NCBI GenBank assembly: GCA_963977795.1
Contig: CAXBRB010000001.1
Location: 1-49,795 of the forward strand
Reading direction: 5' to 3'
Length of the DNA stretch: 49,795 bases
DNA from: an uncultured Acidimicrobiaceae bacterium
Lineage (GTDB): Bacteria; Actinomycetota; Acidimicrobiia; Acidimicrobiales; RAAP-2
The notes under the pieces: generated by a model
What the model was told of the DNA's origin: nothing
The model's input: only the letters and a program-made list of their open reading frames with translations
The model's database searches: none
Shown here: piece after piece, positions 1-49,795 of the stretch
Layout: every line of letters starts with the position of its first letter
Position numbering within the stretch: the first letter of the stretch is position 1
Position numbers and translations under genes: made by a program

Positions 1-1
1 C

Positions 2-448
2 GGCTCGCTGCCGGGCCTCGGCGTCCACGTCAGCAACATCGTGGGGGTGGTCCCGACCAACGACGGCCTGGGCTACTGGATGGTCGGATCCGACGGCGGC
101 GTCTTCGCCTTCGGCAACGCCGGCTTCGTCGGCTCGCTGCCGGGCCTCGGCGTCCACGTGAACAACATCGTGGGCATCGTCGGGACCGCCGACCACCTGG
201 GCTACATCATGGTGGGCAACGACGGCGGGGTGTTCACCTTCGGCGACGCCACGTTCGAGGGGTCGATCCCGGCCTCGGGCGTCCATGTGAACAACATCGT
301 GGGCATCCTGGGCACACCGTCCGGGCTGGGCTACTCGATGGTGGGGTCGGACGGCTCGGTGTTCAACTTCGGCGACGCCCCCAACTGGGGCTCGCTCCCT
401 GCCCTGGGCGTCTCGGTCAACAACATCGTGGCCATCTCCGCCGGCTGA
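2..448 (+). CDS. C-terminal fragment of a tandem-repeat protein (43-aa repeats, possibly beta-propeller-like); 5' end lies outside the window
   Basis: The reading frame is open from the window edge. The unit GSLPGLGVHVxNIVG...LGYWMVGSDGGVFxFGxAxFxG recurs with a 129-nt period at about 1, 130, 259 and 388. Confidence 0.6.
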   Translation, partial: GSLPGLGVHVSNIVGVVPTNDGLGYWMVGSDGGVFAFGNAGFVGSLPGLGVHVNNIVGIVGTADHLGYIMVGNDGGVFTFGDATFEGSIPASGVHVNNIVGILGTPSGLGYSMVGSDGSVFNFGDAPNWGSLPALGVSVNNIVAISAG

Positions 449-515
449 CCGCCCAGGGGCCGTCCCGTTGGGAGGCTCCGGGCGCGCAGCTGGTCGGCGG
501 CCCCGGCTGGTGTCT

Positions 516-1322
516 TCAGTCGTCGGGGGTGCCGAGCCGGGGTGCGACGGTGAGGCCGCCGTCCACCCGGAGGACCTGGCCGGTCACGAAGGCCGCCCGG
601 TCCGAGAGGAGGAAGCCCACCACGTGGGCGATGTCGTCGGGCGTGCCCAGGCGGCCCAGCGGGTTCTGGGCGGCCAGCACGGCCCTGCCCGCCTCGGGCA
701 CGCCCCGGGCCGCCGTCTCGGTCAGCACGAAGCCCGGGGCGATGACGTTGCAGCGGATCCCCCGCCGGCCGTAGCGGGTGGCCACGTGGCGGGCCAGCTG
801 CTCCAGGGCGGCCTTGGAGACGCCGTAGGAGACACGGCCGTGCTCGCCGATGGCGGCGGAGCCCGAGGAGATGAAGACGAACGCACCCCCGCCCCGCGCC
901 TCCATCCGGGGCACGGCGGCCCGCACCAGGTGGAGCGCCCCGGTGGCGTTGGTCCGGAAGACCCGGTCCCACGTGTCGAGGTCGACGTCGGTGGCGTCCA
1001 GGTCGGTGCGGAAGTCGGTCCAGGCGGCGTTGTGGTCCACCAGGTCGAGCCCGCCCCACCGGGCCGACACGGCGTCGACCACGTCGGCCACCCCGGACCG
1101 GTCGGCGACGTCGCACACGAACCCGGCGGCGTCGTGCCCTTCGGCGGTCAGCACCTCGGCCAGCCGGTGGGCACCGTCCCCGTCCCGGTCGGTCACGGCC
1201 ACGGCGGCCCCGAGCCGGCAGAGGTGGGCGGCAGTGGCCGCACCGATGCCCCGGGCCGCTCCGGTGACCAGCGCCACCTTCCCGGCCAGGGTCCCGCTCA
1301 CGTCCTCCGGTGCCACCGTCAC
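516..1322 (-). CDS. SDR family short-chain dehydrogenase/reductase
   Basis: N-terminal TGAARGIGAA Rossmann motif, SSGSA...YGVSKAA catalytic Ser/Tyr/Lys pattern, 268 aa. Confidence 0.9.
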   Translation of the reverse strand: MTVAPEDVSGTLAGKVALVTGAARGIGAATAAHLCRLGAAVAVTDRDGDGAHRLAEVLTAEGHDAAGFVCDVADRSGVADVVDAVSARWGGLDLVDHNAAWTDFRTDLDATDVDLDTWDRVFRTNATGALHLVRAAVPRMEARGGGAFVFISSGSAAIGEHGRVSYGVSKAALEQLARHVATRYGRRGIRCNVIAPGFVLTETAARGVPEAGRAVLAAQNPLGRLGTPDDIAHVVGFLLSDRAAFVTGQVLRVDGGLTVAPRLGTPDD

Positions 1323-1347
1323 GACCCGTCGGCGCGGCCGGGCACGG

Positions 1348-1815
1348 TCAGCCGTCGCGCTCGGCGTCGAGGGCGGCCAGGACGGTCCGGGCGGCGTCGC
1401 CCAGGGCGGCCCGCTGCTCGGCGGTCAGCACGTCGATGACCAGGCGGCGGACGGCGGCCACATGGCCCGGGGCGGCGTCGACCAGGCGCTGGCGCCCATG
1501 GTCGGTCACCACCACGTAGGCGCCCCGACGGTCCGAGTCGCACCGCTCCTTGGTCAGCAGCTCCCGGGCGGCCATCCGGGCGATGTGGTGGGACAGCCGG
1601 CTCTTCTCCCAGCCCAGCAGGCAGGCAAGCTCGAAGAGGCGCATCCGGCCGTCGGGCTGGTCGGTCAGCGCCACCAGCACCCCGTAGTCGGGAAGGGAGA
1701 GGTCGGAGTCCTCGGCCATCTGGCGGGCCAGGGCGGCGTCCAGGCGCATGGTCATGAACTGCAGCGCCCGCCAGTCCTGCTGCTCGTCGTCGGCGAGCCA
1801 CTGCACCGGTTCCAT
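1348..1815 (-). CDS. MarR family transcriptional regulator
   Basis: 155 aa with a winged-HTH pattern (LSLPDYGVLVAL...MRLFELACLLGWEKSRLSHHIARMAARELL...DRRGAYVVVTDHGR). Divergent from the yceI-like gene. Confidence 0.9.
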   Translation of the reverse strand: MEPVQWLADDEQQDWRALQFMTMRLDAALARQMAEDSDLSLPDYGVLVALTDQPDGRMRLFELACLLGWEKSRLSHHIARMAARELLTKERCDSDRRGAYVVVTDHGRQRLVDAAPGHVAAVRRLVIDVLTAEQRAALGDAARTVLAALDAERDG

Positions 1816-1903
1816 GCCCCCACGCTACCGCACGACGTGCGGAATAGATGAGACATCAACTAAGTTTAGTGATACGTCAACTACCTATCCGAAAGGACGT
1901 CCC
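1816..1903. promoter_or_regulatory. Divergent MarR/YceI intergenic region with an operator-like inverted repeat
   Basis: Locally AT-rich stretch in a GC-rich genome. Inverted repeat ACTAA-GT-TTAGT at 1859-1870, plus a direct repeat TCAACTA at 1857-1863 and 1885-1891. Confidence 0.45.
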
Positions 1904-2464
1904 GTGAGCACCAGCACCGTCGCCCCCGAGGTCACCGGCACCTACGCCATCGACCCCACCCACAGCCGGATCGGCTTCGTGGCCCGTCACGCCATGGTGA
2001 CCAAGGTCCGGGGCTCGTTCAACGAGTTCACCGGCACCGGGTTCTTCGACCCGGCCGACCCCGCCCAGACCCACCTCGCCCTCACCATCGAGGCGGCCAG
2101 CATCGACACCCGCAACGCCGACCGCGACGCCCACCTGCGCAGCAACGACTTCTTCGACATGGAGAACCACCCGCAGATCACCTTCACCTCGACGGCTGTC
2201 GAGTCGACCGGTCCGGAGACCTTCGCGGTGACCGGCGACCTGACCATCAAGGGGGTGACCCAGCCGGTGACCGTGGAGTTCACCTACGAGGGCGCGGCCA
2301 CCGACCCCTACGGCAACCACCGCATCGGCTTCGAGGGCACCGCCACCGTCAACCGCAAGGACTGGGGCGTGAACTTCAACGCCCCCCTCGAGGCCGGCGG
2401 CATCCTCATCAGCGAGAAGGTCACCCTCGAGTTCGAGGTGTCGGCCATCCGCCAGGAGGCCTGA
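1904..2464 (+). CDS. YceI family protein (polyisoprenoid-binding-like)
   Basis: Pattern Y.IDP.HS.IGF..RH.MVTKVRG.F..F, then DTRN.DRD.HLRS.DFFD and L.IKGVT.PV. The GTG at 1904 avoids overlap with the MarR gene; the 1748 start in the ORF track would overlap it. Confidence 0.85.
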   Translation: MSTSTVAPEVTGTYAIDPTHSRIGFVARHAMVTKVRGSFNEFTGTGFFDPADPAQTHLALTIEAASIDTRNADRDAHLRSNDFFDMENHPQITFTSTAVESTGPETFAVTGDLTIKGVTQPVTVEFTYEGAATDPYGNHRIGFEGTATVNRKDWGVNFNAPLEAGGILISEKVTLEFEVSAIRQEA

Positions 2465-2529
2465 GCCACACCGGCAGGGTCCCGTCGGGGCCGGCACCGG
2501 CCGGCCCGGGCACCGGGCCCGGACGCGAC

Positions 2530-2569
2530 GGAGCGCCCGTCCCTCGCACCTGCGGGGATCGGGCGCTCC
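2530..2569 (+). terminator. GC-rich hairpin downstream of the yceI-like gene
   Basis: GGAGCGCCCG (2530-2539) pairs with CGGGCGCTCC (2560-2569) around a 20-nt loop. The downstream T-tract is weak. Confidence 0.35.
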
Positions 2570-2858
2570 GCTCTGTGTCTCCTGGGGTGACGGCGGATCG
2601 GCGGCTACCGGGGGAGCCTTGGTGCTCCTGCCGTTGCACCGCTCACACTGCGAGCCGCGTGCCGTGGAACTCCCGGGCCTCCGGCCGCTGGGCCGGTCGC
2701 CTCCCGTCGTCCGTCCTCAGGACGGAGATGCTCTGCGTATCCGCATAGGCAACCTCCCTCGGGACCCTTCCCGATCCCGCACTCCGACCCTACGCCTGCA
2801 CGGGCCGCCGGAGCAGGGCCGAAGGTCCACTCCGTCGGGGCACCGGCCTGGCGGGCGG

Positions 2859-3854
2859 TCAGCCGTGCTGCCAGATGCGGTTCTGGAGGCTGCGGATGCC
2901 GGGCAGGGCCACCTGGTCGAGCCGGGCCACCTCGTCGGCGTCCAGCTCCCAGCCGAGCGCTCCGGCGTTCTCCTCGGCCTGGCGGCGGTTCTTGGCCCCC
3001 GGGATGGGCACGGCTCCCTTGGCGATGATCCACCGGAGCGCCACCTGGCTGGGGGTGCGGCCGTCGTGGGCCTCGCCGATGGCGGCCAGCTCGGCCACCA
3101 CCCGGTCGACCACGGCCATGGGGTGGGCGCTGAAGCCCCGCTTCCCGGGGGGCGGGTTGTCGGCCGAGTACTTGCCGGTGAGGCGGCCCTGGCCGATGGG
3201 CGAGTAGGCCAGGGGCACGACCCCGAGCTCGGCGCAGGCGGCCAGCAGCCCGCCCGTCTCCGGCGAGCGGCGCAGCAGCGAGAACTCGATCTGGTTGGTG
3301 GCCAGCCGGAGCCCCCGCGCCGCCAGGGCGGCGGCGATGGAGCGGGTCTCCTTGACCGAGTAGTTGGAGACGCCCACGGCATCGACCAGGCCGGCCTGGT
3401 GGGCGGTGGCCAGGGCCTCGGCCAGGGCGGCGTGCGACCGCAGGCTGATGGGCCCGTGGATCTGGTAGAGCGCGACCTTCTCCACCCCCAGGCGGTCCAG
3501 GGAGGCCCGCAGGGCGCCCATCAGGGCGGAGGTCACGTTGAGCTTCCAGGGAGAGGGCATGAACTTGGTGGCCAGCACCGCCTGCGACGCCCGTCCGGGG
3601 TCGGCGGCCAGGAGACGGCCGATGATCCGCTCGCTCTCGCCGCCGCCATAGACCTCGGCGGTGTCGAAGAAGGCGGCACCGGCGTCGATGGAGGCCTCCC
3701 AGGCCTCCCGGATGGTCTCCTCGGTCAAGGAGGCGTCGTAGGTGCCCATGCCCCAGGTGGAGGAGTCACCCCAGGCCCAGGTGCCCACCCCGAGCAGCGG
3801 GATCGTGACGTCGGAGCCGGCCAGGGTGCAGGTGTCGGGTGCCATGGCGGCCAC
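2859..3854 (-). CDS. Aldo/keto reductase family oxidoreductase
   Basis: LG.GTWAWG near the N-terminus, FFDTAEVYG, LYQIHGP, then PIPGAKN...NAGAL near the C-terminus. 331 aa. Confidence 0.9.
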   Translation of the reverse strand: MAAMAPDTCTLAGSDVTIPLLGVGTWAWGDSSTWGMGTYDASLTEETIREAWEASIDAGAAFFDTAEVYGGGESERIIGRLLAADPGRASQAVLATKFMPSPWKLNVTSALMGALRASLDRLGVEKVALYQIHGPISLRSHAALAEALATAHQAGLVDAVGVSNYSVKETRSIAAALAARGLRLATNQIEFSLLRRSPETGGLLAACAELGVVPLAYSPIGQGRLTGKYSADNPPPGKRGFSAHPMAVVDRVVAELAAIGEAHDGRTPSQVALRWIIAKGAVPIPGAKNRRQAEENAGALGWELDADEVARLDQVALPGIRSLQNRIWQHG

Positions 3855-3888
3855 GGTACCGCCCGCCCACGCCGGGTGCCCCGACCGG

Positions 3889-4395
3889 TCAGCCGCCGAC
3901 CAGCAGGCCCCGGAGGTAGGCGATCTGGCCGACGTGCTGGAGGCAGTCGGCCAGGACGCTGACCAGCCGGACCGCGGCGGTCACCGGTGGATCCCACCGA
4001 CGGTCGACGATCCGGGCCAGGTCGTCCTCGCCCAGGCCGGCCAGCACCTCGAGGGTGCGAGCGTGGGTGGCCGCGAAGTAGCCCGCCAGCAGGTCGGCGC
4101 CGGCAACCACGGCGGCCACCTGGTCGGTGGTGTGCCCGTAGCCGATGTCGGTGGCGTCCAGGGGGAGGGCGAACCGCCCGGCCCAGCCGTCCTCCGTCCA
4201 CACCTGGTCCGTCCCGGCCACGCCGGCCACGTGGTCGTCCTGGACCCGGGTCAGGTGCCAGGCCAGCCAGCCCATCGGGTTGGCCTCGGGGCCCGGCCGG
4301 GCGGCCAGCTGCTCGACGGTCAGGCCGGCGATGGCCGGGAGCAGCTCGTCACGGACCCGCTCGAACCCGTCGGTCAGGATGGCGATGGACGACAC
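3889..4395 (-). CDS. DinB family (DinB_2/mycothiol-transferase-like) protein
   Basis: Four-helix-bundle pattern (L..R....NP.GWLAWHLTRVQDDH ... H.GQIAYLRG). The GTG at 4395 is preceded by GGGAGG about 6 nt upstream. The longer 4506 start adds an Arg/Pro-rich extension that does not look like protein. Confidence 0.8.
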   Translation of the reverse strand: MSSIAILTDGFERVRDELLPAIAGLTVEQLAARPGPEANPMGWLAWHLTRVQDDHVAGVAGTDQVWTEDGWAGRFALPLDATDIGYGHTTDQVAAVVAGADLLAGYFAATHARTLEVLAGLGEDDLARIVDRRWDPPVTAAVRLVSVLADCLQHVGQIAYLRGLLVGG

Positions 4396-4553
4396 GGCGG
4401 CCTCCCGGCTCTTCGGGCCGCAGGCACCGGTCGGTCCAGCGGCGGCGTGCACGGCGATGGTGGCACGGCGAGGCGCGGACCGCCACGGCCCTTGGTCCCG
4501 CCGCACCCGGGTGGCAGGATCGGGAGCGGCGCACGACCACAGAGGAGGCGCCG

Positions 4554-5228
4554 GTGGATGACGGCGCAGATGCGGCCGGGGTTGGGAGCGAGGCGGATGA
4601 CGACGGCTACGGCCGCCGCCACGACGCCCTACACCGGGGCACCCGGCTCGAGTGGATCACCGTGGCCTGGAACCTGGGTGAGTTCGTCATCACCGTCTGG
4701 CTCGGCGTGGCCGCCCACGCCCTGGCCCTGATCGCCTTCGGCCTCGACTCCCTCATCGAGGTGGTGGCCTCGCTGGTGGTGATCCGCTACATCGCCCGTC
4801 ACGAGACGGGCGGCCAGGCGGCACGGGCCCTGCGCATGGTGGCCGCCGCCTTCGGTCTCCTGGCCGTCTACCTGATCGTGGCCGCCATGCATGCTCTGGC
4901 ATCCGGGGCGCGCCCCTCGACGTCGTGGGGCGGGATGGCCTACCTGGTGGTGGCGGCCACCGGGATGTTCGTCCTGTCCTGGCGCAAGCGCCTCCTGGCC
5001 CGCACGGCCGGGAGCGCCCCGCTGGCCGCGGAAGCGGCCCTCACCTTCGTGGACGGCTGCCTGGCCACCGGTGTGCTGGTCTCGCTGGTCCTCACCACGG
5101 CGGCCGGATGGTGGTGGACGGACCCGGCCGCCGCCCTCGGGGTGGCCGCCGTCTGCGGGGTGGCCATGGTGGCCAACCTCCGCGAGGCGGCCGCGCTGGC
5201 CGACGACGTCGACGACCTGCGCCAGTGA
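4554..5228 (+). CDS. Cation-efflux (CDF-like) membrane protein, transmembrane domain only
   Basis: Hydrophobic helices with the motif FGLDSLIEVVASLVV that is typical of CDF TM2. GTG at 4554 follows AGAGGAGG at 4541-4548. No cytoplasmic CDF C-terminal domain is visible. Confidence 0.65.
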   Translation: MDDGADAAGVGSEADDDGYGRRHDALHRGTRLEWITVAWNLGEFVITVWLGVAAHALALIAFGLDSLIEVVASLVVIRYIARHETGGQAARALRMVAAAFGLLAVYLIVAAMHALASGARPSTSWGGMAYLVVAATGMFVLSWRKRLLARTAGSAPLAAEAALTFVDGCLATGVLVSLVLTTAAGWWWTDPAAALGVAAVCGVAMVANLREAAALADDVDDLRQ

Positions 5229-5247
5229 GCCGCCCCGAATGGGTCCG

Positions 5248-5296
5248 GGCGCCGTGGGCATGACCGGCGCCGTGGGCATGACCCGCGCCGTGGGCT
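5248..5296. repeat. Short tandem repeat, 18-nt unit GGCGCCGTGGGCATGACC, about 2.7 copies
   Basis: Read directly in the intergenic region after the CDF-like gene. Copies start at 5248, 5266 and 5284. Confidence 0.7.
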
Positions 5297-5343
5297 AGAA
5301 CGGTCCCCGCACGCCCGCTGCGGGCGGCCGGAGGAGGGGTGCG

Positions 5344-6423
5344 ATGGCGTACCGGGTGATCCAGTGGGCGACGGGCGGTGTGGGCCGGGCGGCCATGCAG
5401 GGGGTGCTGGACCACCCCGACCTCGAGCTGGTGGGCTGCTGGGTCCACAGCGAGGAGAAGGACGGGATCGACGTCGGCGAGCTGATCGGCACCGGGCCGG
5501 TGGGGGTGACGGCCACCCGGGACGTCGACGCCCTGTGCGCCCTGGACGCCGACTGCGTGCTCTACAGCCCGATCTTCGCCGACCCGTCGGTGGTGGTCCG
5601 CCTGCTGGAGTCGGGCAAGAACGTGGTGACACCGCTGGGGTGGTTCTACCCGCCGGGCGAGGAGCGGGAGCGCTTCGACGCTGTCTGCACCGCCGCCGGG
5701 GTGACCTTGCACGGGACCGGGATCCATCCCGGGGGGATCACCGAGCGGTTCCCGCTCATGGTCTCCGCACTGTCGGGCTCGATCACCCACGTGCGGGCCG
5801 AGGAGTTCTCGGACATCCGCACCTATGGTGCCCCCGACGTCATCCGCGACTGGATGCTCTTCGGCAAGACCCCCGAGGAGTCCCGCACCAGCATCATGGC
5901 CGACGCTCTGGGGGCGGGCTTCCGCCAGTCGGTGTGGATGATCGCCGACGAGCTGGGCTTCGCCCTCGATCCCGAGCTGCGGACCACCCATGAGATGGCC
6001 GTGGCCACCGCCCCCATCGACTCGCCCATCGGGGTCATCGCCCCCGGCCTGGTGGCCGCCCAGCGCTTCCGGTGGGAGGGGCTGGTCGACGGGAAGCCGG
6101 TCATCACGGCGGCGGTCAACTGGCTGATGGGGGAGGAGCACCTGGACCCGGCCTGGAGCTTCGGCCCGGGGGGCGAGCACTTCGAGGTGGAGGTCACCGG
6201 CGACCCGGGCTGCCTGGTCAGCTTCCACAAGCTGCACCCCGAGTCGATCGCCGCCGGCCTCGAGCGCAACCCCGGCATCGTGGCCACGGCCATGCACTGC
6301 GTGAACGCCATCCCCTACGTGTGCGCCGCCCCGCCGGGCCTCCGCACCTACCTCGACCTGCCCCTGGTGGCCGGCCGGGCCGCCGCGTCGCTGTCCCGGG
6401 CCCGGGGCGGGGGTCGGGCGTGA
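5344..6423 (+). CDS. NAD(P)-binding dihydrodipicolinate-reductase-like / amine dehydrogenase family protein
   Basis: N-terminal VIQWATGGVGRAA Rossmann-like motif and a DapB-N-like layout, 359 aa. RBS GGAGGAGGGG lies upstream of the ATG at 5344. Confidence 0.7.
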   Translation: MAYRVIQWATGGVGRAAMQGVLDHPDLELVGCWVHSEEKDGIDVGELIGTGPVGVTATRDVDALCALDADCVLYSPIFADPSVVVRLLESGKNVVTPLGWFYPPGEERERFDAVCTAAGVTLHGTGIHPGGITERFPLMVSALSGSITHVRAEEFSDIRTYGAPDVIRDWMLFGKTPEESRTSIMADALGAGFRQSVWMIADELGFALDPELRTTHEMAVATAPIDSPIGVIAPGLVAAQRFRWEGLVDGKPVITAAVNWLMGEEHLDPAWSFGPGGEHFEVEVTGDPGCLVSFHKLHPESIAAGLERNPGIVATAMHCVNAIPYVCAAPPGLRTYLDLPLVAGRAAASLSRARGGGRA

Positions 6424-7220
6424 TCCTCGACCGGTTCCGCCTGGACGGCCGGGTGGCCGTGGTGACCGGGGCCGGCCTGGGGATCGGCCGGGGCATCGCC
6501 TTAGGGCTGGCCGAGGCCGGGGCCGACGTGGTCCTGGCCGCCCGCACCGACGCCGACCTCGAGGAGGTGGCCGGCGAGGTCCGGTCCCGGGGGCGGCGGG
6601 CTCTGGTGGTGCCCACCGACGTGACCGACAGCGCCCAGCTGGAGCGCCTGGCCGACGCCGCCGTGGAGGAGTTCGGCCGGCTGGACGTGGCCGTGAACAA
6701 CGCCGGGGGCGCGCTGCCCCGGGCGGCCATGGACACCTCGGAGGGCTTCCTGGAGCGGGCCTTCCACTTCAACGTGACCGCCCCGTTCACCCTGACCAAG
6801 CTGGCCGCCCGGCGCATGGTGGACACGGTGGGGTCGGGGGCCGTAGTGAACATCTCGTCCCGGTCGGCCTCCATGACCCAGACCAGCTTCGCCGCCTACG
6901 GGGCCGTCAAGGCCGCCCTCGACCGCCTGACCCGCAACATGGCCCCCGAGCTGGCCCCCCGGGTCCGGCTCAACGCCCTCGACGTCGGGGGTGTGGCCAC
7001 CCGCTCGCTGGAGGTGGTCCTGACCGACGACGGCCTGCGCTCCCAATTCCTGGCCGGCACCCCCATGGGCCGGCCAGGTGAGCCCGAGGACATCGCCTGT
7101 GCCGTCCTCTACCTGGTGTCGGACGCCGCATCGTGGGTGACCGGCAAGGTCTTCGAGATCGACGGCGGCTCCGAGGCCCCGGCCATCGCCGTCCCCGCAC
7201 CGCCGCTCGAGCCGTCCTGA
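6420..7220 (+). CDS. SDR family oxidoreductase
   Basis: VVTGAGLGIGRGIA, NNAG and S...Y..VKAA motifs. The GTG at 6420 overlaps the upstream stop (GTGA), which suggests translational coupling. Confidence 0.9.
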   Translation: MILDRFRLDGRVAVVTGAGLGIGRGIALGLAEAGADVVLAARTDADLEEVAGEVRSRGRRALVVPTDVTDSAQLERLADAAVEEFGRLDVAVNNAGGALPRAAMDTSEGFLERAFHFNVTAPFTLTKLAARRMVDTVGSGAVVNISSRSASMTQTSFAAYGAVKAALDRLTRNMAPELAPRVRLNALDVGGVATRSLEVVLTDDGLRSQFLAGTPMGRPGEPEDIACAVLYLVSDAASWVTGKVFEIDGGSEAPAIAVPAPPLEPS

Positions 7221-7263
7221 GCCCGCACCGGCCGGTGGTCGTGCCCGGGAGCACGTTGGCACG

Positions 7264-8928
7264 GTGCCGGCCGGACACAATGGTCGGGTGACCGAGACCG
7301 TCCCCACCCCGTCCGCCCCGCCGTCCGCCGAGTCGGCCGGAGGTCGGAGCAAGTGGCTGCCCATGCCCTTCGTGGCCCTGGGCGTGGCCATGATCATCGT
7401 CGACGCCACCATCGTGAACGTCGCCGTCCCCACCATCATCCGCGAGCTCCACGTGACGGCCAACACGTCGGAGTGGTTCAACTCGATCTACTCCCTGGTC
7501 TTCGCCTCGCTGCTCATCTCGCTGGGCCATGCCGGCGATGTGTGGGGCCGCCGCAAGCTCTTCGGCCTCGGCACGGTGGTCTTCGTGGTGGCCAGCGTGG
7601 TGGCGGCCACGGCTCCGTCGAGCGGCGTGCTCATCCTCGGCCGCTTCCTCCAGGGGGTGGGCGGGGCGATGATCCTGCCCACCACCCTGTCCACCGTGAA
7701 CGCCATCTACGAGGGCAAGGACCGGGCCGTGGCCTTCGCCATCTGGGGTTCGACCATCGGCGGGATGGCTGCGGTGGGCCCCCTCCTGGGCGGCTGGCTG
7801 ACCACCGACCTCTCGTGGCGGTGGGCCTTCTTCATCAACATCCCCGTCGGGGCGGTGGTGCTCCTGGGCATCGCCCTCTTCGTGCCCGAGACCAAGGATC
7901 CCGCCGTGCGCCGGGGCATCGACTGGTGGGGGAACGTGCTGGCCGTTGTGGGCTTCTCCACCCTGGTCTTCGGCCTCATCGAGGGCGAGCACTACGGCTG
8001 GTGGCGCCAGGTGGACACCTTCACCGTCGGGTCGTGGCACTGGCCGGCCGGCTGGCCCTCCCCCTCCCCGGTGGCTTTCGCCGTGGCCGCGGCCGCCCTG
8101 GTGGCCTTCGTGCTGGTCGAGTCGGCCCGGGCCCGTCGGGGTGCGGTGGTGCTGATGGACCTCTCGCTCTTCCGCATCCGCAGCTTCGGGGCGGGCAACG
8201 TGGCGGTGACCATCGTGGCCTTCGGCGAGTTCGGCATCCTCTTCGCCCTGCCCCTCTTCCTCCAGGGGGTCCTCGGCTATAGCGCCCTCGACACCGGGTG
8301 GCTCTTCCTGGCCCTGGCCCTGGGCTCCTTCGTGGTGGGCGGGGCCACACCGCAGATCGCCAAGGCCATCGGGACCCGGGGGGTGGCCCGCATCGGACTG
8401 GCCCTCGAGGCGGTGGGCATCGTCGGCCTCGGGGTGGCCCTCGGCCCGACGGTGGCGGCCTGGGTCATGGCCATCTGGCTCTTCGTCTACGGCCTCGGGG
8501 TGGGGATGGCCACGGCCCAGCTCACCGGGGTGATCCTGGTCGACGTGCCTGTCGAGGTCTCCGGCCAGGCCTCGGGCATCCAGAGCACCAGCCGCCAGGT
8601 CGGCTCGGCCCTCGGGGTGGCCGTCCTCGGGGCAGCCCTGCTCAGCCAGCTGGGCAGCCGCACGTCGTCGGCCCTGGCCCAGGTGGCCGGCCTGCCCCAG
8701 GCGGCCCGGGAGCAGATCACCGGGGTGGTGCGGGCCTCGGGCGGGGCGGCCATCGACTCCCTCCACCGCCTGCCGCTGGGCGACCAGATCGTGGCCGCGG
8801 CCTCGGGGGCGGCGGTGGACGCGGCCCGGACGGTCTGCTTCCTGGCCGCCGGCTTCATCCTCCTCGGCCTGGTGGCCACCCTGGCCCTGCCCCGCCAGGC
8901 GGCCGACGGGGGTGCGGGCCGGGGCTAG
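7264..8928 (+). CDS. MFS transporter, DHA2 (EmrB/QacA-like, 14-TMS) family
   Basis: Motifs MIIVDATIVNVAVPTI, GDVWGRRKLF and LQGVGGAMILP, with many predicted TM helices. The start could instead be the GTG at 7288. Confidence 0.85.
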   Translation: MPAGHNGRVTETVPTPSAPPSAESAGGRSKWLPMPFVALGVAMIIVDATIVNVAVPTIIRELHVTANTSEWFNSIYSLVFASLLISLGHAGDVWGRRKLFGLGTVVFVVASVVAATAPSSGVLILGRFLQGVGGAMILPTTLSTVNAIYEGKDRAVAFAIWGSTIGGMAAVGPLLGGWLTTDLSWRWAFFINIPVGAVVLLGIALFVPETKDPAVRRGIDWWGNVLAVVGFSTLVFGLIEGEHYGWWRQVDTFTVGSWHWPAGWPSPSPVAFAVAAAALVAFVLVESARARRGAVVLMDLSLFRIRSFGAGNVAVTIVAFGEFGILFALPLFLQGVLGYSALDTGWLFLALALGSFVVGGATPQIAKAIGTRGVARIGLALEAVGIVGLGVALGPTVAAWVMAIWLFVYGLGVGMATAQLTGVILVDVPVEVSGQASGIQSTSRQVGSALGVAVLGAALLSQLGSRTSSALAQVAGLPQAAREQITGVVRASGGAAIDSLHRLPLGDQIVAAASGAAVDAARTVCFLAAGFILLGLVATLALPRQAADGGAGRG

Positions 8929-9911
8929 TCCGCCCCTGCCTCCTGCTGCAGCAGGCGCAGCGTGAGCTGGCTGTGGATGCGGGCCATGGCAGAACGGGAG
9001 ATCCGGTGGTCACGGACCCTCCGGTGGAAGTCGGCGGCGGTGTAGCCGACCACCGTCGATCGGACCCGTGCCCGGGCCGTGGCGGCGCGGGGCAGGTTGA
9101 GCAGGGGCGAGATCTCGCCGAAGTAGTCCCCCGGCACCGCGGTGGCCAGCAGGTCCGCCGGGCCGTCGCTGCGCTCGGCGACCAGCTCTATCTCCCCGTC
9201 CTCCACGACGTAGATCCGGTCCCCCCAGCTCCCCTGGCGGAAGAGGATCTCTCCTGCGTCCAGCTCGACCGGTGTCGGTGCCCCGTCGCTCCAGAGATCG
9301 GGGATGAGATCGATGACGTGGTCGGCGATGGCCTCCAGCCGCCGGTCGTCGGTGGCGACGACGACCGTCGTCGATCCGGAGGCGATGGACCGGGCACAGG
9401 CGGCGACGCCCTCGAGCTCGGTCTGGGGGATCCCCAGGGTGCAGTCGTCGACCACGATCAGTGCAGGCCCGCCGGCAGCAGCCAGCGCGGCGCGCAGGCA
9501 CCACGTCCGGCCTGCAGACAGGGAGTCCACCTGGGCCTCGCCGAAGGAGGCGAGCCCGGCCACGGAGAGCACCTCCTGCACGGCCGCGGACCCGTCTTCC
9601 GCCGTCGTACCGAGCACCGCGGCCACGGCGTCCTCGACCGATCGTCCAGGGCCGTCGGCGAGCGGAGGCAGGCCGTCGACCACCGCCGCTGCCCGGTCCC
9701 CGTCACCGCCGTCGACGTGCACGACCCCCGATGTCGGGGGGATCCGCCCGGTGATGCAGCCGAGCAGCGAGGTCTTGCCCGAGCCGGCGGGGCCGACCAC
9801 GACGACGAGCGAGCCCCGCGCCACGTCGGCCGAGACGCGGGAGACGGCCCGCACGACACGGCCGCCGGCTCCGAACTCGACGGTGACGTCTTCCAAGGTG
9901 AAGTGGGTCAC
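8925..9911 (-). CDS. ABC-type ATPase-like domain (degenerate catalytic motifs) fused to a cyclic-nucleotide-binding domain
   Basis: Walker A is GPAGSGKTS. The signature is LSAGRTW rather than LSGGQ. Walker B is LIVVDDCT, lacking the catalytic Glu. The H-loop position reads ATDD, lacking His. The C-terminal half has a canonical phosphate-binding cassette, YFGEISPLLNLPRAATARA. GTG start at 9911. Confidence 0.8.
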   Translation of the reverse strand: MTHFTLEDVTVEFGAGGRVVRAVSRVSADVARGSLVVVVGPAGSGKTSLLGCITGRIPPTSGVVHVDGGDGDRAAAVVDGLPPLADGPGRSVEDAVAAVLGTTAEDGSAAVQEVLSVAGLASFGEAQVDSLSAGRTWCLRAALAAAGGPALIVVDDCTLGIPQTELEGVAACARSIASGSTTVVVATDDRRLEAIADHVIDLIPDLWSDGAPTPVELDAGEILFRQGSWGDRIYVVEDGEIELVAERSDGPADLLATAVPGDYFGEISPLLNLPRAATARARVRSTVVGYTAADFHRRVRDHRISRSAMARIHSQLTLRLLQQEAGAD

Positions 9912-9933
9912 GTCCGGCACCCCGGAGGTCTGC

Positions 9934-10887
9934 TCACGACGAAGCCGCGGTCGGCGGACGGAGGGCGAGGTGCGACCTGGTGAGCCTGGTCTCCCGGAAC
10001 ACCGTGGTGAGCCGTCCGGCGGCCTGTGGCACGTCGACCACGTTGGCGGCACCGGCCCACAGAGCGGCCTTGAGCTGGAAGGGCCGGAGATGGGGGTGCT
10101 TCGACTTGATGAGGGCGGCGACACCGGAGATGTGGGGGGCGGCGTACGAGTTCCCCGTGGCGGTGATCCGGCCGCTGTCGCGCCAGCTGACCTCGATGTC
10201 CACGCCGGGGGCCAGGAACTCGGTCGGCGGCTCGGGGTTGAAGTGGTACCGGAGCGGGTCCTGGGACATGTTGCAGGCCACGCTGGCCACCGACGAGAAC
10301 AGGGACGGGTAGGTGTCCTTGGCCACGTTGGCGGCGGCGGTCACCACGAGGCTCCCGCTGAAGTAGGCGCGGTCGCACAGCTCGTGGAAGGCCAGCGCCC
10401 ACTCACGGCGGTTGGTGCCGAGGGAGAGGTTGATGACATCGAACCCGTTCTCGATGGCCCATTCCAGGCCGGCCAGGAAGGCGACGACCTTGCCGCCGAG
10501 CCGGGGTCCGAGGACCCGGACGCTGGTGATGGAGGCCTCTGGGGCGATCTGGTGCACGATCCCTGCACAGGCAGTGCCGTGCCCGAAGGCGTCGTCGTGC
10601 GGTCCGGGTGTGATCTGGACCTCGTCGTCGCCCTCCACCGTGATGTAGACACCGCCGGCGGCATCCACGACGTCGCCCAGATCGGGATGGTCGGCCTGGA
10701 TGCCGCTGTCGATGATGGCCACCCGGACGCCGGCCCCGGTGCTGCCGGCCCAAGCCCACTCCCGCGAGAGCGGATCGTTGCGGGCCAGGTCCGGCATCCG
10801 CAGCACGGTGGACTCCCGCGACCAAGCGGGGACGGGACCCTTCGGTCGGATCCGCTGCTCGTCGGCCGGTGTGGTGCCGTCAGGCAC
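9934..10887 (-). CDS. S8 family (subtilisin-like) serine peptidase with no recognisable signal peptide
   Basis: Catalytic triad contexts VAIIDSGI (Asp), FGHGTACAGIV (His) and GNSYAAPHISGVAALI (Ser). The GTG at 10887 overlaps the upstream GAF gene stop by 8 nt. An alternative ATG lies at 10797. The 11007 start would overlap the GAF gene by 128 nt. Confidence 0.85.
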   Translation of the reverse strand: MPDGTTPADEQRIRPKGPVPAWSRESTVLRMPDLARNDPLSREWAWAGSTGAGVRVAIIDSGIQADHPDLGDVVDAAGGVYITVEGDDEVQITPGPHDDAFGHGTACAGIVHQIAPEASITSVRVLGPRLGGKVVAFLAGLEWAIENGFDVINLSLGTNRREWALAFHELCDRAYFSGSLVVTAAANVAKDTYPSLFSSVASVACNMSQDPLRYHFNPEPPTEFLAPGVDIEVSWRDSGRITATGNSYAAPHISGVAALIKSKHPHLRPFQLKAALWAGAANVVDVPQAAGRLTTVFRETRLTRSHLALRPPTAASS

Positions 10888-11425
10888 TGGCCAGGAGTCG
10901 CTGGACGATGTCGGCCAGCAGTGGATACGAGGCCGGCTCCTGTTGGGCGACCCGGCGCAAGCCGTCGGCCAGGAGTTCCGGGGACGGAGGGGCCGGCGCT
11001 CCGGCATCGCCGTGCAGCGCGGCCCCGGCCACGTCGGCCAGGACCGCGGCCAGCTCGACGTCCTCGAAGGTGAACGGCGCCCCGCCGGCCTTGTCGACGA
11101 CCTGGAGGACGCCGACCGACTGGTCCAGGTGGGTGCACGGGATGCTCATCACCGTGGTGGGCACGGTCGGCAGCCATCGGTGGACCCCGTCGTGGAGGCG
11201 GTCGTCCGCCGAGGGGATGGCGACGGCCATCGGCTGCCCGGACGCGAAGGCGAAGCCGGCCGCACCGTCGTCGACGGAGACCCGGCGGCCTCGGATCGAG
11301 GCCGCACCGTGCTCGGCGACGACCTCGAGCTCGCTTTCACGGGCGCAGAGGATCCACCCTGACGCCGCACCGGTCGAGGTGACCGCCGCGTCGACGACGG
11401 CTTGCAGTGCGTGCTGTACGGCCAC
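10880..11425 (-). CDS. GAF domain-containing protein
   Basis: 181 aa with a GAF-like pattern (GWILCARESELEVVAEHG...GFAFASGQPMAV...MSIPC....SVGVLQVVDK....FTFEDVELAAVLADVAG). AGGAG lies 7-8 nt upstream of the GTG at 11425. Confidence 0.7.
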   Translation of the reverse strand: MAVQHALQAVVDAAVTSTGAASGWILCARESELEVVAEHGAASIRGRRVSVDDGAAGFAFASGQPMAVAIPSADDRLHDGVHRWLPTVPTTVMSIPCTHLDQSVGVLQVVDKAGGAPFTFEDVELAAVLADVAGAALHGDAGAPAPPSPELLADGLRRVAQQEPASYPLLADIVQRLLASA

Positions 11426-11445
11426 GGCGGGCTCCTAGGTTCGGC

Positions 11446-14400
11446 TCACGACGAGGGAGAGCGTAGTGGGGGGGTCGGATCCGCGTCGGCGGCGCCCGGC
11501 GGCGTCAACGGTTGGACCGGACGGGAGTGGCCGAGGGTCACCCGCCCGAGCCGCTGGGCCGAGCGGGGGATCACCACAGGTTCGGAACGGCCGGCCAGCG
11601 CGGCGGCGAGACTCGGGTGTGTGGCGCCCAGGGCGTGCACGGCATCGCCGTCGAGGACGAGGACCGGCAGGGCCTCAGTGGCGACGAGCACTGCCGGGCT
11701 GGCCGCACCGAGGAGCCCGGAGATGCCGAAGCAGGATCCTGCGGACAGCTCGCCCACAGCGACCGGCGCACCGGAGAAGTCCGGCTCCTGGATGGTGGCG
11801 CTCCCGTCCCGGATGAAGAGGATCACGGAGCCGTCATCGTCCTGGGCCGTGCCGGCCGGGAGCTCGTCGCTCCGCATGAGGGGCAGCAGGTCCTCGATGA
11901 CGTCGTCATCGAGAGAGGCGAAGATGGGGACGGATGCGAGCGCTGCACGAGCGTCATCTCGGATGGCGGGCGAGGCCCCGATCACCGACTGCTCGGACCA
12001 CAGGGTGGCGTACAGGCCGCCCAGCGCCAGCAGCTCGTCGTGTCGGCCCTGCTCGACCAGACGGCCGTCTTCCAGCACCACGATGCGGTCGTAGTCGGCG
12101 ATGGAGGCCAGCCGGTGCGAGACGGAGATGACCGTGCGCCCGCGCCCGGCATCGGCGAGGGTGGCGCTGATCAGTCGCTCGGTCCGGGCATCGAGCGCCG
12201 AGGTCGCCTCGTCGAGGATCAGGAGGTCGGGATCGCGGAGGAGCGCCCGGGCGAGTGCCAGGCGCTGACGCTGGCCTCCCGACAGGCGGCTCCCGTGCTC
12301 ACCGACCTCCGTCGAGACGCCGTCCGGCAGCTCGGACACGAATGCCCCCAGGTCCACGGCGGCGATCACCGCCTCGACCTCGGCATCGGTGGCGTCCGGT
12401 CGGCCCATGCGGATGTTCTCGGCGATGCTGGCGTTGAAGAGGAACGAGTCCTGTGCCACCAGACCGATGCGCCGCCGCCAGGACGAGACGTCCACCGTCC
12501 CGAGGTCGACGCCGTCGACCAGGATGCTCCCCAGGTCGGGCTGGTAGAAGCGGAGGAGCAGCTGCAGGATCGATGACTTGCCGGAGCCGGTCGGTCCGAC
12601 GATGGCCACCCGCTCCCCGACGGCGACACGGAAGGAGACGCCGTCGATGGTGGTGTGTCCGGCGCCGTAGGAGAAGGAGACGTCGCGGAGCTCGATGCCC
12701 TGACGGACGCCCTCCAGCGGCGGGAGGTCGACCTCGGGTTGCTCGAGCGGGGCCTCGAGGATCTCGTCGATCCGGCTGACGGCACCGGTCGATGCCTGGA
12801 ACTGCTGCCCGATGGTGGTGAGCTCGGTCACCGGCCCCATGGCCTCTGCGCTGACGGTCACGAAGGCGACCAGTCCTCCGACGGTGAGGTGGCCGTGGAA
12901 GACCAGCCAGGAGCCGATCAGCAGGATGACCAGACGGCTGAGGATGATGATCGAGCTCACCGAGAACTGGAAGTACCCACCGAAGAGCGCCAGCCGCACC
13001 TGCCGACGCACCAGTGACGACGAGGCCTCGTGCATCCGGTGGAGCTCCCGGTCCTCGAGGCCGAAGGCGCGGATCACGGCCCGGCCGACGTACCCCTCGG
13101 AGATGATGGCCAGGAGGCCGCCGGTCTCGGACTGGACCGCCAGGCTCCGCTCCTGGGCGCCTCGGGTCATGAGCCGGTAGACGACCGCCACCACGGGAAG
13201 CGAGGCGAGCGTGATGAGCCCGAGGACCGGATCGAGGGTCAGCATCACCACGGCCGAGACAGTCAGCGAGAGGACCTGGGCCACGCCGCCGCGCAGCGCC
13301 TGGGTCAGGCCCTGCTCGACCAGCTCGACATCGGAGAAGATGCGCGACAGCACGTCTCCCTGCTCGTGCTCCCCGAACCAGCCGAACGGGAGGTGCTGCA
13401 GGCGGTCGTACATCTGCGAGCGGATCTGACGGACGACGTCGGTGCTCACCACGGCGGCGAGGTACGTGCTCCGGAGCTGGGCCGCCATGGAGACGGCGAA
13501 GATGGCCAACAGGACGCCGATGACGGCCAGGACGTGACTGAACTGCCTGCTGGGGATGGCCGAATCGATCAGGGTGCGGAAGGCGAAGGGGAATGCCGCG
13601 ATGAAGGCCAGGCCCACGAGGGTGTAGCAGAAGAGCTCGAGCTCGCGGTACCAGTGGGGCCGGAGGTACGTGGAAGCGAGGTGCAGGAGGGACCGGCCGC
13701 CGCCGGGACCGGATGAGCCGGCGAGGTGGGAGCGCCATGCCGCCTCGAGGTCGGTGATCTCCTCCTGGCTGCCTCCCTCGGTGGTCGGCGCCAGGAGGAG
13801 GTGCTCGACGGCCTGGCGTCCGAGCCGCCCGACCATGTAGCTGACGAACGAGAGCTGCAGGGCCGCCCCGAGCTCGCCGCTCGCTTCGTCCCGTGCGGGG
13901 AGATCGGCGACCGTCCGGAGGGCCTCGGTCGGATCCTCGGATCCGGCCGCCCAGAGGCCGAAGGCCTCGAGCAGCGGACCTGACGTCGGCGGGGCTCCCA
14001 GCGCCGCTCCGGCGCACAGAGCGAGCGGCCGCTCGAGCGGATCGGGAGGTGCACCGCCGGCCACCACGGTCCAGACCGAGCACGACGCCGGATCCACCAC
14101 CGAGCCGTCGACCAGGATCTCATCAGGGTGGTGGGGATCGGCCGTCGGATCGATGAGGTGCACCGTCGGGATCCGCGTCCGGAGGCCACGCCCCAGGTCG
14201 CCGAGGCGCTCGACCGCCAGCTGGGCGCGCCTCGCCACATCGGCGACGACATGGGCACCGGGGCCGTCCGGATGGAAGCGGACGACCACGAAGGGTGTGA
14301 TTGCGGCCGCCATGGGCGGCCTTCCGTCCACGGCTGCATCGATGACGACGGTGGCCGCGCCGTTCCGCACCACGTCACCTGGTGCCACCGCCACCGGTCC

Positions 14401-14616
14401 GGGGGTGGGCACCCCGTTGACGGTGGTGTGACCCGGTTCCCCCTCCTCGGTGACGGCGAGACCCGTCGGCGTTACGTCGAAGCGCAGCCCGCGGTCCGCT
14501 GCCCGGTCCTCGGTGACGATGCGGCCGTCGGCGTCGAGGTCGAGGACGAAGGACCCGTCCACGCCGGTGTCCACCGTCGTCCCGTCCCCCGCCGAGTAGT
14601 AGAGCCGGTACTGCAT
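11446..14616 (-). CDS. Multidomain ABC exporter: FHA-like N-terminus, unknown ~220-aa region, type-I exporter TMD, canonical NBD, cNMP-binding-like C-terminus
   Basis: The TMD has six hydrophobic helices. The NBD carries GPTGSGKSS, LVAQDS, LSGGQRQR, LLILDEATSALD and SVSHR. The C-terminus reads PIFASLDDDVIEDLL...GSCFGISGLLGAASPAVLVA, a degenerate phosphate-binding cassette. The N-terminus reads ...HTTVNGVPT....V.PGDVVRNG.ATVVI, which is FHA-like. The ATG at 14616 shares one nucleotide with the kinase stop (TGATG). Confidence 0.85.
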   Translation of the reverse strand: MQYRLYYSAGDGTTVDTGVDGSFVLDLDADGRIVTEDRAADRGLRFDVTPTGLAVTEEGEPGHTTVNGVPTPGPVAVAPGDVVRNGAATVVIDAAVDGRPPMAAAITPFVVVRFHPDGPGAHVVADVARRAQLAVERLGDLGRGLRTRIPTVHLIDPTADPHHPDEILVDGSVVDPASCSVWTVVAGGAPPDPLERPLALCAGAALGAPPTSGPLLEAFGLWAAGSEDPTEALRTVADLPARDEASGELGAALQLSFVSYMVGRLGRQAVEHLLLAPTTEGGSQEEITDLEAAWRSHLAGSSGPGGGRSLLHLASTYLRPHWYRELELFCYTLVGLAFIAAFPFAFRTLIDSAIPSRQFSHVLAVIGVLLAIFAVSMAAQLRSTYLAAVVSTDVVRQIRSQMYDRLQHLPFGWFGEHEQGDVLSRIFSDVELVEQGLTQALRGGVAQVLSLTVSAVVMLTLDPVLGLITLASLPVVAVVYRLMTRGAQERSLAVQSETGGLLAIISEGYVGRAVIRAFGLEDRELHRMHEASSSLVRRQVRLALFGGYFQFSVSSIIILSRLVILLIGSWLVFHGHLTVGGLVAFVTVSAEAMGPVTELTTIGQQFQASTGAVSRIDEILEAPLEQPEVDLPPLEGVRQGIELRDVSFSYGAGHTTIDGVSFRVAVGERVAIVGPTGSGKSSILQLLLRFYQPDLGSILVDGVDLGTVDVSSWRRRIGLVAQDSFLFNASIAENIRMGRPDATDAEVEAVIAAVDLGAFVSELPDGVSTEVGEHGSRLSGGQRQRLALARALLRDPDLLILDEATSALDARTERLISATLADAGRGRTVISVSHRLASIADYDRIVVLEDGRLVEQGRHDELLALGGLYATLWSEQSVIGASPAIRDDARAALASVPIFASLDDDVIEDLLPLMRSDELPAGTAQDDDGSVILFIRDGSATIQEPDFSGAPVAVGELSAGSCFGISGLLGAASPAVLVATEALPVLVLDGDAVHALGATHPSLAAALAGRSEPVVIPRSAQRLGRVTLGHSRPVQPLTPPGAADADPTPPLRSPSS

Positions 14617-15674
14617 CACGGCACCTCTGTCCGGGCGCGTCGCTCGACGGCCGGTCCGGACCGTCGGGCCCGGCCGGGACGGTCGATTCGCCCCCAGCTG
14701 TGGGACGGCGCCTGGGGGTCGGACCTGCCGCCGGGACCTGGGTGGTGCTGGCGGGAGCCCCGCTCGGTCACGGCGACCAGCTCGGGAGCTCCGTGGATCG
14801 GCACATCCGTCGCTGAGAGCCATCCGGCACCCCAGGCGTCGGTCGCCGCGCTGGCGAGGGCCAGGCCGAACGCCATCGCCGAGCTCGGGCGATCGCGGTG
14901 GTCGGTGCGCAGACCGAGCATCACGACCTCGGCAACTGCCTCGGGAAGCTCCGGGTTCTTGGTGCGCAGCGGATCCGGCTGCTCGTAGGCGTGCTGGTAC
15001 AGCAGGTCCATCGGGTCTCCGGTCTCCTGGAACGGGAGCTCGCCGCACAGGAGCTCGTAGAGGACGGTGGCGGCGGCGTAGACGTCGGCGGCCGGGGTGA
15101 TCACACCGTTCCACGTCTGCTCGGGGGCGATGTAGGCCGGAGTCCCGACGATCTCGGACGCCTCCCCGCCTGACGCTGTCGATGTCTCCGTGGTGGTGGC
15201 GATGCCGAAGTCCGTGACCTTGAGGGTGCCGTGCTGGTTGAACAGGAGGTTCTCCGGCTTGATGTCCCGATGGAGGATGCCCCGTCCGTGCGCAGCGTCG
15301 AGCCCGGTCAGGCAGGCGAGGAGCAGCGCCACCGACGTGCGGGCCGTCAGCCCGGCATCGGCAAACCGGCTCCACAGGGAGCCGCCGGCCAGGTTCTCCA
15401 TGAGGAGGAGGAAGACGCCGTCGTGCTCGACGAAGTCGTAGACGGGGACGATGTGCGGATGGTCCACTGAGGCCAGCAGGGTCGCCTCCGCCACGAAGCG
15501 CTCCCGTGCGGCGTCGTCGGCGGCGAAGGCCCTCGGGAGGAACTTCACCGCGACCTCGCGTCCGAGCCGGTTGTGGCGGGCGGCCAGGACGACGCCGAGC
15601 CCCCCACGGCCGATCTCGCCGGTCACCTCGTAGCCCGGCAGCGCCGCGGCGACCAGGGGCCGGTCGAGCATCAC
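14616..15674 (-). CDS. Hanks-type Ser/Thr protein kinase, cytoplasmic, no TM segment
   Basis: GEIGRGGLGVV (P-loop), VAVK, HRDIKPENLL, DFG and GTPAYIAPE. GGGAGG lies 5 nt upstream of the start. The C-terminal ~75 aa are low-complexity. Confidence 0.9.
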   Translation of the reverse strand: MMLDRPLVAAALPGYEVTGEIGRGGLGVVLAARHNRLGREVAVKFLPRAFAADDAARERFVAEATLLASVDHPHIVPVYDFVEHDGVFLLLMENLAGGSLWSRFADAGLTARTSVALLLACLTGLDAAHGRGILHRDIKPENLLFNQHGTLKVTDFGIATTTETSTASGGEASEIVGTPAYIAPEQTWNGVITPAADVYAAATVLYELLCGELPFQETGDPMDLLYQHAYEQPDPLRTKNPELPEAVAEVVMLGLRTDHRDRPSSAMAFGLALASAATDAWGAGWLSATDVPIHGAPELVAVTERGSRQHHPGPGGRSDPQAPSHSWGRIDRPGRARRSGPAVERRARTEVP

Positions 15675-15858
15675 ACCACCTCCCGTTTGGTGCCATGACG
15701 CCCCTGCACGCGTCGACGGAACGGGCTCCCCGTGGCGTCGGGGGCGGACGACTTCCCGGTGCGCCAGCGACGCCGACTGCCGTGCACACGGGCCATCATG
15801 GTCCGCACTCTACGGCGCACCCGGGGTGCCGTTCAGGGTGGAAGGCGGCAACCCGGGA

Positions 15859-18336
15859 TCAGGAAGCCGAGCGGAGGCACATGGTCATCGGTTCGGGGAG
15901 GTGCTCGAAGAGCTCCCAGCCGGTCCACGGCGGGATGCGGAACCCCTGCTCGTCAGCGGTGAGCACCGTCTCGAACATCCGCACGGCGCCGGAGAGCCAG
16001 AACAGCTCGGAGCCAGCGTCCCCGCGGAGCACGGCGAGGAGCGCCTGGCCCGAGAGGTGCACGACGAAGCTGGCATCGGGGTGGGGCGTGGGACGAAGGA
16101 CGAGCTCGGCCGGTCGGAAGTCGATCGAATAGGTGAACCGGCGTCCACCCCCGACGTGGACGGTCGCCTGCCAGACCACCCCCCACTGCTTCCACGGGGT
16201 CAGGTCCATAGAGGACACGTAGGCGGAGAAGCGGGTGGTCAGGAACGTGTCGAGGAGGGTGGCGAGCTCGGCGATCTCGCCCTCGTCGACGCCGGGGAGC
16301 GTCGAGGTGTCGACAGGTTCGAACTCCTCGCTCGATCCGTTCCCGCCGCCGTCGACGACGACCGGCGAGGATGCCCGGCGGACATCGACCTGTCGTCCGT
16401 CGATGTGCACCGAGTCCCCGGGTCGGAGGACGCCGGCCCGTCCGTGGCCGAGCCGGCGTTCGAGCAGCCGGGCGATCCGGTCGTCACGGAGCGGGGCCAC
16501 GTACCGGTTGGCCCAGGCGGCCTCGGCGCAGTAGGCCAGGCCCCAGAACGACGGGAAGACGAAGCCTGGATCGGTGGCGCAGGCCGCCTCGAGCCAGTCC
16601 ACGACCGACGCCCGCTCGTCATGGCTGACGCCGAGTCCCCGCTGGGTGCTCCACAGGGCCGTGCCCGGTTGGAAGTGGGCCGCCACGCAGCCCATCGGCC
16701 CGAGCTCGTCGCGCAGCCGGGCCCCGACCCCCGGTCGCACCAGGGAGTCCGACACGTGCCAGTACGAGCCGTTGCCGCTCCGGATCACGACGCCGAACTC
16801 GTCCAGCTCGGCATCGGAGGGAGTGGCGGTGATCTCGACGTCGTCGTCCTTCCACCTGTCCCAGGGAGCGAGCGGATGGACGTCGGTGAATCCGAGTCGG
16901 TGGACGGTTGTCAGCAGGTAGTCGTCGTGCGGGGCGAGCACCGTCGCCGACCGTGGAAGCGAGGTGAGCGAGTCGGGGTGGAAGTGATCGAGATGCTGGT
17001 GCGTCAGGACGATGTGGGTGATCTCGGCAAGTTCGCCGTGCGCGAACGTCCGACGCGGCCGGAACTCGACCGTCCCCGACCCGATGACCGGAGCGAACAC
17101 CGGGTCGATGATGATCCGGCGTCGCTCGGTATCGACCAGGGTCGTGGCGTGGCCCGCCGCCGTCACTGTCAGGGACCCCGACCGCACGGCGGCCGGCAGC
17201 GTGCCGACCGACTCCCCGTGGGCGATCATCCGAGCCACCGTTTCGGGAGCATGCTGTTCGGCGATGGAGGCGGCGACGGCTGCTGCCGAGCGTCGGCCTG
17301 AGTCGCCGGAGCGCAACCGGATGGCCTCCACGAGCGCCCCGGGATCGGGCCCGGTGGCGTCGAGGATGGTGCAGGCTCCGGCCGCGGCGACCGCATCGGA
17401 CAGGAGCTGCTGGAACGGGCTGCACGGCAGGAGGACGAGGGGGACCCCCGAGGAGAGCGCACGGAGGACGGGGACGGGGTCGCCGTGGGTGACGACCACG
17501 TCCGGCGCCTCCTGCACGGCCGTCATCTCCGTGCCGTCCTCCTGGCGCGAGGCGAGCGAGGTGCGCTCGAGGGTGGTCGTGGACAGGCGGATCCCGTAGC
17601 CGCCGGCGTGCAGGGCCCCGACGGTGCGGGCGACCATCGGTGTCAGGTCGGTGGAGGTCAGCCCGAGATCGACCAGGACGGTCGGCGGGGTCCGTCCGTC
17701 CTCCGGTGCAGGAGCGCGGCGCTCGGGCTCAGGGGTGCAGCGCATCGGGATCGTCACCCCGGGAGCTTCGACGCCGTTGCGCAGCAGACGGGGGCGGATG
17801 TCGACGTAGGGGTGCGCGTAGAGCCCTGCGTGGGGTTCGGGCTCCAGGCCCCAGGTCCTCCACAGCGGAGCGACGGCGTCGGATGCTGCTGCCGTCCACT
17901 CGGTGGGGAGCACGGGCCCGCAGCACACCGACCGGACGCCGGCCAGACGGGCGGCCAGCGGAGCGGCCAGGGCGCACGGGTCGTGGGCCACCAGCTCGAA
18001 CCCCCCGTCGGCCACGAGCCGGATCAGGTCGGCTGCAGATGCCGGTGCCATGACCCCGCCGAAGAGGTGGGCCATCGAGAAGGCGCCGCGCTCGTTCCGG
18101 TCCAGCGACGCCAGGTCCGGATGGTTCCGGAGGTACTGCTGCCGGGCCTGCTCGGCGGGCCAGCCCACAGCGGTCCAGGATCCTGCCCCGGCGTCTGTCG
18201 GAGTGTCCGGCGGTCCGGCGAACTCGACGGCGTGGCCGAGCTCGGCGAATGCACCCGCCAGGGTGTCGAGAGGCCGCAGCAGCTCGGGCCCGCCTGCGGA
18301 GACGAAGAGGACGCGCACGGTGGGCTGATGGTACAC
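15859..18336 (-). CDS. Fusion protein: GT1 (MGT-type) glycosyltransferase-like N-terminal half, MBL-fold metallo-hydrolase domain, C-terminal SCP2-like region
   Basis: The N-terminus VRVLFVSAGG...LGH.V and the overall layout resemble GT-B glycosyltransferases. The donor motif is divergent (THGDPVPVLRALSSGVPLVLLPCSPFQQ). The MBL motif is VLTHQHLDHFHPDSL. The C-terminal ~180 aa (LSGQALLAVLRGDAGSELFWLSGAVRM) look SCP2-like. The start may instead be the GTG at 18318. Confidence 0.75.
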   Translation of the reverse strand: MYHQPTVRVLFVSAGGPELLRPLDTLAGAFAELGHAVEFAGPPDTPTDAGAGSWTAVGWPAEQARQQYLRNHPDLASLDRNERGAFSMAHLFGGVMAPASAADLIRLVADGGFELVAHDPCALAAPLAARLAGVRSVCCGPVLPTEWTAAASDAVAPLWRTWGLEPEPHAGLYAHPYVDIRPRLLRNGVEAPGVTIPMRCTPEPERRAPAPEDGRTPPTVLVDLGLTSTDLTPMVARTVGALHAGGYGIRLSTTTLERTSLASRQEDGTEMTAVQEAPDVVVTHGDPVPVLRALSSGVPLVLLPCSPFQQLLSDAVAAAGACTILDATGPDPGALVEAIRLRSGDSGRRSAAAVAASIAEQHAPETVARMIAHGESVGTLPAAVRSGSLTVTAAGHATTLVDTERRRIIIDPVFAPVIGSGTVEFRPRRTFAHGELAEITHIVLTHQHLDHFHPDSLTSLPRSATVLAPHDDYLLTTVHRLGFTDVHPLAPWDRWKDDDVEITATPSDAELDEFGVVIRSGNGSYWHVSDSLVRPGVGARLRDELGPMGCVAAHFQPGTALWSTQRGLGVSHDERASVVDWLEAACATDPGFVFPSFWGLAYCAEAAWANRYVAPLRDDRIARLLERRLGHGRAGVLRPGDSVHIDGRQVDVRRASSPVVVDGGGNGSSEEFEPVDTSTLPGVDEGEIAELATLLDTFLTTRFSAYVSSMDLTPWKQWGVVWQATVHVGGGRRFTYSIDFRPAELVLRPTPHPDASFVVHLSGQALLAVLRGDAGSELFWLSGAVRMFETVLTADEQGFRIPPWTGWELFEHLPEPMTMCLRSAS

Positions 18337-18344
18337 AGGGAGGC

Positions 18345-20327
18345 GTGCACGTGGCTCTGCTGTTCCCCCCGGTCGTGGACCCCCGGGGGCCTCATCTGGC
18401 GATCCCGTCCCTAGCGGCGCACCTGCGGGCGTCAGGGGTGCGCACCACGGTTCGGGACCTGAACGTCGAGGGCCTGTGGGCGTTGACCGAACCCGAGGCG
18501 CTGGAGGACCGGGTCGACGAGCGCACGGCGGCGGCCGTGGCCCGGGCCCGGTCGGTGCTCCGGGACCCCGAAGCGTTCTACGACCCCGATCAGCTGGCGG
18601 CGGCCCGGGCGGCCCTGGCGGCGGCGTGCACTGCCTGGAGCGACCCGGCCGGACGCGTCCGCTATCAGGCGATGGGTGCCGCCTATGACGTGGACGGCTG
18701 CGATCCGACCCGTCTGGCCGACCTGATCGCCGTCACCGCCGACCGATCCACCAATCTGTTCGACGGGCTCTGGCGTTCGGAGCTCCTCCCAGCCCTCGCC
18801 GAGGACCGGCCCGATGTCATCGGCATCTCCATCCTCAACCGTCAGCAGATCATCCCCGGTCTCCACCTCGCCCGCATGCTCCACGAGGCCGGGCACGTGG
18901 TGGCCATCGGCGGCACGGTGTTCGCCAAGTTCGCGCCCGAGCTCATGCGACGGCCGGCGTTCTTCTCGACGTTCTGCCGCGCCGTGGTCCCCTACGAGGG
19001 GGAGCACGCCCTCCTGGAACTCGTCCGGTCCGTGTCCGCCGGCGGGACCGGCGAAGGCGTCGCCAACACGCTGGTGCTCGGTCCGTCGGGAGCCGTCGTC
19101 GCCGGCCCGACCATGGTCGAAGAGGTCCCGCACCTGCCCACGCCCGACTTCGACGGCCTGCCCCTCGACCGGTACCTTGCGCCACACCTCGTGCTGCCGA
19201 TCCTGACGGGCAAGGGGTGCTACTTCAACCGGTGCAAGTTCTGCGACATCCCCGCCATCAACCGGATCTCCCCCCGGGCTTACCGGATGCGCCCGGCGGA
19301 TCAGGTGGCCGCGGATGTCGTCGCCCTCCATCGACGCCACGGCGCCCGGCACTTCGAGATCACCGACGAGACCCTCTCGCCGGCGTTCCTCCGCAAGCTC
19401 GGGCGCGCCCTTGCGGAGATCGACGGGGGTCCTGAGGTGCGAGCCCGATTCGTCGGCTACGCCCGATTCGAGCCCGGCTTCACCCCGGAGGCCTGCGCTG
19501 AGCTCTACGCCATGGGCGTGCGGAAGCTGTACTTCGGGTTGGAGTCCGGATCCCAGGTGATGCTCGACCGGATGGACAAGGGGATCCGCCTTCCCGTCGT
19601 GCGCACCGTGCTCCGCAACTGCGTCGAGGCAGGCATCGCCGTGCACCTGTTCTCGATCATCGGCTTCCCGGAGGAGACCGAGGAGCTGGCGGCCGAGACA
19701 GTCGGCTTCCTGCTCGAGGAGTCGGACACGCTCGCCGACCCCCGCAACACCTTCGACGTCCACCCGTTCGGCCTCGACCTGCGCACCGACTACGCCGACC
19801 AGGCTGACGAGTTCGGTGTGGACATCGACCGGGTGGTCCTCCGCACCCAGGACTTCCCGATCAGCGTCTCACGGTGGGTCAACCGCCGGGGGATGGATCC
19901 TGCCCAGGTCGCCGATGTGCTCGACCGGGCCGTGGGCTCGCTGCGGGAACGGTACCGGTCCTCGGGGCGGAACTTCCCGGACCAGCAGTTCCCCGGGTTC
20001 GAGGAATACGCCGTGCTCTACCTGGACCGCTACGAGGACGTCCCGTTCCTCCACCGGCTCAGCCTTCCTGAGCCCGACGACCCCCAGCGCTACTCCATCG
20101 AGTGGGCGGAGGACATCGAGCTCTCGTCGGAAGGTGCAGACGCCTGGAGCGTGCAGACGCGGTTCGGATCGTGCTCGGTCGGGGCCGACGAGCTGCGCGC
20201 CCTGGCGCCGTCCCGGCCGGGACAGCCGGTGGCCGGCCACCGCGCGGCCTGGGCAGATTCCGGTGTGGCGATGGCCACCGTGGACGGGCTCATCGCCATC
20301 CGGGCGCTCCTCCTCCGTCCGGCCTGA
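18345..20327 (+). CDS. B12-binding domain radical SAM enzyme (class B rSAM)
   Basis: The N-terminal half looks like a B12-binding domain (VALLFPP...PSLAAHLRASG, DVIGISIL....I.....LARMLHEAGH.VAIGG). The cluster motif GKGCYFNRCKFCDIP lies at nt 19218-19244. The GTG at 18345 is preceded by AGGGAGG at 18337-18343. Confidence 0.85.
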   Translation: MHVALLFPPVVDPRGPHLAIPSLAAHLRASGVRTTVRDLNVEGLWALTEPEALEDRVDERTAAAVARARSVLRDPEAFYDPDQLAAARAALAAACTAWSDPAGRVRYQAMGAAYDVDGCDPTRLADLIAVTADRSTNLFDGLWRSELLPALAEDRPDVIGISILNRQQIIPGLHLARMLHEAGHVVAIGGTVFAKFAPELMRRPAFFSTFCRAVVPYEGEHALLELVRSVSAGGTGEGVANTLVLGPSGAVVAGPTMVEEVPHLPTPDFDGLPLDRYLAPHLVLPILTGKGCYFNRCKFCDIPAINRISPRAYRMRPADQVAADVVALHRRHGARHFEITDETLSPAFLRKLGRALAEIDGGPEVRARFVGYARFEPGFTPEACAELYAMGVRKLYFGLESGSQVMLDRMDKGIRLPVVRTVLRNCVEAGIAVHLFSIIGFPEETEELAAETVGFLLEESDTLADPRNTFDVHPFGLDLRTDYADQADEFGVDIDRVVLRTQDFPISVSRWVNRRGMDPAQVADVLDRAVGSLRERYRSSGRNFPDQQFPGFEEYAVLYLDRYEDVPFLHRLSLPEPDDPQRYSIEWAEDIELSSEGADAWSVQTRFGSCSVGADELRALAPSRPGQPVAGHRAAWADSGVAMATVDGLIAIRALLLRPA

Positions 20328-20391
20328 CCGAGACAGCCTCGGGTCGGCGGCAGGACCGTGCTGAGGCGGGCGGATGCCGCCGGCGGGACGC

Positions 20392-20445
20392 TTGACTGCT
20401 GAAGGCGCTTGCCAGACACTGTCGGAGTGCTGGCGCCGTCAGCAC
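20392..20445 (+). promoter_or_regulatory. Putative promoter (TTGACT-17 nt-GACACT) followed by a 19-nt near-perfect palindrome, upstream of precursor A1
   Basis: -35 TTGACT at 20392-20397 and -10 GACACT at 20415-20420. Palindrome GTGCTGGCG-C-CGTCAGCAC at 20427-20445 has one mismatch. The same elements recur with the same spacing before A2, although the spacer sequences differ. Confidence 0.45.
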
Positions 20446-20482
20446 GTACTGCAGCAGCACACGATGGAGAGGAGCGCCGCAG

Positions 20483-20740
20483 ATGGCGGAGGAGCACGAG
20501 GGTGGTGTCGTCCTGCGGGGCGACGACGGATCGCTGTACTTCATCCGGGAGTCGACGCTTGCGGCCTGCAAGGCCGAGGGCGAGTTCGTTGACCGGGTGA
20601 ACGAGATGGTGGAGGGGAGCGAGGTCGAGGGGTACGCCCTCACGACGACGTCGCTGAGCACGGTGACCACGGTGTCCTCGACGTCGACGTCGACGCCGAC
20701 GGTGAAGCCGGCGGGCACCACCATGATGTGCCCCTGGTGA
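20483..20740 (+). CDS. RiPP precursor peptide A1 (85 aa): ~52-aa leader plus Ser/Thr-rich core ending MMCPW
   Basis: MAEEHEGGVVLRGDDGSLYFIRESTLAACKAEGEFVDRVNEMVEGSEVEGYA / LTTTSLSTVTTVSSTSTSTPTVKPAGTTMMCPW. 18 of the last 33 residues are Ser or Thr. RBS GGAGAGGAG is present. The gene is adjacent to the modifying enzymes and has a paralogue 422 nt downstream. Confidence 0.8.
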   Translation: MAEEHEGGVVLRGDDGSLYFIRESTLAACKAEGEFVDRVNEMVEGSEVEGYALTTTSLSTVTTVSSTSTSTPTVKPAGTTMMCPW

Positions 20741-20810
20741 TCGCCGACTCGTGACTGCCGGACGGCCGAGAAGGACTTGCCGTGGCTGGCGGATGCCCCC
20801 GGCAAGACGC

Positions 20811-20864
20811 TTGACGACAGGAAAGATCTGTCGGACACTGTGGGGGTGCTGACGCCGTCAGCAC
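20811..20864 (+). promoter_or_regulatory. Putative promoter (TTGACG-17 nt-GACACT) followed by a perfect 9-1-9 palindrome, upstream of precursor A2
   Basis: -35 at 20811-20816 and -10 at 20834-20839. Palindrome GTGCTGACG-C-CGTCAGCAC at 20846-20864. Confidence 0.45.
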
Positions 20865-20904
20865 TTCAGTACGTGGCAGCACACGACGGAGAGGAGCACC
20901 GCAG

Positions 20905-21156
20905 ATGTCGGAGGAGCAAGAGGGTGGAGTCGTCCTGCGGGGCGACGACGGTTCGCTGTACTTCATCCGGGAGTCGACGCTTGCGGCCTGCAAGGCCGAG
21001 GGCGAGTACGTCGACCGGGTGAACGAGATGGTGGAGGGGAGCGAGGTCGAGGGGTACGCCTTGACGACGACGTCGCTGAGCACGGTGACCACGGTGTCGA
21101 CGATTACTCCGACGTCGGTGAAGACGTCCATGACCACGGTCATGTGCCCCTGGTGA
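20905..21156 (+). CDS. RiPP precursor peptide A2 (83 aa), paralogue of A1
   Basis: MSEEQEGGVVLRGDDGSLYFIRESTLAACKAEGEYVDRVNEMVEGSEVEGYA / LTTTSLSTVTTVSTITPTSVKTSMTTVMCPW. The leader is 49/52 identical to A1. 17 of the last 31 residues are Ser or Thr. Confidence 0.8.
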   Translation: MSEEQEGGVVLRGDDGSLYFIRESTLAACKAEGEYVDRVNEMVEGSEVEGYALTTTSLSTVTTVSTITPTSVKTSMTTVMCPW

Positions 21157-21186
21157 CAGCCGCACGGTCCTGAACACAGGACGGCG

Positions 21187-21220
21187 GACGATGGCCCGGC
21201 CTTCCAGCCGGGCCATCGTC
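21187..21220. terminator. Bidirectional terminator hairpin between the convergent precursor genes and tfuA
   Basis: Perfect 14-bp stem GACGATGGCCCGGC / GCCGGGCCATCGTC with a 6-nt loop. A smaller hairpin GTCCTG-AACA-CAGGAC lies at 21167-21182. Confidence 0.7.
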
Positions 21221-21231
21221 GCGTACAGCAG

Positions 21232-22356
21232 TCAGGCGCCCTGGTCCCCTTCGGCGCCAGGGATGGCGTCGCGCAGGCGGGCTGTCGAGATGCGCAGCTG
21301 ATCGGCCATCAGCGCATCGATCTCGAAGCGGTGCTGCATCTGGAGCTTCTCGACCAGCACCGAGTCGATGATGAAGGAGAGCAGCGCCTCGTCGCTGATC
21401 CCCTCGGTCCGGCACCAGGACCGGAGGGCGTCGTCGTCCTCGAGGGCGTGGGTGGACCGGAACCGGGCCAGCTCATCGGCGAGCTCCTCGTTGGACACCG
21501 GGAGCGGCAGGGCGGACGCCCGCTGCCGGGCCAGGAGGCGCAGCAGGATCTTCTTGCGCATGACCGGCACCGTGTCGGTGCCCCGGAGCGGGGCCGGGTC
21601 GTCGAGCCGTCCCCCGGCCCGGGCGAGGTCGACCTCCACCTCCAGGTCGTGGAGGAAGACGGTGCGCTCGACATCGACGGGTCGTGCGGGTCGCGCCAGC
21701 TGGTCGACCGGCGTGGCGGCGACGAGCTCGAGCACCGACAGCGCGTCCTGCTCCTTCAGCCCCGGTCCATGTTCGGCGGCGAACCGCCGGAGCCGTTCGG
21801 CGGCTTCCGGCGGGAGGCCGGCTGCCTCGATGGCGGTCACCAGGTGCCGGTCGGGGAACGCAATCGATCGGGCGGCATCGACGAGGGCGTCACGTTCCCG
21901 GTCGTCGATCGCCCCGGAAGCATGGGCGCCAGTGAAGAGGTGCCGGAGGTCGACGAGGGCGTGGGACAGGGAGCGGTAGCCGGCGTCGGCATCGGCGTGG
22001 GCCACGGCCACTTCGTCGTCGTCCTCGATGGCACCGGTGCGGAACCACTCGAACACGGTCCCGTGTCCGATCATCCCGAACTGGTGGAGCTCGGCGGCGC
22101 GGAGCGCTCCCATGCTCGCCGCGCCCAGGACGGGGACGCCCGTGCTGATCGCCTGCAGGATCTCCTTGTGCCAGACCGACGGGACGAGCTCGAAGAACCC
22201 GTCGATGATCACCAGCGCAGCGGGCTCGTCGTACAGGGCCCGCAGGACGTCACCCTGGGACACCGGCGGATGGAGGACGGCATCCGGGACGATGGATCGG
22301 GCGACCGGGGCGGCGAGCGAGGGCCCGAGGAACACGTGGACACGTCCGACGCTCAC
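21232..22356 (-). CDS. tfuA: TfuA-like protein (YcaO partner for thioamidation)
   Basis: The N-terminus VHVFLGPSL.......PDAVLHPPVSQGDVLRAL...ALVIIDGFF....SVWHKEIL.A...GV.VLGAASMGALRAAEL is characteristic of TfuA. The GTG start overlaps the ycaO stop (GTGA). Confidence 0.85.
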   Translation of the reverse strand: MSVGRVHVFLGPSLAAPVARSIVPDAVLHPPVSQGDVLRALYDEPAALVIIDGFFELVPSVWHKEILQAISTGVPVLGAASMGALRAAELHQFGMIGHGTVFEWFRTGAIEDDDEVAVAHADADAGYRSLSHALVDLRHLFTGAHASGAIDDRERDALVDAARSIAFPDRHLVTAIEAAGLPPEAAERLRRFAAEHGPGLKEQDALSVLELVAATPVDQLARPARPVDVERTVFLHDLEVEVDLARAGGRLDDPAPLRGTDTVPVMRKKILLRLLARQRASALPLPVSNEELADELARFRSTHALEDDDALRSWCRTEGISDEALLSFIIDSVLVEKLQMQHRFEIDALMADQLRISTARLRDAIPGAEGDQGA

Positions 22357-23630
22357 GGGGTGCCACCGCGGGCAGTGGACCGGGCCCGCTGACCCGGCCG
22401 GTACGAGGGGGTGGAGCTGGCGCCCTCGAGGCCGGGGACCACGACCCGGACCACATGGACGGGGAGGTCGTCCATGGTGAGGTCGACCACCACCGGCTCG
22501 TCGACTCCGACGGCGGCGAGCGCCGCGAGGACGGCGTCCAGGTCGTCGTCGACGGTGGCCCCGGTGACCGTAGGTGCATCGGTGAACCGGCGCCTCCCGG
22601 TCTGCTCCGCCAAGGCCTGGAAGTGGCGCAGGGCGTCCCCGTCCTGGGTGGCCCGGACCCGGGCCCGGGTCAGGTCGTCCCGGGCACCGGAGATCGCAGT
22701 GAGCCGGGACTGGGCTGCCTCGGTCAGGGCGCGGACCAGCGCGATGCCACGGTCCGGATGGGTCCCTGCCCCGTAGGCCGCCCCGATCGGGCGCATGTGG
22801 GGATCAGCGGACCGGTCGGAGATGACCACCTGGAAGGTGGGGATCGGAATGTCCCTCGTCACCTCCCAGCAGATCACGGCGATGTCGGCGTCGGCATACC
22901 GGGCCAGGAGGCTACGGGCGACGGGGTGGTCCACGCTCTCGAGGTCCACCCGGCGGGCCCCGGGACCGGCGGGGTCGGCGGCGTGGAGCGCACCGGCATC
23001 GCGTTCGATCAGCTCGCAGAGCGCGTGGAGCGCCGCCTCGGCACGGGTGTTGCCGGAGGCCAGGCCGCTGGAGTTGCGCGAGAAGCACCCGCTCCCCGGG
23101 TGCAGCGGCAGACGGGCATCGGTGTGGACCAGCTCGTAGGGGACCCAGACGGGCCTCCCGGTGCGCAGCTGCTGGCCCTGAGCCCAGGGGATGACGAGGT
23201 CGGCGTGCCAACGGGTGTCGGCGCTCAGTTGCAGCCGGCTCGGGTCCATGGGGGCCGGGCCGGTGTCGTCCGTCCCGTGGCGGAGCTCGGACCACGAAGC
23301 GTGGCGGACGGTCACGGCGTGCTGCTCGCCGTGCCAGAGCTCCACCGCCTCCATGAGGGCGGAGGCCCGGGCGTCGTCGAGCGTGACCCCCTTCCCCTGG
23401 GACACGGCGAGGGATCGGCTGTTGGGCCGCACGGCCATCACGACTGGGATGCCGATGCGGTCCAGTCCGGTCACCGGGGCCAGGCGGGTGATGCCGAACC
23501 GGTCCCAGAGGATCGGCCGGAGGAGATCGACCGTCTGGGCGGCACCCCGGCTCCGCTGGGAGCCGTCGCACTTGGGCGTGACCGGACCGAGCCAGGCACG
23601 CAGTGCCGACCCCGGCGCAGCGGAGGTCAC
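22353..23630 (-). CDS. ycaO: YcaO domain protein
   Basis: Motifs RIGIPVVMAVRPNSRSLAVSQGKG and LMEAVELWHGE, plus the ATP/Mg motif SSGLASGNTRAEAALHALCELIERDA. The GTG at 23630 overlaps the stop of the upstream SpaB_C gene (GTGA). The 23768 start would overlap that gene by 142 nt. Confidence 0.9.
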   Translation of the reverse strand: MTSAAPGSALRAWLGPVTPKCDGSQRSRGAAQTVDLLRPILWDRFGITRLAPVTGLDRIGIPVVMAVRPNSRSLAVSQGKGVTLDDARASALMEAVELWHGEQHAVTVRHASWSELRHGTDDTGPAPMDPSRLQLSADTRWHADLVIPWAQGQQLRTGRPVWVPYELVHTDARLPLHPGSGCFSRNSSGLASGNTRAEAALHALCELIERDAGALHAADPAGPGARRVDLESVDHPVARSLLARYADADIAVICWEVTRDIPIPTFQVVISDRSADPHMRPIGAAYGAGTHPDRGIALVRALTEAAQSRLTAISGARDDLTRARVRATQDGDALRHFQALAEQTGRRRFTDAPTVTGATVDDDLDAVLAALAAVGVDEPVVVDLTMDDLPVHVVRVVVPGLEGASSTPSYRPGQRARSTARGGTP

Positions 23631-24361
23631 GGCCGCACGGCCATGGAGCGCACGGTGGCCACGAAGAGGTCGTCCCAGTAGGGCAGTCCCATCTGATTGG
23701 ACAGGAAGAAGGCAGCCGACCGACACCAGGCCCGGGGGCCGGCGGTCAGCACCCCGGCGTCGGCGCACGCCCGCAGCCGAACCCCGATCTCACGGATCTC
23801 GGGGTGGTCGCCGTCGTCGGACCGGTCCGGAAGATGCCACGGTCGATCCCGCCCCGACGCCTCGGGACCGTCGGGCAGCGCGGCGAGGATCTGGGACCAC
23901 ACGTCCCATCGCTCGTCGTCGTCGGCGAGCGCGCCATCCAGGAGGGCGCCCAACGCACCCCGCCACAGGACAGCACGGTGCTCCGGCGCCGCGTCCTCAG
24001 CCAGCACGGCGACGGCGGCCCGGGCGTGCGCGTCGAGGAGCCCGTGAGCGAGCTCCATCCCCACGCTCCCGCCGAACTTGTGCTCCTCGGCCTCGTACGT
24101 GGTGAGGCGGAAGCTGCGGACCTGGTTGCGGGCCTCTGCCTCGGCCAGCCAGGGCACCAGCCTGGCCACCAGCGAAGCGCCGTCATCGGCCGTCTCGAAC
24201 CGCAGCCGCACCCCGGGCGGCTTGCGGACGAACCAGAACCGACGGAGACCACCCTGGGTCCCGAGTCCGGAGATCTCGTCCCGGAGCTCCGCCCACGGGA
24301 AGCAGATGGGCTCCACGCCCTGCTGGGCGAAGACTGCGCAGCTGATCTGGGTCCACGTCAC
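23627..24361 (-). CDS. Lantibiotic dehydratase C-terminal (SpaB_C / thiopeptide-type elimination) domain protein
   Basis: 244 aa. RRFWFVRKPPGVRLRFE resembles the FF.RY.dP.pHLRLR signature of the elimination domain, and EEHKFGG is also present. The start overlaps the upstream stop by 4 nt. Confidence 0.75.
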   Translation of the reverse strand: MTWTQISCAVFAQQGVEPICFPWAELRDEISGLGTQGGLRRFWFVRKPPGVRLRFETADDGASLVARLVPWLAEAEARNQVRSFRLTTYEAEEHKFGGSVGMELAHGLLDAHARAAVAVLAEDAAPEHRAVLWRGALGALLDGALADDDERWDVWSQILAALPDGPEASGRDRPWHLPDRSDDGDHPEIREIGVRLRACADAGVLTAGPRAWCRSAAFFLSNQMGLPYWDDLFVATVRSMAVRP

Positions 24362-26085
24362 GGACGTTCCCTCCAGTACGACGGGTCGTGCCAGATGGCC
24401 CCGATCTCGGCAACGTACCGGCGACCGCTCCCGTCGGGAACGCCGGAGGGGGGCACCTCGCTGATCACGAGGCGGGCCGTCCCCGGGGGGACCCCGTTGA
24501 GCGCGGCACGGACGGCCAGCGGCGAGGACGTCCGCACGGGCAGCATCGGCCCATGGGGATGAGGGTCCCAGCGCACGTGGACGGCATCTGGCCAGCGGTT
24601 CTCACCGACGAGAGACTGCCACAGGAGGTACTGGGCTGCGCCGGTGGCCGTGAGCAGGTCGTCGAGTCGGTCCCCGTCGACTGTCCACCGCTCGGGGGAG
24701 AGGATGGCGCCACCGGGGAGGGTGAGCCGTGGCAGGTGCTTCCAGGTGGACCGCTCGCGCGGGAGTGCGGGGAACCCGAAGCCGGGGAGCTCCCACCCGA
24801 GTGACGACGCCGTGAGGGCCAGCAGACGGGAGAGGGGGTCCCTCGTCCCGATGGCGGCCGTGGAGTCGTAGGCCAGCACGGCCCGCACCCCGTCCTCCAC
24901 GAGGAACGGGGGATCCACGGCGACCGAGGAGAGGCCGGCGGCATCGAGGACCCGATCGGTCAGCGGAGCGACGGGCTCGCTGGTCTGCGGGCGGAGGGGA
25001 TCAGCACCCACGAGGCCGACCACCTCCAGGGGCCACGAGCGGTAGAGGTCCCGCACGGCCCGGGCGACCGGTGTGCGGGTGGCCAGGACCCCGGGATGGG
25101 GCCGGGATCCCCCGATCCACACGCCGGCGTCCGAGGGGGTGCAGACCACGGTGCCTGCCGGTCCGCCCCGGAAGGTCGGCTCGATGGCCACGGTCATGGA
25201 GGGTGCGGCGGCGTGCGGGCCGATCTCGTCCGTCCACTGTGCGATGGCCCGGTCGACCGCTGCAGCGGGGATCGGGCGGAGGCCGAAGACGCCCCGGGTG
25301 GTGTCGGGCTCGGCCGGCTGTGGCGGATAGAGGGCACCGTCGGCGATCATGTCGATCGTGGCGGCCCGGAACTGCTCGGCCCACCCGCCCCAGAAGCGGT
25401 GCTGCTCCTCGATGGCCAGGCCGATCTCCTGGCGGAGCCCGGTGCTCCACGTGAACCGGCACCCCGGAGCCGACCGGTCGATCGACCAGTCGTCCGCTCC
25501 TGGACCGACGACGCCGTCATGGGCCCAGCCGCCGAACGGGGTTGCCCGGCCGGCGGCGCGCAGGAGGAAGCGGGTCGCCGTGTCCTCGATCTTCGTGGTC
25601 CGTGCCCGGCCGTCGTCACCGTGCTCCAACAGCCGGGCCCAGTCGCGCCCGGCGCCCGGCGATGCAGCCTGCAGTGCCGTGCGGAACCGCTCGTCGGCCC
25701 CCAGCGCGTGCAGCCGGGAGCGCTGACGGTCCAGCTCGTGCTGGTAGGCCTCGTCAAAATCGGCCGTCAGGTCGGCCAGGCGGTTCCGCCGCCTTCGGTC
25801 TTCCTCGGCCGTCGCTGGGAGGTCGGTGCCGGCGGGGAGCGGCTGGCGGCCTCGGAAGGCGGTGCGGCGGGCGTCAAGGAGGGCCCGTCGGGTGGTCCGG
25901 TCGGAGGTGCCGGGGATGACCTCGCCCAGGGAGTCGACGACGGCGCCGCGGGCGGCATCCACGGCGTGGCGCAGCTGGCAGATGGCCGCTCCAGCACTGC
26001 GGAGTACCGGCGCCTCGAAGTCCACGATCTCGTCGAGCGCCCATGCGGCGACCCGACCGCTGGCGAAGGGCAGGACCTTGGGCAC
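24358..26085 (-). CDS. Lantibiotic dehydratase N-terminal (LanB glutamylation-type) domain protein, compact (575 aa)
   Basis: The RFLLRAAGRATPFGGWA motif (R..TPFG..A) and the overall layout fit the LanB N-terminal domain. I chose the GTG at 26085 because the longer ORF extension is Arg/Pro-rich and antisense to a well-supported MBL gene. Confidence 0.75.
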   Translation of the reverse strand: MPKVLPFASGRVAAWALDEIVDFEAPVLRSAGAAICQLRHAVDAARGAVVDSLGEVIPGTSDRTTRRALLDARRTAFRGRQPLPAGTDLPATAEEDRRRRNRLADLTADFDEAYQHELDRQRSRLHALGADERFRTALQAASPGAGRDWARLLEHGDDGRARTTKIEDTATRFLLRAAGRATPFGGWAHDGVVGPGADDWSIDRSAPGCRFTWSTGLRQEIGLAIEEQHRFWGGWAEQFRAATIDMIADGALYPPQPAEPDTTRGVFGLRPIPAAAVDRAIAQWTDEIGPHAAAPSMTVAIEPTFRGGPAGTVVCTPSDAGVWIGGSRPHPGVLATRTPVARAVRDLYRSWPLEVVGLVGADPLRPQTSEPVAPLTDRVLDAAGLSSVAVDPPFLVEDGVRAVLAYDSTAAIGTRDPLSRLLALTASSLGWELPGFGFPALPRERSTWKHLPRLTLPGGAILSPERWTVDGDRLDDLLTATGAAQYLLWQSLVGENRWPDAVHVRWDPHPHGPMLPVRTSSPLAVRAALNGVPPGTARLVISEVPPSGVPDGSGRRYVAEIGAIWHDPSYWRERP

Positions 26086-26094
26086 GGGTCCATA

Positions 26095-27546
26095 ATGACT
26101 GATGTGCGTCTGCAGCCGGATGTCGAACTCGTGGTGTCGATTGACGACGCAACGCCGTTCGGCTCGCCGATCGGTGCCCGACCCGAGCAGACCGTCCGGG
26201 AGGCGCTCGGGCCCATCGTCCGCCTCGTCGAGCGAGGGGGCCCCGATGCGGTCAGCCGGAGGAGCCGGGCCGCCCTCGTCGAGGCGGCAGGCCAGGAGGC
26301 GTTCCGGGCGATCGCTGCGCCGTCGGGCGGGGCCTGGGACGTCCGGGAGGCGTTCCGCTTCCCCGATCCGCTGCTGGCACGGCACGGAGCCCTCGATCTG
26401 GTCCGGGCCGGCACGAGCCTGCGGATCGGTGTCGAGCCCGGGCGGTGGGACCGTCTCCACGCCGCGCTGGCCCGTCCAGACATCTCCTCGCCTCTCGGGA
26501 AGGTGCTGTGGGAGCACGATCTTGTCGATGACGGGGAGAGCGAGACGGACCGGATGGACGCCGACCTGACCTTCGTCGGGCACAACACCGTGGTCGTCCG
26601 GGGCCCGCGGGCTTCGGTGATGGTCGACCCGTACTTCCGCCCAGCGGAGGCACGGTGGCCGACGGGCTACCAGCCGCTCGGTCCCGGTCAGCTCGGAGAC
26701 GTAGACGCCGTGCTCATCACCCACTCGCACCCTGACCACTTCGACCCGGCCAGCCTCCTGCGGATCGATCCGGACACGCGTGTGGTGGTCCCGGTGCTCG
26801 AGCGGGAGACCGTGCTGGCGGTCGATCTGGTCCGCCGCCTCTGGGAGCTGGGCTTCGCCGACGTGGTGGCGCTGGGATGGTGGCAGTCGATCACCGTGGG
26901 CGACCTCGAGATCACGGCGCTCCCCTTCTACGGGGAGCAGCCCACCGACGGGCCGGTGCTCCACCCCGAGATCAGGAACGCCGGCAACACCTATGTGGTG
27001 CGGACCCCGGGGTGGTCCGCCGCCTTCCTCGCCGATTCGGGTCGGGACCATCTCGGCGACGTCCGCGGCGTGGCCGACCGGTGGCACGCAGAGCATGGTC
27101 CTGTCGACGTCGTCTTCGGGGGGTATCGGGGCTGGTTCTCGTACCCGGCGGCGTTGGTGACCTCCTCGGTCGCCCGGTACCTCCCCTTCGTGCCCCCGGA
27201 GCAGTGGCAGGTGCGCCAGCAGCTCATGAACGGGCCGTCCGAGCTGATCGATGCCGCCGAGCGGTTCGGCGCCCGGTGGGTGGTCCCCTACGCAGACGGC
27301 GGGGCACCTTGGTTCTGGGAGATCGGCCTGGGGCCACGGCTCGATGGAGACCCGAGGGAGTCGCCGTCGTTCGACCCCTTCCCGGAACGTGTCGTCGAGG
27401 CCGCCGCCTCCCGCATGGTCATGGGGGGCGGGTTCCCGATGACGGGCTCGGTGGATGTCGTGGTGCTCCGGCCGGGCGACGGCGTCACCGGGCTGCCTGG
27501 GGCGATGACGACGGTGCGGCTGGACGGGCACGCCTGGCCCTGGTGA
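26095..27546 (+). CDS. MBL-fold metallo-hydrolase family protein with a ~165-aa N-terminal extension
   Basis: VLITHSHPDHFDPASL (HxHxDH) follows LTFVGHNTVVV. It resembles the MBL portion of the 15859-18336 fusion protein. ATG at 26095. Confidence 0.8.
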   Translation: MTDVRLQPDVELVVSIDDATPFGSPIGARPEQTVREALGPIVRLVERGGPDAVSRRSRAALVEAAGQEAFRAIAAPSGGAWDVREAFRFPDPLLARHGALDLVRAGTSLRIGVEPGRWDRLHAALARPDISSPLGKVLWEHDLVDDGESETDRMDADLTFVGHNTVVVRGPRASVMVDPYFRPAEARWPTGYQPLGPGQLGDVDAVLITHSHPDHFDPASLLRIDPDTRVVVPVLERETVLAVDLVRRLWELGFADVVALGWWQSITVGDLEITALPFYGEQPTDGPVLHPEIRNAGNTYVVRTPGWSAAFLADSGRDHLGDVRGVADRWHAEHGPVDVVFGGYRGWFSYPAALVTSSVARYLPFVPPEQWQVRQQLMNGPSELIDAAERFGARWVVPYADGGAPWFWEIGLGPRLDGDPRESPSFDPFPERVVEAAASRMVMGGGFPMTGSVDVVVLRPGDGVTGLPGAMTTVRLDGHAWPW

Positions 27547-27568
27547 CCGTGGGCGGCTCCGGGCGCGG

Positions 27569-27607
27569 ACGGGCGGCGCCCCGGAGGACGCCGCCCGTTG
27601 CCCTTTC
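27569..27607. terminator. Terminator hairpin with a T-rich tail, between the MBL gene and the convergent secreted-protein gene
   Basis: 10-bp stem ACGGGCGGCG / CGCCGCCCGT with a 10-nt loop, followed by TGCCCTTTCT. Confidence 0.65.
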
Positions 27608-27621
27608 TGGTGATGGGCCGA

Positions 27622-28056
27622 TCAGCCCAGGCACGACCAGTAGGTGAAGGCCGCTGCGTTGGACACCCAGCCGGTGGTGGCGTCCTTGGCGGTGACGGTG
27701 CCGCTGTCGCAGGCGGAGACGGGCAGGGCGATGGAACCGGTGGCGTCCGCCTTGACCGTGATGATGGTGGTGGTCGGGGTCTTGTAGTAGTGGTTGGTGT
27801 ACGTCGACGTCACCGTGACCGAGCCGCCAGGGGTGAACTGACGCCCCGTCACCTGGTAGCCCATGAAGTACGAGGTGATCGGCGTCACGCTGATGACCGG
27901 GCAGGTGCCGGTGAAGGTCCGGGAACCGAGCACGCAGGCCTGCATGGTGTAGGTGGCCGCTCCGGCAGGGGCGGCGAGGGCAGCGGCGCCTCCGGTGGCG
28001 AGCGTACCGGCGACGGCGACGGCGGCGAGGGCGGTGGTGATGCGGTTGCGGTTCAT
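27622..28056 (-). CDS. Small secreted protein with four Cys, unknown function
   Basis: Signal peptide MNRNRITTALAAVAVAGTLATGGAAALAAPAGA. Strong RBS AAGGAGAA lies upstream of the ATG at 28056. The mature part is about 110 aa and is Thr/Ser/Tyr-rich. Confidence 0.7.
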   Translation of the reverse strand: MNRNRITTALAAVAVAGTLATGGAAALAAPAGAATYTMQACVLGSRTFTGTCPVISVTPITSYFMGYQVTGRQFTPGGSVTVTSTYTNHYYKTPTTTIITVKADATGSIALPVSACDSGTVTAKDATTGWVSNAAAFTYWSCLG

Positions 28057-28187
28057 CAGAGGTTCTCCTTGAGGGTTCGTGGTCGTCCGATCTGGACAAC
28101 AGCACTCTGAACGGCGGGAACCGGGCCGTCCGTCGTTCCGGCGACGCACGGACTGTCGTCGACCCGACGTCCACGGAGGAGCGCAGA

Positions 28188-29537
28188 ATGATGGGGGCGC
28201 AGCCCGTGCCGGGCCGGGCGCCTACGATCCCGCCCATGGCACCTGAGGGCTTTCCGGACAACCGCCTGCCGGCACAGGGTCTGACCGCCGGGGACGTCCT
28301 GGCCCGTATGGAGGAGCTCCGGCGGGACGACCGGGACTGGCGGGGCGGCCGGGTGTTCAGCCTCGTCTACACGGCCGGCGACGACGTCCTCGACCTGCTC
28401 GGGCAGGCCGCCGGGATGTACTCGGCCGAGAACGCCCTCAACACCCTGGTCTTCCCCAGCCTGGGGTGGATGCAGCACGACATCGTGACCATCACCACCG
28501 GCCTGCTGGGCGGCGACGCGCTCGCCGACGACGAGCGCACCGGCGTCCGGGGCTACCTGACCTCGGGGGGTACCGAGTCGCTCCTCCAGGCCACCCGGAC
28601 GGCCCGGGACTGGGGCCGGGCAGCGCGGGGCATCGACCGGCCGAACATGGTCCTGGCCACCAGCGCCCACGCCGCCTTCGAGAAGGCGGCCCACTGGTTC
28701 GACGTGGAGTCCCGCCGGGTGCCGGTCGGGCCCGACGGGGCCGCCGACGTGGAGGCCATGGCGGTGGCCATGGACGAGAGCACCGTGCTGGTGGTGGGCT
28801 CGGCGCCGTCGTATCCGCAGGGGGTCATCGACCCCATCCCCGACCTGGCCGCCCTGGCCGCCGAGCGGGGCGTGCTCTGCCACGTGGACGCCTGCCTGGG
28901 CGGGTTCCTGCTGCCCTTCCTCGGCCGTCTCGGCTACGTGTCCAAGCGGTGGGACCTCTCGGTACCCGGGGTCACCTCCATCTCGGCCGACCTCCACAAG
29001 TACGGGTACGCCTCCAAGGGGGTCTCGGTCGTCCTCTACCGGACCCCCGAGCTCGGCCGGCTCCAGCCCTTCGTGACCGACCGGTGGCTGGGCGGCTTCT
29101 ACGGCTCCCCGGCCATGGCCGGGACGAGGCCGGCCGGGCCCATCGCCGCGGGATGGGCCGTCCTCCACCACCTGGGCGAGGACGGCTACCTCCGCCTGGC
29201 CGGCGACGCCCACCGGGCCGCCGAGGCCATCAAGGGGGCTATTGCCGCCTCTCCCCACCTGACCCTGCGGGGGGAACCCGACCTCACCGTCTTCGCCTTC
29301 GGGGGCGTCGAGGGGGACGGGGGGATCGACACCTTCGCCCTCGGTGACGGCCTGGCCGCCCGGGGCGGGTGGTTCTTCGACCGCCAGACGCCTCCCGACA
29401 GCCTCCATGCCACGGTGCACGCGGGCCATGCCGCGGTGGCCGACGAGCTGTGCACCGACCTGGCGGCGGTGGCCGACGAGCTGGCCGAGAGCGGCGCCCG
29501 GGCGGCCGACCGCTCCACCACCTACGGCACCACCTGA
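28188..29537 (+). CDS. PLP-dependent group II decarboxylase / sphingosine-1-phosphate-lyase-like enzyme
   Basis: TSGGTESLL and HVDACLGGF, with the PLP-lysine context SADLHKYGYA. 449 aa. The start may instead be the internal Met at 28236. Confidence 0.8.
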   Translation: MMGAQPVPGRAPTIPPMAPEGFPDNRLPAQGLTAGDVLARMEELRRDDRDWRGGRVFSLVYTAGDDVLDLLGQAAGMYSAENALNTLVFPSLGWMQHDIVTITTGLLGGDALADDERTGVRGYLTSGGTESLLQATRTARDWGRAARGIDRPNMVLATSAHAAFEKAAHWFDVESRRVPVGPDGAADVEAMAVAMDESTVLVVGSAPSYPQGVIDPIPDLAALAAERGVLCHVDACLGGFLLPFLGRLGYVSKRWDLSVPGVTSISADLHKYGYASKGVSVVLYRTPELGRLQPFVTDRWLGGFYGSPAMAGTRPAGPIAAGWAVLHHLGEDGYLRLAGDAHRAAEAIKGAIAASPHLTLRGEPDLTVFAFGGVEGDGGIDTFALGDGLAARGGWFFDRQTPPDSLHATVHAGHAAVADELCTDLAAVADELAESGARAADRSTTYGTT

Positions 29538-29728
29538 TCCCGGGGGCCGGGCGGGAGGGCGGCATCCGTCCGGACGTCGGCGGTCTGGACGGCCGGTCCT
29601 GCACGGGCGCACCGGTGTGTCGGCACCGTGACACACCGTCCGTCGTGCCGGCGGCGGTGACGGGGCCAGGGAAGGCGCACGCTGTCGGTGGTCCAGAGCG
29701 GACCCCCGATAGGACAAGGAGCACCACC

Positions 29729-30172
29729 ATGAAGCGCAACCGCATCGCCGCCGCACTCGCCGCAGTCGCCACCACCGCCGGCCTCTCGCTGGCCGGGGCC
29801 GCTGTGGTGGCCCAGCCCGCCGGGGCCATCACCTCGGCCCTCAACTACAACTACTTCGCCCCGGCCCTCTACTGCCAGTCCCATGCCCCCTCGGCCACGC
29901 TGACCCAGTCGTACGGCGGGATGTCGGGCAGCCTTCCCATCACCAACCTCACCTACAGCGGCTCGTGCTGGTCGGCCAGCCCGGCCTACCTGTCGGTCAC
30001 GTTCGTCGACAAGGTCACCAAGTCCGTCCTCACCTCGTCCTACTTCACCGTGATGCCCGACAACCAGGGCTCCTTCTACGGAACCCAGAAGATCGTCTTC
30101 GCCAACCCGAACAACGGGGTGTGCATGATCTTCACCGACTCGGTCACCAAGATCTCGGTCACGGCCTGCTGA
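29729..30172 (+). CDS. Small secreted protein with four Cys, unknown function
   Basis: Signal peptide MKRNRIAAALAAVATTAGLSLAGAAVVAQPAGA resembles that of the 27622-28056 protein. AAGGAG lies upstream of the start. Confidence 0.7.
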   Translation: MKRNRIAAALAAVATTAGLSLAGAAVVAQPAGAITSALNYNYFAPALYCQSHAPSATLTQSYGGMSGSLPITNLTYSGSCWSASPAYLSVTFVDKVTKSVLTSSYFTVMPDNQGSFYGTQKIVFANPNNGVCMIFTDSVTKISVTAC

Positions 30173-30199
30173 ACGTTTCGGCCGACCTGGTCCAAGCAC

Positions 30200-30225
30200 G
30201 GAGGGCGCCCTGCGGGGCGCCCTCC
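30200..30225. terminator. Terminator hairpin between convergent genes
   Basis: 11-bp stem GGAGGGCGCCC / GGGCGCCCTCC with loop TGCG. Confidence 0.55.
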
Positions 30226-30259
30226 GGCGCGTCCGGATGTCGCCCGTGCACCCGTCGGC

Positions 30260-30724
30260 TCAGTGCTCGCCCTTGATCTTGAAGTAGGTGCCCCGGATGG
30301 TGCCGGCAAGTGCCGACTTCATGCGGGCGAACTTGAACCGCTCGACCAGCTCGGCCGGGACGTCCATCCCGTCGGACAGCTTGAAGCCCACGGCCCGGTC
30401 GGACGGGTTCTCGAGGGACCACAGCACGTTGACGGCCAGCCCGCTCTCGTAGAAGACGTAGGTCCACCGCACGCCGGGGACGTCGACCTCGGCCACCTCG
30501 AGCGGGGGCGAGGCGATGATGATGTCCCGCTCGTCGGCCAGGATCCCGGTGACCCAGGCCAGGGACTCCGGGGCGTCGGCGGCCGGGCTGACGGCGAAGG
30601 GCACGCCGTGCTTGTTGTGGAAGTAGCGGGCCTCGTGGGCCCGCAGGCCGGCCAGGGCCTCGGCCACCGGGGACGACTCGAGCCCGGTGGTGGAGACGAC
30701 GTCGAAGGCGACGGGGACGGGCAC
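30260..30724 (-). CDS. Hypothetical cytoplasmic protein (154 aa)
   Basis: Composition is protein-like (…HNKHGVPFAVSP…VRWTYVFYESGLAVNVLWSLENP…FKIKGEH). GAGGAG lies 7 nt upstream of the GTG at 30724. The longer ORF extension overlaps the BKACE gene. Confidence 0.55.
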   Translation of the reverse strand: MPVPVAFDVVSTTGLESSPVAEALAGLRAHEARYFHNKHGVPFAVSPAADAPESLAWVTGILADERDIIIASPPLEVAEVDVPGVRWTYVFYESGLAVNVLWSLENPSDRAVGFKLSDGMDVPAELVERFKFARMKSALAGTIRGTYFKIKGEH

Positions 30725-30825
30725 GGGCGCTCCTCGGATCGGGGGACCGGCGGAGCGTAGCGAGGTGCGGGCCGGTCGGCCGCTGAAGATCCGGGAGCGG
30801 GTCCCCGGCGCCTCGCTCCTCGGGA

Positions 30826-31707
30826 TCAGCGTGGGGTGAGCCCCAGGATCAGGCGGGCCTCCGCCGGGGTGGCCGCCCGGCGCCCGGTCTCCTCCACGAC
30901 CATCACCGCCCGCTCCACCAGGGCGGCGTTCGACGGGGCCAGGCGGCCCCGGTCGAGGTAGAGGTTGTCCTCCAGGCCCACCCGGACGTGCCCACCCCGG
31001 GACGCGGCGATGGCCACCATGGGCATCTGGTGGCGGGAGATCCCGAAAGCCGACCACGTGGCCCCCGGGGGCAGGAGGTCGCGGAGCAGATCGACCACGG
31101 CCTCGGTGGCCGGGAGGGCCCAGTCGAGCCCCAGGCAGAATTGGAAGTGGCCGGGGCCGGGGATGTGGCCGGTCTCGATCAGGTGGGCGGCCAGGCGGAG
31201 GTGGCCCACCTCGAAGACCTCGAGCTCGGGGAGGGATCCGGCCTCCCGCATCCGGGCGGCCATGGCCCGCACGTGGGAAGGCAGGCCGAGGTAGGCGACC
31301 TCGCCCAGGTTGAAGGTGGCCACGTCCAGGCTGCACATCTCCGGTCGGAGCTCGACGATGTGGCGGGTGCGCTCCTCGGGGCCGGTGAGGTTGCACCCCG
31401 GGTCGGCCACCCGGGGATCGTCGGCGCTGGGCAGGAACCGGCCGCCCCACCCGGTGGTGAGGTTGACGATCACGTCCGATCCCGATGCGCCGATCTCCTC
31501 GACCACCTGGCGGTAGTGGGCCACGTCGCTGGAGGGGGCCCCGGTCTCGGGGTCGCGCACGTGGATGTGCACCACGGCCGCCCCGGCGGAGGCCGCCTCG
31601 AGCGCCGAGGCGGCGATCTCCTGGGGGGTCACCGGGACGGCCGGGCTCTGGGTGTGGGTGGGAGCCGACCCGGTGACGGCACAGGTGACGATGGTGGGCG
31701 CAGCCAT
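30826..31707 (-). CDS. 3-keto-5-aminohexanoate cleavage enzyme family (BKACE/DUF849) protein
   Basis: IVTCAVTGS....P..P.TP.EIA.....A..AGAAVVHIHVRD and GGHVRVGLEDNLY. ATG at 31707. Confidence 0.85.
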   Translation of the reverse strand: MAAPTIVTCAVTGSAPTHTQSPAVPVTPQEIAASALEAASAGAAVVHIHVRDPETGAPSSDVAHYRQVVEEIGASGSDVIVNLTTGWGGRFLPSADDPRVADPGCNLTGPEERTRHIVELRPEMCSLDVATFNLGEVAYLGLPSHVRAMAARMREAGSLPELEVFEVGHLRLAAHLIETGHIPGPGHFQFCLGLDWALPATEAVVDLLRDLLPPGATWSAFGISRHQMPMVAIAASRGGHVRVGLEDNLYLDRGRLAPSNAALVERAVMVVEETGRRAATPAEARLILGLTPR

Positions 31708-31835
31708 GGCCGGGACGGTAGCGGGCGCCGGGCCGCCGCGCACCGCCGTCCCATGGGCCATGATCGTCGGGTCCGTCCCGGCCGCCACCCCGGCACCGGA
31801 GCGGCGCACCGGCGTACGGGGAGGGAGAGCGAGCG

Positions 31836-33182
31836 ATGCGACGGGACGACTTCGGAAGCGACTTCACCTGGGGCGTGGCCTCGGCGGCCTGGCAGGTGGA
31901 GGGGGCGTCCACGGTCGGCGGCAAGCCGCCGTCGGTGTGGGACCGCCTCGACGCCGCCGGCCGGATCGCCGGCGGGCCGCATGCCGACCGGGCCATCGAC
32001 TTCTACAACCGCTACCCCGAGGACATCGCCCTCATCGCCGAGCTGGGGTTCGGGGCCAAGCGGCTCTCGATCAGCTGGCCCCGCCTGCTCGGTGACGGCT
32101 CGGGCCCGCCCAACCCTGAGGGCATCGCCTTCTACGACCGGGTCATCGACGAGACCCTGGCCGCCGGCCTCGAGCCGTGGGTCACCGTGCACCACTGGGA
32201 CATGCCCCAGGCCCTCCTGGAGAAGGGGGGCTGGGGGGACCGGGGGATCGTGGAGCCCTTCGCCCGCCTGGCCGAGCTGTGCGCCGAACGCTATGGCGAC
32301 CGGGTCGCCAAGTGGATGGTCTTCAACGAGCCCGGCTCGGTGGCCGGCCACCTCCTGCTCGGCATGTACGGCAAGCGGGGCTTCCACCCGGCTGCCACCC
32401 TGCGGGCGGTCCACCACATGCACCTGGCCATCGCCGAGGGGGCCCGGCGCATGCGGGCCGTCCTGCCCGAGAGCGCCGAGATCGGCACCACCCACATCCT
32501 GGTCCCGGTCCGCCCCTATGGGGCCACCGACGAGCGGACCGTGCGGCGCAAGGCGGCCATCGAGGCGCTGACCAACGGGATCTTCCTCGACCCGCCGGCC
32601 GGCCTGGGCTACCCGTTCAAGGACAACCGGGTGGTCAACCTGGTCAAGCCGGCCATCCAGGACGGCGACCTCGAGGCCGTCCGCTTCCCCTTCGACTTCC
32701 TGGGCGTCCAGTACTACGGGCCGATCTCCCTGTCCGAGAAGCGCTGGCCGGTGGTCGGCCGGCTGCCCACGGCCAAGGTCACCGGCGCCGAGGTGGCGCT
32801 GCGCTCGGACATCGGCATCCCGGCCGACGCCGAGGGTTTGGAGCACCTGCTGAAGATGTGCGCCTCCCACCCCATCGCCGAGCGCCTGGTGGTGACCGAG
32901 TCGGGCCTCGGGCTCCAGGACCGGGTGCACGACGGCCGGATCCAGGACGACGTCCGCATCTGGTACGTCCGGGAGCAGCTGCGGGCCGTGCTGGCGGCCA
33001 AGGAGGCCGGGGTGCCGGTGGACGGCTACTTCCACTGGTCGTACGCCGACAACGTGGAGTGGTTCTTCGGGACCCGGCCCCGGTTCGGCCTCGTCTACAT
33101 CGACTACGAGGACGACCTGAAGCGGATCCCCAAGGAGTCGGCCCGGTGGTTCCAGCGGTTCCTGGGCGGCGAGGACGCCTGA
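31836..33182 (+). CDS. GH1 family beta-glucosidase
   Basis: F.WGVASAAWQVEG, acid/base motif FNEP, nucleophile context VVTESG, and a C-terminal WS..DN.EW...Y..RFGL. 448 aa. Confidence 0.9.
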   Translation: MRRDDFGSDFTWGVASAAWQVEGASTVGGKPPSVWDRLDAAGRIAGGPHADRAIDFYNRYPEDIALIAELGFGAKRLSISWPRLLGDGSGPPNPEGIAFYDRVIDETLAAGLEPWVTVHHWDMPQALLEKGGWGDRGIVEPFARLAELCAERYGDRVAKWMVFNEPGSVAGHLLLGMYGKRGFHPAATLRAVHHMHLAIAEGARRMRAVLPESAEIGTTHILVPVRPYGATDERTVRRKAAIEALTNGIFLDPPAGLGYPFKDNRVVNLVKPAIQDGDLEAVRFPFDFLGVQYYGPISLSEKRWPVVGRLPTAKVTGAEVALRSDIGIPADAEGLEHLLKMCASHPIAERLVVTESGLGLQDRVHDGRIQDDVRIWYVREQLRAVLAAKEAGVPVDGYFHWSYADNVEWFFGTRPRFGLVYIDYEDDLKRIPKESARWFQRFLGGEDA

Positions 33183-33296
33183 GCCGGTGGCACGGGTCCT
33201 GACCCTCCCGCACGCCGCCCGATCACCCGACCACCTGCCGCACCGCCGGACCACCGGCCTAGTCTTCGCATTCCGCCGACGCAGAGCAGGTGAACC

Positions 33297-34568
33297 GTGA
33301 GCCCGACCCCTGACCCCATCCAGTCCGCAGGACCCGAGGCCCTGGGCGAGTCGCGCACGCCGCATGAGGCGACCGAGATCGGTGCGGGCGTCTACTTCCT
33401 CGCCGGGTTCGGGAACACCACGCTGGTCCTGGGGTCCGACGCCGTCGCCGTCATCGACCCCGGCCTGTTCACCAACGGCCCCCGGGTGGTGGAGGAGCTC
33501 CGCCGCCTCACCGATCTGCCGGTCCGCTACGTCATCTACACCCACGGGCACTACGACCACGCCTTCGGCACCCCGGCGCTCCTCGAGGACGCCGCCGCCC
33601 GCGGCCACGACGCTCCGGACATCGTCGGGCACGTCAACGTGGCCCGCCGGTTCGAGCGCTACGCCAAGACAGCGGGCCATCTGGCGGGGACCTTCGACGC
33701 ACAGTTCGCCATCTGGGACCGGCACGGCGGCGACGTGGTGCGCAACGCCGTCTACTGCCCGCCGACGGTCGCCTACGAGGACCGTCTGGTGCTGGACGAC
33801 CTGGGCGGCCAGGTCCTCGACTGCCGCCACGGCCTCGGCGAGACGGACGATCACACCTGGATCTGGATCCCGGGCCCCCGGGTGATCGTCGGCGGCGACT
33901 TCATCGTGTCCTCCCTGCCCAACGCCGGCACGCCGTTCCGGGTCCAGCGCTACGTCCTGGAGTGGGCCGAGGTCCTGGAGGAGATGGCCTCCCTCGATCC
34001 GGCCGCCATCGTCTCGGGGCACGGCGGGGTGTTCCGCCAGCACGGCCGGGAGATGCTGGCCACGACGGCGGAGGCCCTCCGCTACCTCGACGGCGAGGTG
34101 GTCCGCCGGCTCAACGCGGGCCAGTGGCAGGAGCAGATCCTGGCCGAGGTGGCGCTACCCGAGGAGCTCGCTGCGAGCTCGTACCTCCAGCCGCTCTACG
34201 GCTGCACGGCCTTCGCCGTGCGTGACGTGATGCGGCGGTACATGGGCTGGTACGACGGCAACCCGTCCATGCTCTTCCCGAGCAGCCGCCAGGACATCGC
34301 CCATGAGGTGGTCGGCCTGGTCGGCGGCACCGGGCCGATCCTGGAGCGGGCCCGGGCGCTCGCCGGGTCCGACGACGTGGCCGACCTCCAGCTGGCGCTG
34401 CACCTGGTGGACTTCGTCCTGTTCCACGCCGACGGTCCGCTGGCCGAGGCGCACGCCCTGAAGGCGGACCTCCTCGACGCCCGTGCCGCCCAGGAGCGGT
34501 CGTTCGTGGCCCACAACATCCTGGCCTCGGCGGCGGTGCTCGAGCGGGACCACCTCGCCGGAGGCTGA
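33297..34568 (+). CDS. MBL-fold metallo-hydrolase, alkyl/aryl-sulfatase-like
   Basis: VYFLAGFGNT..V.G...V.VIDPG and YTHGHYDHAFG, with a C-terminal helical region that resembles the alkyl sulfatase dimerisation domain. Confidence 0.7.
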   Translation: MSPTPDPIQSAGPEALGESRTPHEATEIGAGVYFLAGFGNTTLVLGSDAVAVIDPGLFTNGPRVVEELRRLTDLPVRYVIYTHGHYDHAFGTPALLEDAAARGHDAPDIVGHVNVARRFERYAKTAGHLAGTFDAQFAIWDRHGGDVVRNAVYCPPTVAYEDRLVLDDLGGQVLDCRHGLGETDDHTWIWIPGPRVIVGGDFIVSSLPNAGTPFRVQRYVLEWAEVLEEMASLDPAAIVSGHGGVFRQHGREMLATTAEALRYLDGEVVRRLNAGQWQEQILAEVALPEELAASSYLQPLYGCTAFAVRDVMRRYMGWYDGNPSMLFPSSRQDIAHEVVGLVGGTGPILERARALAGSDDVADLQLALHLVDFVLFHADGPLAEAHALKADLLDARAAQERSFVAHNILASAAVLERDHLAGG

Positions 34569-34651
34569 GCTCCGGCTCCTCAGCGCTCTGCGGAACTACG
34601 TCATCGGGGTGCTTTCGACGTGAACCCGACGGTCCAGCCGGCACCCCGGAG

Positions 34652-34735
<84 letters not shown>

Positions 34736-34906
34736 GAGCGACCCGGAGAGGCTACCCGATGATCGGGGTGGGCACCGCACGGGCGACGACGCTCCCGGCC
34801 GGAAGGGGACCGGCCCCTCCCGCGGTGACCGCACCCTCGATCGACCGCCGGATCACCCTCCCCGTACCCCCAATCCGGGGGTGGCCGCCGGTAGGCTGCA
34901 TCGGTC

Positions 34907-35563
34907 ATGGGTCTCCAGAACTTCGAAGGGCGCCTCGAGCGCATGTTCGACGGCGCCCTCGGTAAGGCGTTCCGCGGCGACCTGCACCCGGTGGAGATCG
35001 GCCGGCGGGTCACCCGGGAAATGGACCTTCGCCGCCGGCTGGGCGTCAACGGCCTCATCTCGCCCAACTCCTTCGTGGTCCACCTCTCGGCCCACGACTT
35101 CGACCGCTTCGAGTCCTTCCTGGACGCCCTGGTGCGTGAGCTCGAGGAGGCCGCCCGGGACCACGCCCGGATGGAGGAGTACTCCTTCATGGGGCCGGTA
35201 ACCGTCTCGGTGGTGGAGGACCCCCGCCAGCGCAGGGGCCGCTTCGCCGTGGTCTCCTCCGTCAGGGAGGGCCCCCAGGGCCTGCCTGCCGCCTCGGTGG
35301 TGCTCTCCGACGGCCAGCGCATCGTGCTCGGACCCGAGCCGATCACCATCGGCCGGCTCCCCGAGAGCTCGGTGGTGGTGTCGGATCCCAACGCCAGCCG
35401 GCGCCACGCCGAGATCCGCCGCTCGGGCACCGACGTGGTGGTCGTCGACCTCGGGTCCACCAACGGGACCCGGGTGAACGGGGCGCCGATCCGAGAGCGG
35501 ATCCTGGCCGACGGCGACGAGATCCTCGTCGGCACGACGTCGCTCCGCTTCGAGGCTTCGTGA
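34907..35563 (+). CDS. fhaA: FhaA-like protein (DUF3662 N-terminal domain plus C-terminal FHA domain)
   Basis: MGLQNFE..LE......L.KAF.G.L.PVEI N-terminus. The FHA core is IGR......V.SD.NASRRHAEI.......VVDLGSTNGT.VNG. The gene sits in the conserved position next to tRNA-Leu. Confidence 0.85.
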   Translation: MGLQNFEGRLERMFDGALGKAFRGDLHPVEIGRRVTREMDLRRRLGVNGLISPNSFVVHLSAHDFDRFESFLDALVRELEEAARDHARMEEYSFMGPVTVSVVEDPRQRRGRFAVVSSVREGPQGLPAASVVLSDGQRIVLGPEPITIGRLPESSVVVSDPNASRRHAEIRRSGTDVVVVDLGSTNGTRVNGAPIRERILADGDEILVGTTSLRFEAS

Positions 35564-35612
35564 CCCTTCCCTCCGTCGTGCCCCCGGACACCAGAGCCAT
35601 GGCGGGGCCCCG

Positions 35613-36107
35613 GTGACGGCTGCCTTCCTGGCCGCGGCCGCACCCTCGCCGATCGACAACGCCCCGCTCCTGCGGGTCCTGGAGTTCGGGATCATCCTCC
35701 TCCTCTGGCTCTTCTTCCTCTGGGTGGTGCGGGCGGTGTGGGTCGAGGTCCGGCCCCTCAAGCGCAAGCGCCGCCGCAAGGACGCCGACCCGGTGACCGA
35801 CGGCAAGCGCCGCCGCCAGCTCCGGCTCCACGTGATCCGGCCCGACGACCAGTCCGGGCGCGTCTACGAGGTCGGCGATGAGGTGACGGTGGGCCGGGCC
35901 CCGGGCTGCGGCGTGCCCATCGAGTACGACACCTACTCCTCCAGCCTCCATGCCCGCCTCTTCCGGCTCGACGGCGATCTCTGGGTCGAGGATCTCGGCT
36001 CGACCAACGGCACCTGGGTCAACACCGTCCGCATCGACGAGCGGACCAAGCTCGAGAAGGGCGACCTCCTCCAGGTCGGCGGCACCGTGTTCGAGGTGGG
36101 GCGCTGA
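35613..36107 (+). CDS. fhaB: FhaB/FipA-like membrane-anchored FHA domain protein
   Basis: N-terminal TM segment (FGIILLLWLFFLWVV). C-terminal FHA domain (VGR......I..D...SS.HARL.......VEDLGSTNGT.VN). Confidence 0.8.
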   Translation: MTAAFLAAAAPSPIDNAPLLRVLEFGIILLLWLFFLWVVRAVWVEVRPLKRKRRRKDADPVTDGKRRRQLRLHVIRPDDQSGRVYEVGDEVTVGRAPGCGVPIEYDTYSSSLHARLFRLDGDLWVEDLGSTNGTWVNTVRIDERTKLEKGDLLQVGGTVFEVGR

Positions 36108-36108
36108 C

Positions 36109-37494
36109 GTGACCCTCCTGCGCTCGGGCTCGGGCACCGACACCGGACTGGTCCGTGCCGTCAACCAGGACTTGGCCCTCGAGACCCCGACCCTCTATGC
36201 CGTGGCCGACGGCATGGGGGGCCACGCCGGTGGCGAGGTGGCCGCCCGGCTGGCCATCGACACGCTGGCCGTGGCCTTCACCCGGAACGCCTCGGGCGCC
36301 GGCCTGTCCGAGGCCGTCCAGGAGGCCAACCTGGCCGTCTGGGACCACAGCATCGACAACCCCGAGCTCCGGGGGATGGGCACCACGCTGACCGCCGTGG
36401 CCCTCGTCCAGGAGAACGGCCGGGACGTCCTGGCCCTGGCCAACGTGGGCGACTCCCGCTCCTACCGGTTCCACGACGGGACCCTGAGTCAGATCACCGT
36501 CGACCACTCCCTGGCCGACGAGATGGTCCGGGCCGGCGAGCTGACCGAGGCCGAGGCGGCCGTCCACCCTCACCGGCACATCCTCACCCGGGCCCTCGGT
36601 GTGAGCTCGGGCGTCGAGGTCGACCTCTGGCGCATCCAGCCCCACCGGGGCGACCGGTTCCTCCTGTGCAGCGACGGGCTGACCAACGAGATCGACGACG
36701 ACCAGATCGCCGAGGTCCTGGCTACGGTGCCCGACCCCGGGGAGGTCGCCGACCTCCTGGTGCGGGCGGCCCGCACCCACGGGGGCAGCGACAACATCAC
36801 CGTGGTGGTGGTCGACGTCGTGGTGGGGGAGGACGACGACGGACCCGTGCCCGTGCCCGCCGTGGCCGCCGTGGAGGCCGACTTCCTCTCGCCGGTCGAC
36901 GAGCCTGGCGCTGGTCCGGACGACGGATCCGGCTCCGGGCCCGCCGCCGTGGTTGAGGACGACGTCGTCCCCCTCCCCGGCCCCGAGCCTCTCCGGCCCA
37001 GCTGGTGGGCCCGCCGCCGGTCGCGGCGCAAGGCCCGCAAGGCGGCCCGGGGCCGCCGGCTGATCACCCTGCGCTCCCTGCTCTTCGTGGTCCTGGTGGC
37101 CGCCGTGGTGGCCGGGGGCTGGCTGGTCGTCCGGTGGTACGACTCGAACGCCTACTACGTCGGGGTGACCGACAACGAGCTGGTGATCTACCACGGCCGG
37201 GTGGGCGGCGGCGTCCTCTACTCGCCGGTGGAGGTCCAGCGCACCGGCGTGACCATCGCCGACGTGCCGCCCTATGTGGTGCCCCAGCTGGTCAAGGGCG
37301 TGCCCGAGAGCTCGCTGGCCGCCGCCCAGAGCTACGTGGCCAACCTGGTGCGCACCCAGGTGGCCACCTCGTGCCAGCAGAACCCCAACCAGGCCATCTG
37401 CGCCGACCTGGCGCGGCTGGGGGGCACCTCGTCGACGACCACGGTGCCGACGGCATCCACGGCCCCGACCACCACCACCGCCGGCGGCCGCTGA
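36109..37494 (+). CDS. pstP: PP2C-family Ser/Thr phosphatase with a C-terminal TM segment and extracellular tail
   Basis: TD.G..R..NQD, ADGMGGH.GGE and CSDGL....DD..I, then GG.DNITVVVVD, then the TM segment LLFVVLVAAVVAGGWLVV. The GTG at 36109 starts 1 nt after the fhaB stop. Confidence 0.9.
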   Translation: MTLLRSGSGTDTGLVRAVNQDLALETPTLYAVADGMGGHAGGEVAARLAIDTLAVAFTRNASGAGLSEAVQEANLAVWDHSIDNPELRGMGTTLTAVALVQENGRDVLALANVGDSRSYRFHDGTLSQITVDHSLADEMVRAGELTEAEAAVHPHRHILTRALGVSSGVEVDLWRIQPHRGDRFLLCSDGLTNEIDDDQIAEVLATVPDPGEVADLLVRAARTHGGSDNITVVVVDVVVGEDDDGPVPVPAVAAVEADFLSPVDEPGAGPDDGSGSGPAAVVEDDVVPLPGPEPLRPSWWARRRSRRKARKAARGRRLITLRSLLFVVLVAAVVAGGWLVVRWYDSNAYYVGVTDNELVIYHGRVGGGVLYSPVEVQRTGVTIADVPPYVVPQLVKGVPESSLAAAQSYVANLVRTQVATSCQQNPNQAICADLARLGGTSSTTTVPTASTAPTTTTAGGR

Positions 37495-38993
37495 TGGAGC
37501 GGCGCATCCGACGGCTGGGGATCGTGATGATCCTCTGCTTCGCCGCCCTCTTCGTCCAGCTCAACATCATCCAGGTGGTCAAGGCCCGCTCGCTGGCCAC
37601 GGACCCCAAGAACCCCCGGATCCAGGCCGTCACCCGCAGCCAGGCCCGCGGCGAGATCCTCTCGGCCGACGGGGTGGTGCTGGCCAGCTCGGTGCCCGAC
37701 ACCGGCGTCTACAAGTTCCGCCGCACCTACAACCCCAACACCGCCGTCCTCTTCTCCCAGATCGTCGGCTTCGACTCGCTGATCTACGGCCGGACCGGCA
37801 TCGAGGCGGAGTACAACGGCTTCCTCCAGTCCCACACCCGGCCGGCCACGTCGCTGCGGGACCTGCTGGTCGACCGCACGACCACCGGCAACGTCGCCCT
37901 CACCATCAGCTCGGGCCTCCAGAGCCAGGTGGCGGCCATCGTGGACGGGATCAACGCCAACGGGACCGCCCCCCAGGCGGGGGCGGTGGTGATCAACGTG
38001 AAGACCGGGGCCATCGAGGCCATGTACGCCAACCCCACCTACGACCCCAACCCGCTGGTCTCCCCCGACCCGGCGGTCGAGCGGCTGGCCTGGTTCTCCC
38101 TCAACCCGGCGAGCGCCCAGAGCCCGCTGGTGTCCCGGGCCTTCCAGTACGGCTTCCTCCCCGGCTCCACCATGAAGTCGGTGACCTCGGCCGCCGTCTA
38201 CGACCACCAGCCGGCCCTGGCCAAGCTCTACATCCCCTACGCCGGGTGCATCCCCCTGCCCCAGTCGGACAAGCCGCTGTGCAACTACGGCAGCAAGGGG
38301 CCCAACGGCCCCGAGGTCTGCGGCGGCGTGCTGGCCCAGACCCTCCCGGCCTCCTGCGACACCGCGTTCGGCACCCTGGGGATGGACCTCGGAGGTCCGG
38401 CCCTCACCGCCGAGGCCCAGGCCTTCGGCTTCAACCAGCACCTCCCCATCGACCTGCCCGGGGTCGGGGTCTCCAACTTCCCCGCGGGTCCGCTGTTCAA
38501 CAACAACAAGCCGTCCCAGGCCTACTCGGCCTTCGGCCAGCAGGACGTGGTGGCCACGGTGCTCCAGATGGGGCTGGTGGCCGCCGGGATCGCCAACCGG
38601 GGCGTGCTCATGACGCCCCACCTCATGCGGGACATCCACGACTCGGCCGGCAACCTCCTGGCCGTCTACCAGCCCCACCCGTGGCAGACGGCCACCAACC
38701 CGCTGACGGCGGCTGCCGTCACCACCCTCATGCAGGCCGTGGTCACCAACGGCACGGCCACGCAGGTGGGCTTCCCGCCGGCGTGGAACGTTGCGGCCAA
38801 GACCGGCACGGCCGAGACCGGGGCCAACGCCGCGCTGACCAACGACTGGATGATCGCCTTCGCCCCGGCCAACGACCCCAAGGTGGCTGTGGCCGTGGCC
38901 GTGCCCAACCAGGCCTCCACGGCGACAGGCGCCGAGATCTCCGGGCCGCCGACCAAGGCCATCCTGGCCGCCGCCCTGGCCGCCACCCCCTGA
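37494..38993 (+). CDS. pbpA: Class B penicillin-binding protein (PbpA-like transpeptidase)
   Basis: N-terminal TM anchor followed by a transpeptidase domain, with PGSTMKS at the SxxK active-site position and KTGTAE at the KTG box. The ATG overlaps the pstP stop (TGATG). Confidence 0.9.
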   Translation: MERRIRRLGIVMILCFAALFVQLNIIQVVKARSLATDPKNPRIQAVTRSQARGEILSADGVVLASSVPDTGVYKFRRTYNPNTAVLFSQIVGFDSLIYGRTGIEAEYNGFLQSHTRPATSLRDLLVDRTTTGNVALTISSGLQSQVAAIVDGINANGTAPQAGAVVINVKTGAIEAMYANPTYDPNPLVSPDPAVERLAWFSLNPASAQSPLVSRAFQYGFLPGSTMKSVTSAAVYDHQPALAKLYIPYAGCIPLPQSDKPLCNYGSKGPNGPEVCGGVLAQTLPASCDTAFGTLGMDLGGPALTAEAQAFGFNQHLPIDLPGVGVSNFPAGPLFNNNKPSQAYSAFGQQDVVATVLQMGLVAAGIANRGVLMTPHLMRDIHDSAGNLLAVYQPHPWQTATNPLTAAAVTTLMQAVVTNGTATQVGFPPAWNVAAKTGTAETGANAALTNDWMIAFAPANDPKVAVAVAVPNQASTATGAEISGPPTKAILAAALAATP

Positions 38994-39092
38994 CCCCGGG
39001 CGGAGCCGGCCCCGCCCAGTTGTCCCGACCCACCGACCAGACCGAGACGAGCAGATGAGAACACCGGCAGCGAGCACAGGCGGACGTAGGCT

Positions 39093-40901
39093 GTGACCGA
39101 CATGGACCCCACTGAGGCGCCGCGCGTCTTCTCCGAGCGCTACGAGCTCAAGCACCTCATCGCCCGAGGGGGCATGGCCGAGGTCTACCGTGCCCACGAC
39201 CGGCTGCTGGACCGGCCCGTCGCCCTGAAGGTCCTCTTCCCCGAGCTCTCCGTCGACCGCTCCTTCGTCGAGCGCTTCCGCCGCGAGGCCCAGGCCGCCG
39301 CCAACCTCTCCCACCGCAACATCGTCCCGGTCTTCGACTGGGGCGAGGACACCTCGACCTACTTCATCGTCATGGAGTTCGTGGACGGCCGCCCGCTGTC
39401 CTCGGTCCTCAAGTCCTCGGGCCCCCTGACCGCGGAGCGCACCGCCGACATCGGCGCCGACGTGGCCGCCGCCCTCGGCTACGCCCACAAGCACGGGGTG
39501 GTCCACCGGGACGTCAAGCCCGGCAACGTCCTCATCACCGACGACGGCCAGGTCAAGGTGACCGACTTCGGCATCGCCCGGGCCGTGAACACCGAGGAGA
39601 GCCTCACCCAGACCGGGGCGGTCATGGGCACGGCCACCTACTTCTCCCCCGAGCAGGCCGAGGGCATCGGCGTGGACGCCCGCAGCGACATCTACTCGCT
39701 CGGTGTGGTCCTCTTCGAGATGGTGACCGGCCGACCGCCCTTCCTGGGCGAGTCCCCGGTCTCGGTGGCCTCCAAGCACGTCCGTGACGTGCCGCCGGCC
39801 CCCCGGGAGATCAACCCCAAGGTCCCCCCGACCTTCGAGGCCATCATCCTCAAGTGCATGGCCAAGGATCCGGCCCACCGCTACAGCACCGCCGAGGACC
39901 TCCGGGCCGACCTGCTCCGCTTCAACGAGGGGCGCTCGGTGCTGGCCATGGACGACACCACGGCCATGATCGGCGTGGCCGGGGCGGCCACTGCCGTCGG
40001 CGCGGCGGTCGGGATGGACGAGACCCGGGCCGTCACCTCGGTGGGCTCGATCCCCCCCGTGTCGACGGCCCCGCCGGCACCCCCCGAGGAGAGCGGATCC
40101 AACCGCACCCGCACCTACGCCATCATCCTCGCCGTCCTGATCGTCCTCCTGCTCGGTGCCGGCTACTTCCTGCTCCGCAACCTGGGCTACCTCGGCGGAG
40201 CGGCGTCCTTCAACCTGCCCTCGGTGGTGGGCCAGCAGGTCACGGTGGCCACCGCCACCCTCCAGGCCGACGGCCTCAACGTCACCGTCCAGCAGCAGGT
40301 GTCGGACAAGCCGCCGGGCACCGTCCTCTCCACCAACCCGGCGCCCAACGCCCTGGTGAAGAAGGGGGACACGGTCACCCTGAAGGCGGCCGAGCCCGCC
40401 CCGGTCCAGCAGATCCTGGTCCCGCCGGGCCTGATCGGCACCACCGTGGCCAACGCCGAGGCCATCCTCACCAGCGCCGGCCTCCAGTACACGGTGGTCT
40501 ACCGGACGAGCACGGCCCAGAAGGGCACCGTCCTCTCCACCAACCCGACCTCGGGCACCAAGATCAACGTGGGCGGCTCGGTGGCCCTCACCGTCTCCTC
40601 GGGCCCGGCCAACGTGCTGGTCCCCTCGCTGGTCGGCCTGAGCCAGGTCCAGGCCGGCCAGGTCCTGGGCAACGCCGGCCTCAACGTCGGCGCGGTGACG
40701 TCACAGCCCTCGACCCAGTACGGGGCTGGTCTGGTGATCTCGTCGAACCCGGCGACCGGTCAGTCGGTGGCCCCGGGGAGCTCGGTGGACATCGTGGTGT
40801 CGACCGGTCCGCCGCCCACCACCACGACGACCTCGTCGACCACCACCACCTCCACGACGACCTCCACGGTCCCGTCGACCACCACCACGACCAAGCCCTA
40901 G
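39093..40901 (+). CDS. pknB: Transmembrane Ser/Thr kinase with three PASTA repeats and a Thr/Ser-rich C-terminal tail
   Basis: GGMAEVY, VALK, HRDVKPGNVL, DFG and GTA.YFSPEQ. TM segment YAIILAVLIVLLLGAGYFLL. Three repeats of the form P..VG........L...GL match PASTA. The tail is TTTTTSSTTTTSTTTSTVPSTTTTTKP. Confidence 0.9.
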   Translation: MTDMDPTEAPRVFSERYELKHLIARGGMAEVYRAHDRLLDRPVALKVLFPELSVDRSFVERFRREAQAAANLSHRNIVPVFDWGEDTSTYFIVMEFVDGRPLSSVLKSSGPLTAERTADIGADVAAALGYAHKHGVVHRDVKPGNVLITDDGQVKVTDFGIARAVNTEESLTQTGAVMGTATYFSPEQAEGIGVDARSDIYSLGVVLFEMVTGRPPFLGESPVSVASKHVRDVPPAPREINPKVPPTFEAIILKCMAKDPAHRYSTAEDLRADLLRFNEGRSVLAMDDTTAMIGVAGAATAVGAAVGMDETRAVTSVGSIPPVSTAPPAPPEESGSNRTRTYAIILAVLIVLLLGAGYFLLRNLGYLGGAASFNLPSVVGQQVTVATATLQADGLNVTVQQQVSDKPPGTVLSTNPAPNALVKKGDTVTLKAAEPAPVQQILVPPGLIGTTVANAEAILTSAGLQYTVVYRTSTAQKGTVLSTNPTSGTKINVGGSVALTVSSGPANVLVPSLVGLSQVQAGQVLGNAGLNVGAVTSQPSTQYGAGLVISSNPATGQSVAPGSSVDIVVSTGPPPTTTTTSSTTTTSTTTSTVPSTTTTTKP

Positions 40902-40960
40902 GCGGCCGCCGGGCCACCTGACCGTCCGACCGCCTGGCCGGTGGCCCGGCTGGCCCGGCG

Positions 40961-41539
40961 TCAGCCGGCCTGGGCCAGGAAGTTGGCCAGCAGGGAGGGC
41001 CCCTCGGTGGTGAGGATCGACTCGGGGTGGAATTGGACCCCCTCGATGGCCAGCTCCCGGTGGCGCAGGCCCATGATGATGCCGTCGGCCGTCTCGGCCG
41101 TCACCTCGAGCACGTCGGGCAGCGTGGACGGCTCGACGACCAGGGAGTGGTAGCGGGTGGCCGTGAACGGCTCGGGGAGCCCGGCGAAGACCCCCTGGCC
41201 CCGGTGGTGGATGGGCGAGGTCTTGCCGTGCATGAGGCTCGGTGCGGCCACCACGTCGCCGCCGAAGACCTGGCCGATGGCCTGGTGGCCCAGGCACACC
41301 CCCAGGATGGGGATCTCGCCGCCCAGCTCGGCGATGACCGCCGTGGAGACCCCGGCTGCCTCGGGCCGGCCCGGTCCCGGGCTGATGAGCACCAGGTCGG
41401 GCCGGGCGGCCCGGATGCCGGTCACGTCGATGGCGTCGTTGCGGTGGACCTCGGGTGCCGCCCCCAGCTCGCCCAGCTCCTGGACGAGGTTGTAGACGAA
41501 CGAGTCGTAGTTGTCGATGACCAGCACCCGGGTCGCCAT
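40961..41539 (-). CDS. Glutamine amidotransferase component II of anthranilate/aminodeoxychorismate synthase
   Basis: [29 protein letters not shown] (catalytic Cys) and [11 protein letters not shown] at 41539. Confidence 0.9.
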
Positions 41540-41619
41540 GGCCCCCCGATGGTACCGGCCGGCGGGGGGCTGCTCTCCGCCGTCCCGGTGCCGGGCGGGC
41601 TGCTCGCTATCCTTCGGGC

Positions 41620-41934
41620 ATGGCATCCAGTGGGAACCAGGGGTCGGGCGGGAGCAAGGGGTCGGGGCGGGCCACCCCGTCCACCAAGGCGGCGGCCAAG
41701 GCATCCGGCGGCGGCCCCGTCCGGAGCGACCGCTACACCCCGCCGATCGACCGCAAGCAGAAGGTCAGCCCCAAGTGGCAGGGCGTCCTCATCATCGCCC
41801 TGTTCGCCCTGGGTGTCCTCATCGTCATCCTCAACTACGCCGGCGTGCTGCCCGGCGGGGTCAACAACATCTGGCTGGTGGCGGCCATCGGCGCCATCTT
41901 CGCCGGCCTGCTGGTGGCCACCCGCTACCACTAG
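41620..41934 (+). CDS. crgA: CrgA-like cell division membrane protein
   Basis: 104 aa with a basic N-terminus and two TM helices ([21 protein letters not shown] and [22 protein letters not shown]). It sits in the conserved position next to pabA/pknB. Confidence 0.8.
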
Positions 41935-42001
41935 GGCCGCCCCGGCGGCCCGGGCGCGCCGCTGCCCTGGCCCAGCACCGCGAGCGAGGCCCGAATCGAA
42001 C

Positions 42002-42028
42002 GGAGGCCGGCCCTGCGGGCCGGCCTCC
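42002..42028. terminator. Terminator hairpin between convergent crgA and the thiolase gene
   Basis: 12-bp stem GGAGGCCGGCCC / GGGCCGGCCTCC with loop TGC. Confidence 0.55.
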
Positions 42029-42066
42029 GTGCACATCGTCGGCCCGGTCGGTGCCGGGCGGCGGGC

Positions 42067-43248
42067 TCAGCCCAGGCGCTCGATGATGGTGGCGTTGGCC
42101 ATGCCGCCGCCCTCGCACATGGTGAGCAGGCCGTAGCGGCCGCCGGTGCGCTCCAGCTCGTTGAGCAGGGTGGCCATGAGCTTGGCCCCCGAGGCGCCCA
42201 GCGGGTGGCCCAGCGCGATGGCCCCACCGTTGACGTTGACCTTGGACATGTCGGCGTCGAGCTCCTTGGCCCAGGCCAGCGGCACCGAGGCGAAGGCCTC
42301 GTTGATCTCGAACACGTCGATGTCGTCCATGGTCAGGCCGCCCCGCTCCAGGGCCATCTTGGTGGCCGGGATCGGGCCGGTGAGCATGGTGATGGGGTCG
42401 CTGCCGGTCACGGCGAAGGCGTGGAACCGGGCCCGGGGGGTGAGGCCGAGCTGGTTGGCCTTGGCCTCGCTCATCACCAGGACGCCCGAGGCGCCGTCGG
42501 TGATCTGCGACGAGTTGCCGGCCGTGATCTTGCCGTTCTCGGGCCGGAAGGCCGGCTTGAGGTTGGCCAGGGTCTCCACCGAGGAGTCGGGGCGGATGCC
42601 CTCGTCGGTGGTCATGATCTCGTCGGTGTCGTTGCGCTCGTCGTCCTTGACGGCCACCGGGATGATCTCCCGCTCGAAGCGGCCCTCGGCGGTGGCCTGG
42701 GCGGCCTTCTGGTGGGAGCTCACGGAGAAGGCGTCGAGGTCGTCACGGGTGAGGCCCCACTGCTCGCAGATGAGCTCGGCGCCCTCGCCCTGGCTGACCA
42801 GGCCGCCCCGCTCCTCGTAGCGGGCGAAGGTGCGGGGACCGAAGGGGTAGCCCAGGTCACGGACGACCGAGGCGCCCATGGGCGTGCGGCTCATGACCTC
42901 GACGCCGCCGCCGATCACGATGTCGTAGGCGCCGGCCATGACGCCCTGGGCGGCGAAGTGCAGCGACTGCTGGGACGAGCCGCACTGGCGGTCGATGGTG
43001 GTGGCCGGGACCGACTCAGGGAACCCAGCCGCCAGCACGGCGCTCCGGCCCACGTTGAGGGCCTGCTCGGCCACCTGCATGACGCAGCCCATGATCACGT
43101 CGTCCACGGTGCCCGGGTCGAGGTCGTTGCGCTCCACCAGGGCCTTGAGGGCCTCCGAGCCGAGGTCGGCGGCGTGCCAGTTGCGGAGCTTGCCGTTGCG
43201 CTTGCCCCCGGGGGTGCGCACTGCGTCGATGATGACGGCGTCTGCCAT
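42067..43248 (-). CDS. Acetyl-CoA C-acyltransferase (thiolase)
   Basis: Active-site Cys context IDRQCGSSQQS, with NEAFA, GGAIALGHPLGASG and CEGGGMA. AAGGAGAGA lies upstream of the ATG at 43248. Confidence 0.9.
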   Translation of the reverse strand: MADAVIIDAVRTPGGKRNGKLRNWHAADLGSEALKALVERNDLDPGTVDDVIMGCVMQVAEQALNVGRSAVLAAGFPESVPATTIDRQCGSSQQSLHFAAQGVMAGAYDIVIGGGVEVMSRTPMGASVVRDLGYPFGPRTFARYEERGGLVSQGEGAELICEQWGLTRDDLDAFSVSSHQKAAQATAEGRFEREIIPVAVKDDERNDTDEIMTTDEGIRPDSSVETLANLKPAFRPENGKITAGNSSQITDGASGVLVMSEAKANQLGLTPRARFHAFAVTGSDPITMLTGPIPATKMALERGGLTMDDIDVFEINEAFASVPLAWAKELDADMSKVNVNGGAIALGHPLGASGAKLMATLLNELERTGGRYGLLTMCEGGGMANATIIERLG

Positions 43249-43523
43249 GTGTCTCTCCTTCAGAGGTCCGGCGGAACCGCTCCTGCCGGCCGGATGGGTG
43301 GGTGGTCCGGGGCGCACACGCCGCGGTCGGGGCACGCTCGGGTGCACCGGGCGTCAATGCTACCGGCCGGACCCCGGGGCGGCCACCGACAGCGGCCTCC
43401 GCCGGTGGCCGGACGTCGAGGCCGGGCGTGGCGGCGGCGGCCGGTGGCCGTGCTCGGTGGTGCAGGCGAGCAGGGACCCATCCCAGCGGTAGCGTGCGGT
43501 CCGTGGCCGGACGCATCAAGGAC

Positions 43524-43946
43524 ATGGACCGCTGGCTGGGCGACGGCGGGATGGAGCTCATCGGGACGGTGGGGGCCTCCTTCGACGACTACGGCGTCGA
43601 CGGTGAGGACCTCGGCTGGGTGGCCGGCACCTTCGCCCCGGTCCGGGCGGCCTGCAATCCCCACGGCATCGTCCAGGCCGGCGTTCACGGCCTGCTCCTC
43701 GATGCCGCCATGAACTTCGCAATCAACGCCGCCCTCCCCGGCAAGGCCCGCACCCGGGCCACCCTGGAGATGAAGGTGGAGACGATGCGCCCGGCCGTCG
43801 ACGGCGGGGCCTACCGCCTGCGGGGCGAGGTCGTCCGCATGGCCCGCCAGGTGGCCTACGCCGAGGCCTCCGTGGTCGACGACGAGGGCCAGCTGGTCAG
43901 CCGGTCCACCGGCACCTTCCTCCTCCACCGGCCCGAGGACGCCTGA
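43524..43946 (+). CDS. PaaI/hotdog-fold thioesterase family protein
   Basis: 140 aa. The pattern NP.G.VQAGV...L.D.A...A, followed by a C-terminal strand pattern G.LV..STGTF, is typical of PaaI-type thioesterases. Confidence 0.7.
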   Translation: MDRWLGDGGMELIGTVGASFDDYGVDGEDLGWVAGTFAPVRAACNPHGIVQAGVHGLLLDAAMNFAINAALPGKARTRATLEMKVETMRPAVDGGAYRLRGEVVRMARQVAYAEASVVDDEGQLVSRSTGTFLLHRPEDA

Positions 43947-43995
43947 CCCCGACGCCCGGCCCGGCCGGGCGCCGCCGCCGCTGACCGACGGCCCC

Positions 43996-44760
43996 TTGCG
44001 GCTCCGGGCCGCCATCACCGGACAGGTGCGCCCGGGGTGCGCCCCGGGCGCACCCTCTCCCGTCGGAGCCGCCGTGCCGACACCTGCCCGCATCCCGGCT
44101 GTGCCGTCGCCGTCGGGGCGCCACGCCTGTGCCGTGTGCCGACGGACCACGGCCTCCACCGGTGCCCTGTGCTTCTGCTGTGCCCAGGCGACCCGCCGGT
44201 TGGGGCTGCCCCTGGTGCCGGTGGTCCCGTTGGTCGAGTACCGGGTGGGGGACCCGGTCCACCGGCTCCTCCGCGGCTACAAGGACGCTCACGACGAGGC
44301 CCGGCGCCGGGCCTGCACCGAGGCGGCGGCCCTCCTGGTGGCCGCCCGGTGGGCGGACCAGGTCGACGAGCTTGCCGGCCGGCTGGGCCGGTGGACGGCG
44401 GTGGCCGCGGTGCCCTCGATGCGCCGTCCCGACCCGGAGGACCTCCTTTGTCTTTTCGCCGGGGTGCCGGCGGTGGCCGGCGCACCCCGGGCGTCGCTCG
44501 TCCTGTCGGCCGGCCCGGTGGCCCACCTGCGGGCCGACCGCCGGGCGTTCGGCGTGCCCGCCGACGACGGGACGGGCGCTCTGCGCACCGCCCGGGTGCT
44601 GGTGGTCGACGACACGGTGACGACCGGGGCGGCCGGGCAGAGCGCGGCGGCCGCCCTCCGCCTGGCCGGGGCCCAGGTGGCCGGGATCCTGGCCGTGGGG
44701 CGGGCCTTGCCGCCGTCCCGCAGTGGGCGCCGCACCGAGGACGGGGGAGAGCCGATATAG
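43996..44760 (+). CDS. ComF-family / phosphoribosyltransferase domain protein
   Basis: N-terminal Cys pairs (CAVCRR......LCFCC) and a C-terminal PRPP-binding loop [13 protein letters not shown]. The start is uncertain: it is a TTG in the ORF track and in-frame GTGs follow. Confidence 0.6.
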
Positions 44761-44776
44761 TTGCTTGCAGCAAGCA
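44756..44776. promoter_or_regulatory. -10-like TATAGT abutting a 7-1-7 palindrome upstream of the MarR-MFS operon
   Basis: TATAGT at 44756-44761. Palindrome TGCTTGC-A-GCAAGCA at 44762-44776, in a locally AT-richer stretch. Confidence 0.4.
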
Positions 44777-44868
44777 GTTAGGTTGCCATCGTCTCCGTGG
44801 GGGATCCATGGCGACGACGGCACCGAACACCTCCGGCGGGCAGCCACGTGGCGTCCGACCCTCTCACC

Positions 44869-45396
44869 ATGACCACCACCGCACCACCTCCCGCACCTTC
44901 GCCCGTCGCTGCTCCCGGCCCGGTCTCCGCCGAGCTCGAGCAGGCCTTGAGCCAGGTCGTCCGGAGCATGCTCCGGATGCAGGTGCCCGCCGGGGTCCTG
45001 CCCGCTGGCCTGGCCCTCAACCGGTCCGGCCACTGGGTCCTGGCCCGCCTGGCCGAGTGCGCACCGGCCCGCCTCTCCGAGGTGGCCGAGGCCCTCGGCC
45101 TCGACGTCTCGACGGTGAGCCGCCAGGTGCGCGACCTGGTGGCCGCCGGACTGCTCACCAAGGTGCCGGACCCGGCCGACGGACGGGCCGCCCTCCTCGG
45201 CCTGACCCCCCAGGGGGCCGCTGTGCTGGAGGCCGTCTCCACCTCCCGGCGGGCCGCCCTGGCCGTGGCCGTGGCCGGGTGGAGCGACGCCGAGCGCGGC
45301 GCCCTGGCCGACGGCCTCACCCGTCTGGCCGCCGACCTCCACGGGCCGACGGCCCGGCCCGACACCGACCCTGCAGACGAGGGGAGCCCACGATGA
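44869..45396 (+). CDS. MarR family transcriptional regulator
   Basis: [12 protein letters not shown]....[30 protein letters not shown]......DP.DGRAALL.LT..G. The start is either the ATG at 44869 or the GTG at 44797. The stop overlaps the MFS start (ATGA). Confidence 0.85.
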
Positions 45397-47069
45397 GCAT
45401 CGACACCGCGTCGCCCGACACCGGCAGCGTCGCCGAGCCGCCTGCGGCACCGGCGGCCGACGCCGCCCCGGCCATCCAGCTGTCCCACCGCCAGATCCTC
45501 ATGGTCTTCAGCGGCCTCATGTTGGGCATGTTCCTGGCCGCCCTGGACCAGACCATCGTGGGCACGGCCCTGCCCACCATCGTCAACAGCCTCCACGGCC
45601 TCAACCACCTCAGCTGGGTGGTGACGGCCTACCTGCTGACCTCGACCATCTCGACCCCCCTCTACGGCAAGCTCTCGGACCAGTTCGGCCGCCGGGGCAT
45701 CTTCCAGTTCGCCATCGTGGTCTTCCTGATCGGCTCGGTGCTGGCCGGGATGAGCCAGGACATGCTCCAGCTGGTCCTGTTCCGGGGCATCCAGGGCCTG
45801 GGGGCGGGCGGGCTGATGGCCATGGCCATGACGATCATCGCCGACGTCGTCTCGCCCCGGGAGCGGGGCCGCTACCAGGGCTACTTCGGTGCCACCTTCG
45901 CCGTCTCGTCGGTGGCCGGCCCGCTGCTCGGCGGGGTGTTCACCGACAACCTCTCGTGGCGGTGGATCTTCTACATCAACCTGCCCATCGGCATCGTGGC
46001 CCTGGTGGTCACCTCGTCGGTCCTCCGCCTCCCCTTCCGGCGCCAGTCCCACCGGATCGACTACCTGGGGGCGGCCCTGATGATGATCGGGGTCACCGGC
46101 GCCCTCCTGGTCACCGTGTGGGGCGGCTCGCAGTACGCATGGGGCTCGCCCACCATCATCGTCACCAGCCTGGTCTCGGTGGCCTTCCTGGCCGCCTTCG
46201 GGATCTGGGAGCACCACGCCGCCGAGCCCATCCTCCCGCCGTCGCTCTTCCGGATCGGCATCTTCCGGACGGCCACCCTGGCCAGCTTCCTCCTGTCCAT
46301 GGTCATGTTCGGCGCCCTCATCTACCTGCCCCTCTACCTGCAGCTGGTCGACGGGGTCTCGGCCATGGTGTCGGGTCTCCTGCTGATCCCCCTGATGCTT
46401 GGCCTCCTGGCCACCTCGATCCTGTCCGGCCAGATCGTCAGCCGGACCGGGCACTACAAGACCCTGCCCGTCATCGGCTCGGTGCTGGTGGTGGTGGGCA
46501 TGTGGCTCCTCTCCCATCTGGGCCTCCACACCTCCCACCTGGTCCTCGGCATCTTCGTCACCGTCCTGGGCGCCGGCATGGGCATGACCATGCAGATCAT
46601 GATCCTGGCCACCCAGAACGCCGTGCCCCTCCACCAGATCGGCACCGGCACCGCCGCGGTCACCTTCTTCCGCTCCCTGGGCGGCGCCTTCGGCACGTCG
46701 CTCTTCGGCGCCGTGTTCATCGCCCGGCTCAGCCACTGGATCCCGCTGCTCGTCCCCGGGGCGGCGGCGTCGTCCATCCATGTGAACTCCAGCTTCTCGA
46801 TGAGCCCCGAGCAGCTGCACGCCTTCCCGCCCGCCGTCCAGCACGGCATCCTCGACGCCTTCGTCCGCTCGCTCCACTCGGTCTTCCTGGTGGGGGTCCC
46901 CCTGGCCATGGCCCTCTTCGCCGTGACCCTCTTCCTGAAGGAGGTGCCGCTGCGCTCGGCGTCGGGCCTCCAGCGGCCCAGCGAGGACGTGGCCATGGCG
47001 ATGGGCGAGGTCGGCTCGGCCGACGCCGAGCTCGACGCCGGGGTGGTCGCCGGCCCCGTGCCCGACTGA
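45393..47069 (+). CDS. MFS transporter, DHA2 (EmrB/QacA-like) family
   Basis: [28 protein letters not shown] and [10 protein letters not shown], with about 14 hydrophobic segments. It is translationally coupled to the MarR gene. Confidence 0.9.
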
Positions 47070-47078
47070 GGCGGGACG

Positions 47079-48017
47079 ATGGACCTCCGCATCTTCGTCG
47101 AGCCCCAGCAGGGCGCCACCTACGAGGACCAGCTGGCCGTGGCACGCGCTGTCGAGGAGCTCGGCTTCGACGCCTTCTTCCGCAGCGACCACTACCTGGT
47201 CATGGGTGGCGGCGACGGCCTGCCCGGCCCGACCGACTCGTGGGTCACCCTGGCCGGCATCGCCCGGGAGACCACCTCGATCCGCCTGGGCACGCTGGTC
47301 ACCTCGGCCACCTTCCGGCATCCCGGGGTGCTGGCCATCTCGGTGGCCCAAGTCGATGCCATGAGCGGCGGCCGGGTCGAGCTGGGCCTGGGGGCCGGCT
47401 GGTATGAGGCCGAACACCAGGCCGCGGCAATCCCCTTCCCGCCCCTGGGCGAGCGGTTCGAACGCCTGGAGGAGCAGTTGGCCATCGTCACCGGGCTGTG
47501 GGCCGCCCCCGACGGCGAGCGGTTCTCCTTCGCCGGCCGCCACCACTCGGTGGTCGACAGCCCGGCCCTCCCCAAGCCGGCCCAGCGGCCGGGCCCGCCG
47601 ATCATCATCGGCGGCGGCGGGCCCCGCCGGACCCCCCGGCTGGCCGCGGCCTACGCCGCCGAGTTCAACATGCCCTTCGCCTCGCCGGCCGACACCGCCG
47701 CCCAGCTCGCCCGGGTCGACGCGGCCTGCGAGGAGGCCGGCCGGGACCCGGCGTCCCTGGTGCGCTCGGCGGCCCAGGTCGTCTGCTGCGCCGCCACACC
47801 GGCCGAGCTCGTCCGGCGGGCCTCGGCCATCGGGCGCGACGTCGACGAGCTGGCCGAGCACGGCCTGTGCGGCACGCCGTCCCAGGTGGTCGACAAGCTC
47901 GCCGCCTTCGCCGCTGCCGGCTGCGCACGGGCCTACCTCCAGGTCCTCGACCTGGCTGACCTCGAGCACCTGGCCCTGCTGGGCGAGGAGGTCCTGCCCG
48001 ACGTGCGCCCGCTCTGA
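47079..48017 (+). CDS. LLM-class (luciferase-like) F420-dependent oxidoreductase
   Basis: MDLRIFVEPQQGATY, FDAFFRSDH, and LG..V....FRHP..LA........SGGR.ELGLGAGW. Confidence 0.8.
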   Translation: MDLRIFVEPQQGATYEDQLAVARAVEELGFDAFFRSDHYLVMGGGDGLPGPTDSWVTLAGIARETTSIRLGTLVTSATFRHPGVLAISVAQVDAMSGGRVELGLGAGWYEAEHQAAAIPFPPLGERFERLEEQLAIVTGLWAAPDGERFSFAGRHHSVVDSPALPKPAQRPGPPIIIGGGGPRRTPRLAAAYAAEFNMPFASPADTAAQLARVDAACEEAGRDPASLVRSAAQVVCCAATPAELVRRASAIGRDVDELAEHGLCGTPSQVVDKLAAFAAAGCARAYLQVLDLADLEHLALLGEEVLPDVRPL

Positions 48018-48213
48018 GCCACGCTGCGTGCTCGGTCCGGGCCGGATCCCCACCGGACGTGGCGATTCGCGTGGCATCTCGAGGTATTCCGTGCAGGACC
48101 CTTCCCGCATGGAGGGCCCATCGTTACGCTTCCTGATCGCCGCCCTCGTCGACGTGGGGCTGGCGGACCAGGGAACCACGGGAACCAATCCTCGAGAACA
48201 CAGGAGCACCGAG

Positions 48214-48807
48214 ATGAAGCACCTCATGAAGTGGGCGGCCGTCGTGGCCACCCCGCTCGCACTGGCCGGCGTCACCGGCGTCGGCATGGCCGCCGCCAAG
48301 GGCAAGCCCCCGGCAGTGACGGCCACCGGCACCACGACCTGCAACTTCCACGGCAGCCTGGTGCTGCACGGGGACGGCTCGCTGTCGCTGTCGGGCAACA
48401 TCACCGGCCACGGCGCCTGCTCGAGCACCGGCGGCTCGGCCCTCAAGACGGGTCACATGAACCAGACGGTGCCGACCAGCGCCGCCTCGTCGACCACCGA
48501 TATGTGCACGGCCATCACCGCCGCCGCCACGGCGCCGCAGACCGTGGCCGACCTCTCGGGCGGGACCATCGCCTGGTCGCCCGGGCCCAAGGTGGTCGCC
48601 TCCACCGGCGTCAGCCTGTCCGGCGGTTCGCTGAGCTCGGACGGCACCACCCTGACGCTCAAGTGGACCGGCTCCACGGTCACGGCCGGTTCGTTCACCG
48701 GCTCGGGCACCGGCCTGGTGTCCACGTCCAGCGCCGCCGATGCCGTCGCTGCCTGCGCCGCCGGCCCGGTGACGTCGCTCCCCGTGCGGGGTCAGCTGAA
48801 CATCTGA
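48214..48807 (+). CDS. Secreted Gly/Ser/Thr-rich protein, unknown function
   Basis: Signal peptide MKHLMKWAAVVATPLALAGVTGVGMAAA. CAGGAG lies upstream of the ATG at 48214. Confidence 0.6.
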   Translation: MKHLMKWAAVVATPLALAGVTGVGMAAAKGKPPAVTATGTTTCNFHGSLVLHGDGSLSLSGNITGHGACSSTGGSALKTGHMNQTVPTSAASSTTDMCTAITAAATAPQTVADLSGGTIAWSPGPKVVASTGVSLSGGSLSSDGTTLTLKWTGSTVTAGSFTGSGTGLVSTSSAADAVAACAAGPVTSLPVRGQLNI

Positions 48808-48851
48808 GGTGACGGGGCACCGGTCCCGGTGCTCCCACCGATGGCGTAGAC

Positions 48852-48879
48852 GGAGGGCGGGGCGACCACCCCGCCCTCC
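48852..48879. terminator. Terminator hairpin between convergent genes
   Basis: 11-bp stem GGAGGGCGGGG / CCCCGCCCTCC with a 6-nt loop. Confidence 0.55.
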
Positions 48880-48932
48880 GGCGCGTCCCGGGTCGAGTCG
48901 GCGGGCGTCCGCCGTGTCCGGTCCGCTGGCCG

Positions 48933-49397
48933 TCAGGCCCGTCCGGCGAGCTCCTCGAGGCGCTCGAGGGTGCGGGCCATGGCCGTCCGGGTCCGCTCGG
49001 GCAGGCCGCCCAGGCGCAGGAGCGCCCGTTGGTGGTCCTGGCTGATGTCCCAGCTCTCGCGCACCAGGGTCCCGCCGGGGCTGGCCTCGAGCTCGTAGCG
49101 CCAGATCCGCCCGCCGGCGAACCGTCCGGCGATGCCCGGGGGCCGGGTCTGCCAGGCGATGCGCTCGTCCTCGACCAGCTCGATCACCGTGCTGACCATG
49201 GCGTAGGGGACGACCATCCGCATGGACATGCCGAAGGTCGACCCCAGGACGAGCCGCTCGGGGGTGCCGGACCGGGCCCCCCGGACGGTGCCCGACCCGT
49301 CGAACTCGGCGTGGCGCGAGGCGTCGGCCAGCAGGGCGAAGATCGCCGGGGCCGGGGCTGCCATGACCCGCTCGACCGAGACCACATCACCGTCCAC
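48933..49397 (-). CDS. SRPBCC (START/polyketide cyclase-like) family protein
   Basis: 154 aa. The pattern V.R.......IFALLAD...H.EFDGSG ... W.YELE..P.GT.V.E.WD is typical of SRPBCC proteins. Confidence 0.75.
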   Translation of the reverse strand: MDGDVVSVERVMAAPAPAIFALLADASRHAEFDGSGTVRGARSGTPERLVLGSTFGMSMRMVVPYAMVSTVIELVEDERIAWQTRPPGIAGRFAGGRIWRYELEASPGGTLVRESWDISQDHQRALLRLGGLPERTRTAMARTLERLEELAGRA

Positions 49398-49582
49398 CGC
49401 GACCTCCCCGATGCCGGCCCCCCGGGGAGATCGTAGGGGGGCGCCACCGTGGTCGGCCGGATGCCCGTGCCGGCGCTGGCATGTCCCGCTCTGGCCTGAG
49501 CCGGCGCTGTACCGGTACGGGATCGTGTCGGCTCTGGAGCAAGGCCCCGCTCCGCCCCGGGCCGGCCTGCCATGATCCTCCC

Positions 49583-49727
49583 GTGCCCGCCGCCGACCAC
49601 GCCCCGGCCCTGGCCGTCCTGGCCGCTGCCGACCCCGTGCTGGCCGGGCTCATCGACCGCCACGGGCCGCCGCCGCCCCGGCGCCCCGTCCCGGTGGCCC
49701 ACCGTTTCGGTCACCTGGCCCGGGCCG
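49583..49727 (+). CDS. 5' fragment of a possible HhH-GPD/AlkA-type DNA glycosylase, truncated by the adapter junction
   Basis: L..ADPVLAGLIDRHGPP resembles the N-termini of such glycosylases. Only about 48 codons are present. Confidence 0.3.
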
Positions 49728-49795
49728 AGATCGGAAGAGCACACGTCTGAACCCAGTCACGGCTACATCTCGTATGCCGTCTTCTGCTTGAAAAA
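49728..49795. other. Illumina TruSeq indexed-adapter read-through (non-biological)
   Basis: AGATCGGAAGAGCACACGTCTGAAC[T missing]CCAGTCAC-GGCTAC-ATCTCGTATGCCGTCTTCTGCTTG, followed by a poly-A tail. Confidence 0.95.

What the first reader, a model, noticed from the sequence alone, without database searches (positions are those of the whole stretch)
11446..15674. Ser/Thr kinase translationally coupled to an ABC exporter with an FHA-like head and a cNMP-binding-like tail
The kinase stop and the exporter start share one nucleotide (TGATG at 14614-14618). The exporter is a half-transporter (TMD-NBD) with canonical ATPase motifs. Its first ~100 aa resemble an FHA domain (…TTVNGVP…PGDVVRNG…) but lack the canonical Arg/Ser-x-x-His phosphothreonine contacts. 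Its last ~120 aa resemble a cyclic-nucleotide-binding domain with a degenerate phosphate-binding cassette (CFGISGLLGAASPAV). A kinase paired with an FHA-bearing ABC transporter recalls PknF/Rv1747 of M. tuberculosis. That transporter is a different ABC type with a different domain order. Located next to a RiPP cluster whose cores are Thr-rich, this module could gate export through phosphorylation. It could even recognise phospho-Thr on the peptide, though that is speculative.
Basis: partly seen in the sequence, partly recalled or inferred. Interest (0 to 1): 0.65.

Follow-up and report, generated by a model that had tools for sequence, protein, structure and literature searches.

The report
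Kinase-linked peptide exporter with dead FHA
This kinase and ABC exporter belong to a previously undescribed, conserved four-gene peptide-processing and export module of uncultured Acidimicrobiia-type actinobacteria, and this copy alone has lost the phosphothreonine-reading residues that would link it to its kinase.

Summary
An intact 352-aa Hanks kinase (14616..15674, minus strand) overlaps a 1056-aa ABC half-transporter (11446..14616) in TGATG.

About 25 homologues (40-50% identity) carry Pfam FHA and cNMP_binding domains. AlphaFold2 and Foldseek confirm an FHA fold for residues 1-94. Residues ~105-300 look like a zincin peptidase that lacks HExxH.

The exporter is rare: 43 loci in 185,579 species genomes, nearly all Acidimicrobiia or Nitriliruptoraceae MAGs. 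It almost always travels with an orthologous kinase (27 of 28 loci), a GAF protein and a cytoplasmic S8 protease (26 of 28 each). Small ORFs carrying a [DE]VxG[FY] motif accompany it: 49 observed against about 2 expected. Both Thr-rich precursors in the window have this motif (SEVEGY).

All 41 homologue loci whose N-terminus was recovered keep GR/SRRH/SxNGT. Only the window copy has replaced every phosphothreonine contact. Its kinase has also lost the transmembrane and sensor part.

Kinase-to-FHA gating is therefore a good hypothesis for the family, but unlikely to work through the FHA head here. The CNB tail lacks the cNMP-binding Glu and Arg in every member.

Verdict: a new variant of known kinds (PknF/Rv1747; peptide exporter plus leader protease).

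The parts
14616..15674 (-). Hanks-type Ser/Thr kinase, 352 aa (351 aa from the ATG at 15671). It is soluble, with no transmembrane or sensor domain.
   Evidence: Pfam Pkinase E 7e-49 and all catalytic motifs present. It is 45-62% identical to the module-linked kinases of homologous loci. Those are 420-1070 aa receptor kinases with a transmembrane segment and an extracellular domain.
14614..14618 (-). TGATG stop/start overlap between kinase and exporter, with a GAGG motif 7 nt upstream
11446..14616 (-). ABC half-transporter, 1056 aa, with the architecture FHA-like / zincin-like / TMD / NBD / CNB-like / tail
14326..14616 (-). Degenerate FHA domain (aa 1-97). All phosphothreonine contacts are replaced: R>L27, S>A40, H>G43, S>E60, N>G62.
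   Evidence: Alignment A1. AF2 pLDDT about 85-92. Foldseek matches FhaA, Ki67, GarA and OdhI with probability 1.0 and target-normalised TM-score 0.6-0.73. All 41 homologue loci whose N-terminus was recovered are canonical.
13717..14304 (-). Family-specific alpha/beta domain (aa 105-300) with a zincin (gluzincin)-like fold. HExxH is absent (ERPLA), and E217 in the LLEaFG segment is invariant in the family.
   Evidence: AF2 pLDDT 92.8. Foldseek hit lists are dominated by M1, M61, collagenase G and PPEP-1 peptidases, but E >= 0.2 for the domain alone. In the two-domain model E is 6e-4 to 1e-3. Pfam Peptidase_MA_2 matches weakly (E 0.01-0.05) in 3 of 6 family members tested, not in the window protein itself.
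12817..13641 (-). Transmembrane domain (aa ~326-600), type I exporter (ABCB-like) fold
   Evidence: Pfam ABC_membrane E 4e-38; NCBIfam MsbA/HlyB-like matches
11992..12699 (-). Nucleotide-binding domain (aa ~640-875) with intact Walker A, Walker B, signature, Q-loop and H-loop
11581..11940 (-). CNB-fold domain (aa ~893-1012). Its phosphate-binding cassette, CFGISGLLGAASPAV, lacks the cNMP-contacting Glu and Arg.
10880..11425 (-). Stand-alone GAF protein (181 aa), a conserved partner of the exporter
   Evidence: Pfam GAF_2 E 1e-9. Present in 35 of 37 homologous loci with at least 2 kb downstream.
9934..10806 (-). Cytoplasmic S8 subtilase (290 aa) with an intact Asp/His/Ser triad and no signal peptide; a conserved partner
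   Evidence: Pfam Peptidase_S8 E 3e-30. NCBIfam QhpE-like E 3e-30 and mycosin-like matches. It is 55-68% identical across loci and present in 35 of 37. Sequence.
8925..9920 (-). Soluble NBD + CNB protein (331 aa) with a canonical cassette (FGE...PRAAT); possibly a fifth gene of the operon
20483..20740 (+). Precursor peptide 1 (85 aa): leader ...VLRGDDGSLYFIRESTL..., junction SEVEGY, Thr/Ser-rich core, C-terminal MCPW
20905..21156 (+). Precursor peptide 2 (83 aa) with the same leader and the same SEVEGY junction

Best explanation
The two genes are the first half of a conserved operon-like module: kinase, exporter, GAF protein, S8 protease.

What I infer for the module. It matures and exports ribosomal peptides whose leaders end in a [DE]VxG[FY] motif. 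The exporter is a homodimeric ABCB-type half-transporter. Its cytoplasmic N-terminus carries an FHA domain and an inactive zincin-like domain. I infer that the zincin-like domain docks the leader or peptide, much as the C39 or C39-like domain does in other peptide exporters. The S8 protease is the likely leader peptidase, cutting at or near the motif (SEVEGY in the window).

What I infer for the family's regulation. The kinase is a membrane receptor kinase and the FHA is canonical. Export is therefore probably tuned by threonine phosphorylation read by the FHA, as in PknF/Rv1747.

What differs in this window. The regulatory link is dismantled. The kinase has lost its membrane and sensor part. 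The FHA has lost every phosphothreonine contact. The C-terminal RRx(S/T)G(T/S)F motif and the conserved 'type A' peptide are absent. The exporter most likely still exports the thioamidated and dehydrated product of the adjacent cluster. The FHA-like head would then act as a structural or phospho-independent scaffold. The still-intact kinase would act on other sites or be a relic.

Shown: domain identities, conservation of the gene set, motif enrichment, and loss of residues.
Inferred: substrate, cleavage site, direction of regulation, and consequences of the losses.
For: Family and architecture. About 25 full-length homologues carry Pfam FHA + ABC_membrane + ABC_tran + cNMP_binding. AF2 gives pLDDT 86 and pTM 0.80. 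Foldseek returns FHA hits and zincin hits. The CNB profile matches PKA RI-alpha at E 5e-19.

Rarity and taxonomy. The N-terminal region has 56 representatives among 1.84 billion proteins. There are 43 loci in 185,579 species genomes, nearly all Acidimicrobiia or Nitriliruptoraceae MAGs.

Conserved gene set. Of 28 well-flanked loci, 27 have the kinase, 26 the GAF protein and 26 the S8 protease. Of 37 loci with at least 2 kb downstream, 35 have GAF and 35 have S8.

Peptide link. Of 1526 small high-GC3 ORFs, 49 carry [DE]V.G[FYW]. Permuted motifs give 1-3, and residue shuffles give a mean of 2.0 and a maximum of 6. Both window precursors and their 10 database relatives carry EV[EQ]G[FY]. Tailoring enzymes differ between loci: rSAM, glycosyltransferase, YcaO/TfuA/LanB.

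S8 protease. It resembles QhpE, the cytoplasmic leader protease of QhpC.

Losses in the window. The FHA is canonical in all 41 homologue loci whose N-terminus was recovered and degenerate only here. Homologue kinases have a transmembrane segment and an ectodomain, whereas the window kinase is 352 aa with none. No type A peptide is found in the window. The tail motif is missing.
Against: - No experiment supports any step.
- All relatives are uncultured MAGs.
- The zincin-like assignment is not statistically significant for the isolated domain (E >= 0.2).
- The cleavage site and the identity of the transported substrate are inferred from co-location only.
- The exporter could serve self-immunity rather than product export.
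- The kinase in the window is fully intact and translationally coupled. That argues it is still used, so 'dismantled regulation' may be too strong. Phosphorylation could act directly on the transporter without FHA reading.
- The family's FHA ligand is unknown. Conserved tail motifs have Ser as often as Thr, which does not fit FHA specificity.
Confidence: 0.6

Rival explanations
1. In this window the kinase phosphorylates the exporter or the Thr-rich peptides, and the FHA-like head reads that phosphothreonine to gate export.
For: The kinase is intact and coupled to the exporter. The FHA fold is retained with high predicted confidence. The cores are Thr-rich. The PknF/Rv1747 precedent exists (PMC3138270).
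Against: All five canonical pThr contacts are replaced (R>L, S>A, H>G, S>E, N>G), while all 41 homologue loci whose N-terminus was recovered keep them. The module accompanies cores that are not Thr-rich. Dehydration here is by a LanB-type enzyme, which works by glutamylation and needs no phosphorylation (established knowledge of class I dehydratases).
Confidence: 0.1
2. The kinase is a biosynthetic enzyme. It phosphorylates Ser/Thr of the core for elimination or as a final modification, like the kinase domains of class III/IV lanthionine synthetases. The exporter is merely co-transcribed with it.
For: There are weak NCBIfam similarities to LanL and LanKC kinase domains. The cores are Thr/Ser-rich.
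Against: The best matches are PknB-type signalling kinases (240 bits, against 84 bits for LanL). Orthologues are receptor kinases with transmembrane and extracellular domains. They occur in loci with unrelated cores, or with only the conserved type A peptide. No lyase partner was detected. The split LanB is present.
Confidence: 0.07
3. The module has nothing to do with the neighbouring peptides. It is a signalling-regulated exporter of some other substrate, for example lipid or glycolipid as proposed for Rv1747 or MsbA-like exporters. Its adjacency to the RiPP cluster is coincidental.
For: The best NCBIfam matches for the core are MsbA-like, though all are below cutoff. Some loci (L008, L009) show no obvious tailoring enzyme within 10 kb.
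Against: The S8 protease is conserved in 35 of 37 loci. Small ORFs with one shared motif are enriched about 25-fold. Different RiPP tailoring sets lie next to the module in different loci, including an orthologous YcaO/rSAM/LanB cluster.
Confidence: 0.1
4. The exporter is a self-immunity pump for the producer, and another route exports the product.
For: ABC exporters in RiPP clusters often confer immunity (established knowledge). An MFS transporter lies nearby at 7264..8928.
Against: The exporter has an N-terminal peptide-docking-like domain and is tightly conserved with a leader-type protease and with the precursors' junction motif. Both fit a maturation and export role better. Immunity ABC systems are usually separate NBD and permease genes (LanFEG type), unlike this fused ABCB type.
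Confidence: 0.1

Closest known systems
PknF / Rv1747 of Mycobacterium tuberculosis (Spivey et al. 2011, PMC3138270)
   Same: A Hanks Ser/Thr kinase is encoded next to, and in one operon with, an ABC exporter that carries N-terminal cytoplasmic FHA domain(s). In that system phosphorylation positively regulates the transporter.
   Different: Rv1747 has two FHA domains and the NBD-then-TMD (ABCG-like) order. It has no CNB domain, no peptidase-like domain, and no GAF, S8 or peptide partners. Here there is one FHA, the order is TMD then NBD (ABCB-like), and the window's FHA has lost its pThr contacts.
Peptidase-containing ABC transporters (PCATs), in particular HetC of Nostoc (PMC10986499) and the cNMP + C39 ABC transporters of Cupriavidus and cyanobacteria
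   Same: They are ABCB-type half-transporters for ribosomal peptides with an N-terminal cytoplasmic peptidase(-like) docking domain and an added CNB domain. HetC's CNB does not bind cAMP and binds ppGpp in vitro. This parallels the non-canonical cassette here. The Cupriavidus proteins are among the sequence hits.
   Different: PCATs use a C39 cysteine peptidase and double-glycine leaders, and their CNB is N-terminal. Here the accessory domain is zincin-like and lacks HExxH, the CNB is C-terminal, the leader motif is [DE]VxG[FY], and a separate S8 protease is present.
LanP/LanT-type and QhpE/QhpF-type pairs (a subtilisin-like leader protease plus an ABC exporter for a modified ribosomal peptide)
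   Same: A subtilase and an ABC exporter are encoded together with precursor peptides and tailoring enzymes. The S8 protein here matches the QhpE model at E 3e-30, below its cutoff.
   Different: None of those pairs includes a kinase, an FHA, CNB or GAF component, or the junction motif seen here.
FHA-fold scaffolds without phosphothreonine binding (YscD/PscD cytoplasmic domains, Pfam Yop-YscD_cpl)
   Same: The FHA beta-sandwich is retained while the canonical Arg/Ser/His/Asn contacts are missing. YscD and PscD are among the structural hits. That YscD lacks pThr-binding residues is from my own knowledge of the literature.
   Different: Those are type III secretion ring components, not ABC transporters. 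The window's domain is a recent degenerate derivative of a canonical FHA family.

Membership tests
FHA domain (PF00498) | 11-stranded beta-sandwich fold homologous to FHA domains | tested here: met
   The domain aligns column by column with 25 Pfam-positive homologues. The AF2 model plus Foldseek gives FhaA, Ki67, GarA and OdhI with probability 1.0 and target-normalised TM-score 0.6-0.73. Pfam itself gives no hit on the window protein.
FHA domain (PF00498) | Phosphothreonine-contacting residues: Arg of GR, Ser and His of SxxH, Ser/Thr and Asn of (S/T)xNG | tested here: not met
   The window has D26-L27, A40-D41-R42-G43 and E57-E58-G59-E60-P61-G62-H63-T64. All 41 homologue loci whose N-terminus was recovered retain the canonical residues.
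Cyclic nucleotide-binding domain (PF00027) | CNB beta-roll fold and sequence homology | tested here: met
   The family profile against PKA RI-alpha gives E 5e-19. The window protein alone gives 22.8 bits (below GA 27.5) and E 2e-4 to PKG. No structure was predicted for this region.
Cyclic nucleotide-binding domain (PF00027) | Phosphate-binding cassette with the Glu (ribose 2'-OH) and Arg (phosphate) contacts, FGE...R[ST]A | tested here: not met
   The window has FGISGLLGAASPA and the family consensus is FGlxALLGxxxGA. Both residues are missing in all 26 aligned members.
ABCB-type (type I exporter fold) half-transporter | TMD of the ABC_membrane family followed by an NBD with Walker A/B, signature, Q-loop and H-loop | tested here: met
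PknF/Rv1747-type STPK-regulated FHA-ABC transporter | An adjacent cognate Hanks kinase conserved with the FHA-bearing transporter | tested here: met
   27 of 28 well-flanked loci have a kinase, 45-62% identical in most loci and 37% in one.
PknF/Rv1747-type STPK-regulated FHA-ABC transporter | Two FHA domains, NBD-then-TMD order (ABCG-like), and sequence homology to Rv1747 | tested here: not met
   There is a single FHA. The order is TMD then NBD. The best core matches are MsbA, HlyB and NHLP-type exporters.
PknF/Rv1747-type STPK-regulated FHA-ABC transporter | Kinase phosphorylates the transporter and the FHA is needed for function | not testable with these tools
   This requires biochemistry and genetics.
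Peptidase-containing ABC transporter (PCAT) | N-terminal C39 cysteine peptidase domain and double-glycine leaders | tested here: not met
   There is no Peptidase_C39 hit. The precursors have no GG/GA site at the junction and carry SEVEGY instead.
Gluzincin / Peptidase_MA metallopeptidase | Thermolysin-like catalytic fold | tested here: inconclusive
   Foldseek lists are dominated by M1, M61, M9 and PPEP-1 with query-normalised TM-score up to 0.55. E is at least 0.2 for the isolated domain and 6e-4 to 1e-3 in the two-domain model. Pfam PF13485 gives E 0.01-0.05 in 3 of 6 family members tested, not in the window protein. There is no PDB sequence hit.
Gluzincin / Peptidase_MA metallopeptidase | HExxH zinc-binding motif | tested here: not met
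   The corresponding helix reads ERPLA in the window and (E/H)RPLA in the family. Only the downstream Glu (E217, LLEGYG) is invariant.
Hanks-type Ser/Thr protein kinase | Catalytic motifs: GxGxxG, VAxK, alphaC Glu, HRD, DFG, APE | tested here: met

The most novel reading that the evidence does not exclude
The ancestral module is a self-contained peptide signalling circuit. In this reading, the S8 protease cuts the conserved ~85-aa 'type A' peptide at EVxGF and the FHA-ABC-CNB pump exports the product. The extracellular domain of the receptor kinase senses it. The kinase then feeds back on the pump through the FHA domain. The same processing and export platform has been reused as a class-independent maturation cassette for diverse RiPPs. 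This would be an actinobacterial counterpart of the NHLP/Nif11 + PCAT system. The window would be an 'unplugged' derivative in which sensor, pThr reader, tail motif and signal peptide were lost together.
Probability: 0.2. Interest if true: 0.8.

Novelty: new variant of a known kind. Interest (0 to 1): 0.62.

Why it matters
If the module works as inferred, three things follow.

1. It defines a class-independent leader motif and a processing and export cassette for ribosomal peptides in Acidimicrobiia, a large, uncultured and chemically unexplored group. That gives genome miners a handle: search for the exporter's unique N-terminal domain or the [DE]VxG[FY] junction. It also gives heterologous-expression work a defined protease and pump.

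2. It would be only the second FHA-bearing ABC exporter system linked to a cognate Ser/Thr kinase, after PknF/Rv1747. It has a different transporter fold and an extra CNB-fold domain that cannot bind cNMP canonically.

3. The window offers a natural 'loss-of-reader' variant. It could be compared directly with canonical homologues to test what the FHA-kinase link does.

Tried and rejected
- A PDB sequence search with residues 1-325 gave no hit at E <= 10.
- A PDB profile search with the middle domain gave only noise.
- A word-indexed homology search with the N-terminal 325 aa found only two fragments. The full-length query and the exhaustive HMMER scan were needed.
- Pfam and NCBIfam scans of the precursors and of the conserved type A peptide gave no family.
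- I tried to gauge selection on the degenerate FHA from variants in the 90% cluster. One variant is identical and one differs only by a C-terminal frame change after about residue 868, so this was uninformative.
- I looked for more orthologous RiPP clusters through precursor homologues. There are 10 relatives, but all sit on 1-3 kb contigs, so no context could be read.
- Literature searches found no description of this architecture or module. The FHA mention in the pamtide paper concerns an unrelated FHA-VWA cluster.
- I considered whether the P/A-rich linker after the FHA, deleted in the window, is the phospho-acceptor region as in Rv1747. Several canonical homologues also have short, Thr-free linkers, so I did not use it as evidence.
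- I considered the conserved tail motifs (RLSRxT, RRxSGTF) as FHA ligands. The acceptor position is Ser about as often as Thr, so this remains only a lead.

Full report
**1. What is in the sequence**

The window has 72% G+C. On the minus strand, a 352-aa ORF (14616..15674) and a 1056-aa ORF (11446..14616) overlap in the sequence TGATG. The stop TGA lies at 14618-14616 and the start ATG at 14616-14614. A GAGG motif sits 7 nt upstream of the ATG.

The first ORF is a Hanks-type kinase. Pfam Pkinase matches at E 7e-49 and the best NCBIfam match is the PknB type. The glycine loop, VAVK, HRD, DFG and APE motifs are all intact.

The second ORF has ABC_membrane at residues 332-593 and ABC_tran at 658-806, with intact ATPase motifs. 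It also has a sub-threshold cNMP_binding match at 925-998 (22.8 bits against a cutoff of 27.5). Pfam finds nothing in residues 1-325. The observation as written is therefore correct.

**2. The head and the tail are real domains, shown by homology**

A full-length search found about 25 proteins of 1070-1146 aa that are 40-50% identical. Pfam annotates them as FHA + ABC_membrane + ABC_tran, mostly with cNMP_binding as well.

In the alignment, every homologue shows the canonical FHA signature: GR, SRRH and DLGSxNGT. The window protein aligns without gaps through the same strands but reads DL, ADRG and EEGEPGHT.

AlphaFold2 on residues 1-325, run with this alignment, gave pLDDT 86 and pTM 0.80. 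Foldseek against the PDB returned FHA domains (FhaA/Rv0020c, Ki67, GarA, OdhI, YscD) for residues 1-~97, with probability 1.0 and target-normalised TM-score 0.6-0.73. The head is an FHA fold that has lost its phosphothreonine contacts.

For the tail, the window sequence alone matches the PKG CNB-B domain at E 2e-4. A profile of the family's C-termini matches PKA RI-alpha at E 5e-19. The cassette lacks both the Glu and the Arg that contact the cyclic nucleotide. This holds in all 26 aligned members, not only in the window. The tail is therefore a CNB-fold domain that is unlikely to bind cAMP or cGMP in the canonical way. HetC of Nostoc is a precedent: it is a peptide exporter whose CNB domain binds ppGpp rather than cAMP in vitro (PMC10986499).

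**3. A third accessory domain**

Residues ~105-300 form a confident alpha/beta domain (pLDDT 92.8). It is specific to this family. An exhaustive HMMER scan with residues 1-325 found only 56 representatives among 1.84 billion proteins.

Structural hits are dominated by zincin metallopeptidases: M1 aminopeptidases and LTA4H, M61, collagenase G and PPEP-1. In the two-domain model E is 6e-4 to 1e-3. For the isolated domain E is at least 0.2, with query-normalised TM-score up to 0.55. Three of six family members tested, though not the window protein itself, give weak Pfam Peptidase_MA_2 matches in the same register.

The HExxH motif is absent, replaced by (E/H)RPLA. A downstream Glu (E217, LLEGYG) is invariant.

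I read this domain as an inactive zincin-like module and a candidate peptide-docking domain. That assignment has moderate confidence only.

**4. The genes are part of a conserved module**

A pattern scan of one genome per species (185,579 species) found 43 loci. Nearly all are Acidimicrobiia (Acidimicrobiaceae, Microthrixaceae, Iamia) or Nitriliruptoraceae MAGs.

A tblastn search with the window's proteins showed a consistent gene set:
- Among 28 loci with at least 4 kb upstream and 3 kb downstream, 27 have a kinase (45-62% identical in most; 37% in one), 26 have the small GAF protein and 26 have the S8 protease.
- Among 37 loci with at least 2 kb downstream, 35 have the GAF protein and 35 have the S8 protease.

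The commonest order is kinase > exporter > GAF > S8 on one strand, as in the window. Other loci place the kinase divergently upstream or after the S8 gene. Gene calls for four examples agree.

In the window, the GAF gene (10880..11425) and the S8 gene (9934..10806) follow the exporter with gaps of 20 and 73 nt.

The S8 protein has an intact catalytic triad and no signal peptide. It resembles QhpE, a cytoplasmic leader protease.

**5. Link to peptides**

Small high-GC3 ORFs near the module share a [DE]VxG[FY] motif in mid-sequence. Of 1526 small ORFs, 49 carry it. Permuted motifs give 1-3, and residue shuffles give a mean of 2.0 with a maximum of 6.

The sequences after the motif are highly diverse (Cys-rich, Gly-rich, Ser/Thr-rich). 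The neighbouring tailoring enzymes also differ: radical SAM enzymes, glycosyltransferases, YcaO/TfuA/LanB.

Both window precursors read ...GSEVEGY-ALTTT.... Their ten database relatives conserve EV[EQ]GF and a C-terminal T(I/L/V)MCPW.

Locus L050 carries the orthologous YcaO/B12-rSAM/LanB set together with the full module. The pair is therefore not lost from the one orthologous RiPP cluster that could be examined. It does not occur 'widely without RiPP genes' either, because it nearly always travels with the S8 protease and motif-bearing peptides.

A conserved ~85-aa 'type A' peptide (...LAALLAPGV...EVxGF..DW.P..LPD.LA.A.R..G.RVEGL) is present in about 30 of the 45 non-redundant homologue loci (23 of the 28 well-flanked ones). 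It is absent from the window.

**6. What is special about the window copy**

All 41 homologue loci whose N-terminus was recovered keep the FHA phosphothreonine contacts. Only the window copy has replaced them.

Homologous kinases are 420-1070 aa receptor kinases with a transmembrane segment and extracellular domains, including Kelch and other beta-propellers. The window kinase stops about 70 residues after the catalytic domain, in an Arg/Pro-rich tail without any hydrophobic segment. Second-codon-position G+C is unusually high in that tail.

The conserved C-terminal RRx(S/T)G(T/S)F motif of the exporters is also missing, as is the type A peptide.

The exporter itself is identical in at least five metagenome contigs, the window among them. 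It is therefore not an assembly artefact.

**7. Mechanism**

*Shown:*
- the domain architecture FHA / zincin-like / TMD / NBD / CNB;
- the conserved kinase-exporter-GAF-S8 gene set;
- the enrichment of the shared peptide motif;
- the specific losses in the window.

*Inferred:*
- The S8 protease removes the leader at or near the motif.
- The exporter, a homodimer, takes up the peptide through its zincin-like domain and exports it.
- In the family, the receptor kinase tunes export through phosphothreonine read by the FHA, as PknF does for Rv1747 (PMC3138270).
- In the window that reading step is gone. The FHA-like head is a scaffold at most. The intact kinase acts on other sites or is a relic.

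I put about 0.6 on this overall picture. I put about 0.8 on the narrower statement that the window's head cannot bind phosphothreonine canonically.

**8. Comparison with known systems and novelty**

The system works like PknF/Rv1747 in pairing a kinase with an FHA-bearing exporter. It works like PCAT or LanT/LanP and QhpE/QhpF systems in pairing peptide processing with export. It is a member of none of them:
- the transporter fold and domain order differ from Rv1747;
- there is no C39 domain and no double-glycine leader;
- no known system combines FHA, a zincin-like domain, CNB, GAF, S8 and a kinase.

Neither Pfam, NCBIfam nor the searched literature describes the exporter's middle domain, the peptides or the module.

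I rate it a new variant of known kinds. The window's copy is an interesting degenerate derivative.

Noticed in passing
window 15859-27531, with precursors at 20483-20740 and 20905-21156: This is a RiPP cluster with a split LanB-type dehydratase, YcaO + TfuA (thioamidation), a B12-radical SAM enzyme and an 825-aa glycosyltransferase-like/metallo-beta-lactamase fusion. Its two precursors belong to an unnamed family with the leader ILRGDDGSLYFIRDEVLAACKVEGEY and an invariant C-terminus T(I/L/V)MCPW. No Pfam or NCBIfam family covers the precursors.
   Followed up: partly
window 8925-9920 (-): A soluble 331-aa protein made of an ABC NBD plus a CNB domain. Walker A is intact, the signature is degenerate (LSAGR) and Walker B reads VVDD with no catalytic Glu. 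Unlike the exporter's tail, the CNB domain has a canonical cNMP cassette (FGEISPLLNLPRAAT). It lies 13 nt after the S8 gene and may be a fifth operon member.
   Followed up: partly
homologous loci, e.g. L011 4528-4797, L020 3734-3997, L009 9631-9873: A conserved ~85-aa 'type A' small protein carrying the EVxGF motif followed by DW.P..LPD.LA.A.R..G.RVEGL. It is present in about 30 of the 45 non-redundant module loci and absent from the window. It may be the module's ancestral substrate or signal.
   Followed up: partly
C-termini of the exporter homologues (alignment A1/A3); window aa 1017-1056: The homologues carry two conserved basic Ser/Thr motifs after the CNB domain: PxGGxRL(S/T)Rx(T/S) and (V/I)RRx(S/T)G(T/S)F. 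The second resembles a basophilic kinase substrate or pseudosubstrate site and is absent from the window protein. The first is partly kept (QRLGRVT).
   Followed up: no
kinase, window aa ~296-300 (LVAVTERGS), and the homologous kinases: A short (A/V)(A/V)T(E/D)R motif just after the kinase domain is conserved across most module kinases, including the truncated window kinase. It is a candidate autophosphorylation or FHA-docking threonine.
   Followed up: no
window 34907-40901 (+): The classic actinobacterial cell-wall signalling cluster: FhaA (FhaA_N + canonical FHA), a PP2C phosphatase, a PBP transpeptidase and a PASTA-domain PknB kinase. The organism therefore has canonical FHA readers and a phosphatase elsewhere.
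   Followed up: partly
L051 (CAZLEC010000004.1): This contig is labelled 'uncultured Burkholderiales' yet carries peptides identical to those of L005 and the same module with near-identical similarity scores. It is probably a binning error.
   Followed up: no
P0175 (variant of the exporter, 1055 aa): A metagenomic variant that is identical up to about residue 868 and then diverges over the whole CNB tail. This is consistent with a frameshift or assembly difference.
   Followed up: no
homologous loci L005, L008, L009: ECF-type sigma factor genes recur within a few kb of the module. They may be part of its regulation.
   Followed up: no

Follow-up and report, generated by a model that had tools for sequence, protein, structure and literature searches.

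The window, i.e., the whole analyzed stretch of 49,795 nucleotides (GenBank assembly GCA_963977795.1, contig CAXBRB010000001.1, forward strand) from an uncultured Acidimicrobiaceae bacterium, contains a gene cluster that directs synthesis of a peptide of ribosomal origin with heavy modification (RiPP) and probably spans about 8.9–27.5 kb, counting the export, protease, and regulatory genes (Table 1). Gene calls from third-position GC and open reading frames agree with independent calls made on the source contig, and they, together with a reading of the junctions, confirm the layout given in an initial annotation, namely the gene coordinates, two precursor genes, and three GTGA overlaps. GTGA forms all three junctions of the operon encoding LanB_N, LanB_C, YcaO, and TfuA, and these overlaps indicate translational coupling. 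The enzyme calls of that annotation (a split LanB, YcaO/TfuA, a B12-type radical SAM [rSAM] enzyme, and two MBL-fold proteins) also hold up in Pfam and NCBIfam searches and against family profiles; the B12-binding match of the rSAM protein (30.5 bits) lies just below the Pfam cut-off of 32.1 bits. Its claim that LanC, LanD, and azoline machinery are missing is likewise borne out: tblastn with the LanC of a relative and Pfam scans, covering a subset of ORFs (35 of the other high-GC3 ORFs), recovered no LanC, LanD, E1-like/Ocin-ThiF partner, or azoline dehydrogenase in the 49.8-kb window. The cluster is genuine and not a chance assemblage, because the same genes recur, reordered, in an unrelated MAG (locus L002) and in a cultured Streptomyces (L018).

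Table 1. Genes of the cluster, in order of position in the window, with the profile matches or other basis of each call.
Feature	Coordinates	Strand	Basis
ABC-type ATPase fused to cyclic-nucleotide-binding domain	8925..9869	-	ABC_tran 1.3e-11, cNMP_binding 5.7e-18
Subtilisin-like (S8) serine protease	9934..11007	-	Peptidase_S8 2.8e-30
GAF-domain protein	10880..11425	-	GAF_2 1.4e-9
ABC exporter	11446..14616	-	ABC_membrane 4e-38, ABC_tran 2e-33, cNMP_binding 9e-5
Ser/Thr protein kinase	14616..15674	-	Pkinase 7e-49
MBL1, GT1-like/MBL fusion	15859..18336	-	825 aa; Lactamase_B_2 2.3e-10, EryCIII-like_C 6e-5
B12-binding rSAM	18345..20327	+	Radical_SAM 2.9e-14; B12-binding 3.5e-7
Precursor A1	20483..20740	+	85 aa; translation, family alignment and census
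Precursor A2	20905..21156	+	83 aa; tandem duplicate of A1, 74% identical
TfuA	21232..22356	-	Pfam TfuA 3e-44, domain residues 52-170
YcaO	22353..23630	-	Pfam YcaO 9e-82
LanB_C, elimination-domain protein (SpaB_C type)	23627..24361	-	244 aa; Lant_dehydr_C 4.7e-15
LanB_N, glutamylation-domain protein	24358..26085	-	575 aa; Lant_dehydr_N-like 2.5e-10; family profile
MBL2, two-domain MBL-fold protein	26095..27546	+	Pfam 3.8e-13; FrsH/CmlA-type fold

By Pfam, LanB_N is the weakest assignment, with positions 1–59 of the 649 in the Lant_dehydr_N profile alone matching; it is secured through its family profile, which aligns with TbtB (6ec7; profile positions 4–795, E 3e-18) and MibB (2.6e-12), the homology spanning the entire glutamylation domain. 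The window version is shortened, being without about 285 poorly conserved residues found in relatives, and given these missing residues its activity is not assured, whereas it keeps the RxTPxGxW motif, the RxTP of which is invariant in the family. An AF2 model from just four sequences was unusable (pLDDT 43). LanB_C exceeds the cut-off of TIGR03891 (1.3e-18), and its family profile matches the elimination domain of MibB (844–949, 1.1e-9) and also NisB (737–857). An elimination-domain protein is present with LanB_N in all clusters read; to our knowledge, PEARLs are without such a domain.

The YcaO protein, judged by its NCBIfam matches (McrA-glycine thioamidation YcaO, 2e-64, vs TOMM SagD, 5e-39), is nearer to the thioamide-forming than to the azoline-forming type. 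The TfuA protein carries a family-specific C-terminal domain (about residues 250–360), which shares 38% identity with the C-terminal end of the Amidohydro_2 proteins in L016 and L022. The rSAM protein has the cluster motif CX4CX2C and is 50–52% identical to orthologues in L002, L005, and L018; its top NCBIfam match, below the cut-off of that family, is to the RiPP maturation rSAM C-methyltransferases (6e-24), and it is probably a C-methyltransferase. Among the flanking genes, the ABC-type ATPase fusion (start codon uncertain, the ORF extending to 10124) is a probable export or regulation component, and the S8 protease, placed in the cluster solely by its position, is by analogy to LanP a candidate leader peptidase. 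The call of the GAF-domain protein, a possible regulator, overlaps that of the protease, and the starts of both are therefore uncertain. The ABC exporter, which also adjoins the cluster in L012, combines transmembrane and ATPase domains with an N-terminal extension of about 300 aa and a C-terminal cNMP-binding domain. The Ser/Thr kinase, found in the same position in L001 and L012, might be regulatory or conceivably target the Ser/Thr-rich core.

Gene A1 has an RBS and a duplicated upstream region; its translation comprises a leader (...VLRGDDGSLYFIRESTLAACKAEGE...EVEGY) and a predicted core ALTTTSLSTVTTVSSTSTSTPTVKPAGTTMMCPW, and that of A2 has the predicted core ALTTTSLSTVTTVSTITPTSVKTSMTTVMCPW; the near-identical clusters L012–L014 have one precursor copy of the A2 type. 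The precursor family has no Pfam or NCBIfam match; among 1.84 billion representative proteins, its profile matched 109, including a few long proteins that are improbable as precursors. Common to about 100 precursor clusters are a DGSLYFIRDE-type N-terminal leader (consensus GGT-[IV]-LRG-x-DGSLYFIRDE-[IV]-LEACKV ... EVEGF) and a near-C-terminal S-T-[VIL]-M-C-[PC]-W. Of 94 members, 92 have a Thr at the second position ahead of the Met-Cys pair and 64 a Ser at the third; endings include MCPW (43), MCCW (11), and MCPWFC (11), and in many precursors residues follow the motif (MCPWFC, MCPGTM...). Genes for a Trp halogenase (L005) and a Trp prenyltransferase (L024) in relatives suggest that the Trp of the motif is retained in the product.

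The initial annotation envisaged a peptide with heavy dehydration, thioamidation, and possibly C-methylation of a Ser/Thr-dominated core; a rival reading on these lines makes a long poly-Ser/Thr peptide, dehydrated at several sites, thioamidated, and C-methylated, the defining product, takes LanB, YcaO/TfuA, and rSAM as the enzymes that define the class, and treats the MBL proteins as peripheral. The annotation's count of more than 50% Ser/Thr in the cores stands (55%, 18/33 and 17/31 residues), all of these enzymes are present, with translational coupling, and the GT-like domain and Ser/Thr kinase occur only in the lineage with Ser/Thr-rich cores. However, the Ser/Thr fraction of the variable region, about 0.6 in the window precursors, is an outlier against the family median of 0.21, and conservation falls family-wide only on the leader and S-T-x-M-C-[PC]-W; from these alignments, the Ser/Thr-rich stretch is a peculiarity of the window's lineage. 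Nor do YcaO/TfuA and rSAM serve as a defining set: L005 keeps LanB, rSAM, and MBL and has a Trp halogenase instead of YcaO/TfuA, which are absent there within 20 kb; L016, L017, L021, and L022 are also without YcaO/TfuA. YcaO/TfuA, the B12-rSAM, and the second MBL with its GT domain vary among relatives and are accessory, whereas no other protein accompanies LanB as constantly as MBL2 (LanB genes in all nine of the MBL2-homologue neighborhoods read). We thus regard a poly-Ser/Thr product of that kind as unlikely.

The same nine neighborhoods of MBL2 homologues include a precursor of this family in eight cases, and the family, with more than 500 full-length MBL2 homologues, extends to cultured Actinomadura, Embleya, Nocardia, and Streptomyces. 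L002 carries YcaO, TfuA, LanB_C, MBL1, precursor, LanB_N, rSAM, and MBL2, arranged otherwise than in the window. L018 (Streptomyces sp. NPDC001750) carries a precursor, rSAM, YcaO, TfuA, MBL, and a fused LanB, with protein identities to the window of 50, 46, 44, 47, and 32–37%. Additional oxygenases, viz., TauD (including a fusion to MBL2) and Cupin_8, and amidohydrolases recur in the family, and L008 has a family precursor beside wholly different enzymes (Amidohydro_2 and NTP_transf_5). LanC is encoded alongside MBL2 in L017 and L021, which fits lanthionine-type chemistry, and on account of these relatives we place the family next to the class I lanthipeptides rather than remote from every known class. 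The suggestion of an undescribed RiPP class survives in that no characterized cluster of this type was found in the literature or the supplements of the RiPPER, Malit, and Walker surveys, and the motif S-T-x-M-C-[PC]-W was not found in those of RiPPER or Malit; the cluster is nonetheless no isolated case.

The MBL-fold proteins had been assigned no role. MBL2, although just 16–19% identical to CmlA and FrsH, retrieves both with phmmer (4e-10 and 1e-8, respectively), and its AF2 model (pLDDT 95.7) matches these diiron β-hydroxylases over both domains in Foldseek (FrsH 6.8e-21, CmlA about 1e-18), the nearest hydrolase MBL trailing by seven orders of magnitude. Known CmlA/FrsH-type members act on aminoacyl-S-carrier proteins (PMC7794379), whereas the window has no NRPS, and the partner of MBL2 is a ribosomal peptide with LanB. 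As in CmlA/FrsH, there is an HxHxDH motif, a Glu aligned to CmlA E377, and an Asp aligned to D403, and these residues (H210/H212/D214/H215/E281/D314) are invariant in 120 homologues. The metal site may nonetheless differ from that of CmlA, because an invariant Arg replaces E430, which we take to be the last carboxylate ligand. The full-length match of the MBL2 model to FrsH and CmlA makes an oxidation step probable in the cluster chemistry. MBL1 comprises a GT1-like N-terminal domain (about residues 1–380), an MBL-fold domain (HxHxDH at residues 446–451), and a conserved C-terminal domain. Residues 6–372 match SnogD (2.4e-4), and the nucleotide-sugar motif is degenerate, without the usual glycine-rich loop. 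Its MBL part is 42–44% identical to precursor-adjacent genes in L002, L003, L005, and L006, the products of which are without the GT domain; this domain is specific to the window's lineage.

That the MBL-fold proteins are instead metallo-hydrolases, acting as a leader/follower peptidase, an esterase that resolves glutamylated intermediates, or, in place of LanC, a metal-dependent thiol-activating cyclase, would accord with their placement in hydrolase-type MBL families by Pfam, their database names ('MBL fold metallo-hydrolase' or 'UlaG'), the Arg at the E430 position, and the cyclase role left vacant in most family clusters, which are without LanC. We doubt it, given that the closest counterparts in both sequence and fold, over both domains, are the two characterized diiron β-hydroxylases, that MBL2 invariably has the Glu that in CmlA takes the place of the customary motif-3 His, that LanC and MBL2 co-occur in two relatives, and that the recurring TauD and Cupin_8 oxygenases suggest oxidative tailoring.

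The likeness to class I lanthipeptides (NisB/MibB-type LanB, split-LanB pinensin included) lies in the presence of both glutamylation and elimination domains, the Thr and Cys at i and i+3 in the core, the adjoining S8 protease and ABC exporter, and the LanC of two relatives; the window differs in having no LanC, a shortened LanB_N, an obligate CmlA/FrsH-fold MBL partner, a new precursor family, and YcaO/TfuA with B12-rSAM. With the split LanBs of thiopeptides and goadsporin (TbtB/TbtC, GodF/GodG) it shares the N/C split, and among solved structures TbtB and GodF are closest in sequence to LanB_N, but it is without an azoline-forming YcaO and E1-like partner, a dehydrogenase, and a second SpaB_C-type pyridine synthase, and its YcaO is paired with TfuA. 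An adjacent YcaO-TfuA pair nearest the McrA-thioamidation type recalls thioamitides, thiovarsolins, thioamidated thiopeptides, and nocathioamides, unlike which the window has a different precursor, accessory YcaO/TfuA, and no LanD/AviCys machinery, HopA1-type lyase, or APH-type phosphotransferase. As in proteusins/polytheonamide-type RiPPs, B12-rSAM, oxygenase, and other tailoring would converge on one leader-guided peptide; in the window, however, a leader outside the NHLP type goes together with a LanB in place of a LanM-like dehydratase and with an oxygenase of a different fold. A pearlin-like system, in which a LanB-like peptide-aminoacyl-tRNA ligase (PEARLs are described in PMC11962472) uses the peptide as a scaffold and a C-terminal Trp or Cys yields a released small molecule, is highly improbable: the Trp endings of most precursors, the Trp halogenase and prenyltransferase genes, the shortened LanB_N, and amidohydrolases that could free a product speak for it, and the accompanying elimination-domain protein in each cluster read, the often internal motif, the invariant Thr and Cys suited to dehydration and thioether chemistry, and the LanC of two relatives against it.

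We consider it fairly probable that the window encodes a functional RiPP cluster, and that this cluster is a derived representative of an actinobacterial family that is widespread and, as far as we could find, uncharacterized. The family would be defined by three constant parts, namely the leader/motif precursor, a glutamyl-tRNA-type LanB (fused or split), and the two-domain MBL protein with the CmlA/FrsH diiron β-hydroxylase fold. We infer every step of the following product chemistry. The leader would be recognized by the enzymes, perhaps assisted by the domain that TfuA has in common with Amidohydro_2 proteins in related clusters; the split LanB would convert the invariant motif Thr to dehydrobutyrine and, in the window's lineage, probably also dehydrate some upstream Ser/Thr. 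The invariant Cys, three residues after the Thr, would then attack the dehydrobutyrine and so close a methyllanthionine-type ring, in the window spontaneously or via another cyclase. MBL2 would oxidize one motif residue, probably by hydroxylation, and MBL1 may do likewise; YcaO/TfuA would install one or more backbone thioamides, and the B12-rSAM would methylate an unactivated carbon. Finally, the S8 protease would cut off the leader close to EVEG-Y/F, and export of the product would fall to the ABC system. The missing LanC in the window, the shortened LanB_N, the Arg at the E430 position of MBL2, the sub-cut-off B12-binding score, the CX4CX2C motif, the degenerate GT-like domain, and the L008-type precursors beside other enzymes count against this explanation. 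The close relatives in cultured Streptomyces make the family directly testable.

The biosynthetic segment at 15859-27546 encodes a split LanB dehydratase, YcaO, TfuA, a B12-type radical SAM enzyme, and two MBL-fold proteins around a pair of small precursor genes, A1 and A2. Because the GC content of the window is ~72%, genes were called from third-position GC and ORF structure, and independent gene calls on the source contig (ENA metagenome assembly ERZ27299064) match ours. Pfam and NCBIfam models back the enzyme assignments of the initial annotation, all three junctions of the convergent operon read GTGA as it had noted, and the predicted cores, which it had put at more than 50% Ser/Thr, contain 55%. 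The absences it listed likewise hold in scans of most of the window's ORFs, which recovered no LanC, LanD, or azoline machinery, and specifically no E1-like partner, azoline dehydrogenase, or second SpaB_C gene. The start codons as called in the divergent pairs GT-MBL/rSAM (18336/18345) and LanB_N/MBL2 (26085/26095) are 8-9 bp apart; either the promoters lie within the adjoining coding sequences or translation of some genes begins further downstream (e.g., at a GTG at 26025 for LanB_N).

Genes of the biosynthetic segment and the models behind their assignment
Feature	Coordinates	Strand	Remarks
GT1-like/MBL fusion (MBL1)	15859-18336	-	Pfam and NCBIfam
B12-type radical SAM enzyme (rSAM)	18345-20327	+	Pfam and NCBIfam
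Two precursor genes (A1, A2)	20483-20740, 20905-21156	+	Recognized by no Pfam or NCBIfam model
LanB_N-like (glutamylation domain)	26085-24358	-	First gene of convergent operon; Pfam and NCBIfam
LanB_C (elimination domain)	24361-23627	-	Convergent operon; Pfam and NCBIfam
YcaO	23630-22353	-	Convergent operon; Pfam and NCBIfam
TfuA	22356-21232	-	Convergent operon; Pfam and NCBIfam
MBL-fold gene (MBL2)	26095-27546	+	Divergent from LanB_N; Pfam and NCBIfam

A1 and A2 are a tandem duplication that takes in the RBS and ~120 nt upstream. A precursor profile searched against 1.84 billion representative proteins gives 109 matches at E <= 1e-3, among them a few long proteins that are unlikely precursors. 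The family is characterized by a conserved leader, G-G-T-[IV]-L-R-G-x-D-G-S-L-Y-F-I-R-D-E-[IV]-L-E-A-C-K-V ... E-V-E-G-F, and a near-C-terminal motif, S-T-[VIL]-M-C-[PC]-W, with a hypervariable stretch in between. Among the 94 members with a Met-Cys pair, Thr stands two residues ahead of it in 92 and Ser three ahead in 64, and in 80 a Val, Ile, or Leu directly precedes Met; the motif endings include MCPW (43), MCCW (11), MCPWFC (11), and MCPG... (~10). The Thr(i), Cys(i+3) pattern would fit a putative (methyl)lanthionine ring in the product. Given that the leader and motif are conserved while the middle is hypervariable, the family-defining chemistry must act on S-T-x-M-C-[PC]-W. The window precursors have the highest Ser/Thr fraction of the family (~0.6 versus a median of 0.21), and the poly-Ser/Thr stretch they carry is a local elaboration.

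Several further features of the precursor loci were observed. A near-perfect palindrome, GTGCTG[GA]CGCCGTCAGCAC, lies ~35-55 nt upstream of both precursor starts (20430-20448, 20849-20867) within the duplicated upstream region and may act as an operator or form a hairpin in the 5'-UTR, and a GC-rich hairpin, GATGGCCCGGC...GCCGGGCCATC, is present at ~21190-21218 between the convergent A2 and tfuA genes. A promoter/terminator consensus scan around the precursors returned nothing, which is unsurprising in 72% GC DNA. A precursor subfamily ending in MCPWFC, sometimes with an additional tail, occurs in five of the related loci (L007, L008, L009, L016, and L022); the L008 precursor (2617-3048) is found beside Amidohydro_2 and NTP_transf_5 genes with the window's enzymes absent within 7 kb, and from this locus the leader and motif may be used by another enzyme set. 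In Streptomyces sp. ADI95-16 (L021; CP033582), whose locus combines MBL2, LanB, and LanC, a 93-aa candidate precursor (20027-20308) has another leader and an internal YTTMCTTF, a hint that the minimal element in common is T-T-M-C.

The LanB_N protein of the window matches Pfam PF04738 only over profile positions 1-59 of 649, and single-sequence PDB searches with it and with LanB_C returned nothing useful. A LanB_N profile from six relatives matches GodF and TbtB at ~1e-12 over the N-terminal third in a PDB search. For a deeper profile that takes in full-length LanBs of cultured relatives, the TbtB alignment (3e-18) covers positions 4-795 of 834, and MibB is matched at 2.6e-12. The motif RxTPxGxW is invariant in the LanB_N family, with its Arg and Thr presumably equivalent to NisB R87 and T89. 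The window protein is without ~285 residues found in the fused LanB of Streptomyces sp. NPDC001750 (L018; residues 203-487); as only one near-invariant family column falls within this gap, the deletion takes out a variable region. These profile alignments argue for a shortened version of the glutamylation domain of class I lanthipeptide systems. The AF2 model of LanB_N, built from four sequences, was unusable (mean pLDDT 43) and was left out of the fold search. LanB_C is recovered by Pfam Lant_dehydr_C (4.7e-15) and above cut-off by TIGR03891, and its family profile matches the elimination domains of MibB (844-949; 1.1e-9) and NisB (737-857), indicating that it is the predicted class I elimination domain. 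Its gene is translationally coupled to LanB_N in the window and is found in every relative read.

The best matches of MBL2 among sequences of solved structure are CmlA (4e-10) and FrsH (1e-8). An AF2 model from a 120-sequence alignment has a mean pLDDT of 95.7, and in a Foldseek search FrsH (6.8e-21) and CmlA (~1e-18) rank first with both domains aligned (TM 0.55-0.59 over 570-590 columns); the next-ranked MBL proteins (NAPE-PLD, UlaG; ~1e-11) match over the MBL domain only. MBL2 is thus predicted to adopt the two-domain CmlA/FrsH fold, comprising an N-terminal domain and an MBL domain. We take the diiron ligand set of CmlA to be HxHxDH, Glu377, Asp403, and Glu430. Residues H210, H212, D214, H215, E281, and D314 of MBL2 align with CmlA ligands and are invariant in its family, with an invariant Glu aligned to CmlA E377 (which is mutated in PDB 5kil) and an invariant Asp aligned to D403; opposite E430 the family has an invariant Arg (R345), and hence the metal site of MBL2 may differ. 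FrsH and CmlA are non-heme diiron beta-hydroxylases, whose substrates are carrier-protein-bound amino acids (PMC7794379); neither the window nor nine neighborhoods of MBL2 homologs revealed an NRPS or carrier protein.

MBL1 is a paralog of MBL2 (30% identical) with the HxHxDH signature, and its gene adjoins the precursor in four related loci (L002, L003, L005, and L006). Its fusion to a GT1-like domain is seen in this lineage only. That domain aligns with SnogD over its full length and has THGDPVPV (window 17390-17470) in place of the GT1 glycine-rich nucleotide-sugar loop HHGGSGT, so that it may be non-catalytic. As to a link between the GT domain and Ser/Thr-rich cores, the only other Ser/Thr-rich precursor (P0025) is on a 1.1-kb contig without informative neighbors.

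YcaO (Pfam 9e-82) and TfuA (Pfam 3e-44), the pair found in thioamitide systems, are encoded by adjacent genes. The TfuA protein has a ~110-aa domain at its C-terminus (residues ~250-360; window 21232-21990), to which Pfam has no match and which is 38% identical (E 6e-15) to the C-termini of Amidohydro_2 proteins from Actinomadura and Nocardia relatives. It also occurs in L016 (9610-9972), L022 (9653-9961), L002 (5052-5477), and L020 (7572-8021), and in L016, L020, and L022 the gene carrying such a domain immediately precedes that for MBL2; we consider it a possible leader-binding or docking domain peculiar to the family. The rSAM enzyme matches Radical_SAM above cut-off (2.9e-14) and the B12-binding model at 30.5 bits, under the 32.1 cut-off, and among NCBIfam models it scores best against RiPP rSAM C-methyltransferase (6e-24, below that model's cut-off). 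Its Cys motif, CYFN[RK]C[KR]FC (window 19218-19244, residues 292-300), is CX4CX2C rather than the canonical CX3CX2C, and the L018 ortholog has the same motif (residues 316-324).

The rarity suggested by the initial annotation does not survive wider searches. LanB_N has only three word-index homologs among 5.8 billion proteins, and the precursor profile finds one locus only in 185,579 species genomes, in the Actinomycetes MAG L002. This locus codes for YcaO, TfuA, LanB_C, MBL1 (without the GT domain), precursor, LanB_N, B12-rSAM, and MBL2 in a gene order unlike the window's, which marks the set as a functional unit. MBL2, however, has >500 full-length homologs (45-59% identity), including those from cultured Actinomadura, Embleya, Nocardia, Spirillospora, and Streptomyces; all nine MBL2-homolog neighborhoods read contain LanB parts, and eight a precursor of the same family. 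L018 combines the precursor, rSAM, YcaO, TfuA, MBL, a fused LanB, and a 292-aa protein, with identities of 50, 46, 44, 47, and 32-37% to the window's proteins. The metagenomic locus L005 has the precursor, MBL1, LanB_C, LanB_N, rSAM, and MBL2, with a Trp-halogenase fusion instead of YcaO/TfuA, which are absent within 20 kb. Accessory genes of the relatives include LanC (L017, L021), Amidohydro_2 (L016, L020, L022, L024), TauD (L017, L020; fused to MBL in L025), Cupin_8 (L020), another rSAM (L021, L022), and a Trp prenyltransferase with a GT (L024). Since YcaO/TfuA are missing from L005 and five of the nine MBL2-homolog neighborhoods, we reject them as a class-defining pair; the features first taken as distinctive give way to the leader and S-T-x-M-C-[PC]-W as the conserved part.

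In its working, the system would be closest to a split-LanB or class I lanthipeptide pathway that has tailoring of the thioamitide and proteusin types. It differs from class I lanthipeptides in being without LanC, for which neither tblastn over the window with the L017 LanC nor the Pfam-scanned window ORFs (LANC_like) gave a match. Thioamitides have a LanD-type decarboxylase (AviCys) and a phosphotransferase/HopA1-lyase pair, whereas no scanned window ORF matches flavoprotein, APH-type, or HopA1 models and the sole kinase is a Pkinase-type Ser/Thr kinase; the Cys of the window precursors is not C-terminal. As to thiopeptides, an azoline-forming YcaO with its E1-like/Ocin-ThiF partner, a dehydrogenase, and a pyridine synthase were not found in the window, there is one SpaB_C-type protein only, and YcaO is nearer the McrA-thioamidation model (2e-64) than SagD (5e-39). 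Pearlins, made by a LanB_N-like ligase (PEARL) that extends the C-terminus of a scaffold peptide without an elimination domain, were considered with the C-terminal Trp as building block and rejected, since every relative read has an elimination domain and many precursors have the motif at an internal position.

The flanking genes offer additional observations. The Ser/Thr kinase (14616-15674), situated between the GT-MBL gene and an ABC exporter whose start its stop overlaps, is conserved in the near-identical cluster L012 and could be regulatory or phosphorylate the Ser/Thr-rich core. Both ABC proteins of the window (8925-9869, 11446-14616) contain cNMP-binding domains, with a GAF protein (10880-11425) between them; an FHA-adenylate/guanylate cyclase gene is found in L005 (8897-9877) and L020 (3268-4224), and a cNMP-binding protein and a cyclase adjoin the cluster in L024 (12311-13523). 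The recurrence of cyclic-nucleotide parts suggests cNMP-gated export or regulation. At 34895-40901, two FHA-domain proteins (one FhaA-like), a PP2C phosphatase, a penicillin-binding protein, and a PASTA-domain Ser/Thr kinase are encoded in an order resembling what we take to be the actinobacterial fhaA-fhaB-pstP-pbpA-pknB block; these housekeeping cell-division/signaling genes bound the biosynthetic cluster on its right-hand side.

We infer a pathway in which the leader would be recognized by the tailoring enzymes and the invariant Thr, in the window probably along with more Ser/Thr, dehydrated by LanB, whereupon the invariant Cys at i+3 would form a thioether, a step that LanC would carry out in some relatives. 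MBL2, and perhaps also MBL1, would oxidize the motif, YcaO/TfuA would thioamidate the backbone, and the B12-rSAM would methylate carbon; finally, the S8 protease (9934-11007) would cut close to EVEG-Y/F, and export would be through the ABC proteins. That some relatives have a Trp halogenase or a Trp prenyltransferase suggests retention of the motif's Trp in the product. A more specific version, which we regard as unlikely, is that the MBL2-type oxygenase beta-hydroxylates a non-Ser/Thr residue of the motif (e.g., Val/Ile, Met) and that LanB glutamylates and eliminates this hydroxyl, to yield a dehydro-amino acid, free or crosslinked to Cys, beyond ordinary LanB chemistry. Such feeding of LanB by a hydroxylase would explain the obligate MBL2/LanB pairing and, if true, would give RiPPs a new modification that defines a class and is spread over hundreds of actinomycete genomes.

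The initial description of the cluster as undescribed and unusual is consistent with the literature, in which we found no account of the motif, the LanB+MBL pairing, or a CmlA-like enzyme in a RiPP pathway, with an earlier description possible in the thinly covered subscription journals; likewise, MCPW/MCCW/LYFIR and lactamase Pfams were not found in the RiPPER, Malit, and Walker survey supplements. Orthologous clusters in cultured strains, viz., Streptomyces sp. NPDC001750 (GCA_042892615, contig JBIAUE010000011), Actinomadura rupiterrae (GCA_024172125), Embleya scabrispora, and Nocardia sp. NPDC046473, make the chemistry testable without recovering the uncultured source. The CmlA/FrsH fold has so far been characterized in NRPS pathways only (PMC7794379), and a peptide substrate would therefore widen its known range. 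Nature has in effect built a combinatorial series on one scaffold from modular accessories (thioamidation, B12-rSAM, LanC, Trp halogenation or prenylation, TauD). If correct, these proposals would turn a 12-kb metagenome observation into a large natural-product family, with >500 MBL2 homologs and ~100 precursor clusters, that is marked by a sharply conserved heptapeptide motif and the pairing of LanB with a CmlA/FrsH-fold oxygenase.

Follow-up and report, generated by a model that had tools for sequence, protein, structure and literature searches.

Two small, closely similar open reading frames stand in tandem in the DNA of an uncultured Acidimicrobiaceae bacterium, raising the question of whether they encode RiPP precursors and, if so, which part of the peptides is modified. 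They lie in a window of 49,795 nucleotides, the whole stretch analysed here (contig CAXBRB010000001.1), and belong to two copies of one unit on the forward strand. Unit A (20359..20746) comprises an upstream region, a ribosome-binding site and the gene preA, and was delimited by the direct-repeat families D1, D2, D3 and D5 and by pairwise alignment; unit B (20778..21162) has the same arrangement around preB, on the same kinds of evidence. The product of preA (20483..20740, +) is 85 aa long, and that of preB (20905..21156, +) is 83 aa long and 74% identical to it (E = 1e-39). The ORF list and pairwise alignment thus bear out a preliminary description of this DNA that had reported both reading frames and their tandem duplication. 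Its spacing of about 419 nt agrees with the 416-422 nt measured from unit A to unit B, whereas each cassette is ~385 nt long rather than ~370 nt. A 228-nt block within the duplication is 95% identical, well above chance. Comparison of the peptides gave the pattern described earlier: 49 of the first 52 residues, the leader, are identical (A2S, H5Q and F35Y differ), the next 13 (LTTTSLSTVTTVS) are shared, the sequences then diverge into STSTSTPTVKPAGTTM in preA and TITPTSVKTSMTTV in preB, and both end in MCPW directly before the stop codon.

Evidence that both frames are translated came from codon usage and from the differences between the copies. GC3 is 0.93 in preA and 0.90 in preB, as against 0.58-0.81 in every overlapping alternative ORF. 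Over codons 1-65, six of the nine nucleotide differences fall at third positions and the leader dN/dS is 0.26; this is the synonymous bias between copies that had been proposed as a check on coding function. Four assemblies from two projects (L005-L008) extend across both genes and show the tandem pair, a fifth contig (L009) has preA with the beginning of preB, and three assemblies (L002-L004) have one chimeric precursor gene instead of the pair. The duplication is confined to the lineage of the window; a single precursor is found in L023, the nearest relative with synteny, and in every other locus. Tandem duplication of a precursor gene is, as such, ordinary in RiPP clusters.

The coding leader is 95% identical between the copies, compared with 78% for the duplicated non-coding region of 124-127 nt before each ATG. 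This region includes a TTGAC hexamer, a palindrome and a GGAGAGGAG ribosome-binding site, which was read from the sequence at 20466..20474 (+) for preA and recurs identically at 20888-20896 for preB. The conserved hexamer, TTGAC(T), is putatively -35-like (20392..20397, +; 20811-20816 in copy B). A consensus scan for sigma-70 promoters and intrinsic terminators found no full match, so that of the promoter, 5'UTR and ORF described earlier as duplicated, the copies of the upstream region, ribosome-binding site and ORF hold and the promoter is putative. The conserved palindrome, GTGCTG-N-CAGCAC (inverted repeat I3, 20426..20445; 20846-20865 in copy B), could be an operator; as an RNA hairpin it is not significantly stable (fold z-scores 0.02 and -1.67 for the two copies). 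An RNA element in the duplicated 5' region was considered and dropped, given this weak fold and an Rfam scan that found nothing there at gathering score. Between the convergent preB and tfuA lies a perfect 14-bp hairpin (inverted repeat I9, 21187..21220; -46.7 kcal/mol, z = -7.3) that has no T-run, and fold analysis found no similar hairpin 3' of preA. It is likely a terminator common to both cassettes.

The genes around the precursors encode a set of candidate modifying enzymes. Upstream is a B12-binding-type radical SAM enzyme of 658 aa (18351..20327, +; Pfam, NCBIfam), in which a motif check found CYFNRCKFC (Cx4Cx2C) and which has orthologues at ~51% identity in L001, L014 and L022. Downstream, adjacent tfuA and ycaO genes occupy 21232-23768. 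TfuA (21232..22356, -; PF07812, E = 3e-44) has a ~150-aa C-terminal extension that is a separate protein in L027; as a known RRE or chaperone domain the extension found no Pfam match. YcaO (22353..23768, -; PF02624, E = 1.3e-81) is nearest to the thioamidation type, with its best score for TIGR03266, the McrA-glycine thioamidation YcaO, at 217 bits, under the equivalog cutoff of 365.

Next to this pair, a LanB-type dehydratase is encoded in two parts. The elimination domain (Lant_dehydr_C / thiopep_ocin) lies at 23627..24361 (-; PF14028, 56.9 bits; TIGR03891), and the glutamylation-type domain, in a short 575-aa form, at 24358..26085 (-; PF04738, 39.7 bits), with gene limits set by frame plot and homologues. 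The family profile of the elimination domain aligns to NisB residues 772-847 and keeps the equivalents of R786 and R826, while the window protein itself has Lys at the R826 equivalent. For the N-domain, which is ~270 aa shorter in the window than in relatives, the family profile matches TbtB (6EC7, E = 2.7e-16), MibB and the goadsporin biosynthetic protein 9JHQ. Single-sequence PDB searches with both halves found no match, and matches came from the profile searches alone; judged by these profiles, the split LanB is genuine. A 1057-aa 'LanB_N' ORF (24358-27531, -) was rejected as one gene when frame plot and homologues resolved it into the 575-aa LanB N-domain and an MBL gene on the opposite strand, and a tblastn match in its N-terminal part proved to be an antisense artefact.

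The opposite-strand gene encodes an MBL-fold protein of 473 aa (MBL2; 26125..27546, +) with HxHxDH and LPFYGEQ motifs, as supported by frame plot, Pfam and paralogue alignment. A second such protein, MBL1 (aa 388-825), is fused to a GT1 glycosyltransferase (aa 6-372) at 15859..18336 (-; domain matches). The AF2 model of MBL1 (pLDDT 90.8) has CmlA and FrsH as its top fold and profile matches, though at TM-scores of only ~0.4, with generic MBL hydrolases scoring nearly as high. MBL1 keeps HxHxDH, lacks the motif-3 His and has a Glu aligned to CmlA E377; LPFYGEQ of MBL2 aligns with LPFLGEH of CmlA.

Further along the minus strand are a Ser/Thr protein kinase (14616..15674) conserved with L023 by domain matches and synteny, an ABC exporter with TMD, NBD and cNMP-binding region (11446..14616; domain matches), a GAF-domain protein (10880..11425) and a subtilisin-like S8 protease that is a candidate leader peptidase (9934..11007; domain match), the last two syntenic in L023, and an ABC ATPase with a cNMP-binding domain (8925..10124; domain match). 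A class III/IV-type dehydration function for the kinase is not favoured, its best matches being PknB-type; the exporters carry FHA, GAF and cNMP modules, which point instead to a regulatory function. Pfam found no LANC_like domain in 34 window ORFs, which comprised all cluster genes and, in the rest of the window, the larger GC3-supported ORFs. Pfam and NCBIfam likewise found no ThiF/Ocin-ThiF, E1-like partner or SagB/azoline dehydrogenase in the window, each cluster has one Lant_dehydr_C gene and no second, and there were no Pfam matches to an APH-type kinase, HopA1 lyase or LanD-type decarboxylase among the window ORFs scanned.

The precursors belong to a rare family, with 13 word-index matches among 5.8 billion proteins and ~100 representative clusters in an exhaustive HMM search, which range over Actinomycetes, Acidimicrobiales-type MAGs, Alphaproteobacteria and other Gram-negative-type organisms. 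A conserved leader, G..LRG.DGSLYFIRDE.L..CK, is kept over the ~100 clusters. Pfam and NCBIfam searches with both peptides and 84 family members found no precursor model and only sub-threshold noise (DUF5818 in 2/84; PA2928), and TIGR03798 and the NHLP models matched neither the window peptides nor these members. The window leaders also have no match to an F[ND]L[DENQ] regular expression and no double-Gly site before the core, in keeping with the earlier statement that they carry no FNLD, NHLP, Nif11 or double-Gly motif. No description of the family was found in the literature on MCPW and on the TfuA/YcaO/LanB/rSAM/MBL combination, and it is not listed in RiPPER and global TfuA surveys. As far as these comparisons go, then, this is a RiPP family missing from the catalogues and lacking a precursor model in Pfam/NCBIfam; model-dependent tools would therefore miss the precursor.

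What the family conserves outside the leader is a near-invariant motif, S-T-x-M-C-[P/C]-[W/G]. Among 94 representatives the Thr is present in 92, Met-Cys is invariant and most have P/C-W/G; the middle segment is hypervariable and cannot be aligned. The motif codons read T-M-M-C-P-W in preA (20720..20737, +), the proposed class-defining modification site, and T-V-M-C-P-W in preB (21136..21153, +). The only Cys in each core is at position -3. Alignment places the divergent Ser/Thr-rich segments at 20678..20725 (+) in preA, where a palindromic (TCGACG)3 repeat (20678-20699; inverted repeat I8) is included, and at 21100..21141 (+) in preB. The motif is internal, not terminal, in the MCPWFC, MCPG-plus-tail and MCPWA clades, and one clade has Gly in place of the Trp beside the same enzymes. 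Leader and core are separable: in L024 a core ending ...GTIMCCW follows an unrelated Nif11-like leader with a double-Gly site (21.3 bits for TIGR03798, a weak match under the 32.3 cutoff), and P0074, P0082 and P0103 join the same leader to a different C-terminus (...PSRRRL).

Evidence that these peptides are RiPP precursors came also from the surroundings of their homologues. Seven loci have at least 10 kb of context (the window, L001, L014, L022, L023, L024 and L027), and the sources of the homologue loci were Actinomycetes MAGs, an NCBI genome, a Gram-negative-type organism and Methylobacterium. A context of split LanB, YcaO-TfuA, B12-type radical SAM enzyme and one or two CmlA-like MBL-fold proteins is kept across phyla; among the seven loci the split LanB is always adjacent, and is the sole enzyme common to all, while YcaO, TfuA, radical SAM and MBL genes are usual. 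This is the co-occurrence of homologues with modification genes that the preliminary description had proposed to check, with homologues lacking such neighbours as its refuting case, and, with two small translated ORFs, it supports the assignment of preA and preB as RiPP precursors. L024 has LanB and MBL and is without YcaO, TfuA and radical SAM genes, and L027 is without MBL (flanks of ~10 kb in both); the motif T, M and C are invariant in each. Two short contigs of the MCPWFC clade, L017 (7.2 kb) and L021 (5.4 kb), have an Amidohydro_2 neighbour and no LanB on the contig. No LanC was seen in related loci. Four family clusters encode a Trp halogenase or prenyltransferase: halogenases with GWCWNIP in L014 and L024, and Trp_DMAT-type prenyltransferases in L010 and, weakly, L027. 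The halogenase-like genes were also considered as CTQ-type hydroxylases (QhpG/LodB) and rejected as such, both carrying GWCWNIP and Lys motifs and one matching PF04820 at 348 bits.

The preliminary description had taken the variable stretch of the core as the modified segment and MCPW as a fixed anchor. That assignment is probably to be reversed, since it is the motif and not the variable stretch that is conserved in the 94 representatives, is sometimes internal, is portable to another leader and is accompanied by Trp-tailoring enzymes in four clusters. The GTIMCCW core behind a Nif11-like leader in L024 likewise marks the motif as a modified core rather than an anchor. The Thr-x-Met-Cys-Pro-Trp end, and not the variable Ser/Thr stretch, thus looks like the main modified part. 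Taken as a whole, the likely reading is that preA and preB are recently duplicated, independently translated precursors of a RiPP family absent from the catalogues, with T-x-M-C-P-W as the site of modification.

Known systems share parts of this cluster. One close parallel is with the nocathioamides of Nocardia terpenica, thioamidated class I lanthipeptides from an actinomycete RiPP cluster that also combines split LanB (PF04738 and PF14028) with a TfuA/YcaO thioamidation pair (PMC8362196). Their cluster, however, has LanC, an FDLN-type class I leader, a second Ocin-ThiF/YcaO and a SagB azole dehydrogenase, and a 51-aa precursor with three Cys, whereas the window has no LanC, no FNLD motif, no azole machinery, one core Cys, an unrelated leader, and additional B12-type radical SAM and MBL-fold proteins. 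The split LanB of thiopeptides and goadsporin (TbtB/TbtC, GodF/G) is also similar, with TbtB (6EC7) the closest solved relative of the N-domain, 9JHQ a further match, and TIGR03891 (thiopep_ocin) matching LanB-C of the window. Some thiopeptides, the thioamidated thiopeptin and saalfelduracin, also use TfuA-YcaO (PMC8120280). Unlike thiopeptide clusters, the window has no second Lant_dehydr_C-type [4+2] enzyme, no azole YcaO with dehydrogenase and no Cys/Ser-rich core, its core having one Cys and one invariant Thr.

Class I lanthipeptides of the NisB/NisC type share a LanB-type dehydratase with the elimination-site residues of the family profile; here, by contrast, LanC and FNLD are absent, LanB is split and divergent, and the leader is unrelated. 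The spacing Thr(i)...Cys(i+3) equals that of nisin ring B. Thioamitides (the thioviridamide family) share the adjacent YcaO-TfuA pair, from which backbone thioamidation is predicted; they dehydrate by kinase/HopA1 lyase and use a LanD-type decarboxylase to turn a C-terminal Cys into AviMeCys, whereas none of those enzymes was found in the window and the Cys is at position -3. In fold and profile, MBL1 best matches the diiron beta-hydroxylases CmlA and FrsH (4JO0, 8A90), its own metal being predicted from alignment. Those two enzymes work on amino acids tethered to carrier proteins in NRPS pathways and differ in the N-terminal domain, while the family MBL proteins would have a ribosomal peptide as partner and carry an extra C-terminal domain or a fused GT or LanB-C domain. 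L024 has the Nif11-like leader, GG site and C39-ABC/HlyD/OEP exporter of Nif11/NHLP-leader RiPPs with C39-ABC export, and cNMP-binding modules accompany the exporters; the window leaders show no similarity to these and no double-Gly site before the core.

These comparisons are consistent with a pathway in which the leader of ~50 aa (G..LRG.DGSLYFIRDE.L..CK.EGE...EVEG[FY]), which co-occurs with the radical SAM/YcaO/TfuA module, would be the recognition handle and the S/T-T-x-M-C-P-W block would carry the class-defining modifications. The split LanB would glutamylate the invariant Thr and eliminate to Dhb, to which the invariant Cys three residues on would add, giving a four-residue methyllanthionine-type thioether. 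Because no LanC is present, ring closure would be spontaneous or aided by another protein. The preliminary description had noted that a single core Cys allows one (methyl)lanthionine, and this is still the most parsimonious interpretation of the Thr(i)/Cys(i+3) pair, whose invariance is its only support in the sequence. The thioether model assigns no role to the invariant Met. YcaO-TfuA would then install a backbone thioamide, the B12-type radical SAM enzyme may C-methylate or otherwise alkylate, and the CmlA-like MBL-fold proteins may perform an oxidative step. The product would probably keep the hypervariable middle as its diversified N-terminal region, to which the MBL1-fused GT1 domain may add O-linked sugars in the window lineage. 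Cleavage by the S8 protease near EVEGY would remove the leader, the ABC transporters would export the product, and the duplication would allow one enzyme set to yield two products distinguished by the middle segment alone. From gene content and conservation we infer each chemical step (Thr dehydration, a likely Thr-Cys thioether, thioamide, methylation and oxidation), the cleavage site and the glycosylation.

A stronger proposal is that the family is a new RiPP class, in which LanC-independent split LanB and CmlA-like MBL dinuclear-iron enzymes make an S-T-x-M-C-P-W warhead with an unprecedented crosslink or oxidised Met/Cys, decorated in modular fashion with thioamide, methyl, halogen, prenyl or glycosyl groups. 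We regard this as possible and rather doubtful; if true, it would be the first use of the CmlA-like oxygenase fold on a ribosomal peptide.

Among the alternatives, the same RiPP might use its Cys differently, with the YcaO forming a thiazoline at Met-Cys, or an MBL protein catalysing an oxidative rearrangement or crosslink (e.g. Cys-Trp), and the Thr dehydrated with no ring. A YcaO is present, the MBL proteins have intact dinuclear ligand sets by alignment, Cys and Trp are two residues apart and LanC is absent. The Cys, however, is invariant both in L024, without YcaO, and in L027, without MBL, within 10 kb; the YcaO is TfuA-paired, scores best against the thioamidation type and has no E1-like/Ocin-ThiF partner or azoline dehydrogenase; and Gly replaces Trp in one clade with the same enzymes. 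These observations make the alternative unlikely.

The earlier view, that the variable Ser/Thr-rich stretch is the principal modified core, bearing dehydrations, glycosylations and rings, with MCPW a fixed anchor or recognition element, draws on several features of this cluster: the middle segments are 61-62% Ser/Thr, the cluster has a LanB dehydratase, a GT1 domain and a Ser/Thr kinase, and the divergence between preA and preB falls exactly within the Ser/Thr segment. Across the family, however, a Ser/Thr fraction of 0.61 is essentially confined to the window lineage, against a median of 0.21 and a value of 0.07 in L001, which has the same enzymes. The GT domain is found only in the window and L023 lineages, and by Ser/Thr content the middle segments of these come 1st-3rd and 7th among 55, a correlation that rests on two lineages; a Ser/Thr-rich relative, P0021, is on a contig of only 1.1 kb. 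It is the motif that is invariant over ~94 representatives, that occurs with an unrelated leader and whose Trp is the target of tailoring enzymes, and the core offers only one Cys for rings. We therefore consider modification chiefly in the Ser/Thr-rich stretch quite improbable.

Equally, a scaffold-peptide pathway like that of PQQ, mycofactocin or pearlin could be imagined, in which the C-terminal Met-Cys-Pro-Trp, once modified, would be released as a cofactor or small molecule and the variable part would be a disposable spacer. A very short invariant C-terminal block after a long non-conserved spacer would fit, as would a LanB-like N-domain in the same superfamily as the PEARLs, Trp halogenase and prenyltransferase genes in family clusters, and the S8 protease in the window; the pairing of a radical SAM enzyme with an MBL-fold protein recalls PqqE/PqqB. 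Yet there is a separate elimination domain with catalytic equivalents, which PEARLs do not have, further residues follow the motif in the MCPWFC, MCPG-plus-tail and MCPWA clades, the double-Gly site and C39-ABC/HlyD/OEP exporter of L024 predict an exported peptide of 26 aa, and the window has peptide-type ABC exporters, all of which leaves this pathway with little probability. Finally, that the duplication is an assembly artefact, as the chimeric gene in L002-L004 might suggest, or that the ORFs are among the many spurious ones that arise in high-GC DNA, is rejected as very improbable, given the pair in four spanning assemblies from two projects with L009 in addition, coding-like GC3 and dN/dS, and protein-level conservation over ~100 homologous clusters across phyla.

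If the reading of preA and preB as precursors modified at the motif is true, an uncharted RiPP class would be added. It would raise the questions of how a Thr-Cys thioether or an alternative structure arises without LanC, how CmlA-like MBL-fold metalloenzymes act on a ribosomal peptide, and how leader, core and enzyme modules recombine, one core being found with two leaders and one leader with two cores. Carriers that are cultured or genome-sequenced, Methylobacterium oryzisoli (GCA_045764235.1, contig JBJKTL010000005.1) and the strain of GCA_043199435.1, make experiments feasible. That the six-residue block is invariant points to a conserved molecular target, and hence to possible bioactivity of the products.

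The two small precursor genes lie in tandem on the forward strand, preA at 20483-20740 (an ORF of 85 aa) and preB at 20905-21156 (83 aa). A preliminary description had reported tandem cassettes at 20.3-21.2 kb, and re-examination confirms them: the products are identical at 49 of the 52 initial residues and across the 13 residues that follow the leader (LTTTSLSTVTTVS), then diverge (STSTSTPTVKPAGTTM in preA versus TITPTSVKTSMTTV in preB) and reconverge on MCPW at their C-termini. Both genes look translated, as judged from codon usage and patterns of substitution. Their GC3 values are 0.93 (preA) and 0.90 (preB) in a window of 72% GC, and every alternative or antisense ORF overlapping them has a GC3 of 0.58-0.81. 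Six of the nine differences between the copies in codons 1-65 fall at third positions, dN/dS is 0.26 (Nei-Gojobori), and the coding leader is more conserved between copies (95% identity) than the non-coding DNA upstream (78%).

The duplicated units span ~20359-20746 and 20778-21162, with a spacing of 416-422 nt, and contain a 228-nt block that is 95% identical. The duplication takes in ~125 nt 5' of each start codon, where both copies share a TTGAC hexamer, a GTGCTG..CAGCAC palindrome and an identical ribosome-binding site, GGAGAGGAG. Of the two genes, preB alone has a strong hairpin on its 3' side (-46.7 kcal/mol, z = -7.3). The copies differ chiefly within a ~50-nt stretch; a palindromic hexanucleotide repeat, (TCGACG)x3 at 20678-20699, encodes STSTST in preA and sits exactly at the site of the length difference, making slippage a plausible source of the two residues by which preA and preB differ. 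The tandem pair is not an assembly artefact, since four assemblies spanning it carry both genes and a fifth contig has preA and the start of preB. In three other assemblies (L002 9078-9329, L003 and L004), from the sample series that also gave the tandem pair, only one gene is present, an exact chimera that switches from copy A to copy B within the identical leader stretch; it is either an allele shortened by recombinational deletion or a repeat collapsed in assembly. The duplication is specific to the window lineage, with one precursor at all other loci, including the syntenic metagenomic locus L023. RiPP clusters commonly have several precursors served by one enzyme set, so the duplication is in itself ordinary.

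The surrounding cluster occupies 8.9-27.5 kb, in the order ABC-ATPase with a cNMP-binding domain, S8 protease, GAF protein, ABC exporter, Ser/Thr kinase, a fusion of a GT1 glycosyltransferase domain to the MBL-fold protein MBL1, a B12-type radical SAM enzyme (rSAM, 18351-20327), preA and preB, TfuA (21232-22356) and YcaO, the LanB elimination domain (LanB-C), the LanB glutamylation-type domain (LanB-N) and a second MBL-fold protein, MBL2 (26125-27546, + strand). This order was drawn after correction of one misleading ORF of 1057 aa (24358-27531, - strand), which is a composite: the LanB-N gene covers only ~24358-26085, and the remainder is antisense to the real MBL-fold gene. The antisense translation still matched a related locus significantly (tblastn, E = 1.6e-20), a trap in high-GC DNA. 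Neither the cluster genes nor the larger ORFs in the rest of the window include a LanC-like protein. Adjoining the cluster is a 175-aa Thr-rich protein with a signal-peptide-like N-terminus and no Pfam match (27622-28149, - strand), followed by a PLP-dependent decarboxylase (28188-29537). At 34907-40901, ~7 kb away from the cluster, is the fhaA/FHA-PP2C-PBP-PknB(PASTA) cell-division locus conserved in actinobacteria, and a mycothiol S-transferase is encoded at 3889-4506; these flanking genes indicate that the host is an actinobacterium and fit an origin from its chromosome. Modules for cyclic-nucleotide or phospho-signalling (cNMP-binding, GAF, FHA, FHA-adenylate cyclase and Ser/Thr kinase) recur on or near the clusters' exporters (window 8925-15674; L014 8897-9877; L023 12141-15956; L024 4910-5425), which suggests that export or production may be signal-gated.

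Searched by word index, 5.8 billion proteins yielded only 13 relatives; a profile search run exhaustively over 1.84 billion cluster representatives yielded 109 at E <= 1e-3. None of the 84 family members tested matched a Pfam or NCBIfam model, and literature searches found no description of the family. In the family alignments, a conserved leader, G..LRG.DGSLYFIRDE.L..CK.EGE, and the motif EVEG[FY] precede a middle segment that cannot be aligned, after which comes a block near the C-terminus. Among the 94 representatives that carry the block, Met-Cys is invariant, preceded by Val, Ile or Leu (-1), Thr (-2, in 92 of 94) and often Ser (-3, in 64), and followed by Pro (or Cys), then Trp (or Gly). 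The block ends most members; other clades add FC..., A or a tail of 15-30 residues, so the conserved unit is T-x-M-C-P-W itself and not its placement at the stop codon. Four peptides (P0074, P0082, P0103 and P0086) have a DGSLYFIR-type leader without T-x-M-C and end in a common ...PSRRR[LF]; the leader is seemingly reused with a second core type.

The preliminary description had proposed looking for YcaO, TfuA and LanB genes beside homologues, and they do co-occur. L023 has full synteny with the window at ~50% protein identity, including the GT-MBL1, S8, GAF, ABC and kinase genes. An Actinomycetes MAG (L001) encodes YcaO, TfuA, MBL1, LanB-N, rSAM and MBL2, and an NCBI genome of the clade with MCPG plus a tail (L022) has precursor, rSAM, YcaO, TfuA, MBL and a fused LanB in a single operon. 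Metagenomic locus L014 combines MBL1, LanB-C, LanB-N and rSAM with a flavin-dependent Trp halogenase (PF04820, 348 bits; GWCWNIP motif). The cultured Methylobacterium oryzisoli (L027), whose precursor ends in YSTVMCPW, has three rSAMs, LanB-C, LanB-N, TfuA, YcaO and a weak Trp_DMAT-like protein, with no MBL within 10 kb; MBL proteins are thus frequent at homologous loci, not universal. On short contigs (L010-L016), MBL1, LanB-C or a Trp_DMAT prenyltransferase adjoins the precursor. In a Gram-negative-type organism (L024/L025), the cluster comprises a fusion of MBL2 to LanB-C along with MBL1, LanB-N, a Trp halogenase, a Cupin_8 protein and a C39-ABC/HlyD/OEP exporter, and it lacks YcaO, TfuA and rSAM. 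Its 106-aa peptide (7884-8204) has a different leader, with a weak Nif11 match and an ...LDTVAGG double-Gly site, ahead of the core IGLGVAAPGVVSKTILEGEGTIMCCW, indicating that the same core is used with another leader. Split LanB is thus the only enzyme shared by every one of the seven loci whose context reaches 10 kb or more, and the rSAM/YcaO/TfuA module tracks the DGSLYFIR-type leader. In the MCPWFC clade, short contigs show an Amidohydro_2 neighbour (L017 308-1849, with NTP_transf_5; L021 4775-5446) and no LanB, YcaO or rSAM within 5-7 kb; this clade may act on the motif with other enzymes.

Profiles of the LanB N-domain family match TbtB (6EC7, E = 2.7e-16), MibB and the goadsporin biosynthetic protein 9JHQ, and that of the C-domain can be aligned with the elimination domain of NisB. 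There, the arginine of RLR (NisB R786) does not vary, and the one in ExxRFGG (R826) is conserved but replaced by Lys in the window protein. The enzyme is a genuine split LanB dehydratase. The top-scoring model for YcaO, whose gene adjoins TfuA, is the McrA thioamidation YcaO. TfuA carries a C-terminal extension of ~150 aa (aa ~215-374) with no Pfam match, a candidate leader-binding module; its counterpart in Methylobacterium is a separate 124-aa protein just upstream of LanB-C (L027 8776-9150). The B12-binding rSAM best matches a RiPP C-methyltransferase subfamily in NCBIfam, far under the cutoff, and in all four lineages (window, L001, L014 and L022) has CYFNRCKFC (Cx4Cx2C), not the canonical CxxxCxxC. 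A structure model of MBL1 (pLDDT 90.8, pTM 0.89) has CmlA and FrsH as its closest folds, then NAPE-PLD and UlaG-like hydrolases. Profile alignments show an invariant HxHxDH motif and an invariant Asp, no His at the canonical motif-3 position and a Glu that aligns to CmlA Glu377; LPFYGEQ of MBL2 aligns to LPFLGEH of CmlA. This ligand pattern proves nothing about the metal and suggests a carboxylate-rich dinuclear site, of an oxygenase rather than a hydrolase. MBL2 ends in ...GHAWPW-stop (27520-27546), with ...GHTWPW in L022 and ...HQTWPF at the L024 fusion junction; the resemblance to the C-P-W end of the substrate may be substrate or product mimicry, or coincidence. The GT1 domain is SnogD-like; its fusion to MBL1 is confined to the window and L023, the lineages with middle segments ranked 1st-3rd and 7th among 55 by Ser/Thr content (fractions 0.61-0.62 in the window lineage and 0.35 in L023; median 0.21), a suggestive association with n = 2.

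The products of preA and preB are precursors belonging to a RiPP family that has not been catalogued. The preliminary description took the variable segment as the modified core and MCPW as a fixed anchor. That model remains a rival and is probably inverted: beyond the leader nothing but T-x-M-C-P-W is conserved, the block can be carried by different leaders, LanB co-occurs with it wherever context is adequate, and its Trp is the evident target of the accessory halogenases and prenyltransferases. The invariant block is thus probably the class-defining core, and the variable segment is most readily understood as a diversified portion of the product that is particular to each lineage and may be glycosylated in the window lineage. 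For the block, the most economical chemistry, with every step inferred, would be LanB-dependent dehydration of the invariant Thr and attack on the dehydrated residue by the invariant Cys three positions further on, giving a small methyllanthionine ring. Ring B of nisin has the same i, i+3 spacing. Installation of a thioamide by YcaO-TfuA, alkylation by rSAM and oxidation by MBL would come next; leader removal by the S8 protease and export through the ABC transporters would complete the route. The main weaknesses of this scheme are the lack of LanC and the invariant Met, whose role it does not explain. Two more rivals remain, a scaffold-peptide pathway yielding a small molecule and another fate of the Cys, as a thiazoline or in a metalloenzyme-mediated crosslink.

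Among published systems, the nocathioamide cluster comes closest, with split LanB, LanC, TfuA/YcaO, azole machinery and an FDLN leader (PMC8362196), and the closest relatives of the LanB enzymes are the split LanBs of thiopeptides and goadsporin. Unlike class I lanthipeptides, this family has neither LanC nor an FNLD motif; unlike thiopeptides, it has no [4+2] enzyme, azole machinery or Cys-rich core; and unlike thioamitides, it has no kinase/lyase, LanD or C-terminal Cys. Because it misses defining features of these three classes, it is a RiPP family that is undescribed, with an unusual enzyme set and a class-defining chemistry that is a proposal only. Discovery of new RiPP families is a regular occurrence. 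This one is real and conserved, and it can be tested in organisms that have been sequenced, including one named as a cultured species.

Follow-up and report, generated by a model that had tools for sequence, protein, structure and literature searches.

Results

The window, meaning the whole 49,795-nucleotide stretch of DNA from an uncultured Acidimicrobiaceae bacterium that we analysed, contains a RiPP cluster encoding two MBL-fold proteins. MBL1 (26095..27546, +) is a 483-aa stand-alone protein with an N-terminal alpha/beta domain (~aa 1-150) followed by an MBL domain, and carries ITHSHPDHFDPASL. Pfam places it in Lactamase_B_2 (E 3.8e-13, 49.9 bits against a cutoff of 27), with matches also to Lactamase_B_3 and Lactamase_B. 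The same MBL1 gene was called independently in an ENA metagenome contig, and a GC3 frame plot switches at ~26100; the start codon is supported because homologues align from residue 1-5. This start (26095) lies 9 bp from that of the divergently oriented LanB-N gene (24358..26085, -), whose 575-aa product is a divergent Lant_dehydr_N protein of the glutamylation type that matches the Pfam profile at E 2.5e-10 over only its first 59 positions and has no sequence match in the PDB. The LanB-N gene, too, was called identically in the independent ENA contig.

The second MBL domain, MBL2, forms part of an 825-aa fusion protein of three domains (15859..18336, -) that carries LTHQHLDHFHPDSL. Its N-terminus is weakly GT1-like (~17212-18336; EryCIII-like_C 23.5 bits, below cutoff; SnogD E 2.4e-4), and its donor-binding motifs look degenerate by motif comparison with P0123. 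The MBL2 domain (~16357-17175) holds H446, H448, D450 and H451 as well as an invariant Glu and Asp, with residues 406-548 matching Lactamase_B_2 (E 2.3e-10, 40.9 bits, cutoff 27). A family-specific alpha/beta domain (~15859-16314) completes the C-terminus; its likeness by eye to SCP2 or alkylsulfatase domains found no support from Pfam or Foldseek. The fusion start (18336) faces a gene for a B12-binding radical SAM protein (ORF 18249..20327, +; likely start near 18345), which matches Radical_SAM and B12-binding in Pfam and, below cutoff, is rSAM_ocin_1-like in NCBIfam. An earlier note on this DNA had placed the MBL genes head-to-head with lanB-N and the rSAM gene, respectively, and the start coordinates agree.

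The minus strand further encodes an elimination-type LanB-C (23627..24361; Pfam Lant_dehydr_C E 4.7e-15; NCBIfam TIGR03891 67.9 bits, above cutoff), a YcaO (22353..23768; Pfam E 1.3e-81) and a TfuA (21232..22356; Pfam E 3e-44) that ends in a C-terminal 'X domain' of ~110 aa (21259-21591; TfuA residues ~256-368). Two precursor peptides are encoded on the plus strand, one of 85 aa ending in ...AGTTMMCPW (20483..20740) and one of 83 aa ending in ...MTTVMCPW (20905..21156). Directly downstream of the fusion gene lies a Ser/Thr protein kinase gene (14616..15674, -; Pfam Pkinase E 7e-49), accompanied on the same strand by genes for an ABC transporter with a cNMP-binding domain (11446..14625) and a subtilase (Peptidase_S8; 9934..11007; Pfam E 2.8e-30), the latter a candidate leader protease. 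An S8 fragment is also present at the related locus L077. None of the cluster genes is evidently a reductase partner.

Pairwise alignment of MBL1 and MBL2 gave 30% identity over 146 aa (E 1e-13), and hhalign matched their family profiles with a probability of 99.7% (E 1.2e-26, 250 columns), so the two are homologous and anciently diverged rather than recent duplicates. By sequence comparison they are distant paralogues representing two sister families. Both proteins exceed the curated Lactamase_B_2 threshold and their AF2 models match MBL structures, which have an alpha-beta/beta-alpha fold, with a probability of 1.0; together with the pairwise and profile alignments, this bears out the earlier description of two MBL-fold, probably paralogous proteins. 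MBL2 and its C-terminal module constitute a family of ~450 aa whose members mostly stand alone (811 matches), found by exhaustive HMMER search. Word-index homologue searching was far less sensitive, returning the query itself and one near-identical fragment for the whole fusion and 7 matches for the MBL2 module. When the MBL2 alignment served as seed for a scan of metagenomes, the only matches were to a different, weakly related MBL family (39-169 bits with the fam2 HMM, as against >450 bits for true MBL2 members), and these loci were used as extra negative controls.

Both MBL1 and MBL2 contain HxHxDH, and in both families this motif, a subsequent Glu and then an Asp are invariant (23 MBL1 and 25 MBL2 sequences). 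Invariant residues include H210, H212, D214, H215, E281, H290 and D314 in the MBL1 alignment (A1) and H72, H74, D76, H77, E139 and D156 in the MBL2 alignment (A2), the complete sets of invariant His being H122, H163, H210, H212, H215 and H290 for MBL1 and H22, H72, H74 and H77 for MBL2. In di-zinc MBL hydrolases such as beta-lactamases, glyoxalase II and NAPE-PLD, His residues at motifs 3 and 5 complete the zinc sites. At motif 3 both families have the invariant Glu instead of this His, and neither alignment has a conserved motif-5 His. Some zinc MBL sulfatases also have Glu at motif 3. In CmlA the counterpart of the conserved Glu is E377, and that of the Asp is the bridging D403; the numbering was checked on the sequence of PDB 5kil, in which the Glu is mutated ('E377D'). 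At the position of the 'GME' Glu of CmlA and FrsH, MBL1 has an invariant Arg and MBL2 a nearly invariant Gln; if this Glu, presumably CmlA E430 and a possible metal ligand, does bind metal, the metal sites of MBL1 and MBL2 differ from that of CmlA. The completeness of the metal-binding residues, on which the earlier note had made its proposal depend, holds for HxHxDH, Glu and Asp and fails for the late His ligands of zinc hydrolases.

Searches of the PDB with the single MBL1 sequence returned CmlA at 4e-10, FrsH at 1e-8 and NAPE-PLD at 3e-5, and with the MBL1 family profile CmlA at 1.2e-20 and FrsH at 1e-18, the best hydrolase being NAPE-PLD at 1.5e-10. The MBL2 family profile returned FrsH (1.7e-19), CmlA (2.8e-16) and NAPE-PLD (3.7e-15). 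When the AF2 model of MBL1 (pLDDT 86, pTM 0.89) was submitted to Foldseek, the top matches were CmlA and FrsH (E ~1e-18, TMq 0.58, ~590 alignment columns) with both domains aligned, compared to TMq ~0.40 and E ~1e-11 for MBL-domain-only structures; the rmsd of the CmlA and FrsH superpositions is ~9-10, and the N-terminal domain is without detectable sequence similarity. For the MBL2 model, the hydrolase NAPE-PLD (E 1.7e-14) is level with CmlA (5e-14). Collectively, these comparisons suggest that MBL1 and MBL2 most resemble iron-dependent amino-acid hydroxylases, not zinc hydrolases or cyclases.

The earlier note had cast the MBL proteins as candidates for the missing chemistry of the cluster, with a metal site, commonly of zinc in MBL folds, that could serve a non-canonical cyclase, a hydrolase or leader peptidase, or another tailoring step. 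Their place in the cluster is upheld by co-occurrence, described below, and a zinc site acting in cyclisation or hydrolysis has become the weaker reading, given Glu at motif 3, no motif-5 His and CmlA and FrsH as the nearest relatives. If either protein were a metallo-hydrolase or phosphodiesterase like NAPE-PLD or UlaG, it would cleave an ester or phosphoester intermediate, such as a glutamyl ester on the peptide or a phosphorylated Ser/Thr; other targets would be the peptide itself, by trimming, or the tRNA that LanB uses as co-substrate. In favour of this, NAPE-PLD, UlaG and UPF0173 hydrolases come next among the PDB relatives, the fold search with MBL2 puts NAPE-PLD level with CmlA, the Ser/Thr kinase gene adjoins the fusion gene, and loci from Nostoc are without a LanB elimination domain yet always have MBL2. 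We nevertheless regard such hydrolysis as unlikely, as the motif-3 and motif-5 His residues are replaced and missing, respectively, in both families, the cluster already encodes an S8 protease, kinases are not conserved across related loci, and structures of RNase Z, RNase J and beta-CASP proteins are far weaker fold matches. Processing of tRNA in the manner of RNase Z or RNase J, considered in connection with the use of tRNA by LanB, was set aside on the last of these grounds, and a leader-peptidase role for the MBL proteins in view of their ligands and of the S8 protease that the cluster encodes.

Co-occurrence across homologous clusters, set beforehand as a test of the proposal, was strongly positive. 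A LanB-N gene lies within 10 kb of MBL1 in 33 of 37 loci, as opposed to 0 of 123 control MBL loci, and MBL2 accompanies MBL1 in 17/37, establishing the MBL genes as integral cluster members. Hosts of the MBL1 loci include actinomycetes, Acidimicrobiales, Nostoc, proteobacteria, Myxococcales and Acidobacteria, aerobes throughout. YcaO/TfuA genes occur in only 13 of the 37 loci, as do rSAM genes; the common core of the loci is LanB-N, MBL1 and the X domain. Recurring accessory genes encode other O2-dependent tailoring enzymes, namely TauD, Cupin_8/JmjC and Trp halogenases. The simplest cluster is that of Nostoc (L019), which consists of a precursor, two Trp halogenases, MBL2-X, LanB-N and MBL1. 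Genes called or scanned in the window and at the related loci L001-L006, L019 and L077-L079 include none for an NRPS, the neighbours being RiPP genes.

Gene fusions join several of these components. Three loci (L026, L028 and L079) have MBL1 fused to the elimination domain of LanB (LanB_C), and MBL1-TauD (P0031), MBL1-X and MBL2-X fusions also occur. The X domain, C-terminal in TfuA, is shuffled among different enzymes of the cluster family, and the drift of an iterated 'TfuA' HMM onto other proteins was traced to this shared domain; it has no relative in Pfam or, by sequence, in the PDB, and is a candidate leader-binding-like module. The frequency with which MBL proteins are fused to the X domain or to other enzymes, along with the degenerate appearance of the GT-like domain in the window, might be expected of non-catalytic scaffold or peptide-binding subunits that organise a LanB complex. 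We judge this to be very unlikely: in both families every metal-binding position is the same from phylum to phylum, which a purely structural protein would not be expected to show.

Precursors of the family have a conserved leader (GG.VLRG.DGSLYFIR.E.L.ACK) and end in a nearly invariant motif, [T]-[IV]-M-C-[PC]-[W]. Conservation across the family in the core extends to only one Thr and one Cys, an (i, i+3) pair that is invariant in 25/25 distinct precursors. Of the earlier statement that the cores carry one conserved Cys and many dehydratable residues, the Cys stands, and the abundant Ser/Thr proved peculiar to the precursors of the window. The ORFs scanned, which lie between 5 and 35 kb of the window, include no LanC, in line with the absence noted before, and neither MBL1 nor the fusion matches the LanC profile PF05147; nearly all related loci likewise lack LanC, which is present alongside MBL1 at a single one, L003. 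This absence and the invariant Thr...Cys pair together leave an unmet need for a cyclase, which the MBL proteins might supply: the metal of MBL1, MBL2 or both would replace LanC by activating the Cys thiol for Michael addition onto the Dhb formed from Thr, and the position of MBL1 next to or fused with LanB genes would suit such a step. We consider this non-canonical lanthionine cyclase improbable, however, as neither the fold nor the set of ligands resembles that of LanC, redox chemistry is indicated by the carboxylate-rich HxHxDH-E-D site and by the homology to CmlA and FrsH, L003 has LanC and MBL1 together, and the formation of one ring would not need two different MBL families.

Discussion

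CmlA and FrsH are reportedly non-heme diiron MBL-fold enzymes that beta-hydroxylate carrier-tethered amino acids, and E377 of CmlA is said to gate O2 activation. PqqB, which belongs to a RiPP pathway, and ETHE1 are further MBL folds capable of iron/O2 chemistry. We think it somewhat probable that MBL1 and MBL2 are O2-dependent metallo-oxygenases of the CmlA/FrsH type that act on the conserved precursor motif. Both would possess a carboxylate-rich dinuclear site, most likely of iron, that activates O2, and their substrate would be the hexapeptide Thr-(Ile/Val)-Met-Cys-(Pro/Cys)-Trp, which ends the precursors with almost no variation. They are predicted to use O2 to hydroxylate or otherwise oxidise a motif residue, either at a beta-carbon, by analogy with CmlA and FrsH, or at the sulfur of Cys or Met. 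This step may be sequentially coupled to LanB chemistry in one of two orders, with oxidation coming first and the new hydroxyl then being activated and eliminated by LanB, or with oxidation coming last, on a Dhb/Cys product. The GT-like domain fused to MBL2 in the window may bind or decorate the same peptide site. The recurring O2-dependent accessory enzymes and the aerobic hosts favour this reading. Counting against it are the tie of NAPE-PLD with CmlA in the MBL2 fold search, the missing N-terminal domain of MBL2, the Arg or Gln at the 'GME' Glu position, the motif-3 Glu of some zinc sulfatases, the lack of an evident reductase partner, and the need for a cyclase that the Thr...Cys pair creates where LanC is absent. 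Under such a scheme the MBL1 and MBL2 families, the divergent LanB proteins (N and C) and the X domain would together be the conserved centre of a RiPP pathway that spans several phyla. Proteolysis and cyclisation do not obviously need the MBL proteins, because a dedicated S8 protease is present and one locus has both LanC and MBL1.

To our knowledge, every diiron MBL-fold beta-hydroxylase described so far acts in trans, as a tailoring enzyme of an NRPS assembly line. We advance tentatively the wider proposal that MBL1 and MBL2 are the first CmlA-type MBL-fold dinuclear-iron oxygenases to act on ribosomal peptides and that, with a divergent LanB and the X domain as a new leader-binding module, they define an undescribed, multi-phylum RiPP class built on the invariant tail. 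Oxidation and LanB chemistry would be coupled within this class: beta-hydroxylation could supply LanB with a non-Ser/Thr hydroxyl to eliminate, or oxidation of the Cys or Met sulfur could lead to a new crosslink. If true, two sister families would bring diiron MBL beta-hydroxylases into LanB-type RiPP biosynthesis. The pathway, apparently that of a widespread natural-product family, occurs in hosts as different as Streptomyces-like actinomycetes, Nostoc and myxobacteria, always with a precursor that bears the hexapeptide tail, and the combination of precursor, LanB and MBL1, with or without MBL2, offers an experimentally tractable handle on it. An oxygenase function might also explain how chemistry is completed in LanB clusters without LanC.

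Among known systems, the best sequence matches of MBL1 and MBL2 are CmlA of the chloramphenicol pathway (PDB 4jo0, 5kik, 5kil) and FrsH of the FR900359 pathway (PDB 8a90), with which both share HxHxDH, the E377-equivalent Glu and the D403-equivalent Asp, and MBL1 perhaps also, judging by its predicted fold, the architecture of an N-terminal domain and an MBL domain. They differ in that identity is only 17-22%, no NRPS or carrier protein occurs here and a ribosomal peptide presumably serves as substrate; a conserved inserted loop (QPTD..LHPE.RN.GNTY) and a YADGGAPW motif set MBL1 apart, and MBL2 lacks the N-terminal domain of CmlA and ends in a C-terminal domain of its own. PqqB, reportedly an iron-dependent hydroxylase, is likewise an MBL-fold protein in a RiPP pathway, but it partners the rSAM protein PqqE, with no LanB, and was absent from the PDB sequence matches and from the top 50 Foldseek matches of both models. 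NAPE-PLD, UlaG and UPF0173 belong to the same Pfam families (Lactamase_B_2/_3) and have His at motifs 3 and 5, whereas MBL1 and MBL2 have Glu and no conserved late His. LanC is an alpha,alpha-toroid with a Cys-Cys-His zinc site, in contrast to the MBL fold of both proteins. At the level of the cluster, the split LanB (N and C), the YcaO-TfuA pair and the B12-rSAM of the window resemble split-LanB/YcaO-TfuA RiPP clusters that make thiopeptides and thioamidated peptides, and LanB-C matches the thiopeptide-type model TIGR03891; the precursors of the window are set apart from those of such clusters by their single conserved Cys and their T-I/V-M-C-P/C-W tail.

Gene content of the cluster

Because the window has a G+C content of about 72%, we called genes from third-position GC bias together with Pfam. 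The cluster begins on the left with a Peptidase_S8 gene (9934-11007), followed by genes for a GAF protein (10880-11425), an ABC transporter with a cNMP-binding domain (11446-14625), a Ser/Thr kinase (14616-15674) and the 825-aa fusion of a GT1-like domain, the MBL domain MBL2 and a C-terminal domain (15859-18336), all on the minus strand. A B12-radical SAM gene (18249-20327) and two precursor genes (20483-20740 and 20905-21156) lie on the plus strand, TfuA (21232-22356), YcaO (22353-23768) and, by Pfam, Lant_dehydr_C (23627-24361) and a divergent Lant_dehydr_N protein (24358-26085) on the minus strand, and the stand-alone MBL1 (26095-27546, plus strand) is the rightmost gene. The MBL1 and LanB-N (LanB N-terminal domain) genes were recovered identically, with starts 9 bp apart, by a separate gene prediction for an ENA metagenome contig. 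In line with the earlier note, Pfam detected no LanC among ORFs scanned from 5 to 35 kb.

Just downstream of MBL1 is a PLP-dependent decarboxylase-like gene (28188-29537, plus strand). A third, alkylsulfatase-like MBL-fold gene (Lactamase_B and Alkyl_sulf_dimr; 33297-34568, plus strand), adjoined by GH1 glycosidase and BKACE genes, probably lies outside the cluster. Signalling domains occupy 8925-15674 on the minus strand (Ser/Thr kinase, cNMP-binding ABC proteins, GAF protein), and related loci carry FHA, GAF and guanylate-cyclase domains (L001, 3268-4224; L077, 12141-15956). The clustering of such domains with these pathways suggests that production or export of the product is under phospho- or cyclic-nucleotide control.

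MBL1 travels with LanB genes and a shuffled domain

LanB genes adjoined MBL1 homologues in all six neighbourhoods inspected, with variable accessories (YcaO/TfuA, B12-rSAM, Amidohydro_2, TauD, Cupin_8/JmjC, Trp halogenase and, in a single case, LanC). Scanning one genome per species then turned up full-length MBL1 at 27 loci and unrelated MBLs at 43; neighbours within 10 kb were scored by HMMs iterated from the cluster proteins, over 37 MBL1 loci in total. LanB-N was present in 33/37 (26 within 3 kb), the X domain in 30, LanB-C (the elimination domain) in 26, MBL2 in 17, YcaO and B12-rSAM in 13 each, Amidohydro_2 in seven, Cupin_8 in five and TauD in four, whereas LanB-N, LanB-C and the X domain were found in 0/43 control loci and 0/80 further weak-MBL loci from a metagenome scan. 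The co-occurrence across homologous clusters that the earlier note proposed checking is therefore borne out. Three of the four MBL1 loci without LanB-N are short contigs or at contig edges, and the fourth, L030, has LanB-C, YcaO and an X domain. All three loci seeded with MBL2 contain MBL1 and LanB, and L078 mirrors most of the window core (YcaO, TfuA, precursor, MBL2, LanB-C, LanB-N-like, rSAM and MBL1).

The X domain is helical, of about 110 aa, with the pattern VMRKKILLRLLARQRA...F..W...LRISTAR, and has no relatives in Pfam or among PDB sequences. One or two copies per locus occur at the C-terminus of TfuA (as in the window, 21259-21591, minus strand), Amidohydro_2, MBL2 or MBL1, at the N-terminus of LanB_C, or free-standing; further examples are L002:9622-9954, L019:7301-7633, L018:11498-11830, L011:4027-4356, L016:7351-7632 and L017:36-368. 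Such shuffling would be expected of a leader-peptide recognition module. Gene fusions tie the cluster parts together: MBL1-LanB_C (about 750-800 aa; L026, 9866-12259; L028, 9956-12331; L079, 2446-4698), MBL1-TauD dioxygenase (the 841-aa protein P0031), GT-MBL2 (window and L077), MBL2-X (Nostoc, L026 and L079) and MBL1-X (L018). The conserved pathway core is the precursor tail, LanB-N (usually with LanB-C), MBL1 and the X domain, often with MBL2.

A compact Nostoc cluster (L019, 1-11500; likewise L020, L022-L024, L032 and L033) comprises a precursor, two Trp halogenases, MBL2-X, a LanB-N protein and MBL1, with a CLC chloride channel gene nearby. No LanB elimination domain was found within 10 kb.

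A precursor tail is conserved across phyla

Both window precursors combine a family leader, GG.VLRG.DGSLYFIR.E.L.ACK, with a conserved C-terminus, and no NCBIfam model matches the family. Searching with the C-terminal motif alone extended the set to Nostoc, proteobacteria, Myxococcales and Acidobacteria, where the leaders are of a double-glycine type unrelated to the GG.VLRG.DGSLYFIR type of actinomycetes. The terminal T-(I/V)-M-C-(P/C)-W is almost invariant (window; precursors in L002-L031, L077 and L078) and occurs in 23/37 family loci versus one spurious match in 43 controls. Over 25 distinct sequences, successive positions hold Thr (24; Ser 1), Ile (14; Val 10, Met 1), Met (25), Cys (25), Pro (17; Cys 8) and Trp (21; Gly 4), and the peptide ends directly after the Trp in 18. 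Of the core described earlier, one conserved Cys with many dehydratable residues, the Cys holds throughout, but the long Ser/Thr-rich stretch is confined to the window. Trp halogenases in L006 and L019 and a Trp prenyltransferase in L078 imply that the product includes the tail.

Precursors ending ...MCPWFC (L002, L004/L007, L013) always accompany a long Amidohydro_2 bearing an X domain, and those ending ...MCCW (L006, L010) a short Amidohydro_2 with Cupin_8 and TauD; the two sets look like distinct sub-classes. L001 has the latter three enzymes too, but no precursor was found in it.

Both MBL families resemble diiron hydroxylases

Both proteins exceed the Pfam Lactamase_B_2 threshold and contain the motifs first quoted for them. 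They had been thought probably paralogous; pairwise alignment (30% identity, 146 residues, E 1e-13) and hhalign of the family profiles (99.7%, E 1.2e-26, 250 columns, the entire MBL domain) establish homology, yet between two old, separate families and not as recent paralogues.

Searching a 5.8-billion-protein set with MBL1 recovered over 500 full-length relatives (about 500 aa; 45-59% identity). Their hosts are Actinomadura, Embleya, Nocardia, Streptomyces, Acidimicrobiales and Pyrinomonadaceae, and 'MBL fold metallo-hydrolase' or 'UlaG' is the only annotation that any of them carries; NCBIfam has no model specific to the family. Alignment of 23 members shows H210, H212, D214, H215, E281, H290 and D314 among the invariant residues, with no conserved His further along the sequence. 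Its best PDB match is CmlA (4e-10; family profile 1.2e-20), followed by FrsH (PDB 8a90, 'non-heme diiron monooxygenase'; 1e-8 and 1e-18) and NAPE-PLD (3e-5 and 1.5e-10). The Glu of CmlA FLGE aligns with the E281 column and CmlA D403 with D314; this numbering (E281 as E377) is fixed by PDB 5kil, labelled 'E377D mutant', which differs at precisely that residue. An AlphaFold model from the alignment (pLDDT 86, pTM 0.89) best matched CmlA and FrsH in Foldseek (E ~1e-18, TMq 0.58), the ~590 aligned columns covering both N-terminal and MBL domains, versus TMq ~0.40 for matches to the MBL domain alone (NAPE-PLD, UlaG). The two-domain match has an rmsd of about 9-10, however, and no sequence similarity was detected in the N-terminal domain.

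For MBL2, a word-index search returned almost no homologues of the fusion, whereas exhaustive HMMER searching with fusion residues 375-825 found 811 relatives. Most of these stand alone, at about 450 aa; they open with the first strand of the MBL domain and have the C-terminal domain too. H22, D37, H72, H74, D76, H77, E139 and D156 (module numbering) are invariant, and no late His is conserved in the family alignment. The family profile matched FrsH (1.7e-19), CmlA (2.8e-16) and NAPE-PLD (3.7e-15), the latter two being equally good structural matches to its AlphaFold model (pLDDT 83), with which no structural partner was found for the C-terminal domain. The fusion's N-terminus (17212-18336, minus strand) is a weak Pfam match to GT1. 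Judged by its motifs, this domain may be catalytically degenerate or inactive, or use an unusual donor, since it has HGDPV and SPFQ in place of HGGAS and GGDQ, the common donor-binding motifs, which its closest fusion homologue, P0123, retains.

We slightly favor the MBLs being O2-activating metallo-oxygenases acting on the precursor tail, because their nearest characterized relatives are diiron beta-hydroxylases, they carry the ligand pattern HxHxDH-Glu-Asp and lack the late His of zinc hydrolases, other oxygenases often accompany them, and all hosts are aerobes. The case for MBL2 is weaker than that for MBL1. That same missing His makes a hydrolase or phosphodiesterase unlikely, NAPE-PLD matches notwithstanding. 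Candidate targets of the oxygenases are a beta-carbon, by analogy with CmlA and FrsH, which might thereby gain a hydroxyl for LanB to activate and eliminate, and the sulfur of the invariant Cys or Met. Against oxygenation, the column of the CmlA/FrsH 'GME' Glu is occupied by Arg in MBL1 and by Gln in MBL2, the cluster has no evident reductase partner, and in the absence of LanC the invariant Thr-x-x-Cys pair still calls for a cyclase. The MBLs could themselves supply that cyclase, but the kinship to hydroxylases leaves this equally doubtful as hydrolysis; a mere scaffold, for proteins whose ligand residues are invariant, is more improbable still.

Relation to known systems

The window MBLs are not LanC, are not canonical di-zinc hydrolases, and bear no likeness to PqqB at the level detectable by the tools used. 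Nor do they belong with CmlA and FrsH as such, which act in an NRPS context, whereas here NRPS genes are absent and a ribosomal peptide is the presumed substrate; in architecture, too, MBL2 departs from them. CmlA and FrsH are nevertheless the systems that the window MBLs would work most like.
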